Source of the DNA: Streptosporangiaceae bacterium
GTDB lineage: Bacteria; Actinomycetota; Actinomycetes; Streptosporangiales; Streptosporangiaceae
DNA length: 34,479 bases
Direction of reading: 5' to 3'
Assembly: GCA_030040095.1 (NCBI GenBank)
Contig: JASHUI010000526.1
Location: 1 to 34,479, forward strand
The position numbers were made by a program, and so were the translations under genes. How positions within the stretch are numbered: the stretch's first letter is position 1; the number at the start of each line of letters is the position of its first letter. Under the pieces are notes generated by a model that saw nothing but the letters and a program-made list of their open reading frames with translations, was not told the origin of the DNA and did not search any database. Below, in pieces: positions 1 through 34,479 of this stretch.

Positions 1-234
1 GAGCGCGTACGCGACGCCGCCCGCGATCGCCGTCGCGGCAGCCAGCGCGACCATCGGGCGCCACCGCAGGAGCGGACGGACGGCGGCGGGGACCCGGTGA
101 CGGTGGTCCGGTCCTGCCCGCCCGGTGACCGCGGCCAGCAGGCGCGCCCGGCCCGCGACCAGCCGCGCCTGAGACGGGAACGGGACGCAGGCCCGGAAAT
201 CGGCTATCCATCTGGATTCATCGATTTTGTTCAT
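1..234 (-). CDS. Anti-sigma factor, N-terminal part (runs off the left edge of the window)
   Basis: The ATG at 234-232 directly abuts the TAG stop (237-235) of the ECF sigma gene. Hand translation gives MNKIDESRWIADFRACVPFPSQARLVAGRARLLAAVTGRAGPDHRHRVPAAVRPLLRWRPMVALAAATAIAGGVAYAL, ending in a membrane-helix-like hydrophobic stretch. This is the classic position immediately downstream of an ECF sigma. It is absent from the ORF track because it is truncated. Confidence 0.5.
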   Translation of the reverse strand, partial: MNKIDESRWIADFRACVPFPSQARLVAGRARLLAAVTGRAGPDHRHRVPAAVRPLLRWRPMVALAAATAIAGGVAYAL

Positions 235-858
235 CTACAGAGGCACCTCGTGACGAGAAGTCGGGTCGTTGCCGCCCAGCGCGGCCCGGACCCTGATCCG
301 GGCCCGGTTCAGCCGGGACCGGACCGTCCCGACCGGAATGCCGAGCGCGGTGGCGACCTCGGCGTACGAGAGGTCCGCCCAGGCGATCAAGAGCAGGACC
401 TCGCGGTCGCCCTTGGCGAGGGTGGCCAGAGCCCGGGCCAGGTCGCGCGTCGCGATCGCGGAGTCCACGCGGCTCGAGGCGTCCTCGAACGTCGCCTGCT
501 GGGTAAGGACCGGGTCGGCGCCGGTGCGGGCATAGGCGCGCAGCATGCGGACCTCCGATCGCGTGTGCTTGCCGATCAGGTTCGCCGCGATGCCATACAG
601 CCAGGGCCGGGCGTCCGACGAGGCCCTCGGGTCGAAGCGGGCTCTGTTCCCGAACGCGGCGAGGAAGGTGTCGGCGACGATGTCGTCGGCGACACCTTCG
701 CCAAGGCGCCGGGCGACATACCGGTGCAGCGGGGCTGCGTGGCGGTCGTAGAGGATCGCGAACGCCTGGGGGTCGCTCGCGGACCACTCGATGATCGCGG
801 CGTCGTCGGGTGGCGCCGCACTGGGTGCCTGCTCGGGGCAAGCTGAGGGCTCTGGCAT
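235..858 (-). CDS. ECF-type RNA polymerase sigma-70 family factor
   Basis: 207 aa. Region-2-like segment: FAILYDRHAAPLHRYVARRLGEGVADDIVADTFLAAF...RPWLYGIAANL. Region-4 HTH: REVLLLIAWADLSYAEVATALGIPVGTVRSRLNRAR. Confidence 0.9.
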   Translation of the reverse strand: MPEPSACPEQAPSAAPPDDAAIIEWSASDPQAFAILYDRHAAPLHRYVARRLGEGVADDIVADTFLAAFGNRARFDPRASSDARPWLYGIAANLIGKHTRSEVRMLRAYARTGADPVLTQQATFEDASSRVDSAIATRDLARALATLAKGDREVLLLIAWADLSYAEVATALGIPVGTVRSRLNRARIRVRAALGGNDPTSRHEVPL

Positions 859-955
859 GCGCGGCTCCGCGGCTGGGTGACTACCGTCAACTCCTTATCA
901 CCCGATCACCGCGCGAGGGTTCGCCGAGAACGACCCGATCCCGGCCGCGTGGCGT

Positions 956-1552
956 TCACGGCCGCGGGCGCGGCCCGCCGGTGCCGCCGGGTCCTCGCGG
1001 CGCGATGACCGGCTGCGCGATCAGGTCGTCGGTGACCTGCGGGCCGGGGGCCGACGACGGGCTGACCATCTCGGCGGCCAGGTGCTGGAGGAGGCCGCGG
1101 ATCGTGGCCGCCGCCAGGTGGCCCATGACCGCACGGTCGAGGGCGGCGCCCACCCGGCCCAGCGGCGGCCGGTAGACCCCCGAGCACGCCAGCGTGCACG
1201 TCCGAGGCGAGGCGGGCGACAAGACCAGGTCGGCGTCCAGGACCGGGAACAGGGCCGCGGCATCGCCGGCCGCCTCCCACCGGAAGCCGACGCTCATGCC
1301 CCGCCGCGACCAGGCCGGATCGAGGAACCGGACCCGGACAAGCTTCGCCAGGCCGTGCACGTCGCCGAACGGGCCGACCCGCAGCACCGCCTCGGTGCCA
1401 TCCCGGTATGCCCGGTGCGACGCCCCGGCCAGGCCGCCGCCCCTGGTCAGGTTCACCAGGCGGACGGCGGCCGTGTCCAGCGGGAGGCGGACGCGGACTT
1501 GCTCGGCGAAGAACACGCTCAGATCGTCAGGCTCGGGCGCCGCGGTCCGCAC
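956..1552 (-). CDS. Hypothetical protein (no family recognised)
   Basis: 198-aa ORF with balanced, protein-like composition, unlike the Arg/Pro-rich overlapping frames. It is co-directional with the downstream-upstream neighbours. No motif I can name. Confidence 0.45.
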   Translation of the reverse strand: MRTAAPEPDDLSVFFAEQVRVRLPLDTAAVRLVNLTRGGGLAGASHRAYRDGTEAVLRVGPFGDVHGLAKLVRVRFLDPAWSRRGMSVGFRWEAAGDAAALFPVLDADLVLSPASPRTCTLACSGVYRPPLGRVGAALDRAVMGHLAAATIRGLLQHLAAEMVSPSSAPGPQVTDDLIAQPVIAPRGPGGTGGPRPRP

Positions 1553-1623
1553 GGGCCGAAGGTCCCCTTGCCCGCCCGCAGAAGTCCTCGGGCAGCGTGC
1601 GGCACTGGCGGCGCAAGACCCGG

Positions 1624-3111
1624 TTACGGGTCGTCGATGGGCCAGGTATGCACGGGCAGGCCGGTGTCCGAGTGCCCGATGTAGCTGTGCAGCATCGCGG
1701 CCAGCGCTGCTGGCCGGTCCAGCCGCTGCTCGGCGCGGGCCAGCGTCGCGCGCTGCCAGGCCGCGCCGGTCTGGCCTGAGGCCGCCCGTGCGGCGATGAC
1801 GCCCAGGAACAGGTCCGCCTCGCCGGCCGCCACGCCGGCCTGGAGCAGGCCCTGCCTGGCCACGGGGACCAGTTCGCCGACGAGTTCGGCGGCGGGAACC
1901 GTCCTTGTCTGATCCCGGCGGTCCGCCGGCCAGGTCAGCTCGGCCGACAGTCCCTGCTCGGCAGCACGGTAAAAGCCGTAGTCCGCGCGCTCGAACGGCA
2001 GCGCATACGTCCAGTGCGGATCCTGCTCAGCGAGCCCGAGCGACAAACCGATCAAGAACGCGGCGTTGGCCTGCATGTCGATCACCGTGGGGCCGGCGGG
2101 CAGTGCCCGCATCTCGATCCGCAGGTGCCCGCCCCACGACGGGTCGTAGATGACCCGGTTCCAGCGCCAGACGGTGCCCTGGTGCAGCCTGAGCTCGGCC
2201 AGCGGCGGCGGCTGCCACTGCCCGTCCGGCGGCACTGGCGCCGGGTCGCTCAGCACGGGCAGCAGCGGCTGATACAGCCGGACGCTCTCGGTGAACAAGG
2301 CGAGCGCGCCGCCACGCACCCAGCCCGTGCCCAGCGCCGTGCGCGACGGCCGACGGCGCGGTCCCTGGCCGCCGCGATCGTCCACGGCCTGCTTGTAGAG
2401 CGCGATCCTGGTCTCTTCCCACAGCCGCCGGCCGAGAAAGGTCGGCGAGTTGCCGGAGACGGCCAGGACAGGGCCCGTGGCGAGCTGGACCGCGTTGTAG
2501 ACGCGGTTGAAGTCGGCCGGGGCCACCCGAAGGTGCACCTGGAAGGAGGTGTTGGCCCCCTCGATGAAGACGTCGTCGCTCACCAGGTCGAGCCGGTCGG
2601 CACCGACAATGAGGATGCGGACCTTGTCGCGCCGCGACCGTCGCAGGCCGCTGTTCAGCGCACGGTAACGCGGCGTGTCGGTCATCGCGCCGCGGCCGAT
2701 GTCGTCCGCGGTCAGGGTAGGCAAGATCCCGATCAGGACAGGCCGTCCCTGGTAGCCGCTGGCCACGCCGGCCACCCGCTCGATCAGCAGGCTCAGCTCG
2801 TCCCCGAGCGCGGTGAACGGCCGGCCGGCCAGCGCCGTCGGCGTGGCGTTGAGTTCCAGGTTGTAGCGGTTCAGCTCGAGGGTGACCCGCGGGTCGGCCG
2901 TCGCCGCGCGGATCGCCTGATTGCGCGGCAGCGGCCTGCCCGCGCCGTCGATGAGGAACAGCTCGAGCTCGGCGCCCACCGTCGCCGGGCCCGCGCCGAA
3001 CCCGGGTCGCTCCAGCAGGTTCCCGAGCGCTGACAGCGCTTCCTCGAGGCGGTCACGAAACCGCGCGTAATCGTCGTCGCCGAAGGCGTCCCGGCGGAGC
3101 TCTTTCCCCAT
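1624..3111 (-). CDS. Glutamate-cysteine ligase family 2 (GCS2) carboxylate-amine ligase
   Basis: The translation from MGKELRRDAFGDDDYARFRDRLEEAL...VGAELELFLID...ELNRYNLELN...NTSFQVHLRV...LRIEMRALPAGPT matches the GCS2/YbdK-like pattern. The start is placed at the ATG at 3111, which has GAGG 5 nt upstream, because the longer ORF (to 3195) would overlap the PPOX gene end. Confidence 0.85.
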   Translation of the reverse strand: MGKELRRDAFGDDDYARFRDRLEEALSALGNLLERPGFGAGPATVGAELELFLIDGAGRPLPRNQAIRAATADPRVTLELNRYNLELNATPTALAGRPFTALGDELSLLIERVAGVASGYQGRPVLIGILPTLTADDIGRGAMTDTPRYRALNSGLRRSRRDKVRILIVGADRLDLVSDDVFIEGANTSFQVHLRVAPADFNRVYNAVQLATGPVLAVSGNSPTFLGRRLWEETRIALYKQAVDDRGGQGPRRRPSRTALGTGWVRGGALALFTESVRLYQPLLPVLSDPAPVPPDGQWQPPPLAELRLHQGTVWRWNRVIYDPSWGGHLRIEMRALPAGPTVIDMQANAAFLIGLSLGLAEQDPHWTYALPFERADYGFYRAAEQGLSAELTWPADRRDQTRTVPAAELVGELVPVARQGLLQAGVAAGEADLFLGVIAARAASGQTGAAWQRATLARAEQRLDRPAALAAMLHSYIGHSDTGLPVHTWPIDDP

Positions 3112-3124
3112 ACCTGCCTCGCCG

Positions 3125-3604
3125 TCACAGATCGTGAGCTGAGCCGCGTGGCGGTTCCCGTCCGCTCCCTCCGCCGCAGCCGCGGCCGGGCGCACCGATT
3201 CGCCGACCGCTCAGCGTCGCAGGCAGGATGCGCACGTAATGGTCCTTGGCTCCGGGCGCCCATGGCTCGAGCGCAAGCTCGCGGAGTCTGGCCAGCTCGA
3301 ACGGATCGGTAACTTCGATGGCCTCCCCCCGGATCAGCACGCTCCAGCCGGTGCGAGTGGCGGCATCGGCGCGATCAACCTCGAACGCCACCAGGCCACC
3401 GCCGCCAGCCATGTCGAGTTTGGCTCCCTCATCGGTGCGGATAACCACCATGTGACGATCGACCACGAAGTTGACCGGAACCACGATCGGCCCGCGCTCA
3501 TCGACGAAAGCAAGGCGGCCCACGGACTCGCCCGCCAGCAACTCAAAGCACTCTGACCTGGTCAGCTGCTGCCAGCCGACTCCGAGCCCGGGTGATTCAC
3601 CCAT
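3125..3604 (-). CDS. Pyridoxamine 5'-phosphate oxidase (PPOX) family, F420/FMN-binding split-barrel protein
   Basis: Sequence ...LTRSECFELLAGESVGRLAFVDERGPIVVPVNFVVDRHMVVIRTDEGAKL...WSVLIRGEAIEV is the typical PPOX class signature. The tracked ORF starts at a TTG (3637); the ATG at 3604 is preferred but the start is uncertain. Confidence 0.8.
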   Translation of the reverse strand: MGESPGLGVGWQQLTRSECFELLAGESVGRLAFVDERGPIVVPVNFVVDRHMVVIRTDEGAKLDMAGGGGLVAFEVDRADAATRTGWSVLIRGEAIEVTDPFELARLRELALEPWAPGAKDHYVRILPATLSGRRIGAPGRGCGGGSGREPPRGSAHDL

Positions 3605-3726
3605 AACCGATACTGACACGTCCGTCCCCGCTGGCAACAGGCGGACAGCACGTCGCGGCGCGCGTAAGCTTCATGCCCGGCAGCGACCCCGGCGCCTTCC
3701 GGCTGCGCCGGTACGAGGGAGCGCAC

Positions 3727-4602
3727 GTGCGGCACGGTGTCGTGTTGTTCTCCAGCGATCGCGGCATCACGCCGGCGCAGGCGGCGCGGGCGGCGGAGGC
3801 GGCTGGTTTCGATTGCTTCTATGTGCCCGAGCACACCCATATCCCGGTCCGGCGCGACTCGCCGCACCCGCGCACCGGGACCGGGGAGCTGCCGGACGAC
3901 AGGTACCTGCGAACGCTGGACCCGTGGGTGGCGCTGAGCATGGCCGCCGCGGTCACGAGCACGATCAGGCTCGGCACGGCGGTCGCCCTGCCGGCCGAGC
4001 ACGACCCGATCACGCTGGCCAAGACCATCGCCTCGCTCGACCACCTGTCGGGCGGCCGGGTGGAGCTCGGCGTGGGCTTCGGCTGGAACGCCGACGAGCT
4101 CGCTGACCACGGCGTGCCGCCTGGGAAGCGGCGGGCGGTGCTGCGCGAGTACCTGGCGGCCATGCAGGCCCTGTGGTCGCAGGAGGAGGCCAGCTACCAG
4201 GGCGAGTTCGTCAGCTTCGCCGCCTGCTGGGCGTGGCCCAAGCCGGTGCAGCAGCCGCGGGTGCCGGTCCTGGCCGGGGCAGGCGGCACCAGCCAGACCT
4301 TCGGCTGGATCGCCAGGTGCGCCGACGGCTGGATGACGACGCCGGGCGAGACCGGCCTGGACGGCAAGATCGCGATGCTGCGCCGGGCCTGGCGCGAGGC
4401 CGGCCGCGACGGCCAGCCCCGGGTCACCGCGCTGGCCGGCAAGCCGGACCCGGACATGCTGACGCACTGGGCGCGGATCGGGGTGACCGACGTCGCGTTC
4501 GGCATGCCGGACCGCTCGCCGGACGAGGTCGTCGGCTACCTCGGCCGGCTGGCCGACAGGCTGGGCCTGGCCGGGGAGGACGCCGGCCCGGGCCCCCCGT
4601 GA
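3727..4602 (+). CDS. LLM-class (luciferase-like) F420-dependent oxidoreductase
   Basis: Sequence VRHGVVLFSSDRGITPAQAARAAEAAGFDCFYVPEHTHIP...IRLGTAVALPAEHDPITLAKTIASLDHLSGGRVELGVGFGWN is the typical LLM pattern. The GTG at 3727 has GAGGGAG 5 nt upstream. The tracked ORF begins at 3673, so the start is uncertain. Confidence 0.85.
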   Translation: MRHGVVLFSSDRGITPAQAARAAEAAGFDCFYVPEHTHIPVRRDSPHPRTGTGELPDDRYLRTLDPWVALSMAAAVTSTIRLGTAVALPAEHDPITLAKTIASLDHLSGGRVELGVGFGWNADELADHGVPPGKRRAVLREYLAAMQALWSQEEASYQGEFVSFAACWAWPKPVQQPRVPVLAGAGGTSQTFGWIARCADGWMTTPGETGLDGKIAMLRRAWREAGRDGQPRVTALAGKPDPDMLTHWARIGVTDVAFGMPDRSPDEVVGYLGRLADRLGLAGEDAGPGPP

Positions 4603-4609
4603 GGAGGCG

Positions 4610-5092
4610 CTACTGGAGCCCGGCGCGGACGGACGTGATGCGCTGGGTGTTGAAGCCGAGCCAGTGCATCCGGCCCGCGTAGCGCGCGTGCTCGACCTTG
4701 AGACAGCGATCCATGATCACCGTCATGCCGCCCTCCTCAGCGATCCTGGCGCCCTCGTCGTTGATCACGCCGAACTGGCACCAGAGGGTGCCGGCCCGGA
4801 TCTTCACCGCGTCCCGCGCGATACCCGGCAGCGCGTCCGGCGCGCGGAAGACGTCCACGACATCCACCGGCACGGGCACGTCGAGCAGGCTCGGGAAGCA
4901 CCTCTGCCCGAGGATCTCGCTCTCGCGGGGATTCACGGGGATGACGCGGTAGCCGTGCCGCCTGAGGTAGTAGCCGACGAAGTGGCTGGCCCGCAGCTCG
5001 TTGCCGGACAAGCCGACGACCGCGATCGTGCTGGAGGCGTGGAGCACGCGCTGGATCGTCAACGGGTCCTGGTACCGGCCGAGATCGGTCAT
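4610..5092 (-). CDS. CoA-binding domain protein (YccU/YneT-like)
   Basis: Sequence IAVVGLSGNELRASHFVGYYLRRHGYRVIPVNPRESEILGQRCFPSL...VDVVDVFR fits the family. Its start overlaps the metY stop as ATGA (5092-5089), indicating translational coupling in the met operon. Confidence 0.85.
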   Translation of the reverse strand: MTDLGRYQDPLTIQRVLHASSTIAVVGLSGNELRASHFVGYYLRRHGYRVIPVNPRESEILGQRCFPSLLDVPVPVDVVDVFRAPDALPGIARDAVKIRAGTLWCQFGVINDEGARIAEEGGMTVIMDRCLKVEHARYAGRMHWLGFNTQRITSVRAGLQ

Positions 5093-6426
5093 GTCGTCGT
5101 TACCTCGTCTCCCGCTGTGACGGCGACGAGCGCGAAACCCTGCTCCAGATCCCAGATCAGGTCGTCGACGGATTCGGTGCCCACGGACAGCCGCACGGTT
5201 CCCGGTCCGACGCCGGCCGCCCGCAGCTCGGCGTCGCTGAGCTGCCGGTGCGTCGTGCTGGCCGGGTGGATGATCAGGCTCTTCGCATCCCCGACGTTCG
5301 CCAGGTGGGACCAGAGGGTGACGCCGCGGATGAGGTCCTGCCCGCCGGCCCGCCCTCCGGCGCAGTCGAACGAGAACACCGCGCCGGCACCGCGCGGCAG
5401 GTACTTCTCCGCGAGCGGCCGGTACCTGCTCGACGGCAGGCCCGGGTAGGTCACGTTCGACGCCAGCTCGTGCGACTCCAGGAAGGCCGCGACCGCAAGC
5501 GCGTTGTGGACGTGGCGTTCCATCCGCAGCGACAGCGTCTCCAGCCCCTGCAGGAACAGGAACGCGTTCAGCGGCGCGAGCGCCGCGCCCAGGTCGCGGA
5601 GGGTCTCGGCCCGCAGCTTCATCAGATAGCCGTAGGTACCGAACGTCTCGTGGAACTGCAGGCCGTGGTAGGCCGGCGACGGGTCAGCGACCGCCGGAAA
5701 CCGGCCGTTGGACCAGTTGAACGTGCCGGCCTCGACCACGACGCCGCCGATGCTGGTGCCGTGGCCGCCGATGAACTTGGTCGCCGAGTGGACCACGATG
5801 CCGGCGCCCCATTCGATCGGGCGGCACAGGTACGGCGTCGCGAACGTGTTGTCCACGATCAGTGGCAGCTCGTGCTCGTGCGCGAGCGACGCGAGCGCCT
5901 CGATGTCGAGCACATTCCCGCCCGGGTTGCCGATCGTCTCGGCGAAGAACGCCTTCGTGTTGGCGCGGACCGCCCGCCGCCAAGCGTCCGGGTCGTCCGG
6001 ATCGACCCACGTCAGCTCCACGCTCATCTTGCGCAGCAGGTGCTTGAACTGGTTCACCGTCCCGCCGTAGAGCGCCGACGACGAGACGACGTGGTCGCCG
6101 GGCTGCAGCAGCGTGAAGAGCGCGGCCGCCTGCGCCGCGATCCCGCTGGCGAACGCGACCGCGCCGCAGCCGCCCTCCAGGCTCGCCACTCGCTCCTCGA
6201 ACACCGCGACGGTCGGGTTCATGATGCGGGAGTAGGTGTTCCCGTACTCCTGCAGGTTGAAGTAGGCCGCCGCCGATTCCGGGTCCTCGAACACGTAGCT
6301 GGTCGTCTGGAAGATCGGGACTGCCCGTGCTCCCGTGTTCGGGTCGGGCCGCTGCCCGGCATGCAGTTGCCGGGTCTCGAATCCGAACGCCCGGACTTCC
6401 TCAGGACGCGGGTCCTTGTCGGTCAC
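5089..6426 (-). CDS. metY: O-acetylhomoserine aminocarboxypropyltransferase (sulfhydrylase), PLP-dependent
   Basis: 445 aa, with FETRQLHAGQ...NPTVAVFEERVASLEGG...VHSATKFIGGHGTSIGG (PLP-Lys context)...HPASTTHRQL, the textbook Cys/Met-metabolism PLP family. It sits adjacent to metX. Confidence 0.93.
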   Translation of the reverse strand: MTDKDPRPEEVRAFGFETRQLHAGQRPDPNTGARAVPIFQTTSYVFEDPESAAAYFNLQEYGNTYSRIMNPTVAVFEERVASLEGGCGAVAFASGIAAQAAALFTLLQPGDHVVSSSALYGGTVNQFKHLLRKMSVELTWVDPDDPDAWRRAVRANTKAFFAETIGNPGGNVLDIEALASLAHEHELPLIVDNTFATPYLCRPIEWGAGIVVHSATKFIGGHGTSIGGVVVEAGTFNWSNGRFPAVADPSPAYHGLQFHETFGTYGYLMKLRAETLRDLGAALAPLNAFLFLQGLETLSLRMERHVHNALAVAAFLESHELASNVTYPGLPSSRYRPLAEKYLPRGAGAVFSFDCAGGRAGGQDLIRGVTLWSHLANVGDAKSLIIHPASTTHRQLSDAELRAAGVGPGTVRLSVGTESVDDLIWDLEQGFALVAVTAGDEVTTT

Positions 6427-6445
6427 GAAGTGCCCCCCTTCGGCC

Positions 6446-7720
6446 TCACCGGCGGGCTCCGGCTTCGGCCAGGCTGTGCTTGCTCAAAAACCGGCGGATG
6501 ATGGGCGTCTGCCGCGCTTCCTCGAGCAGGAAGCAGTCGTGGCCGTACGGCGCGTCGATCACGTGGAACTCCACCGGCTTGCCGAGGGCGCGCAGCGCCT
6601 CCTCGATTTCCCGCGACGCAGCGGGCGGGTACAGCCAGTCGGAACTGAACGCGATCAGCAGTGTCCGCGCCGACACATCGTCCAGCGCGCGGACCAGCGA
6701 CCCGCTGCCGTACTGCCGGGCGAGATCGAAGTACGTCAGCGCGCGCGAGGTCAGGAGATAGGTGTTGGCATCGAAGCGCCGGACGAATGACTCGGCCTGG
6801 TGGCGCAGGTAGCTCTCGACCTGGAACTCCGGCTCGGTAATCGTGTAGCCGATGTCGTCGGCGAACTGCAGCCGCCGGCCGAACTTGTCGCTCAGCGCCA
6901 GGGCGGACAGGTACGTGACGTGTCCGACCATGCGGGCCACGCCCATGCCGGCGTCGGGCGTCCGGCCTGTTCCGTAGTAGCTGCCGCCCTGCCAGGCCGG
7001 GTCGCGCATGATCGCGTCACGGGCGATCGCGTTCCAGGCCACGCCCTGCGGGTGAAGCGCGTGGGTGCTGGCTATCGACACGACGGCATCGATCTGATCA
7101 GGAAACAGGACAGCCCACTCGAACGCCTGCATACCGCCCAGAGAGCCGCCGGCCACGGCGGCCAGCCGCTCGATCCCGAGCTCGGTCAGCAACGCGCGCT
7201 CGGTCCGCACCATGTCCGCGACAGTGATCACGGGGAAGTCCGGCCCGTAAGCCCGGCCGGTCGCCGGGTCGATGGAGGACGGCCCGGTCGTCCCCCGGCA
7301 GCCGCCGAGCAGGTTCGTGGAGACGACGAAAAAGCGGTCGGTGTCGAACGCCTTGCCTGGGCCGATCATCCCGTCCCACCAGCCGAGCCCCTTACCCGCC
7401 GCGCCGTCCCGGTCCTCGGCTCCGAACCCGTCGCGGGTGCTCTCGTCGGGGGGCGATGCCGCGATGCCCGCCGCATGGGCGTCGCCGCTGAGCGCATGGC
7501 ACACCAGGATGACGTTGTCACGCCGGGGTGAGAGATCGCCGTAGGTCTCGTACGCGACACGCACCGGGCGCAGTTCCCGCCCGCAGTCGAGTCGCACCGG
7601 CTCTGGCAGGTCCAGGTACTGGGTTTCGACAGTGCCGACCGAGCCAGCCACGCCGACCGAGCCAGCCGCGCCGGCCGAGCCGGAGGCGCCCGCCGCGAGC
7701 GTCGACGCTGGCTCCGCCAT
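6446..7720 (-). CDS. metX: Homoserine O-acetyltransferase
   Basis: Sequence ...LPEPVRLDCGRELRPVRVAYETYGDLSPRRDNVILVCHALSGDAH...GGSLGGMQAFEW...PYGHDCFLLE has the alpha/beta-hydrolase MetX pattern with a GxSxG nucleophile. The start is set at the ATG at 7720 (MAEPAST...). The tracked ORF extends 27 codons further through a non-protein-like stretch. Confidence 0.92.
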   Translation of the reverse strand: MAEPASTLAAGASGSAGAAGSVGVAGSVGTVETQYLDLPEPVRLDCGRELRPVRVAYETYGDLSPRRDNVILVCHALSGDAHAAGIAASPPDESTRDGFGAEDRDGAAGKGLGWWDGMIGPGKAFDTDRFFVVSTNLLGGCRGTTGPSSIDPATGRAYGPDFPVITVADMVRTERALLTELGIERLAAVAGGSLGGMQAFEWAVLFPDQIDAVVSIASTHALHPQGVAWNAIARDAIMRDPAWQGGSYYGTGRTPDAGMGVARMVGHVTYLSALALSDKFGRRLQFADDIGYTITEPEFQVESYLRHQAESFVRRFDANTYLLTSRALTYFDLARQYGSGSLVRALDDVSARTLLIAFSSDWLYPPAASREIEEALRALGKPVEFHVIDAPYGHDCFLLEEARQTPIIRRFLSKHSLAEAGARR

Positions 7721-7806
7721 GGGGGCTATGTTAGCTTGCCCTCGGTTGTGTATTGTCAAGCATCCCCATAGGCATTCTAGGGTGAGCGAGAGGGGAATCA
7801 CGGGAT

Positions 7807-8355
7807 ATGACTACAGTCACCAACGGCGTCAACGTTCAGGCGCTGCTCGACGCGCGCGACGCGCTGAAGGGGGCGCCGGAGGCCGCCCAGTTCACCTGGC
7901 GGGCATCCGCCAAGTGGAACCACGGCGTGCACAGCACGATCAAGGTCCAGAGCTTCTTCGGGCTGGGGCAGGAGCAGAGCCACAAGGAAGAGTCCACGTT
8001 CGACGCCGATCACCCAGAGGTTTTCGCGGCCGAGGACAGCGGCATCACGCCGATCGAGTACCTCATCGTCGGCCTGGCGAGCTGCCTGACCGCCGGTGTG
8101 GCGTCGGTGGCGGAGAATCGCGGGATCCAGCTGCACTCGGTCGAGGCGACGGTCGAAGGCCATCACGACATCCGGGGCATCCTGGGTGCCGACAGCGACG
8201 TCCGCAACGGTTACAACGACATCAAGGTGACGTTCACGATCGATGCGGATGCCTCCAGGCAGGAGATCGAAGCGCTGGTGGCGCAATCCCAGAAGCGCTC
8301 GGCGGTGTTCGACGCTCTCACCAACCCGACGGACGTCACCGTCGAGGTCGCCTGA
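7807..8355 (+). CDS. OsmC family peroxiredoxin/redox protein
   Basis: 182 aa with ...PIEYLIVGLASCLTAGVASVAENRGIQL...VTFTIDADASRQEIEALVAQSQKRSAVFDAL, which includes the conserved OsmC Cys context. Confidence 0.88.
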   Translation: MTTVTNGVNVQALLDARDALKGAPEAAQFTWRASAKWNHGVHSTIKVQSFFGLGQEQSHKEESTFDADHPEVFAAEDSGITPIEYLIVGLASCLTAGVASVAENRGIQLHSVEATVEGHHDIRGILGADSDVRNGYNDIKVTFTIDADASRQEIEALVAQSQKRSAVFDALTNPTDVTVEVA

Positions 8356-8367
8356 GAGGCTGACCCC

Positions 8368-9660
8368 GTGGAGCGTGCCAGCGCGGTCGTCATCGGCGCT
8401 GGCCATGCGGGCCTGGCCGCCAGCCATTTCCTCACCGAACTGTCGATCGATCACGTCGTGCTCGAGCGCGGCGAGGTGGCGAACTCCTGGCGCCGCGAAC
8501 GCTGGGACTCCCTGCGGCTGCTCACGCCCAACTGGCAGTGCCGGCTTCCGGGCCATCGCTACGAAGGCCCGGAGCCGGACGGCTACATGACGGCCGGGGA
8601 AGTGACCGAGTTCATCGAGCGCTTCGCCAAGGTGTCGAACTCGCCCGTCCGGACCGGCGAGAACGTCACGTCGGTGCGACGTGCCGGCGGCGGGTACCAG
8701 GTGACGACGAGCCTTGGCGAGATCCGCTGCCGGACCGTGGTCATCGCCAGCGGTGCGTGCAACGAGCCCGCGGTGCCGCGGTTCCGGGACGCCGTGCCAG
8801 CATCCGTCGGGCAGCTGACACCGTTCGGCTACCGCGAGCCCGCCAGGCTGCCCGACGGCGGCGTGCTCGTCGTGGGAGCGTCCGCGACCGGCGTGCAGCT
8901 CGCGGCCGAGCTGCGGCGGTCCGGGCGGCCGGTGACCCTCTCAGTCGGCGAGCACGTGCGGTTGCCGCGCACCTACCGCGGACGCGACGTGCTGTGGTGG
9001 ATGGACGCGTCTGGGGTGTGGGACCAGCGGCACGACGCGCTCGAGGACCTCGCCAGGGCCCGGCGGCTGCCGTCGCCGCAGCTGGTCGGGACTCCCGAGC
9101 GGGCCACGCTCGACCTGAACGCGCTCGCCTCGATGGGCGTGGAACTGGTGGGCCGCTGGGCAGCCGTGCGGGACGGACGGGCGCTGTTCTCCGGCGGCCT
9201 GCGCAACGCGCTGCGGCTCGCGGACCTGAAGATGGACCGGCTGCTGGGTACCTTCGACGAGTGGGCCGCGACGGACGGCCGCAGCGCCGAGGTCGATGCT
9301 CCCGAGCGATTCGACCCGACGCGCGTTCCTGAGTCCGCTCGGTTGCAGCTTGACCTGCGAAGCGGGGAGATCCGCACGGTCGTGTGGGCGACGGGTTTCC
9401 GGCCTGACTACAGCTGGCTGGAGGTGCCGGTGGTCGATGCGAAGGGCCAGCTTCGGCACGATGGCGGTGTGGTCGAGAGCCCGGGCCTCTACGCGCTAGG
9501 GCTGCCCGTCATGCGGCGGCGCAGGTCCACGTTCATCTGCGGTGTCGAGGACGATGCGCGTGAGGTCACCGGCCACCTCGCTCGCTACCTGGCCGGGCCA
9601 TCGCCGTGGCCGGCAGGCCCTCAGGGTCAGCCTCATCCTCGACGCGGCCCGCGGGGTTAA
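8368..9660 (+). CDS. FAD/NAD(P)-binding flavoprotein oxidoreductase (flavin-monooxygenase / CzcO-like)
   Basis: GTG start. First dinucleotide fold: AVVIGAGHAGLAASHFL. Second: VLVVGASATGVQLAAEL. The C-terminal ATGFRPDYSWL motif is typical of this family. Confidence 0.8.
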   Translation: MERASAVVIGAGHAGLAASHFLTELSIDHVVLERGEVANSWRRERWDSLRLLTPNWQCRLPGHRYEGPEPDGYMTAGEVTEFIERFAKVSNSPVRTGENVTSVRRAGGGYQVTTSLGEIRCRTVVIASGACNEPAVPRFRDAVPASVGQLTPFGYREPARLPDGGVLVVGASATGVQLAAELRRSGRPVTLSVGEHVRLPRTYRGRDVLWWMDASGVWDQRHDALEDLARARRLPSPQLVGTPERATLDLNALASMGVELVGRWAAVRDGRALFSGGLRNALRLADLKMDRLLGTFDEWAATDGRSAEVDAPERFDPTRVPESARLQLDLRSGEIRTVVWATGFRPDYSWLEVPVVDAKGQLRHDGGVVESPGLYALGLPVMRRRRSTFICGVEDDAREVTGHLARYLAGPSPWPAGPQGQPHPRRGPRG

Positions 9661-16840: not shown

Positions 16841-18172
16841 GTGTCCGAGACAGATATCCAGCAGCGGCTACAGGCTGGAAATCGGCAGTATCTCGATAGC
16901 ACAATCCTCACCGAGGGCAATCTGTTTCCTGACATCTACCGTACCTTTCTCGAATACCTGGAGTGGCTGAAGCGCGATCTCGCGGAGGCCGAAGAGCTTC
17001 GGCTCGCGCGGCTCGACTCGCAGCTGAGGCACGCCGCGGCGCAGGTGCCGGCCTATCGCGGCCTGGACCCGCAAGCCGGGCTGGCGCGCTGGCCGCTGAC
17101 CGGCAAGGCAGACCTGCGCGACCGGCTGGCCGACTACTGCGACGACGCCATCGACATCTCCCGATGCCGTGCCAGTTTCTCGTCGGGGACGGCGGGAATC
17201 CCGCTGCGGGCCATCCATGACTTCGACCACATCGTGCATAACCACGCCCTGGCGCTGCGCCGCAATCACGTGGCCGGCCTGCCGCTGCGCCGCAGGATCC
17301 TGATCCCCATGCGTGACGGCGCGCTGCCCTGGATCGAATATGCCTCGCCAGCGTACGGGAACTCGATCGTCGCGCAGTTCGGCTCGGTGGGCGAGGACGG
17401 CCGATTCACCGACGCCATCACCAGGGCGGCGTCATTCGGGCCCGATGTCATCTTCGGCCATCCGTCCGGATGCCTGCTCTTTGCCGAGTCGCTGCGCGCC
17501 TGCGCGCTGACCGTGCGGCCACGACTCGTGCTGACGATGGGCGAGAAACTCAGCCGCGCCGTCCGGGACGAGCTGGAGTCGCAGTTCTGCTCGCCCGTCG
17601 TCGAGGGCTACGGCATGAACGAGGTCGGCACCATCGCCGTCCAGTGCGCACGCCGCAGGTTCCATGTCGAACAGGAGCGCGTGCTCGTCGAGATCATCGA
17701 CGACGCGGGCCAGCCGGTACCACCAGGGCAGCCGGGCGAGATCGTGGTGACCGATCTCATCAACCGGGCCATGCCGCTGATCAGATACCGCACCGGGGAC
17801 GTCGCCACCCTCACGGACGGGCGGTGCGACTGCGGCTATCCGGGCGAGCTGCTGGCCGACATCGAAGGCCGCGACCACGGAATGCTCATCCTGGACGGCG
17901 GCAGGATCGCGGTGCCGGTGATCGCCCTCACCAGGGTGGCACGGCTGCAGCGCCTGCGGCGGTTCCAGTTCATCAGGCGAGCGCCGGCGCAGATCGAGGT
18001 GCTGATCTCGGTCCTCGACGGCGCGTCCGCCGCCGTGGTGACGCGGCAGCTGACTGCCGACCTGCGCACGTTCCTGCAGGACGCGGCGGCCGTGGAGGTA
18101 CGGCTCGCTGGCGATGCGGACTTCTTGCCGAGTATGTCAGGCAAGGACACCGACTACGTGTCGCTGGTCTGA
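16841..18172 (+). CDS. Phenylacetate-CoA ligase / coenzyme F390 synthetase / CapK-like adenylate-forming enzyme
   Basis: 443 aa from the GTG at 16841, with GGAGG 5 nt upstream. It carries the acyl-adenylate P-loop-like SFSSGTAGIPL, then VVEGYGMNEVGTIAVQC, PGEIVVTDLINRAMPLIRYRTGD and GRDHGMLIL. This is the PaaK-family pattern. Confidence 0.8.
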   Translation: MSETDIQQRLQAGNRQYLDSTILTEGNLFPDIYRTFLEYLEWLKRDLAEAEELRLARLDSQLRHAAAQVPAYRGLDPQAGLARWPLTGKADLRDRLADYCDDAIDISRCRASFSSGTAGIPLRAIHDFDHIVHNHALALRRNHVAGLPLRRRILIPMRDGALPWIEYASPAYGNSIVAQFGSVGEDGRFTDAITRAASFGPDVIFGHPSGCLLFAESLRACALTVRPRLVLTMGEKLSRAVRDELESQFCSPVVEGYGMNEVGTIAVQCARRRFHVEQERVLVEIIDDAGQPVPPGQPGEIVVTDLINRAMPLIRYRTGDVATLTDGRCDCGYPGELLADIEGRDHGMLILDGGRIAVPVIALTRVARLQRLRRFQFIRRAPAQIEVLISVLDGASAAVVTRQLTADLRTFLQDAAAVEVRLAGDADFLPSMSGKDTDYVSLV

Positions 18173-18204
18173 GCGACACCCGGCAGCACGAAGGGAGGTG
18201 GCCG

Positions 18205-18267
18205 GTGACGAAGGAAGAGCTCGTCGGACAGGTGGAAATATTGCTGACGCCAGACGTGGCCGTCTAA
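18205..18267 (+). CDS. Candidate 20-codon micro-ORF (MTKEELVGQVEILLTPDVAV)
   Basis: GTG start preceded by GGGAGG with 7 nt of spacing, 32 nt after the ligase stop. A 7-bp inverted repeat follows (TGGCGGG...CCCGCCA, about 18272-18302). Third-position G+C is only about 74% and there is no homology evidence. It is absent from the track because it is too short. Confidence 0.3.
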   Translation: MTKEELVGQVEILLTPDVAV

Positions 18268-18432
18268 CTGGCGGGTGTCTGCACTGATTCGCCCGCCATC
18301 GCCAGGCCGCTGAGCCAGTCGCAGGCGAGGTTGCCCGCATGGCAGGCGGCGTCGCGTGGCGGGCGAGCAGGCACCAGCAAGCCGCTTGCACCGGCACGCA
18401 ACCTTTCTTGCTCATGCCTGCGTCCAAGTTAG

Positions 18433-18795
18433 ATGAGTCGCAATGCTGTGGCGGTGCTCGCGCTGGGCATCGCCGTCCTGGCCGGCTGCGGCGGCAGCCC
18501 CGGCTATCAGCAGGCCGTGCCCGGTACGTTCGTGCGAGTGGGCGGGCCGGCGCCTGGCTCCCCGGTCCCGCTGCCCGGCACGATCACAGCCCGCGCGGCG
18601 ACGGGCCAGACGTTCACGGCCACGGCCGGCCGCAACGGCCGCTTCACGCTGTCGCTGCCGCCTGGCAGCTACCATGTGACCGGCCGCAGCCCGCTGATCC
18701 AGTCCGGGCGGATGATCTGCGCCGCGACCGCGGAACTGCGCTTGACCCGCGGCAAGCCCGCTGGCCCGGTCACCGTGGTCTGCTCGATCTCGTGA
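18433..18795 (+). CDS. Lipoprotein with carboxypeptidase-regulatory-like beta-sandwich repeat
   Basis: The signal peptide plus lipobox is MSRNAVAVLALGIAVLAGC. The mature part, GRNGRFTLSLPPGSYHVTG, is typical of the CarboxypepD_reg-like fold. Confidence 0.6.
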   Translation: MSRNAVAVLALGIAVLAGCGGSPGYQQAVPGTFVRVGGPAPGSPVPLPGTITARAATGQTFTATAGRNGRFTLSLPPGSYHVTGRSPLIQSGRMICAATAELRLTRGKPAGPVTVVCSIS

Positions 18796-18899
18796 CGAGG
18801 ACGCGGCATCGGCGCCTCGGCGTCGTAGGCGGGCCGCGCGGCAGGATCCGCGCCGCCGGGGCTGTCTGATCATCAACACCTCCCTCAATGGCCGCTCAC

Positions 18900-19275
18900 G
18901 CCGCGCGGACATCTCCTAGCCGTAGAGATGGCACCGTCCTCTCGAAGAACTCGAGCCTCCGAAATTCCCAGAATGGTGTAGCGACTCATCTGGCACGGAT
19001 AGCTACAGGGATATATAATATATTTGGTTGTAATAACTTTCGATCTTGAAAGGGCCCGGCGGGTCTGCTATTGTTTCAAATGATCATTTATGGCATGGAC
19101 GACCGGACAGATCATCCCTTTTCCTCCCTTTTCCTTATGAACCGCTTCTGCATGCCCGGCGAGCTTCGAGAAAACTAACGGCCACCAATAAATCGCCAAA
19201 GGACCGACACCTGGAAATGGCCTCGATCAACGGCTCAGGTCAGAACGGCAGTGGCGAAGGCCGGGGGAAGGATTC
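18900..19275. promoter_or_regulatory. AT-rich intergenic island, presumed promoter/regulatory region of the NRPS operon
   Basis: There are 39 G+C in the 100 nt from 19001 to 19100 by hand count, against visibly >70% in flanking genes. The island contains ATATATAATATAT, a perfect 12-bp palindrome AAATGATCATTT (19078-19089) and a tandem 10-bp repeat CCCTTTTCCT x2 (19116-19135). Confidence 0.5.
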
Positions 19276-20601
19276 ATGGTGTTAAGAGAAACGACCGCGC
19301 GGGAAGCGCCGCTCGCCGGACGGCCGCAGAAGGCACTGACGCTGGCCTGCCACCGCCACGGCGTCGCCGAGCAGCCTGAGGTGCCCTGGGCCTGCCCGAC
19401 CTGCGGTTCGACCCTGCGCGCGTGCCCCGAACTCGATGAGATATCCCTGGACGTGAAGCGGCCGGACAGGCCGTACAACCTCTTTCGCTTTGACGAGTTA
19501 CTCCCCATCAGGGGTGCGGCGCGTACCGGAAAACACACCGGCTGGACACCTCTCGTTCACGCCGAAAGGCTCGGCGCAGAGTTAGGCTTACGCCGGCTCT
19601 ACCTGAAACTGGACTGCTACAACTGGCCGACCTATTCCTACAAGGACCGAGTGGTGGCCAGCGCGATCCAGCACGCGCTGGAAAACAATGCCGACACCAT
19701 TGCCTGCGTGTCGACTGGAAATGTAGGCAATTCGGTTGCCGCGCTCGCGGCGGCCGCCCACCTGAACGCGGTCATCTTCTACCCGGGTGGCATTGAGCCG
19801 ACGAAGATGCTCATGTGCCTGGTACACGGCGCATCGGTCATCCAGCTCGACGGCACCTTCGACGACGTCAACCGCGTGTGCCGCAGGCTCGCGCTGGAGA
19901 CCGAGATCCCGTTCGTCAACCTGACGCTGCGCCCTTACTACGCCGAGGGCGCCAAGACGGTCGCCTACGAGGTGATCGAGCAACTCGGCTGGGAGCAACC
20001 AGACCACGTGATCGTGCCCACCGCGGGCGCGGCCCTGCTGACCAGAATCTCGTACGGGTTCGAGGAGATGGCACGGCTCGGCCTGACCCCGGGCCGGCGG
20101 GGTCCGCGGATCCATGCCGCGCAGGCCGCGGGCTGCGCGCCCATCGCCGACGCCTTCGCGGCCGGCGAACTCATCCCCCGGCCGCGGGTGCCCGACACGG
20201 TGGCGAAGTCGATCGCGATCGGGAACCCGAGCGACGGCGCGGCCGCGCTCGCGGTGATCGCCGAGACCGGCGGCAGCGCCCTGGGCGTCGACGATCGCGT
20301 GATCATCGACGGGGTCCGGTTGCTCGCCGCCACCGAGGGCGTGTTCACCGAGCCCGCCGGCGGCGCCGCGATCGCCATGACCCGCGCTCTGGCCGAGACG
20401 GGCGCGGTCCGCCGGGACGACGCCGTGGTCGCCGTGGTCTCAGGCAGCGGGCTCAAGACCCCGGAGCTGGTTGACGACTCGTTCGGCCACGTCATCCAGG
20501 GGATCGCCGAGTTCGAGCCGGCGCTCGCCGCGCTGAGCAGGTGCCGGACGTCCGCAGGCGCCTGCGATGACCGCGCCGGGCCCGCGCGCGAGCGTCCTTA
20601 G
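19276..20601 (+). CDS. Threonine synthase-like fold-type II PLP enzyme with N-terminal zinc-ribbon
   Basis: The N-terminal motif is CHRH...CPTC. The PLP-lysine motif is PTYSYKDR, with TGNVGNSVAALAAAAHL, and the glycine-rich phosphate loop is VVSGSGLKT. The ATG is preceded by GGGGGAAGGA. Confidence 0.85.
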   Translation: MVLRETTAREAPLAGRPQKALTLACHRHGVAEQPEVPWACPTCGSTLRACPELDEISLDVKRPDRPYNLFRFDELLPIRGAARTGKHTGWTPLVHAERLGAELGLRRLYLKLDCYNWPTYSYKDRVVASAIQHALENNADTIACVSTGNVGNSVAALAAAAHLNAVIFYPGGIEPTKMLMCLVHGASVIQLDGTFDDVNRVCRRLALETEIPFVNLTLRPYYAEGAKTVAYEVIEQLGWEQPDHVIVPTAGAALLTRISYGFEEMARLGLTPGRRGPRIHAAQAAGCAPIADAFAAGELIPRPRVPDTVAKSIAIGNPSDGAAALAVIAETGGSALGVDDRVIIDGVRLLAATEGVFTEPAGGAAIAMTRALAETGAVRRDDAVVAVVSGSGLKTPELVDDSFGHVIQGIAEFEPALAALSRCRTSAGACDDRAGPARERP

Positions 20602-20651
20602 CCCGGTCCCGGCCGTCAAGACCCAACCATCTCGGCGCAAACGGAGAACAC

Positions 20652-21998
20652 ATGACAAACGGTGGCGTCCCAGGCGAGCGTGAGGCCCTGCTGCTCCAGG
20701 CCCTGATCCGGAACGAGTGCGTGAACTACGGCTATGACAATCCCGAGTCGGGCAGGGAAATCCGTAACGCCACGGTGCTCGCCGACTTCCTGAGCGGCAC
20801 GCCGCACTTCACGAGCCGGCTCGTCGAGACCGTCCCCGGGCGGACCAACGTGATCGGCCGCTGGGAGGGCGACGGCGACGGCCCGACTCTCGCCCTCCTC
20901 GCGCACACCGACGTCGTCCCCGCCGACCCGGCCGGCTGGGACGTGCACCCGTTCGCGGGCGAGATCCGCGACGGCGTGGTCTACGGCCGCGGCGCGGTGG
21001 ACATGCTCAACCTCGCCGCCAGCATGGCCGTGTCAGTGAGGACGCTGGCCATGTCCGGCTTCCGCCCTCGGGGGACGGTGCTCTACCTCGCCGTCGCCGA
21101 CGAGGAGGCCGGAGGGCGGTACGGCACCGGCTACCTGACCAGCGAGCTCGCGGACGAGGTCCGCGCCGACTATGTGCTGACCGAATGGGGCGGCGTGCGC
21201 TACCGTGCCTCGGCCGCGCCGCAGTTTGCCATGATCACGGCCGAGAAGGGCGTCGCGTGGATCAAGGCGCGGATCATCGGTCGCTCTGCGCACGGGTCCC
21301 GCCCGTACGGCGCGGACAACCCGATCATCGGCCTGGCGCGCATCGTCAATCACCTGGCCGGGTCCAGCGCGAGCGTGACCGTCACGCCGGTGTGGCGGCG
21401 GCTGGTGGCCCGGCTGGACGTCGACGAGGCCACCCGGGAGGCGCTGCTGGATCCCAGCCAGGTCGACGAGATCCTCCCGGAACTCGACTCGCCGTTCGAC
21501 GCGTTCGCCCACGCGCTCACCCGGATGACGTTCTCACCGACCATGACGGACGCGGGCATCAAGGTCAACGTCATTCCCGACGGAGCCGAGCTGCAACTGG
21601 ATGTGCGAACCCTGCCGGGCCAGACCACCGACCAGGTGCTCGCCATGCTGCGGGAGACGGCTGCGCAGCTGAACGTCAACGCCACCTTCGAGGCATTCAA
21701 CGAATCGGTGGCCAACTCCTCGTCCATCGAGACACCCCTGTGGACCGCGATGGAGAAGGCCGTCGCCAAGCTGGTTCCCGGCGGGACCTGCGTGCCGTCG
21801 GTGACGACGGGCGGCAACGACGCACGCTTCTACCGGGCCATGGACGCGGTCGCCTACGGCGGCGGGCTGCTCAGCGAGCGGTTCACGTTCGACACCTTCA
21901 TTAGCGCCTTCCACGGTGCCAACGAACGGATCGATCTCGAGTCGCTCGCGCTGTCCACGGAGTTCTTCAGCTCGATCATCACCGACCTGCTCGCCTGA
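20652..21998 (+). CDS. M20/M25/M40 family metallohydrolase (dipeptidase / N-acyl-amino-acid deacylase type)
   Basis: LLAHTDVVPADPAGW and LAVADEEAGG are the His/Asp and Glu metal/catalytic motifs, and a dimerisation-lid insertion is present. GGAG SD. Confidence 0.88.
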   Translation: MTNGGVPGEREALLLQALIRNECVNYGYDNPESGREIRNATVLADFLSGTPHFTSRLVETVPGRTNVIGRWEGDGDGPTLALLAHTDVVPADPAGWDVHPFAGEIRDGVVYGRGAVDMLNLAASMAVSVRTLAMSGFRPRGTVLYLAVADEEAGGRYGTGYLTSELADEVRADYVLTEWGGVRYRASAAPQFAMITAEKGVAWIKARIIGRSAHGSRPYGADNPIIGLARIVNHLAGSSASVTVTPVWRRLVARLDVDEATREALLDPSQVDEILPELDSPFDAFAHALTRMTFSPTMTDAGIKVNVIPDGAELQLDVRTLPGQTTDQVLAMLRETAAQLNVNATFEAFNESVANSSSIETPLWTAMEKAVAKLVPGGTCVPSVTTGGNDARFYRAMDAVAYGGGLLSERFTFDTFISAFHGANERIDLESLALSTEFFSSIITDLLA

Positions 21999-22001
21999 CC
22001 A

Positions 22002-22520
22002 ATGACCGAGCCGAGAGCGGACACGCTGATCAGATCCCCCCGCGAGCAGGACCTGGACCGGCTCGTCTCGATCTACAACGAGGCCGTGGAGGACGGCGTG
22101 TCCAACTGTGACCTGTCCGAGGTGACCGAGGCGCAGTTCGCCGACTGGCTGGGCCTGCACCAGGGCCGGTTTCCGCTGTTCGTCGCGGAGATCGAGGCAG
22201 AGGTAGCCGGCTGGGCATGCCTGTCGCCGTTCGTGCCGAAGGACTGCTTCGACCGGACCGCCTACACCTCGACCTACGTCAGCAAGCGGTTCCGGCACCG
22301 CGGCGTCGGGCTGGCGCTCCGCGAGCACGTCGTCGCGCAGGCCCGCGCGCTGGGGTTCCACAGCCTGGTCAACCGGATCTTCACCAGGAACACCGCCAGC
22401 GTGGCGCTGACCGAAAGGCTCGGATTCGTGCGGATAGGCCTGCTCCGCGAGGTGATCTGGCGGGACGGCGAGTACTGGGATGCCGCGCTATACCAGCTGA
22501 TTCTGACCCCGAAGGGATAG
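22002..22520 (+). CDS. GNAT N-acetyltransferase of the phosphinothricin / methionine-sulfoximine acetyltransferase (PAT/Bar/MddA) family
   Basis: The following are all shared with the PAT family as I know it: IRSPREQDLDRLVSIYNEAV, PLFVAEIEAEVAGWACLSPF, the RTAYTSTYVSKRFRHRGVGLAL (AcCoA loop), NTASVALTERLGF and the GEYWDAALYQLIL tail. Confidence 0.78.
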   Translation: MTEPRADTLIRSPREQDLDRLVSIYNEAVEDGVSNCDLSEVTEAQFADWLGLHQGRFPLFVAEIEAEVAGWACLSPFVPKDCFDRTAYTSTYVSKRFRHRGVGLALREHVVAQARALGFHSLVNRIFTRNTASVALTERLGFVRIGLLREVIWRDGEYWDAALYQLILTPKG

Positions 22521-22524
22521 AGGG

Positions 22525-23541
22525 ATGGCCTTCATCGAGACCCTGACGCCGACGCCAACGCAGATGGAAGCGGCCTACCTGGAGTACCGGCGCGCGTGCT
22601 CCATGATCCTTTGGCGCCACGCCGGCGCCCGCGATGTGCTCGACGCGCTCCAGCAGCCGAAGTCGGCCTCGGAGCTGTCGGAGGCGATGGGCTTTCGCCC
22701 GGAGAAGCTCGAGCTCGTCGAGCTGATGCTGAAGGCGCTGGCCCGGTTCGGAGCGATCGAGCAAGTCGACGGCGGCCGCTACCGCGCGGTGCCCGGCTTC
22801 CAGCCCGCTGACATCGACCGGGATCTCCTGCCGGTCGCGATCAGCGCGCAGGAACTCGAGGGCCTGATGCACAGCGACACCTTCTCGGGCATGGTCGACA
22901 CGCTCCAGCTGCAGGAGAACGTCGCCGCGGCGCCGTTCAGCGCCAACCACATGAAGGTGTGGACGGAGTTCTTCAGCCAGCCCTTCTACGAGTACTTCCG
23001 GCGCGCCTCGGTCGACGCGGTGGCCTATCCGGGTGCGTCGGTGCTCGACCTCGGCTGCGGGCCCGGCTTCGGGCTCGGCGAGCTCGCCGCGGCCGTGGGC
23101 CCCGAGGGCTTCGTGACCGGCGTCGAGGTGAGCCAGGACTTCATCGAGGAGGCCAGACGGCGGACCGCCGGCCTCGAGCACGTGGCCGTGTTCGCCGGGA
23201 ACCTCGACGACGGCCTGCCCGCCGAGGTCAGCGCGGGCCCGTTCGACGGGGCGATCCTGGTGGGGGCCATGCACTTCTTGCACCACCACGACGTGGTGTT
23301 CGGGGCCATCGCGCGGGCGCTGCGTCCGGGCGGCCGGCTCAGCATCTCCTACGCCTACCTGAACCGCGGCACCCCGGACCAGGAGCTGATGGACATGCGG
23401 TTCGCGTTCCGCGAGCCGCGGCCGGCGGCGATCGACGCCGACGCGCTGATCGCGTCGGCGCGGAGGAACGGCCTGCTCCTGCGGGACCGGTTCGGGCTCG
23501 GCTGCTTCGGCTGGTTCCTGTTCGAACGAGAGGGTTCATGA
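22525..23541 (+). CDS. Class I SAM-dependent methyltransferase with N-terminal winged-helix/dimerisation domain
   Basis: Motif I is SVLDLGCGPGFGLGELA and the post-I acidic residue lies in VTGVEVS. The N-terminal 150 aa resemble small-molecule O/N-methyltransferase dimerisation domains. The stop overlaps the next start (ATGA, 23538-23541). Confidence 0.85.
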   Translation: MAFIETLTPTPTQMEAAYLEYRRACSMILWRHAGARDVLDALQQPKSASELSEAMGFRPEKLELVELMLKALARFGAIEQVDGGRYRAVPGFQPADIDRDLLPVAISAQELEGLMHSDTFSGMVDTLQLQENVAAAPFSANHMKVWTEFFSQPFYEYFRRASVDAVAYPGASVLDLGCGPGFGLGELAAAVGPEGFVTGVEVSQDFIEEARRRTAGLEHVAVFAGNLDDGLPAEVSAGPFDGAILVGAMHFLHHHDVVFGAIARALRPGGRLSISYAYLNRGTPDQELMDMRFAFREPRPAAIDADALIASARRNGLLLRDRFGLGCFGWFLFEREGS

Positions 23542-24419
23542 TGACAACGACAGACCTGGAGCTCATCGACCTGAACGAGGAACAGCGCGCGTCGTTCAGG
23601 GAACGCGGCTACTGCGTGGTGCGCGAGGCGCTCGACGGGGAGGCGGTCGAGCGGATCCGCGCCGTGTGCGACCGGATCGCTGACGAGGGCGGGCCGCGCG
23701 GGCGTTACATCGACCCGCGTTACGAGGACAAGCTCGAGTACCGCGACATCGTCTCGCTCGACCCGGTCTTCCGCCAGGTCATGGTGAATCCGCGGGTCTT
23801 CCCGCTGATCGCCCGCCTGCTCGGTCCCAACCTGCACCTCATCAGCAGTCACTTCATCTATAAGATGTCCCGGCCGCCGTCGGGCATCCGCCGCCGCGGC
23901 ATGTGGCATCGCGACGTGCTCGGCGTGACCCATGACCTGGGCCCGGCGGGCGTGCCCATGATGTCGGTCCGGGCCGGCTACTACCTCACCCCCGTGGACG
24001 AGGTCAACTCGGGCATCACGCTGTTCTCGCCCGGCAGCCACCTGCTCGAAGAGCCGCTGGTCGCGGATCCGGACAACGACGACCCCGCGGCCATCATCCG
24101 GCCGCCGGTGGCCCCCGGTGACGCGCTGATCTGGGAGAACCGGACCTACCACGCGGTGGAGGAGAATACGAGCGGCCGAACCCGCAAGGCCCTGATGTTC
24201 CAGTACGCGTTCCGGTGGCTGCGCCCGTTCGACTACATCTCGCATTCGTCGGAGGTCCTGGCCGACTGCGATGCCGTCCAGCGCCAGCTGCTCGCCGCGC
24301 ACGATGTCACCGAGGACGGCTCGATCGCGCGGGCCACCGGCGGGGAGGCGATCCGGGAGTTGTACGACGAGCAGCACATCTCCTGGGACCCGCGCCGGTA
24401 TCCCGGGCAGGCCCGGTGA
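23538..24419 (+). CDS. Phytanoyl-CoA dioxygenase (PhyH) family Fe(II)/2-oxoglutarate oxygenase
   Basis: MWHRDV gives the HxD facial-triad residues (an Asp is present, so a hydroxylase rather than halogenase type). The distal His is in RTYHAVEEN. The N-terminal FRERGYCVVREAL is typical of PhyH. The stop overlaps the NRPS GTG (GTGA, 24416-24419). Confidence 0.85.
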   Translation: MMTTTDLELIDLNEEQRASFRERGYCVVREALDGEAVERIRAVCDRIADEGGPRGRYIDPRYEDKLEYRDIVSLDPVFRQVMVNPRVFPLIARLLGPNLHLISSHFIYKMSRPPSGIRRRGMWHRDVLGVTHDLGPAGVPMMSVRAGYYLTPVDEVNSGITLFSPGSHLLEEPLVADPDNDDPAAIIRPPVAPGDALIWENRTYHAVEENTSGRTRKALMFQYAFRWLRPFDYISHSSEVLADCDAVQRQLLAAHDVTEDGSIARATGGEAIRELYDEQHISWDPRRYPGQAR

Positions 24420-26227
24420 CCAGCAGCACCACCATGGGCCATCCGGCGCCGCCGGCCGTGTCGGCAGCGACCGTCCCGGCGCTGTTCGCGCGGCGGGTCC
24501 GCCGCGATCCGGACTCGGTCGCCGTCGACGCGGCCGAAGGCCAGGTAAGCGCCCGCGAACTCGACGAGCTGTCCGACCGGCTGGCCGCGCGGCTCGCCGC
24601 CGCCGGCGTCGGGCCGGAGGTGCTCGTCGGGATCTGCGCCGAACGGGGGGTGCGGCTCATCGTGGGCCTGCTCGCCATCCTGAAGGCGGGCGGCGCCTAC
24701 GTCCCGCTCGATCCCGGGTACCCGGCGCCGCGGCTTGCCTTCATGCTGGCCGACGCGCGGCCGCGGGTCATGCTGACCGAACGGGCGCTGCGCGGCGTGC
24801 TTCCGGCGGACGAACGCGTGCCCGTGATCGAGCTGGAGGCGGCGGACGAGGACGCCGCGAACGCGCCGGCCAGTGCGGTGTCCGCGGACAACCTCGCCTA
24901 TGTGATGTACACGTCGGGCACCACCGGTCGCCCGAAGGGCGTCGGTGTCACCCACCGCGGCATCGTCCGGCTGGTGGAGAACCCGAACTACGTCCGGCTC
25001 GACCCCGCCGAGTCCGTGTTGCAGTACGCGCCGATCTCCTTCGACGCGTCCACCTTCGAGATCTGGGGCGCGCTGCTGAACGGCTGTCGCCTCGTGATGG
25101 CCCCGCCCGGCATAGGCTCGGCCGACGAGCTGGGCGAGATCATCGAGGCGAAGGCGGTGACCACCCTATGGCTGACCGCGCCGCTGTTCCATCTCCTGGT
25201 CGAACAGCGGCCAGGGTGCCTGCGCGGCGTGCGCCAGCTTCTCGCGGGCGGAGACGTCGTCTCGCCGGCCCACGCGGCCCGCGCGCTCGCGGTGTCCGAC
25301 GGCCTGACCGTCATCAACGGGTACGGTCCGACGGAGACGACGACGTTCGCGTGCTGCCACCCGATGCACGGCGGGGTCGATGCGACCGCTCCGCTGCCCA
25401 TCGGCAGGCCGATCTCCGCGACCGACGCGCACATCCTCGACGAGGATCTGGCGCCGGTGCCCGACGGCGTGGCGGGCGAGCTCTATGTCGGAGGGGCAGG
25501 GCTGGCGCGCGGGTACCTGAACCAGCCGGGGACGACCGCGGAACGCTTCCTGCCGGACCCGGTGAGCGAGGCTCCCGGCGCCCGGATCTACCGGACCGGC
25601 GACCGAGCCCGCCGCCGCGACGACGGCACCGTCGAATTCCTCGGGCGGGCCGACCGGCAGGTCAAGATCCGCGGCTTCCGGGTTGAGCCCGCCGAGGTCG
25701 AGACCGTCATCACCGGGCACGACGCCGTCGGCCAGTGCGTGGTCGTGCCCTGGGACCGCGGCGGTGAACGGACGCTGGTCGCGTACGTGGTGCTGCGGTC
25801 TGCTGTTGACGTGGCGACGGAGCTACGGGAGTTCGTCGCCGCGCGGGTGCCTGACCACCTGGTCCCCGCGCGGTTCGTCACCGTCCCCGGGCTGCCTCTC
25901 GACGTCAACGGCAAGATCGACCGCGCTGCGCTGCCCGCGCCGTCGGAGAGCGGCCCCGCCGGCGCCTACGTCGCGCCCGCGACGGCGCTCGAACGGCTGG
26001 TCGCCGACATCTGGATGGCGGTGCTGGGGCTCGACCGGGCCGGCGTCGAGGATAGCTTCGTGGACGCGGGCGGCGACTCCCTCGCCGCGGCGAGAATCGT
26101 GGCCCGTCTCCGGCGGACGCTCGGGCTGGGGTTCTCTGTCGACATGATTCTCCAGGCGGCGACGATCCGCCGGCTCGCCGCCGACATCGAGGCGCGGATG
26201 TCTGCCTCGCTCGACGCCGACGCATGA
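24416..26227 (+). CDS. NRPS initiation module, A-T (adenylation + peptidyl carrier protein)
   Basis: Adenylation cores present are LKAGGAYVPLD, YVMYTSGTTGRPKGV, FDASTFE, NGYGPTE, GELYVGGAGLARGY, YRTGD and GKIDR. The carrier motif is GGDSL. The hand-extracted Stachelhaus code DAFWLGGTFK is close to Val codes. There is no C, E or TE domain. Confidence 0.93.
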   Translation: MTSSTTMGHPAPPAVSAATVPALFARRVRRDPDSVAVDAAEGQVSARELDELSDRLAARLAAAGVGPEVLVGICAERGVRLIVGLLAILKAGGAYVPLDPGYPAPRLAFMLADARPRVMLTERALRGVLPADERVPVIELEAADEDAANAPASAVSADNLAYVMYTSGTTGRPKGVGVTHRGIVRLVENPNYVRLDPAESVLQYAPISFDASTFEIWGALLNGCRLVMAPPGIGSADELGEIIEAKAVTTLWLTAPLFHLLVEQRPGCLRGVRQLLAGGDVVSPAHAARALAVSDGLTVINGYGPTETTTFACCHPMHGGVDATAPLPIGRPISATDAHILDEDLAPVPDGVAGELYVGGAGLARGYLNQPGTTAERFLPDPVSEAPGARIYRTGDRARRRDDGTVEFLGRADRQVKIRGFRVEPAEVETVITGHDAVGQCVVVPWDRGGERTLVAYVVLRSAVDVATELREFVAARVPDHLVPARFVTVPGLPLDVNGKIDRAALPAPSESGPAGAYVAPATALERLVADIWMAVLGLDRAGVEDSFVDAGGDSLAAARIVARLRRTLGLGFSVDMILQAATIRRLAADIEARMSASLDADA

Positions 26228-26240
26228 GGGAGGGCCCCCG

Positions 26241-29200
26241 ATGACCGCGGAACCTCGAGGCGGCCAGGCCCACGACGAGCTGCTCGAACGGTGGCTGCGG
26301 AGCGGTCGCGCCGACGCGGAGCGGATCTCGCCGCGCCCCGGCGCAGGTCCGGCGGAGGCATCGCTCAGCCAGCGCCGCCTGTGGCTGGTCGATAAGCTGG
26401 AGCCGGGCAACGCGGCGTACAACATCCACGAGGCGCTGCGCATCCGCGGCCCGCTCGACACCGGGGCGCTGCGGCGGAGCATCGCCGTCATCGTCGACCG
26501 GCACGCGACCCTGCGGACCACGCTCCGGCCGGACGGCGACCGGCTGGTCCAGCACATCGCGGGCCCGGGCCGGTTCGAGGTGCCACTGGTCGACCTGACC
26601 ACGTCGGCGAGCAAGGCCGGGGACGCGGCCGTGCACGCGCTCGCCACGGCGGAGGCGGGCGCGCCCTTCGACCTGGCGGCCGGCCCGCTGTTCCGGGCGC
26701 GCCTGCTGCGGCTGGGCGACGACGACCACGTACTGCTGCTGACGACCCATCACACGATGTCGGACGGTGTGTCGGTGGTGCTGTTCAAGGCGGAGCTGGC
26801 CGAGCTTTACGAGGCCGCGGTCCTGGGGCGCCGCCCGGTCCTGCCCGACCTGCCGATCCAGTACGCGGACTTCGCCGTGTGGCAGCGCGACTGGCTCCGG
26901 GGCGAGCGGCTCGAGCGGCTGCTCGACTACTGGCGCGCCCATCTGCGCGGCCTGCCTCCCGTCATCGAGCTGCCGACCGACCGGCCGCGCCCGCCCGAGG
27001 CGAGCCCGGCGGGCCGGCGCCTCTGGTTCGACGTCGACAGCGGGACGGCCGAGCGCATGCGCGCCTTCAGCCGCGGCGAGGGCGTCACGTTGTTCACCAC
27101 CGCGTTCGCCGCGTACGTGACCCTGCTGCACCGGTACTGCGGGAGCACCGACATCGCCGTGGGCACGGTCGTGGCGAACCGGGACCGGGTGGAGATCGAG
27201 AACCTCATCGGGTTCTTCGTCAACACGCTGGCGGTGCGCTGCGACTGCTCCGGCGATCCCTCGTTCCGCGAGCTGGTCGCGCGGGTGAACACGACGCTGG
27301 CCGGCGCGCACGCGCATCAGGACCTGCCGTTCGAGCTGCTGGTCGAGGAGCTGCGGCCGGAGCGGAGCACCGGCCACTCGCCGGTGTTCCAGGTAATATT
27401 CGCGTTCCAGGAGCGGGGCACGGACACCGGCGGCGCACTGCACGGGCTCGACGTCGAAGAGCTCAGGATCGACAACCGCACCGCCGCCTTCGACCTCGCG
27501 TTCTCGCTGGAGGAGCGGGACGACGGCTCGATCGCGGGCTGGCTGACCTACGCCACCGCGCTGTTCGACGAGGTCAGCGTGCGGCGGCTGGTGGGCCATT
27601 TCCTGATGCTCGTCCGGGAGACGGCCGCCTGCCCTGACGCCAGGCTCAGCGAGTTCCCCCTGTTGCCCGCCGAGGAACGCGACAAGGTGCTGCTGGACTG
27701 GAACCGGACCCGATGCGACTACCCGCGGGGGGCGCGGATCCAGGATCTCGTCGACGCGCGGGCCGCGCTGTCGCCGGACAAGCCGGCGGTGGTCTCCGAC
27801 ACGGCCAGTCTCACCTTCGCCGAGCTGGTCATCCGGGCGAACCAGCTCGCGCACTTCCTGCAACACCGCGGGGTGGGCCCGGAGACACCCGTCGCGCTGC
27901 TGACCGAGCGTACCGTCGACATGGCAGTCGCCCAGCTGGGCGTGCTCAAGGCGGGCGGCGGGTACGTACCGCTCGACCCGGCGTACCCGGCGGCGCGCCT
28001 GGCTTACATCCTGCGCGACACCGGCACCCGCATCATCCTGACCGAGTCCTCCGTCGCGGCGACCGTGCCGGCCGGTGACTACGAGGTGGTGGTGCTGGAC
28101 CAGCAGTGGCCGCAGATCGCCAAGGAGCCGCAGACGGCGCCGCCGACCACGGCGACCGATGCCAACCTGGCCCAGATCTACTACACCTCGGGGTCGACCG
28201 GAGAGCCGAAGGGGGTCCTGCTCAGCCACGAGGGCTGGTCGAACATCATCGCCTGGCACGGCCGCTACTTCGGCGTGACGCCACGCGACCGCGCCGCGCA
28301 GGTGGGCGCCGTCGCTTTCGACGCCTGCGCCTGGGAGCTGTGGACCAACCTCGTCGCGGGAGCGACCGTGTGCATCCCCGCCGAGGAGGTGCGGGTGTCG
28401 GCGGAGAAGCTGGTGGAGTGGATGGCCCAGCAGGAGATCACCGTCTCCTGGGTGCCCGCGGTACTCGCCGAGCAGATCCTGGACCTGCCGCTGCCGGGCA
28501 AGCTCAGGCTGCGCTGGCTGGCCTCGGGCGGCGACCGGCTGCGGCGGCGGCCCGGGCGGCGGCTGCCGTTCCGGTTCTTCAACATGTACGGGCCCACCGA
28601 GATCACGATCATGCGCACCTGCGGGCCGGTGCGCCCGGACGGCCGTGACCTGCCGCCGATCGGGTACCCGATCTCCAACAGCGAGCTCTACGTGCTCGAC
28701 CGCTGGGGTAACCCGGTGCCGCCCGGCCTGCCCGGAGAGCTGTACATCGGCGGGGTGGGGCTGGCGCGCGGGTACCTCGGGCGGCCCGGCCAGAGCGCCG
28801 AGAAGTTCGTCCCCGACCCGTTCTCGGGACGGGCCGGCGCCAGGCTGTACCGGACCGGCGACATCGTCCGGCACGACCCGGACGGCGCGATCGCCTTCAT
28901 CGGGCGCACCGACCATCAGGTGAAGATCCGGGGCTTCCGGGTCGAGCTCGGGGAGATCGAGGCGGTACTGGAGAAGCATCCCGGCGTCGCCAGATGCTGC
29001 GTCGTCCGGCACGACCGGCCCGGCGGCGACGCGCGGATCGTCGCCTACGTGGTCGCCGCGGACGGCGGGGTGGACGCCGCCGAGCTGAGCGACGCGGTGG
29101 CCGAGCAGCTGCCCGGTTACATGGTGCCCTCATCGTTCATCTTCCAGGAGGCCTTGCCGATAGGCGCGTTCGGAAAGGTCGACCGCACCGCCCTGCCGGA

Positions 29201-29462
29201 CCCGGACGAGGCGGAGAGATCGGCGGGCGACGCGCCGCAGACCGCCACCGAGCGTGCGCTGAGCCGGATCTGGGCCGAGATCCTCGAGGTGCCCGAGGTC
29301 GGCGTGACCGTGAACTTCTTCGCCCTCGGCGGGAACTCCCTGCTCGCCACGAAGGTGGTCGCGCGGATGCGGAAAGAGTTTCCGCAGGAGATTCCGCTGC
29401 GCAGGCTGTTCCTCGCCCCGACCATCCGTCGGCTCGCCGCGTGGCTCGATCGCCCCGCCTGA
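26241..29462 (+). CDS. NRPS elongation module, C-A-T, without a terminal release domain
   Basis: The C domain has LSQRRLWLVDKL (LCL-type C1) and HHTMSDGVS (HHxxxDG). A cores are YYTSGSTGEPKGV, FDACAWE, NMYGPTE, GELYIGGVGLARGY, YRTGD and GKVDR. The carrier motif is GGNSL. The hand-extracted code DAWWAGMIMK is not one I recognise. Confidence 0.95.
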   Translation: MTAEPRGGQAHDELLERWLRSGRADAERISPRPGAGPAEASLSQRRLWLVDKLEPGNAAYNIHEALRIRGPLDTGALRRSIAVIVDRHATLRTTLRPDGDRLVQHIAGPGRFEVPLVDLTTSASKAGDAAVHALATAEAGAPFDLAAGPLFRARLLRLGDDDHVLLLTTHHTMSDGVSVVLFKAELAELYEAAVLGRRPVLPDLPIQYADFAVWQRDWLRGERLERLLDYWRAHLRGLPPVIELPTDRPRPPEASPAGRRLWFDVDSGTAERMRAFSRGEGVTLFTTAFAAYVTLLHRYCGSTDIAVGTVVANRDRVEIENLIGFFVNTLAVRCDCSGDPSFRELVARVNTTLAGAHAHQDLPFELLVEELRPERSTGHSPVFQVIFAFQERGTDTGGALHGLDVEELRIDNRTAAFDLAFSLEERDDGSIAGWLTYATALFDEVSVRRLVGHFLMLVRETAACPDARLSEFPLLPAEERDKVLLDWNRTRCDYPRGARIQDLVDARAALSPDKPAVVSDTASLTFAELVIRANQLAHFLQHRGVGPETPVALLTERTVDMAVAQLGVLKAGGGYVPLDPAYPAARLAYILRDTGTRIILTESSVAATVPAGDYEVVVLDQQWPQIAKEPQTAPPTTATDANLAQIYYTSGSTGEPKGVLLSHEGWSNIIAWHGRYFGVTPRDRAAQVGAVAFDACAWELWTNLVAGATVCIPAEEVRVSAEKLVEWMAQQEITVSWVPAVLAEQILDLPLPGKLRLRWLASGGDRLRRRPGRRLPFRFFNMYGPTEITIMRTCGPVRPDGRDLPPIGYPISNSELYVLDRWGNPVPPGLPGELYIGGVGLARGYLGRPGQSAEKFVPDPFSGRAGARLYRTGDIVRHDPDGAIAFIGRTDHQVKIRGFRVELGEIEAVLEKHPGVARCCVVRHDRPGGDARIVAYVVAADGGVDAAELSDAVAEQLPGYMVPSSFIFQEALPIGAFGKVDRTALPDPDEAERSAGDAPQTATERALSRIWAEILEVPEVGVTVNFFALGGNSLLATKVVARMRKEFPQEIPLRRLFLAPTIRRLAAWLDRPA

Positions 29463-29484
29463 TGGCCGCGCGAGAGGAGAGACG

Positions 29485-30234
29485 ATGAGGAGCGACTGGC
29501 TGCGGTGCCAGAAACCACGGCCGGAGCCGTCGGTGCGTATGATATGTGCGGCCCACTCCGGCGGCGCGGCGTCGATGTTCGGGAAATGGCACGAGCACCT
29601 GCCGGAGAACATCGAGGTCTGGGCCGTCCAGTCACCGGGCCGGGAGGACCGCTTCACGGACCCGCCGGTGGGCAGCATCGACGCGATCGTCGATGCCATC
29701 GGGCCGGACGTCATGACGCTGGGACGCGACGCCGAGCTCGTACTGCTCGGGAACTGCCTGGGGGCCCTGGTGATGTACGAGCTCACGCGCTGGCTGCGCG
29801 ACCGGGGCGCCCTGGACCCGAGACTGCTCGTGGTCGCGGCGCATCCGGCGCCGCCGCTCACGGACCCGCCCGCCGACCCGCCGTTCCATCAGCGGCCTGA
29901 CGCGGAGCTGGTCCGGGAGGTCGGCAAGTGGGCGGGGGTGGACCCGGAGCTGACCCGCGATCCCGAGATCCAGGAACTGCTGGTGCCGGCGTTCCGGGCG
30001 GACGCCCAGGCGCATGAGACCTACCGGCACCGGCCAGGAGAGCCGTTCAGCTGCGACATCCTCACCGTCGGTGGCCTTGACGACGCGGACGTGCCGCAGG
30101 ATGCACTGCGCGCGTGGTCCGGGGAGACCCTCGGCAATTTCACCCTGAGAATGTTCACCGGGGGCCACCTCTTCATGCTCACCGAGTACGCCGGGCTCCT
30201 GTCGTTGATCTGTCAGTTGCTCGCCATCGAGTGA
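29485..30234 (+). CDS. Standalone type II-like thioesterase with Cys in the nucleophile position (GNCLG)
   Basis: 249 aa with an alpha/beta-hydrolase TEII layout: MICAAHSGGAASMF..., WAVQSPGRE, the nucleophile elbow LLGNCLGAL (TGC at 29755-29757, Cys91) and the C-terminal FTGGHLFML His motif. Strong SD (GAGAGGAGAG). Confidence 0.88.
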   Translation: MRSDWLRCQKPRPEPSVRMICAAHSGGAASMFGKWHEHLPENIEVWAVQSPGREDRFTDPPVGSIDAIVDAIGPDVMTLGRDAELVLLGNCLGALVMYELTRWLRDRGALDPRLLVVAAHPAPPLTDPPADPPFHQRPDAELVREVGKWAGVDPELTRDPEIQELLVPAFRADAQAHETYRHRPGEPFSCDILTVGGLDDADVPQDALRAWSGETLGNFTLRMFTGGHLFMLTEYAGLLSLICQLLAIE

Positions 30235-30283
30235 GCGCCCGGCCCTGGGCTGCGTGACCTCTCGATCCGGCACAGGAGAGCGC

Positions 30284-31552
30284 ATGGAGAAGGCGGGATC
30301 GCCAGCCCTTCTGGGGCCGAGTACGCCCGGATTCTCCTGGAAGCGGCTGCTCTGGCGGCTGCTGGGAGATCGCGTCGAAGACGACCTGCTCGCCTACATG
30401 GCGATGCTGTTCATGGCGGTGGCCTCGCAATACGCCGTGATAGCCATCTTCCCCATCTGGGCGGTCTCCCGGTTGGCAACTTCGAGCGCCACCGTCGGGC
30501 TGGGCTTCGCCGTCGGCGGGGCGCTCGCCGCCCTGGCGGCTCCGCTCGGCGGCCGGGTCTCGGACCGGATCGGGCGGCGCCGGGTCATCATGGCCGGCCT
30601 GCTGGCCACCACCGCCGCGCCGCTGCTGCTCGTGGGACCCGTGCCCGGCCCGGTGATCGGGCTGGGCGTGTACGTGGTCTGCTGCGTGGGCGTGGCCGTA
30701 CGGTGGGCCGCGCAGCAGGCCCTCGTCGGCGACCTCGTCGCGCGGTCGGGACGGGAGCAGGGCTTCGCCGCGGTGCGCGTGGCGTACAACGCCGGCGCCG
30801 GCGTGGGCCCGCTTCTCGCCTCCGTTCTGGTGCTCCTCGACTTCCGGGCCGTGTTCGTCGCGGCCTCCGCGCTCTCGGTGGGCGCGCTGCTCTTCCTGCG
30901 GGCGGTGCCCGACCCGCGCCGGGCGAAGGCGGCCGACCTGACGTCCAGGCCCCGCGCATGGACCCTGCTGAGTTCGCCCGCGATGATGCTCGCGATTCTG
31001 GCCAGCCTGTTTGCCTGGTGCGTGTACCAGGCCTTCGAGTTGCTGCTGCCGATCTCGCTCACCAAGTCGCACGGGTATCCGCCGTACGCCTGGGGGCTGC
31101 TGTTCGCCATCAACCCCCTTCTCGTCACGGTGTTCCAGGTCAGGGTCGTGCGATGGACGTCGGCCATTCCCCGCTACATCAAGCTCTCAGGGGCCTGCCT
31201 GCTGATGGGGCTGCCGTTCCTCATCGTGCCGGCCGACGCCGCCGTGCCGCTGATCGCGCTGCTGCTGGTGCTGTTCACCCTGGGCGAGATGTCGTTCGGC
31301 CCGGTGAATCAGGCGATGATCACCGACATCGCCCCGCCCGACCTGCGCGGCGCCGCCATGGGCCTGCTCGCCGCGACCAGCTCGGTCTCGGTCGCGCTGA
31401 CGCCCGCGTTCGGGCTGGGCGTCCGTTCCGCCTGGGGCGACAGCGCGATGTGGTTCGTGATCGCCGGGTTGAGCGTGACCGCCGCGGCGCTGTTCTTCGG
31501 TCTCACCCGGAAGATAACCGCCGCCACGGTGGACGAGGCCGCCGACAGCTAG
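30284..31552 (+). CDS. MFS transporter (probable product exporter)
   Basis: About 12 predicted hydrophobic spans. The MFS loop 2-3 motif is GGRVSDRIGRRRV. It is the last gene of the operon. The ATG at 30284 is preferred over the GTG at 30254. Confidence 0.9.
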   Translation: MEKAGSPALLGPSTPGFSWKRLLWRLLGDRVEDDLLAYMAMLFMAVASQYAVIAIFPIWAVSRLATSSATVGLGFAVGGALAALAAPLGGRVSDRIGRRRVIMAGLLATTAAPLLLVGPVPGPVIGLGVYVVCCVGVAVRWAAQQALVGDLVARSGREQGFAAVRVAYNAGAGVGPLLASVLVLLDFRAVFVAASALSVGALLFLRAVPDPRRAKAADLTSRPRAWTLLSSPAMMLAILASLFAWCVYQAFELLLPISLTKSHGYPPYAWGLLFAINPLLVTVFQVRVVRWTSAIPRYIKLSGACLLMGLPFLIVPADAAVPLIALLLVLFTLGEMSFGPVNQAMITDIAPPDLRGAAMGLLAATSSVSVALTPAFGLGVRSAWGDSAMWFVIAGLSVTAAALFFGLTRKITAATVDEAADS

Positions 31553-31584
31553 TGCCCCATCTGCCCGGTCCGCGCGGCCGGGAA

Positions 31585-31647
31585 TGTTCACCGGACGTTT
31601 CGCGGACGATCGGGTGGAGTTGGGCCGACGGGGTTAAGGTTCGCGCC
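31585..31647 (+). repeat. Conserved 63-nt leader, copy A (upstream of PH-domain gene A)
   Basis: It aligns without gaps to 32157-32219 with 48/63 identical positions (hand alignment). The core block is ACGATCGGGTGG-GTTGG, and both copies end exactly at the ATG. Confidence 0.6.
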
Positions 31648-32130
31648 ATGCCATGGGCTCCAGGATGGCCCCCGGTTACCTTCAAGCCGGTGCAGTACCG
31701 TCGCGGTTCGCAGGTGCTCGGCGGGATAGGCGCCGTGGCAGGCGGCATTGGCGCGATCGCTTTCGCCAGGAAGGACGGGGCGTTCCTCGCCGTCGTTGGC
31801 GTTCTCCTGGTCGTGTTCGGCGTGGTGTCCCTGGTCGGCCGGCGCGGGCAGACCACGATCGACGGCCGGGGCCTCTACGCGTCGTCGCCGTTCGGCCGGC
31901 ACTCGTGCCAGTGGTCCGAGGTCGCCGGCATCCGCCTGGATGTCAACGACAAGGGCGAGGATCCGGTGGTATCCACGATCAAGATTGACCTGCATGGCGG
32001 GCGGACGTTCACCTTGCCGGTGCCCAGGGACCACGAGCATGGCAGCCACCACGACAACCCGGATTTCCCTCGTCAGCTTGCCACGATCCGCCGTTACTGG
32101 CAGGAGAACGGCGGTCCTGTCCAGCCATAG
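31648..32130 (+). CDS. Membrane-anchored bacterial PH-domain protein, paralog A
   Basis: 160 aa. Two hydrophobic helices (GGIGAVAGGIGAIAF, AFLAVVGVLLVVFGVVSLV) are followed by TIDGRGLYASSPFGRHSCQWSEVAGIRL...GGRTFTLPVP...HDNPDFPRQLATIRRYW, the pattern of bPH (low-molecular-weight-antigen-like) domains. Confidence 0.6.
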   Translation: MPWAPGWPPVTFKPVQYRRGSQVLGGIGAVAGGIGAIAFARKDGAFLAVVGVLLVVFGVVSLVGRRGQTTIDGRGLYASSPFGRHSCQWSEVAGIRLDVNDKGEDPVVSTIKIDLHGGRTFTLPVPRDHEHGSHHDNPDFPRQLATIRRYWQENGGPVQP

Positions 32131-32156
32131 TGAACCCGGGCCCTTTCCTGCGGTGC

Positions 32157-32219
32157 TGTTCACGGGGCGTTCCGGGCACGATCGGGTGGCGTTGGCCCGG
32201 CGGAGTTAGCGTGTGCGTT
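32157..32219 (+). repeat. Conserved 63-nt leader, copy B (upstream of PH-domain gene B)
   Basis: See copy A. It has the same length, the same distance to the ATG and 76% identity. Confidence 0.6.
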
Positions 32220-32765
32220 ATGGCGTCACCCGGGCCATATCAGCCGGTCACCTTCGAGGCGAACAGGACCCAGCGTGCCAAGCGGCGGGCCACCGGTTTC
32301 CTTTTCCTGGCGGCCGGCGTCGGCATGATCGCGTTCTCCGGCAGGGCGGGTACGGGCAGGGCCACGGCCGGCCTCATCGTGGCGGGCCTCTGCTTCGCCG
32401 CGCTCGGTGTGCTGGGGCTGGTGAGCCGCCGCGCGTACACCGTGATCGATGCCGAGGGCATCAACACGTCGGGGCTGTGGGGGCGGCGTTCGTGCCGCTG
32501 GATAGACGTCACCGACGTCGAGCTGAAGATCGACGCCAACGACGGTCCGCCCATGCTGTACCACATCAAGATTCACCGCCGCGGCGGCCGCTCGTTCACC
32601 CTTCCCGCGCCTACCGACTCCGCCACCAGGGACCGGCACGACAACCCGGAGTTCAGGCAGCAACTGGCTGTGATCAACAGCTACTGGCTGAACGGGGCCG
32701 GGCCACAGGACCCAGGACGAGCGAAAGCGCCTCGCAAGGCGCGATTCCCACATGGCCGCGGGTAA
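32220..32765 (+). CDS. Membrane-anchored bacterial PH-domain protein, paralog B
   Basis: 181 aa with the same architecture and conserved blocks as paralog A: PVTF, IAF, LVSRR, VIDAEGI, GRRSCRW, IKI, GGRSFTLPAP, HDNPEFRQQLAVINSYW. Confidence 0.6.
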   Translation: MASPGPYQPVTFEANRTQRAKRRATGFLFLAAGVGMIAFSGRAGTGRATAGLIVAGLCFAALGVLGLVSRRAYTVIDAEGINTSGLWGRRSCRWIDVTDVELKIDANDGPPMLYHIKIHRRGGRSFTLPAPTDSATRDRHDNPEFRQQLAVINSYWLNGAGPQDPGRAKAPRKARFPHGRG

Positions 32766-32789
32766 CGATCAGCCATCCCTCTCGCGGAC

Positions 32790-32823
32790 GCTGAAGAGGC
32801 CGGTGTCAGCCGCTTCAGCTGAC
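32790..32823. terminator. Inverted repeats between convergent genes (possible bidirectional terminator)
   Basis: GCTGAAG (32790-32796) pairs with CTTCAGC (32813-32819). An alternative pairing is GTCAGC (32805-32810) with GCTGAC (32818-32823). There is no clear U-tract. Confidence 0.3.
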
Positions 32824-32836
32824 AGACGCCGACCTT

Positions 32837-33229
32837 TCAGGTCGTATAGCTGACCGGCGCCGAGGGGGCGATCCCTGCCGCGGCAGCGATCCTCGCCGCC
32901 TCCGCCTCCGGGTCCCGGCCCTCGGGCACGCAGATGATGAGGCGGCTGAAGCGCCCGGACGCCACGTCCACCCGGACCGCCGGCCGATCGCGGTGCAAGA
33001 TGCAGAAATCGTAGCCGTCACCGTGCCGGCGGGTGCCCAGCGCAGCGCGCCCGGCAAAGTTGACCCCGGCCATCCGCCACCCCCGAAGGCCCAGCCACGG
33101 CTTGGGATCGGGCGCCACACGGACGATGGAGGAGAGGCGGACCCGGATATCACCGTGGAAACCCCAGATCTTCTCGCCCGGCGTGAGATGAACGATCAGG
33201 ATCTCGTCGTCGGCAATCAGCTCGGCCAT
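32837..33229 (-). CDS. Small soluble PH-like (bPH) domain protein
   Basis: 130 aa from the ATG at 33229: MAELIADDEILIVHLTPGEKIWGFHGDIRVRLSSIVRV...GWRMAGVNFAGRAALGTRRHGDGYDFCILHRDRPAVRVDV. The remaining 400 codons of the tracked ORF (to 34429) are Arg/Pro/Gly-rich antisense of the LuxR gene. Confidence 0.5.
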   Translation of the reverse strand: MAELIADDEILIVHLTPGEKIWGFHGDIRVRLSSIVRVAPDPKPWLGLRGWRMAGVNFAGRAALGTRRHGDGYDFCILHRDRPAVRVDVASGRFSRLIICVPEGRDPEAEAARIAAAAGIAPSAPVSYTT

Positions 33230-33337
33230 CGGGTCGAGGATACGCGCGCCGGCCGGCGTTCCAGCCGCGCTCAGCGACTCCGGCTGGTCGCGGCCCGCTC
33301 CTTTACTGCACCGGCCGGCGGGTGTCAGCCTGGACGG

Positions 33338-34348
33338 ATGAGGCCCAGGATCCGGTACTGCGCCACGCCCGCGGGCCGCGTCGCTTACTCGACCGCGGGC
33401 GCTGGCCCGGCGCTGTTGTGTGATTCGGGCTGGATCACCGACCTGCGCGCGCAACTGGAGCTGTTCTCCTTCGGCAGTTTCATGCAGGGGCTGGCCGAGC
33501 GATTCACCGTGATCCGCTATGACAAGCCCGGGTGCGGCCTGTCGGACCGGGACCGGGTGGACCTGTCCTTCGACGGGCAGGTGGCCGCCGCGCTGGCGGT
33601 GGCCGACGCGGCGGGTGCCGGCCGTCTGCATCTGTTCGGGGCCTCGCAGGGCGCTCAGATCGCCGCCGCGATCGCGGCGAGTCACCCGGACCGGGTCGAG
33701 ACGCTGGTGCTGTACGGGATGTGCGCCAGCGGCAGGGATCTGGCGCCCGCCGAGGTCCAGAAGTCGGTCGTGGCGCTGGTGCGGGCCCACTGGGGCCTGG
33801 GGTTGAAGGCGCTGGCCGGGGCGTTCATCACCGATCCCACCGCTGAGGACATGGCGGCGTTCACGCGGTTCGAGCGGGCCAGCGCTTCGGCCGCGGTGGC
33901 CGCCGGACTCCTGGAGGTCTACTACGACACCGACATCAGGGCGCTGCTCCCGGCGATCCGGGCGCGCACGGCCGTGCTGCACCGCGTCACGGACAAGGGC
34001 ACCAGGTTCGAGCTGGGGCGGGAGGTCGCCACGCTGATTCCCGAGGCGACGCTGATCCCGCTGCCGGGTTCCAGCCACCTGTTCTACCATGCCGACTGGC
34101 TCGGGGTCCTGGATGCGATGCTCGGCTTCCTGTCCGAGCCGACGAGCCCGGGGCCGCGGCTGACCGGGCGCGAGCTCGAGGTGGCCGAGCTCATCGCTGA
34201 GGGACTGACAAATCAGGCCATCGCCCGGCGCCTGTCTGTGGCGCCGCGGACCGCCGAGGCACACGTGGAGAACATCCGGCGCAAGCTGCAGGTGCACTCC
34301 CGTGCCCAGATCGCGGCGTGGGTGACCGAGCACCGGCTCCGCGCCTGA
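33338..34348 (+). CDS. Alpha/beta-hydrolase domain fused to a C-terminal LuxR-family HTH (transcriptional regulator)
   Basis: The N-terminal part is IRYDKPGCGLSDR...LFGASQGAQIAAAIAASHPDRVETLVLYG (GxSxG intact)...GSSHLFY. The C-terminal part LTGRELEVAELIAEGLTNQAIARRLSVAPRTAEAHVENIRRKL is the canonical LuxR/GerE HTH. Confidence 0.85.
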   Translation: MRPRIRYCATPAGRVAYSTAGAGPALLCDSGWITDLRAQLELFSFGSFMQGLAERFTVIRYDKPGCGLSDRDRVDLSFDGQVAAALAVADAAGAGRLHLFGASQGAQIAAAIAASHPDRVETLVLYGMCASGRDLAPAEVQKSVVALVRAHWGLGLKALAGAFITDPTAEDMAAFTRFERASASAAVAAGLLEVYYDTDIRALLPAIRARTAVLHRVTDKGTRFELGREVATLIPEATLIPLPGSSHLFYHADWLGVLDAMLGFLSEPTSPGPRLTGRELEVAELIAEGLTNQAIARRLSVAPRTAEAHVENIRRKLQVHSRAQIAAWVTEHRLRA

Positions 34349-34354
34349 GCGGCT

Positions 34355-34433
34355 CGGTAGTTCACCCGACGCGTTGGCCGGGAACGGCCGTCCCGGCCGG
34401 TGGAGCAGCGGGAGTTGCCGGTAGTTCACCCGA
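34355..34433 (+). repeat. Direct repeat CGGTAGTTCACCCGA x2 (64-bp period) downstream of the LuxR gene
   Basis: Exact 15-mers lie at 34355-34369 and 34419-34433. They share the (A/T)GTTCAC core with the 5' ends of the two PH-gene leaders at 31585 and 32157. Confidence 0.55.
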
Positions 34434-34479
34434 TAGCCGCCCCGGGCCGCGCGACCCTAGCGTCGAGGTATGACAGACA

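Follow-up and report, generated by a model that had tools for sequence, protein, structure and literature searches.

A tightly packed nine-gene NRPS operon that may encode a valine-containing dipeptide antimetabolite

The 34,479-nucleotide stretch of DNA analyzed here (the window) contains a genuine, tightly packed operon of nine genes (g1 to g9; Table 1). We assign a probability of roughly 0.55 to the reading that it is a single-promoter operon whose bimodular NRPS yields L-Val-L-X, a Trojan-horse-type antimetabolite. The most likely product is a dipeptide of valine and an unusual amino acid (X) that would be made, protected and exported.

All nine forward-strand frames have high third-position GC content (GC3 of 0.87 to 0.94 in GC3 frame analysis), and together with the Pfam assignments they bear out the gene families and gene order proposed in an earlier note on this DNA. 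Re-measured intergenic gaps from g1 to g9 are, in order, 50, 3, 4, -4, -4, 13, 22 and 19 nt, in keeping with the tight spacing described there (gaps of 3-50 nt, an ATGA overlap at g4/g5 and a GTGA overlap at g5/g6), and the catalytic motifs are intact throughout. The start of g5 overlaps the stop of g4 (it may lie at 23538 or at 23541), and its stop overlaps the start of g6; for g9, the ATG at 30284 is more probably the start than 30254, judging by a preceding AGGAGAG ribosome-binding site and by the same start being called on identical contigs. Upstream of g1 lies an AT-rich intergenic stretch (18913-19275; GC approximately 60%, a dip in composition). Between 18100 and 33000 we found three sigma-70-like sites against 0.6 expected, all of them in the promoter-like region before g1, and an Rfam scan of that region returned no riboswitch or leader. 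The absence of an MbtH-like gene and of a PPTase, also claimed earlier, agrees with our searches of the window, in which neither tblastn (three MbtH proteins as queries) nor a search for an Sfp-type motif gave a hit. The host is an uncultured, high-GC bacterium.

Table 1. Features of the operon and its upstream region
Feature	Position	Strand	Basis or remark
Promoter-like region	18990-19074	+	upstream of g1, within the AT-rich intergenic stretch
Whole operon, g1-g9	19276-31552	+	nine co-directional ORFs
g1, ThrC-family PLP enzyme	19276-20601	+	PALP (Pfam), 231 bits
g2, M20 metallohydrolase	20652-21998	+	Peptidase_M20 and M20_dimer (Pfam)
g3, GNAT	22002-22520	+	Pfam; PAT/ArsN1-like fold
g4, class I SAM methyltransferase	22525-23541	+	Methyltransf_25/31/12/11 (Pfam)
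g5, PhyH-family Fe(II)/2-oxoglutarate oxygenase	23538-24419	+	PhyH (Pfam), 70 bits
g6, NRPS loading module A-T	24416-26227	+	AMP-binding, AMP-binding_C, PP-binding (Pfam)
g7, NRPS C-A-T	26241-29462	+	Condensation, AMP-binding, AMP-binding_C, PP-binding (Pfam)
g8, free type II thioesterase, RifR-like	29485-30234	+	Thioesterase (Pfam)
g9, MFS transporter, putative exporter	30254-31552	+	MFS_1 (Pfam), 135 bits

Four further metagenomic contigs carry this unit, with flanks that differ, and because the gene set is found on independent contigs in different surroundings, the operon is more than a chance arrangement. In two related clusters all nine genes are present and their order is unchanged (L093 at 91% identity and L094 at 85%). 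Elsewhere the arrangement varies: L008 begins with a BTAD regulator followed by PLP-M20-GNAT, in L011 these functions stand in a different order and the NRPS is a single A-T-C-A-T fusion, and in L096 the same accessory genes are joined by MbtH and embedded in a larger NRPS-PKS hybrid. Orthologues of the methyltransferase (62-64% identity), PhyH oxygenase (73-74%), C-A-T module (59-62%), GNAT (44-47%) and thioesterase (46%) are present in both L011 and L096, whose ThrC-like enzyme (45-47%) and M20 hydrolase (25%) are not orthologous to g1 and g2; the MFS gene is kept in L011, L093, L094 and L096. The conserved core, a point that the earlier note does not make, comprises the methyltransferase, the oxygenase, the GNAT and module 2, with exchangeable ThrC-like and M20 genes. 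More distantly, the methyltransferase and GNAT (two proteins at 40-48% identity, linked further by gene neighbourhood) are again accompanied by an M20 hydrolase, here together with a PLP enzyme from a different family, SbnA/CysK-like in Amycolatopsis samaneae (L095) and CGS/MGL-like in a Nitrospirae MAG (L097). This interchange of PLP families beside the methyltransferase, GNAT and M20 genes speaks for a biosynthetic PLP step, presumably acting on activated Ser or homoserine. On comparison we found no characterized cluster that matches the nine-gene set, as had been suspected.

The first module was expected to select a Val-like N-terminal residue, and the g6 A-domain code, DAFWLGGTFK (read from FDASTF, TTLWL, LLAGGD and NGYGPTETTTF, and recovered by automated extraction in the L093 and L094 orthologues), is the canonical Val code; the T-domain motif GGDSL is present. 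In g7 the C-domain motifs are of LCL type (LSQRRLWLV, RHATLRT, HHTMSDG, YADFAVW and IGFFVNT), the T-domain motif is GGNSL, and neither g6 nor g7 contains an E domain, exactly as the earlier note held, so that an L,L-dipeptide is expected. Its claim of an unusual C-terminal residue is likewise upheld: the g7 A-domain code, DAWWAGMIMK, is purely hydrophobic, has no assigned substrate and is identical in four of five cluster versions (the window, L093, L011 and L096) across 59-91% identity, the L094 reading DAWWRRMIMK being likely an alignment artefact. The pocket is rich in Met and Trp and contains no charged or polar specificity residue, and from the residue chemistry of the code alone X would be neutral and hydrophobic; the loaded substrate is thus unlikely to be a warhead of the phosphinate, arsinate or sulfoximine type. 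The idea that accessory genes build or tailor this residue is plausible, because the module-2 A domain co-occurs with orthologues of g3, g4, g5 and g8 in the rearranged variants.

The first gene, g1, has a Cys-rich, Zn-ribbon-like segment at its N-terminus and a PLP lysine (K123, within SYKDR) that aligns with K61 of Thermus thermophilus threonine synthase. Its ThrC-like identity is supported by 238 bits against TIGR00260 (cut-off 167) and by best PDB matches that are real threonine synthases (160-175 bits); the score against PRK08197 (234 bits) is under the cut-off of 303. Because it passes the thrC equivalog cut-off, g1 may be no more than a threonine producer, or else a resistant version of the target. 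If so, it would be a drug-insensitive second threonine synthase or a precursor supplier, X would be built only by g4 and g5 from a common amino acid, and the warhead's target would be threonine synthase or some other PLP enzyme; the rhizocticin cluster has a ThrC homologue for which self-resistance by target duplication has reportedly been proposed. Consistent with this reading, most invariant residues are kept, genes closely related to g1 occur in Actinomadura madurae and Streptomyces griseoviridis within NRPS clusters unrelated to this one, and the ThrC of L011 and L096 comes from another clade, as if any ThrC would serve (this non-orthologous replacement implies that g1 has not co-evolved with the core genes). 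The substitutions that set g1 apart from 87 presumed housekeeping relatives (D112L, S114C, V115Y, H117W, G252A, T253A and P256T, at sites near-invariant among those relatives) also cluster in substrate- and phosphate-binding loops, as they might in a resistant variant. We nevertheless consider this reading unlikely: the two ThrC clades found in such clusters depart from housekeeping enzymes in the same way (C-V-STGN-V-GN and AGA.L.TR), g1 is first in the operon, the L095 and L097 cassettes have a PLP enzyme that is not ThrC, and one shared biosynthetic replacement step is simpler than three different resistant targets.

The second gene encodes a putative N-acyl-amino-acid deacylase or dipeptidase, whose closest NCBIfam model is PRK07906, followed by the ArgE/DapE deacylase family, and whose translation contains the metal/catalytic motifs AHTD, GAVD, DEE and FHG. 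Were it a dipeptidase, the accessory genes could install a methylthio group by thiomethyl-shunt logic, as happens in the biosynthesis of gliotoxin and lincomycin: the M20 enzyme would trim a Cys adduct, the PLP enzyme would act as a C-S lyase, g4 would S-methylate the thiol and the GNAT would make mercapturate-like N-acetyl intermediates. The recurrence of a dipeptidase-type M20 gene with PLP, methyltransferase and N-acetyltransferase genes, the PLP family being variable (MGL/CGS-like or CysK/SbnA-like), and the Met/Trp-rich pocket of g7 fit such a scheme, but it appears improbable, given that g2 is of the deacylase-like type, that transferases for glutathione or mycothiol are absent, that ThrC-family enzymes are not known to act as C-S lyases and that sulfur is without direct support.

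Both putative tailoring enzymes have few relatives. Full-length relatives of g4, whose N-terminal part is a conserved helical domain of roughly 160 residues, number only 17 among 5.8 billion proteins; its AF2 model (pLDDT 92) has CurJ C-MT, 8hd2 and AprA MT2 as best whole-chain structural matches (TM 0.63-0.68), and these matches are compatible with O, S or C as the methyl acceptor. For g5 we found only 20 relatives at E < 1e-10, and no orthologue above 46% identity in 185,579 species-representative genomes. Its fold matches the natural-product oxygenases TlxJ, OkaE, SptF and AsqJ, and its facial triad (H123-x-D125...H204), which reads as hydroxylase/desaturase-type, is invariant in 17 relatives; a halogenase identity is thereby excluded. 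Some pairs of an oxygenase and a methyltransferase, SulO/SulP among them (PMC11298585), are known to introduce methoxy groups.

A feature absent from the earlier note is the nucleophile of g8, a Cys in the motif GNCLG in place of GHSMG (confirmed in translation; Cys91, codon 29755-29757). The Cys is kept in the L093, L094 and L011 orthologues, and most relatives have Ser instead (130 of the 150 best 50%-identity representatives, with Cys in 19). The product might accordingly be, rather than a linear dipeptide acid, a C-terminally cyclized electrophile with a strained ring (a beta-lactone, as in obafluorin, or a gamma-lactone) that inhibits an enzyme covalently, with g5 beta-hydroxylating X, or g1 supplying a beta-hydroxy amino acid, and g8 closing the ring on release; we hold this possibility only tentatively. 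In every variant X is C-terminal and adjoins this thioesterase, and ThrC chemistry would give beta-hydroxy amino acids, as threonine synthase does. The best PDB sequence match of g4 (E-value 1.5e-9) is CysG, the methyltransferase of the cryptic-methylation route to beta-lactone peptides, although the two are similar only across the generic SAM-binding core. Thioesterases with a GXCXG motif form a beta-lactone in ObiF (PMC6668435) and a beta-lactam in SulM (PMC11298585), and that of ObiF carries a RifR-like triad (PMC6668435). While g8 has a Cys nucleophile in common with both, it lacks the Gln-Cys-Asn motif of SulM, no sulfotransferase is present, and it scores only 24 bits against the ObiF1 thioesterase versus 134 against RifR, a hydrolytic editing enzyme whose Ser aligns with its Cys. 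In addition, many of its Cys-thioesterase relatives are PKS tandem-thioesterase domains, and the Asn and His residues that usually mark recognition of Thr or a beta-hydroxy substrate are missing from the g7 pocket.

For the preferred reading, a linear or cyclized L-Val-L-X antimetabolite, the order of steps that we infer would be as follows. The diverged g1 would use an activated Ser or homoserine to supply the carbon-heteroatom skeleton of X (neutral, hydrophobic, non-proteinogenic and about the size of Leu or Met); X would be methylated by g4 and hydroxylated or desaturated by the translationally coupled g5. The GNAT and M20 enzymes may provide N-acetylation and deprotection, or immunity, for X or a precursor; an LCL C domain requires a free amine on the acceptor residue, so an N-acetyl group could not last until X is loaded, and these two roles are consequently speculative. 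The loading module would then activate L-Val, and g7 would load X and form L-Val-L-X on its own carrier domain. Because the NRPS has no terminal release domain, g8 would take the dipeptide by transthioesterification, followed by hydrolysis or by cyclization onto a side-chain hydroxyl, and the g9 pump would move the product out. The predicted bioactivity is that of a peptide-delivered amino-acid antimetabolite, and the operon is a good, if unproven, lead for a new one.

The known system that had been invoked is phosphinothricin-tripeptide assembly, which has a split A-T / C-A-T / free-thioesterase type of layout. With its added acetyltransferase and deacylase the operon resembles that assembly, and X could be a glutamate analogue of the phosphinothricin, arsinothricin or methionine-sulfoximine class and the operon a bialaphos counterpart of non-phosphonate type, in which g3 would confer PAT-type immunity; in principle, 2-amino-4-(X)-butanoates could arise by PLP-dependent gamma-replacement on activated homoserine. 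We judge this highly improbable. In NCBIfam and the PDB, g3 does match ArsN1a and PAT-family enzymes best, and the fold part of the "PAT-type" description stands, but g3 falls under both equivalog cut-offs (105.7 bits against 170 for ArsN1a and 93 against 300 for the PPT acetyltransferase model; about 76 bits to PDB PAT-family enzymes), has Tyr in place of the conserved catalytic Glu (Bar E88) and lacks the oxyanion-binding Arg75-x-Arg77 gate of ArsN1, which makes a phosphinothricin-like warhead unlikely. Its substrate loops contain Cys and hydrophobic residues (NCDLS and K.CF.RT, one Cys each, are kept in eight cluster-type GNATs), in agreement with the hydrophobic module-2 pocket, and it forms a distinct subfamily on the PAT/ArsN1-like fold. 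Weak matches of g4 to arsenite methyltransferase models (best 45.6 bits, cut-off 263) span approximately 50-115 residues of the generic SAM-binding core only, the g7 pocket has no basic residue, and among the window ORFs scanned there is no ars gene and, as had been noted, no PEP-mutase family. The phosphinothricin echo is therefore architectural only.

The operon is a small NRPS cluster whose predicted product is a peptide containing a non-proteinogenic residue, and several of its component features are unusual. Third-position GC frame analysis resolved nine consecutive forward-strand ORFs (GC3 of 0.87 to 0.94) in a window where the G+C content is about 70% and raw ORF lists are noisy. Pfam assigned them, in order, to PALP (g1), Peptidase_M20 plus M20_dimer (g2), GNAT (g3), class I methyltransferase (g4), PhyH (g5), NRPS A-T (g6), NRPS C-A-T (g7), thioesterase (g8) and MFS (g9). 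Successive gaps from g1 to g9 are 50, 3, 4, -4, -4, 13, 22 and 19 nt, the negative values being reading-frame overlaps (ATGA for g4/g5 and GTGA for g5/g6); Shine-Dalgarno-like purine runs precede most of the nine starts, and the catalytic motifs of the PLP enzyme, the M20 enzyme, PhyH and the NRPS domains are all intact, as judged from translations and alignment. There are two start candidates for g5 (23538 and 23541), and for g9 the ATG at 30284, which lies behind AGGAGAG and is the start called on identical public contigs, is the more likely one. The frame analysis, the Pfam assignments and the junction lengths thus bear out the compact nine-gene operon of the earlier note, including its gene families, order and spacing. 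So do the absences that it recorded: neither an MbtH-like gene nor an Sfp-type (PPTase) motif was found in the window, and no member of the PEP-mutase family, by which we would recognize a phosphonate or phosphinate cluster, was present among the window ORFs scanned. Over the 15 kb scanned, sigma-70-like sites numbered three (0.6 expected) and were confined to the AT-rich spacer before g1, and no convincing terminator was found inside the operon in a scan of about 15 kb. Rfam gave no match window-wide at gathering thresholds, and nothing credible as a leader RNA appeared in 18800-19400. The 12.3 kb of the operon are predicted to run from one promoter.

The window sequence is identical in the MAG assemblies GCA_030041615.1 and GCA_030050085.1 and in two read-archive assemblies. 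Two further contigs, L093 (about 91% identity) and L094 (about 85%), carry the nine genes in unchanged order with different neighbours. In L008 (about 75% identity) a BTAD/NB-ARC regulator comes first and PLP-M20-GNAT follow, and in L011 PLP is followed by M20, methyltransferase, PhyH, a fused A-T-C-A-T protein, GNAT, thioesterase and MFS. The unit in L096 is a larger NRPS-PKS hybrid, with PLP-M20-methyltransferase-PhyH opposite MFS, thioesterase, MbtH, GNAT, C-A-T, KS-T and C-A-T. Because the nine functions recur amid other surroundings, they can be said to travel together, and we place the boundaries of the unit at g1 and g9. Scanning JGI metagenome contigs for relatives of g5 added one 3.4-kb fragment, and the plasmid collection held no orthologue.

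Features of the window outside and around the operon
Feature	Position	Strand	Relation to the operon
metY (O-acetylhomoserine sulfhydrylase, TIGR01326 619 bits) and metX (homoserine O-acetyltransferase, 482 bits), adjacent	5089-7801	-	11 kb upstream
Separate gene group with HemN/HemZ-like radical-SAM protein (398 aa) and B12-binding radical-SAM protein (677 aa)	9657-13979 (-), 14129-16734 and 16841-18172 (+)	- and +	upstream
Small ORF, 120 aa, weak CarboxypepD_reg-like match	18433-18795	+	between AMP-ligase gene and AT-rich promoter region
Sigma-70-like sites within the AT-rich spacer	18990-19074		before g1
Nine-gene operon, g1 to g9	19276-31552	+	
Fusion of alpha/beta-hydrolase and C-terminal LuxR/GerE helix-turn-helix, 451 aa	32993-34348	+	1.4 kb downstream of MFS gene

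Candidate members on either side, namely the radical-SAM, ABC-transporter and AMP-ligase genes upstream and the LuxR-hydrolase gene downstream, were rejected, since the flanks differ in L093, L094, L011 and L008. The upstream group does not adjoin the NRPS operon in the last three of these, and in L093 the downstream flank holds an FAD-linked oxidase followed by a leucyl-tRNA-synthetase-like gene. Besides its radical-SAM proteins the upstream group encodes two family-less proteins (236 and 107 aa), then an ABC-2 exporter (one ATPase, two permeases) and a PaaK/DVU_1553-like AMP ligase. The 677-aa protein matches ApyD (RiPP), RiPP C-methyltransferases and the PhpK P-methyltransferase family weakly and far below the cut-offs (a generic 66.9 bits against 600 for PhpK), and the group looks like a second, possibly RiPP-like, biosynthetic locus. 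The metY and metX genes are probably housekeeping, part of homoserine-activating primary metabolism, and would be relevant if the non-proteinogenic residue derives from homoserine. The hydrolase-LuxR fusion could be a regulator, and the 120-aa ORF is also annotated as a gene in the public contigs of identical sequence.

The assembly line is a modular (type A) NRPS whose A, T and C domains have intact core motifs by Pfam and in the translations (A-domain cores NGYGPTE and NMYGPTE, carrier serines GGDSL and GGNSL, and HHTMSDG in the C domain); alignment also recovered K517 of the A domains. Condensation domains of the LCL type carry SxAQxR(L/M)(W/Y)xL (C1), RHExLRT (C2), MHHxISDG (C3), YxD(F/Y)AVW (C4) and (I/V)GxFVNT (C5), and the corresponding stretches of g7 are LSQRRLWLV, RHATLRT, HHTMSDG, YADFAVW and IGFFVNT. 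Pfam found no epimerization (E) domain in g6 or g7. Given LCL-type motifs and no E domain, the product expected is L-Val-L-X, where X denotes the residue loaded by module 2 (g7), in keeping with the L,L-dipeptide first proposed. Its N-terminal residue had been called Val-like, and this reading also holds: taken against a GrsA-PheA fragment (the K517 landmark and the alignment behaved as expected), the module 1 (g6) code is DAFWLGGTFK, the canonical code for Val. In the window this code was read by eye from motifs, and in L093 and L094 it came from automated extraction; a related aliphatic code, DALFLGCTFK, takes its place in L011. The strings DAFWLGGCCK (window module 1) and DAWWRRMIMK (L094 module 2) are gap-placement artefacts of the automated extraction.

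The module 2 code, DAWWAGMIMK, is identical in the window, L093, L011 and L096 despite protein identities of 59-91%, and we know of no substrate assigned to it. No acidic, basic or hydrogen-bonding specificity residue is found among the positions that face the side chain (W, W, A, G, M, I and M). The pocket most resembles the Leu type and suggests that X has a neutral, medium-sized hydrophobic side chain.

The acetyltransferase g3 has the PAT/ArsN1 fold and scores about 76 bits against PAT-family proteins in the PDB, and it falls below the NCBIfam cut-offs for its best matches, ArsN1a (105.7 against 170) and PPT acetyltransferase (93.1 against 300), and for ArsN1b (73.2 against 210). We compared the cluster-type GNATs, eight in all, with Bar, PA4866 and YwnH in an alignment. 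E88 of Bar, in the motif T-A-E-S, has a catalytic role; the conserved T-A-E is TAY in g3, and Tyr, Gly, Ala or Ser takes the place of this Glu across the eight cluster-type proteins. In ArsN1, for which residue roles have been described, Arg75-x-Arg77 forms the substrate gate (PMC6465285). This gate is missing in all eight (RAR becomes VPK..FDR), and their substrate loops, NCDLS and K.CF.RT, hold a conserved Cys and hydrophobic residues. The loss of the Glu and of the Arg gate, together with these loops, leads us to place g3 in a distinct subfamily with a predicted non-oxyanion pocket, so that the PAT-type acetyltransferase proposed in the earlier note is not supported. Were X a phosphinothricin- or arsinothricin-like glutamate analogue, the fold of g3 would be in character; its predicted pocket, however, agrees with the hydrophobic pocket of the A domain and argues against an X of phosphinothricin, arsinothricin or sulfoximine type, and we consider a glutamate analogue of this kind very improbable. 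The Cys in NCDLS replaces the Phe that contacts the methyl group of arsinothricin and phosphinothricin. The companion hydrolase, g2, is an intact M20 enzyme (motifs AHTD, GAVD, DEE and FHG) nearest to PRK07906 and the ArgE/DapE deacylases.

In the methyltransferase g4, for which only 17 full-length relatives were found, a helical domain of about 160 aa at the N-terminus is well conserved. Its AF2 model (pLDDT 92) superposes best on the PKS-type C-methyltransferases CurJ, AprA MT2 and 8hd2 (TM 0.63-0.68), and Foldseek also matched it to small-molecule O-, S- and C-methyltransferases; because the structural matches span all three kinds, we assign no target atom. For g5 (PhyH, 69.9 bits; AF2 model pLDDT 81) Foldseek returned the folds of TlxJ, OkaE, SptF, AsqJ and SnoK, so that for both proteins confident models led to generic natural-product relatives only. 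A PhyH protein encoded directly before an A-T protein recalls SyrB2/SyrB1, and a halogenase was considered; halogenases have H-x-A/G instead of H-x-D/E, and the facial triad of g5 (H123-R-D125...H204) is invariant in 17 relatives, which rules this reading out and points to a PhyH enzyme of the hydroxylase/desaturase type. The overlaps of g4 with g5 and of g5 with g6 are consistent with a coupled oxidation-and-methylation pair near the assembly line, by analogy with SulO/SulP of sulfazecin, a non-heme iron oxygenase and a methyltransferase (PMC11298585).

Invariant cysteines at likely substrate-facing positions are common to the g3 and g4 families; in the g4 family, C25 (within EYRRAC) never varies, and over 90% of relatives keep C327 (within GCFG). 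These cysteines could reflect a thiophilic substrate, a covalent acetyl-Cys mechanism or a plain hydrophobic pocket. A thiomethyl-shunt logic that installs a methylthio group seems to us distinctly unlikely.

Relatives of g5 are few: 20 among 5.8 billion proteins have E-values below 1e-10, with names that are generic at best. No relative above 46% identity occurs in 185,579 species-representative genomes, the relatives in genome contigs being distant only (at most 46%) and in other phyla and contexts; neither those genomes nor the plasmid collection nor any cultured strain yielded an orthologue. The two loci with the next-nearest g5 relatives, at 44-48% identity (L009 and L010, from Solirubrobacterales-type MAGs), have an uncharacterized context unlike that of the operon, in which the gene adjoins RraA-like, isocitrate/isopropylmalate-dehydrogenase-like and D-Ala-D-Ala-ligase-like genes and no NRPS.

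We evaluated which genes co-vary by tblastn of the nine window proteins against the variant loci. Identities are 62-64% for the methyltransferase, 73-74% for PhyH, 59-62% for the X-specific C-A-T protein, 44-47% for GNAT and 46% for the thioesterase, and 45-47% for the ThrC-like enzyme g1 and 25% for the M20 enzyme (from another, dipeptidase-type subfamily). By this comparison the ThrC-like and M20 enzymes are replaceable, and the other five form the conserved core. Relatives of the methyltransferase and the GNAT at 40-48% identity also adjoin an M20 hydrolase and a PLP enzyme in two contigs, L095 (6618-11029; Amycolatopsis samaneae), with an SbnA/CysK-like PLP enzyme and no NRPS in the vicinity, and L097 (770-6466; a Nitrospirae MAG), where the PLP enzyme is CGS/MGL-like (cystathionine-gamma-synthase/methionine-gamma-lyase) and accompanied by an amino-acid permease. 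Outside NRPS clusters, then, there is a four-gene cassette of a g4-type methyltransferase, a Cys-containing PAT-like GNAT, a dipeptidase-type M20 enzyme and a PLP enzyme, which appears to be an uncharacterized small pathway in its own right. Enzymes of the ThrC, SbnA/CysK and CGS/MGL families all take activated serine or homoserine as substrate, for beta- or gamma-replacement or elimination. From gene neighbourhood, the simplest common denominator would be that PLP-dependent replacement makes an amino acid, which is then N-acetylated, methylated and deacylated, and that the NRPS versions gain the PhyH oxygenase and module 2.

The first enzyme, g1, was described at the outset as a ThrC-like PLP enzyme, and this is confirmed: it scores 238.3 bits with TIGR00260, the threonine-synthase equivalog (cut-off 167.1), and 160-175 bits against threonine synthases in the PDB, and its PLP lysine (K123, in SYKDR) aligns with K61 of T. 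thermophilus ThrC. It has the N-terminal Cys-rich segment of the PRK08197 subfamily, at 234 bits against a cut-off of 303, and departs from the invariants of the Zn-ribbon subfamily at nine positions (D112L, S114C, V115Y, H117W, G252A, T253A, P256T, N217T and F/Y322A). Set against 87 relatives of about 47% identity, which we assumed to be housekeeping, g1 and the proteins closest to it are altered at nearly invariant positions in three places: around the PLP lysine (KDDSVNHPT.SYKDR to KLDCYNWP(S/T)YSYKDR), in the Asn loop (CASTGNL to CVSTGNV) and in the phosphate loop (AGGTLLP to AGAALLT). In L011 and L096 the ThrC-like genes belong to another clade (45-47% identity) and show the same Asn-loop and phosphate-loop departures. 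That g1 is a resistant or supply copy of threonine synthase, the role reportedly proposed for the ThrC homologue in the rhizocticin cluster, would suit its TIGR00260 score; we favour a biosynthetic role chiefly because interchangeable PLP families share replacement chemistry in the cassettes, and we hold the resistance or supply role to be unlikely.

Members of the g1-type clade (60-61% identity, KLDCYNWP signature) also occur in two NRPS clusters of cultured actinomycetes. In Actinomadura madurae (CP094266, locus L005) the gene lies with a methyltransferase, an enoyl-CoA hydratase, A and PCP proteins and a flavin halogenase, and in Streptomyces griseoviridis (L006/L007) with PhyH, a GHMP kinase, a second PALP, an ATP-grasp protein and a fumarate-lyase-family enzyme. 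The function of g1 cannot be deduced from either, as these are unrelated NRPS clusters and the adjacent A-T protein of S. griseoviridis has a polar code (DIHNITHV-K) unlike that of module 2; the two strains are usable for learning the role of the clade.

The NRPS terminates in a T domain, and the sole release candidate is g8, a homologue of the type II thioesterase RifR (134 bits, full-length over residues 4-246) that retains the His of GGH. Where RifR has Ser in GHSMG, an instance of the usual GHSxG, g8 has Cys in GNCLG, and the orthologues in L093, L094 and L011 all keep this Cys. Among the best 150 representatives from a library of 1.8 billion proteins the nucleophile is Ser in 130 and Cys in 19, most of the latter being the first half of PKS tandem thioesterase didomains. 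The closest Cys relatives of g8 (P0192, P0194, P0196, P0198, P0200 and others) are such first halves, in didomains that end large PKS proteins on the C-terminal side; GHCLG marks the first domain, and in the second the nucleophile position is occupied by Asp or Asn (GHDxG), a tandem architecture that we do not recognize as a characterized one. In the literature consulted, the motif GXCXG, to which GNCLG conforms, is the hallmark both of the ObiF thioesterase, which forms the beta-lactone of obafluorin with a RifR-like triad (PMC6668435), and of the SulM thioesterase, which closes the beta-lactam of sulfazecin (PMC11298585). Thioesterases of this kind would be expected to act on a C-terminal residue bearing a beta-hydroxy or beta-amino group. 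SulM is further marked by a Gln-Cys-Asn motif, a cationic pocket and a partner sulfotransferase (PMC11298585), whereas g8 has N-C-L and the operon no sulfotransferase; with ObiF1 it shares only a distant 23.7 bits. Release with lactone formation, giving a covalent inhibitor, would be compatible with most of the pathway proposed below, and on the strength of the Cys motif ring-forming release by g8 is a serious possibility, if a tentative one.

In the best-supported model, activated Ser or homoserine would be turned by g1 into the skeleton of X, an N-acetyl group would be put on and taken off by g3 and g2 for protection or immunity, and g4 and g5 would methylate and oxidize X. The N-acetyl protection and deprotection is retained mainly because the cassette recurs with GNAT and M20. 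Val would be loaded by g6, X would be loaded and coupled to it by g7, the Cys of g8 would take the dipeptidyl thioester and then release the product, and g9 would export it. A more ambitious reading, which we advance as a long shot, is that the operon and the wider cassette represent an undescribed route in which a warhead made by PLP beta- or gamma-replacement is methylated while N-acetyl-protected and the Val-X dipeptide is released as a strained lactone by a type II thioesterase turned Cys enzyme. If true, this would be a new chemotype of antimetabolite or covalent inhibitor and the first ring-forming free-standing type II thioesterase.

Peptide-delivered amino-acid antimetabolites (bialaphos, rhizocticin, bacilysin and tabtoxin) have yielded herbicides as well as leads for antibiotics, each bringing new enzymology. 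The operon is restricted to uncultured bacteria, and given this and the lack of any g5 orthologue above 46% in the genomes searched, its product is very unlikely to have been isolated already. Its length under one predicted promoter suits it to synthesis and heterologous expression, and it presents four testable oddities: one of its A-domain codes is conserved yet unassigned, its ThrC-family enzyme has diverged in the substrate loops, its PAT-like GNAT has lost the canonical catalytic residues, and its type II thioesterase has Cys as nucleophile, which in thioesterases has so far been linked with the formation of beta-lactones and beta-lactams. Orphan NRPS clusters are common, and if the product is an ordinary hydrolysed dipeptide with a modestly modified residue, this is one more of them.

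Literature searches on ThrC-like enzymes in clusters, on PAT-type acetyltransferases with NRPSs and on routes to glutamine-synthetase inhibitors turned up no cluster with this gene set, in agreement with the earlier note, which had found no match among known clusters. That note also heard an echo of phosphinothricin tripeptide (bialaphos), whose assembly employs PhsA/B/C, Pat/Bar, a deacetylase and type II thioesterases. The likeness is one of architecture: an NRPS split into A-T and C-A-T proteins without a terminal release domain, release by a free RifR-like thioesterase, a PAT-fold acetyltransferase and a deacylase encoded in the cluster, and a small peptide with one non-proteinogenic residue. 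The differences are that genes for the C-P bond are absent here, that there are two modules rather than three, and that the unusual residue is C-terminal rather than N-terminal and N-acetylated. Moreover, g3 lacks the catalytic Glu and the oxyanion-binding Arg of PAT, the nucleophile of g8 is Cys, and g4 is a class I SAM enzyme instead of a B12 radical-SAM P-methyltransferase.

Rhizocticin, bacilysin and Pseudomonas AMB (methoxyvinylglycine) are Trojan-horse dipeptide antimetabolites, and by analogy such a product would fit the architecture here, with its proteinogenic residue, odd C-terminal residue, exporter and acetyltransferase. All three pair a proteinogenic N-terminal residue with a C-terminal non-proteinogenic one and have a dedicated exporter; rhizocticin shares a ThrC homologue in the cluster, and AMB a small NRPS with Fe/2OG oxygenases and O-methylation. 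Rhizocticin and bacilysin depend on ATP-grasp ligases and on warhead pathways of other kinds, and AMB is made from Glu on the assembly line with two TauD-type oxygenases and trimmed from a tripeptide. The GNAT-M20-methyltransferase cassette and the Cys type II thioesterase occur in none of them.

With the ObiF and SulM systems the operon shares the Cys nucleophile in GxCxG (ObiF having a RifR-like triad) and, on the pathway proposed here, a C-terminal non-proteinogenic amino acid made by a PLP enzyme, and with sulfazecin in particular the oxygenase-methyltransferase pair. In contrast to those systems, g8 is a free-standing type II homologue, closer to RifR (134 bits) than to ObiF1 (24 bits) and an orthologue of neither ObiF nor SulM, its ring formation is putative, and the operon has no Gln-Cys-Asn motif, sulfotransferase or aryl starter. 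Cystargolide and belactosin are assembled independently of NRPSs, by an amide-bond synthetase and an ATP-grasp enzyme, with a warhead from isopropylmalate (PMC11427300, PMC10776993). They are nevertheless, like the expected product, Val-containing dipeptides, in whose biosynthesis a SAM methyltransferase (CysG) and a hydrolase protect and deprotect around warhead formation (PMC11427300, PMC10776993), and CysG is the best PDB sequence match of g4 (E-value 1.5e-9), a likeness limited to the SAM-binding core.

Follow-up and report, generated by a model that had tools for sequence, protein, structure and literature searches.

A free-standing type II-like thioesterase with a cysteine nucleophile, probably the release enzyme of a conserved nonribosomal peptide synthetase cassette

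Described thioesterases and the present locus

Type II thioesterases (TEIIs) are treated as serine hydrolases that serve either in editing or in release. That discrete TEIIs can release products is established in the review literature, and the 2014 review of these enzymes makes no mention of cysteine (PMC4147253). Among the thioesterases of nonribosomal peptide synthetases (NRPSs), only those of ObiF and SulM are characterised as Cys enzymes, both of them forming four-membered rings, and for ObiF it is known that a RifR-like triad with Cys is loaded by transthioesterification (PMC6668435). In our search of the literature, no characterised free-standing enzyme of the Pfam family PF00975 with a Cys nucleophile was found.

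Here, we analyse a stretch of DNA of 34,479 nucleotides from a Streptosporangiaceae bacterium (GCA_030040095.1, JASHUI010000526.1:1-34479), which as a whole is called the window and to the plus strand of which all coordinates below refer. The window encodes, at 29485..30234, a free-standing type II-like thioesterase of 249 aa (called TE below) with the predicted triad Cys91-Asp200-His228, assigned by PF00975, by its match to RifR, by an AlphaFold2 model and by Foldseek. The solved enzymes RifR, BorB and RedJ (3fla, 6vap and 3qmv, respectively) are like TE in that they are PF00975 proteins, with 33-34% identity to it, are free and of about 250 aa, and have the Asp after strand beta7 and the His after strand beta8. 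They are unlike TE in that their nucleophile is Ser, whereas TE has Cys, which is preceded by Asn rather than by His. The thioesterase of ObiF (ObiF1; obafluorin, 6n8e) has in common with TE the Cys in a GxCxG motif and the RifR-like Asp, but it is fused in cis, its Cys is preceded by His, and its substrate, the product of a transaldolase, is a proven beta-hydroxy compound, whereas a beta-hydroxy substrate of TE would be hypothetical. The thioesterase of SulM (sulfazecin, 8w2c and 8w2d) shares with TE the Cys, a position-II Asp and an amide side chain just ahead of the nucleophile (Gln in SulM), but it works in cis, with a Gln-Cys-Asn motif and a strongly basic pocket for N-sulfonated diaminopropionate; neither a sulfotransferase nor a pathway to diaminopropionate is present beside the window TE.

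Two further groups of systems bear on the comparison. SyrC and CmaE, which use an active-site Cys, and LgnA, a Ser TEII that moves Thr between T domains, are, like TE, free alpha/beta-hydrolases; they keep an aminoacyl group in covalent linkage and act on carriers in trans, as TE would. However, in the systems of SyrC, CmaE and LgnA the acceptor carrier lacks an A domain of its own, unlike in the cassette described below. The other group is represented by the cluster for the phosphinothricin tripeptide, which encodes a PAT-family GNAT and a deacetylase, the product being a Trojan-horse peptide with the warhead at its N-terminal end and the discrete thioesterases being, as far as is known, Ser enzymes. 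Reportedly, as found by Eys et al. in 2008, this tripeptide is made by PhsA, PhsB and PhsC, which have no thioesterase domain, and is released by the discrete thioesterases. The present cassette is like that cluster in having a split NRPS without a cis thioesterase, a PAT-family GNAT and a deacylase, and it is unlike that cluster in that it has no phosphonate genes and that its invariant residue is C-terminal.

The thioesterase and its cysteine clade

TE is encoded by its own gene, which starts 22 nt past the stop codon of the C-A-T gene, with a GAGGAG ribosome-binding site lying 8 nt 5' of the ATG, and it is not fused to the last carrier domain. It scores 98.3 bits against the Pfam Thioesterase model PF00975, the cut-off being 26.4, and in a phmmer search its top solved relative is RifR (3fla) with E 5.8e-38, while BorB has E 2e-36. 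It had been claimed in the earlier note, from the sequence alone, that Cys replaces Ser in a GNCLG nucleophile elbow and that the C-terminal GGH motif is intact, and both claims hold. The bases 29749..29763 are GGG AAC TGC CTG GGG, encoding G89-N90-C91-L92-G93, with the TGC of Cys91 at 29755-29757; in the phmmer alignment Cys91 falls on the Ser of the GHSMG motif, that is, on Ser94 of RifR. The C-terminal side contains an undamaged TGGHLF, which includes His228 (codon 30166..30168). By alignment and by the model, the acid of the triad is Asp200 (codon 30082..30084), placed after strand beta7 in the RifR-type 'position II', and neither Asp200 nor His228 varies in an alignment of 29 sequences or in the 194 relatives described below.

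The AlphaFold2 model of TE has a pLDDT of 94.3 and a pTM of 0.92. In the model, Cys91 is located at the junction of strand 84-90 and helix 92-106, which is the nucleophile elbow, while Asp200 lies past strand 191-197 and His228 past strand 219-224. Foldseek comparisons of the model give TM scores of 0.83-0.86 with BorB, RifR and RedJ (0.86 with BorB), 0.76 with ObiF1 and 0.73 with the SulM thioesterase. In size and fold, TE agrees with the TEII type, a discrete alpha/beta-hydrolase of about 25-29 kDa that has a lid. As judged from the alignment and the predicted structure, Cys91 is in the position of the catalytic nucleophile and the triad is complete. A sequencing or assembly error as the source of the Cys is ruled out, because other assemblies, made independently, and the orthologues have the TGC as well.

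The residue before the nucleophile is Asn90 in TE, and it is His in 156 of the 170 Ser relatives. A co-variation of the Cys with Asn or Gln, both amides, just before it was also considered, but the tree described below offers few independent pairs of this kind. His120 was considered as an extra base specific to the clade, and it was rejected since His is also present in 35 of the 170 Ser relatives.

Close relatives of TE are few. Among 5.8 billion proteins that were searched, only three were found, P0003, P0004 and P0005, with identities of 84%, 68% and 60%, respectively, and at the protein level all three have GNCLG; the matches of 41% identity or less have a Ser elbow throughout, mostly GHS[ML]G. 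When 1.84 billion cluster representatives were searched exhaustively with HMMER, 15,161 TEII-like matches were obtained, and of the best 150, which were inspected, the top one was P0047, with 48% identity and the elbow GHCLG. A sixth orthologue, that of L035, which was located via its PhyH gene, has 46% identity and also GHCLG. In all orthologues for which the DNA was read (L001, L010-L013 and L035) the codon is TGC. Over the range of 46-84% identity to TE, with a dS of about 1 and a dN/dS of about 0.45, none of the orthologues has reverted to Ser, which is one base away, although a dN/dS of 0.45 is a sign of moderate constraint only.

A maximum-likelihood tree was built for the nearest TEII-like sequences (194 domains), and in it TE and P0003, P0004, P0005 and P0047 form one clade with an SH-aLRT of 97. 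This Cys clade sits inside the Ser TEIIs, and its 27 nearest neighbours on the tree are all Ser enzymes, so that the change from Ser to Cys in the lineage of TE is an independent event. On the evidence of these alignments, the Cys at the nucleophile position is specific to the clade, and the question raised before, whether an alignment with TEII relatives would place the Cys in a clade of its own, is thus answered in the affirmative. In none of 150 genomes of the family, among them two of the same genus, was the cassette found; their TEII matches all have Ser and are at most 40% identical to TE, and pattern scans of the GTDB species representatives gave the same result.

By contrast, the statement that Cys-for-Ser thioesterases are uncommon proves to be overstated. 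Among the nearest TEII-like cluster representatives 24 of 194 (about 12%) have a Cys nucleophile, that is, 23 besides TE, and at least seven changes between Ser and Cys are needed on the tree. Of the Cys sequences, 14 make up a single clade (SH-aLRT 99) found at the ends of type I PKSs, which are built as KS-AT-(DH)-KR-ACP-TE(Cys)-TE2 and in which TE2 has Asp at the nucleophile position in 13 of the 14. P0164 is a free Cys TEII that directly follows a pair of MbtH and an A-T didomain. One more example is found in the window's own genome, where on contig C442 an NRPS ends with a cis thioesterase having WGHCGG and is followed by an ordinary Ser TEII. As to the refuting case considered beforehand, that close homologues in unrelated contexts also carry Cys, it applies to the wider family, at 30-35% identity, and fails for the close homologues, all of which belong to the same cassette. 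Because Cys arises repeatedly in the family, the GxCxG elbow alone is not a signature of beta-lactone or beta-lactam formation.

The conserved cassette

In the window the genes are ordered as follows: a ThrC-like enzyme, an M20 enzyme, a GNAT, a methyltransferase, a PhyH oxygenase, the A-T and C-A-T proteins of the NRPS, TE and an MFS transporter. The initiation module A-T (24416..26227, 603 aa, its start being placed in line with that of the L001 gene) has the Val-like code DAFWLGGTFK. The terminal module C-A-T (26241..29462, 1073 aa), recognised by the Pfam models Condensation, AMP-binding and PP-binding and containing the C-domain motif HHTMSDG, has the code DAWWAGMIMK. While the code of the first module varies among the cassettes (DAFWLGGTFK, DALWLGGTFK and DALFLGCTFK), that of the terminal module is identical in the window, L001, L010 and L035; its pocket is wholly apolar, without the His, Asn and Asp contacts of the codes for Thr and Ser.

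The NRPS of the window ends in a T domain, with no cis thioesterase, reductase or terminal C domain, and the window contains no second PF00975 gene and no free carrier protein, its small ORFs giving no PP-binding match. There are only two T domains in the window, each with its own A domain. It follows that the view of TE as the only plausible release catalyst is borne out, since in the window there is neither another off-loading domain nor another PF00975 gene.

The MFS exporter gene (PF07690; 30254..31552, with ATG 30284 as the likelier start) directly follows TE in all variants of the cassette. The gene set occurs in three arrangements, which amount to two gene orders, one of them also with the NRPS fused. 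The collinear arrangement is present in the window and in the MAG contig L001. In L010-L013 the cassette is split over two divergent operons and has extra modules added to it (C-A-T, KS-ACP, C-A-T, MbtH and a further A-T-C...), and in L035 and L036 both modules are fused into a single A-T-C-A-T protein. In all three arrangements, represented by L001, L010 and L035, TE is located next to the terminal module.

The proteins of the cassette are conserved to different degrees. The identities to the window protein in L010 and L035 are 73% and 76% for PhyH, 62% and 64% for the methyltransferase, 62% and 59% for the terminal C-A-T, 47.5% and 46% for TE, 46% and 47% for the ThrC-like enzyme and 45% and 47% for the GNAT, respectively. 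For the M20 enzyme they are only 25% and 26%, and from these sequences it appears that in L010 and L035 the M20 function has been kept while the gene has been swapped for one of another M20 lineage. No match to the cassette or to its product was found by literature search.

The PhyH protein (23538..24419, from its translation, with PF05721 assigned to the orthologues) is a predicted Fe(II)/2-oxoglutarate oxygenase. It would not be a halogenase, because its H-R-D motif retains the Asp ligand, and a reading as a SyrB2-like halogenase is ruled out by this carboxylate ligand. Its top sequence match in the PDB is SnoK (E 1.4e-6), and its neighbours in fold, with TM of about 0.7, are FtmOx1, TlxIJ, SptF, OkaE and AsqJ; among its PDB sequence and fold matches no amino-acid beta-hydroxylase is present, and the comparison of folds gives no clue to regiochemistry. 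Its remote homologues, with 44-48% identity, are found in contexts other than NRPSs. The methyltransferase (22525..23541) is of class I and SAM-dependent, as judged from weak family matches, mostly to carboxyl O-methyltransferases.

The GNAT (22002..22520) is assigned by NCBIfam to the type of the phosphinothricin and arsinothricin N-acetyltransferases, with matches to ArsN1a (E 2e-30) and to the PPT acetyltransferase (E 1.6e-26) that are both below the curated cut-offs, and its gene is present in all variants of the cassette. A gene for an M20 metallo-deacylase or peptidase, at 20652..21998 in the window, is likewise present in every variant.

The threonine-synthase-like PLP enzyme (19276..20601) matches TIGR00260 with 238 bits. 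At positions that all four solved ThrC structures have in common, it has STGNV in place of STGNT, Tyr in place of the Arg of NPxR and AGAAL in place of GNAGN, and these changes are shared by L010 and L035. The replaced positions form the phosphate site of threonine synthase. Because conserved ThrC residues are replaced, it is uncertain that the enzyme carries out Thr-type chemistry. For the same reason, and since the replacements are kept across the variants, a plain extra or resistant threonine synthase is doubtful.

Proposed release and the alternatives

Based on the sequences described above, we infer a model in which TE is probably a dedicated trans-acting chain-release enzyme of the conserved NRPS cassette, acting via an S-acyl-Cys; that TE releases the chain, that a thioester forms on the way and which nucleophile deacylates it all belong to this model and not to the observations. 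In the model, the A-T protein would load a Val-like residue, and the C-A-T protein would load X, an amino acid that is apolar and unusual and that would come from the ThrC-like enzyme, the methyltransferase, PhyH and the M20 deacylase, and would then form Val-X-S-T2. The free TE would dock on T2, and Cys91, activated by His228 and Asp200, would receive the dipeptidyl group in a transthioesterification that is neutral in energy, giving an S-acyl enzyme. The S-acyl enzyme would then be resolved, and the product would leave through the adjacent MFS pump. TE is best read as the release enzyme because it is the sole thioesterase, adjoins the module that has no release domain and is co-inherited with it, and the role is likely to be release rather than editing because the cluster is without a cis thioesterase.

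After formation of the S-acyl enzyme, several ways of deacylation can be expected. The first is that water attacks, giving a linear Val-X acid, which would be a Trojan-horse dipeptide; its warhead, once freed, would be an amino-acid antimetabolite and would be detoxified by the PAT-type GNAT. We place this way first, tentatively and at somewhat short of an even chance, because a variable first residue and an invariant last one look like a carrier and a warhead, and because of the PAT-type GNAT and the adjacent exporter. A linear peptide antimetabolite would fit the GNAT, the MFS exporter and the pattern of residues no less well than a lactone. The GNAT may, on the other hand, be biosynthetic instead of serving resistance, acting together with the M20 enzyme in a sequence of protection, modification and deprotection; if that is the case, the argument for a free-acid product falls. 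Note also that the apolar pocket of the terminal A domain is counted for hydrolysis, and that hydrolysis leaves unexplained why Cys has been kept over Ser. For hydrolysis Ser would do, because the Cys-to-Ser variant of ObiF mainly hydrolyses (PMC6668435). The second way is that a side-chain hydroxyl of X attacks to give a lactone of some ring size, which is possible, on the doubtful side, with a beta-lactone taking up about half of that chance. The third is attack by an external amine or thiol, for which the prospects are slim. What is left of the probability goes to something else or to no release at all.

The formation of a beta-lactone, which had been put forward in the earlier note, we consider unlikely overall. 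Here the beta-hydroxyl of the C-terminal residue would attack the S-acyl TE, giving an N-aminoacyl-alpha-amino-beta-lactone as ObiF does but in trans. The combination of Cys with an Asp in the RifR-type position, where TE has its Asp by descent, is common to ObiF and SulM, and their authors linked it to four-membered rings; moreover, the ObiF thioesterase is itself TEII-like, being 29% identical to RifR and having a GHCxG motif (PMC6668435). However, TE is remote from both, since it matches ObiF1 only with E 2.7e-4 over 96 residues (14-109), the TM scores with the two being those given above, and in place of the SulM motif Gln-Cys-Asn it has Asn-Cys-Leu. In addition, Cys thioesterases without a ring-forming logic are known from P0164, contig C442 and AB3403. 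The circumstantial point that the separate Cys clade of the PKSs follows KR-ACP, which implies a beta-hydroxyacyl substrate, speaks on the other side.

Concerning the substrate, it had been proposed that the PhyH hydroxylase provides a beta-hydroxy residue. One part of this proposal stands, in that PhyH is co-inherited with the cassette (73-76% identity), and it can be added that the unusual residue is always C-terminal and that a beta-hydroxy amino acid is the native product of threonine-synthase chemistry. The other part, beta-hydroxylation, receives no support, since the matches are only of the SnoK and FtmOx1 type and no relationship of PhyH to the beta-hydroxylases of amino acids was detected. 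The beta-hydroxylases of NRPS pathways are usually of the TauD/CAS type and not of the PhyH type. The terminal A pocket is also without the contacts of the Thr and Ser codes, and the ThrC-like enzyme has lost residues of true ThrC, so that Thr-type chemistry is not assured. Finally, if the beta-lactone of a dipeptide has its N-terminal amine free, it would be expected to be prone to self-aminolysis.

A second alternative, which we regard as improbable, is that TE transfers acyl groups from carrier to carrier or to another acceptor as SyrC, CmaE and LgnA do, with the Cys thioester being passed on to a thiol or an amine. A thioester acyl-enzyme is ideal for a thermoneutral transfer from thiol to thiol, the shuttle role of SyrC and CmaE is described (PMC8748450), and LgnA is a TEII of PF00975 type that translocates aminoacyl groups between T domains. 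An Fe/2OG enzyme ahead of a stand-alone A-T is also reminiscent of SyrB1/SyrB2/SyrC, and the free Cys TEII P0164 also stands directly after an A-T didomain. Against this, both modules of the window have their own A domain, with no A-less module and no free T domain in the window, and with the fused A-T-C-A-T protein of L035 there is nothing left to shuttle. In L010 the PhyH gene adjoins no A-T, and there is no conserved candidate for a gene that would form the acceptor.

The weakest alternative is that TE is an ordinary editing TEII in which the Cys is neutral, with the dipeptide leaving by diketopiperazine formation, by spontaneous hydrolysis or by an unlinked enzyme; it would agree with the TEII fold, with the closest solved relatives being editing enzymes, with the ease of the switch implied by the at least seven changes in the family and with a dN/dS that is not strict, but we consider it very improbable, because there is no cis release domain for an editing enzyme to assist, because on contig C442 of the same genome the free TEII beside a cis thioesterase has Ser, because no orthologue has gone back to Ser despite the one-base distance and the dS of about 1, and because the TE gene is kept beside the terminal module in all three arrangements.

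Returning to TE as the trans-acting release enzyme, what is new is a free-standing TEII in which a Cys nucleophile has become fixed and which is most likely the release enzyme of a rare cassette. The product of the cassette is probably a peptide antimetabolite not described so far, the C-terminal residue of which is invariant and non-proteinogenic. The lineage with the fixed Cys variant is tied to a single pathway, and the cassette is therefore a clean natural system for finding what a thiol nucleophile buys, be it ring closure, transfer or faster turnover. If the product should be cyclised by TE, the significance would rise sharply: the clade might then be the first free-standing trans-acting Cys thioesterase closing a beta-lactone or another lactone on X, with an electrophilic dipeptide warhead and a neofunctionalised ThrC homologue in the cassette, an outcome to which we give a small chance. 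If this is true and the TE(Cys)-TE(Asp) clade of the PKSs acts alike, Cys-containing TEII-like domains would be a general and hitherto unrecognised route to beta-lactones.

The ThrC-like enzyme and the M20 gene of the cassette

The ThrC-like PLP enzyme is encoded at 19276-20601 of the window, at 15301-16620 (minus strand) of L010, where the cassette is split into divergent operons, and at 3942-5180 of L035, where the NRPS is fused. With the residues common to all four of four solved threonine synthases taken as the reference, the PLP lysine is retained (SYKDR), while STGNT has become STGNV, the Arg of NPxR has become Tyr and GNAGN has become AGAAL, with identical substitutions being present in all the cassette variants. 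It also has a CxxC…CPxC motif at the N terminus. Neofunctionalisation of the enzyme is thus more probable than a role as a redundant ThrC.

The M20 gene (20652-21998 in the window, 13905-15311 in L010 and 5170-6561 in L035) is present in all the cassette variants. However, the copies in the window and in the collinear locus L001 have only 25-26% identity to those in L010 and L035, whereas the adjoining cassette genes have 45-76%. This low identity relative to the neighbours, together with the constant retention of the gene, suggests that a needed deacylase function has been kept through non-orthologous gene replacement.

Other thioesterases with a nucleophilic cysteine

The genome of the window encodes a second Cys thioesterase, which is a cis domain closing an NRPS (…T-TE, with motifs WGHCGG and GSGGHYF; positions 2-1492 of locus L006, contig C442), and the next ORF (about 1390-2187), directly after it, is an ordinary free type II thioesterase (TEII) with GHSLG. 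An independent free Cys TEII, P0164 (GHCFG), is present at locus L031, where MbtH, A-T, P0164 and an M20/M28 fusion of 746 aa follow in that order (120-5132); this arrangement is reminiscent of aminoacyl-shuttle systems.

Metagenomic type I PKS end modules form a clade with the architecture KS-AT-(DH)-KR-ACP-TE1-TE2 (P0048, P0050, P0052, P0054, P0056, P0058, P0064, P0072, P0080, P0087, P0099, P0114, P0148 and P0149; locus L030 10001-17050). Most members have KR without DH, implying that the substrate would be a beta-hydroxyacyl chain. TE1 is TEII-like with a nucleophile Cys (GHC[LFIV]G); TE2 is another TEII-like domain (top PDB match RedJ, E 2e-20), with Asp at the nucleophile position (GHDLG, GIDLG or GLDLG) in 13 of the 14. 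The pair may bring about beta-lactone formation and then ring opening or decarboxylation, or TE2 may merely be a dead domain.

Flanking genes and the expanded variant in L010

Just upstream of the cassette is a PaaK-like AMP-dependent ligase of the DVU_1553 family (16700-18172), preceded by an ABC transporter pair (14129-16734). The ligase does not adjoin the cassette in L010 or L035, and L001 is truncated on this side. A MetY-like Cys/Met-metabolism PLP enzyme adjoining a MetX-like homoserine acyltransferase of the alpha/beta-hydrolase type (5089-7801, minus strand) probably belongs to primary methionine metabolism. Since a homoserine dehydrogenase gene is located at the edge of L010, it is conceivable that the precursor of X, the invariant C-terminal residue, is derived from homoserine.

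In L010, a KS-ACP protein having no AT domain (3933-6050) separates the Val-like C-A-T module from the terminal C-A-T. The product of some members of the cassette family would thus be a hybrid of peptide and polyketide, again with residue X at its end.
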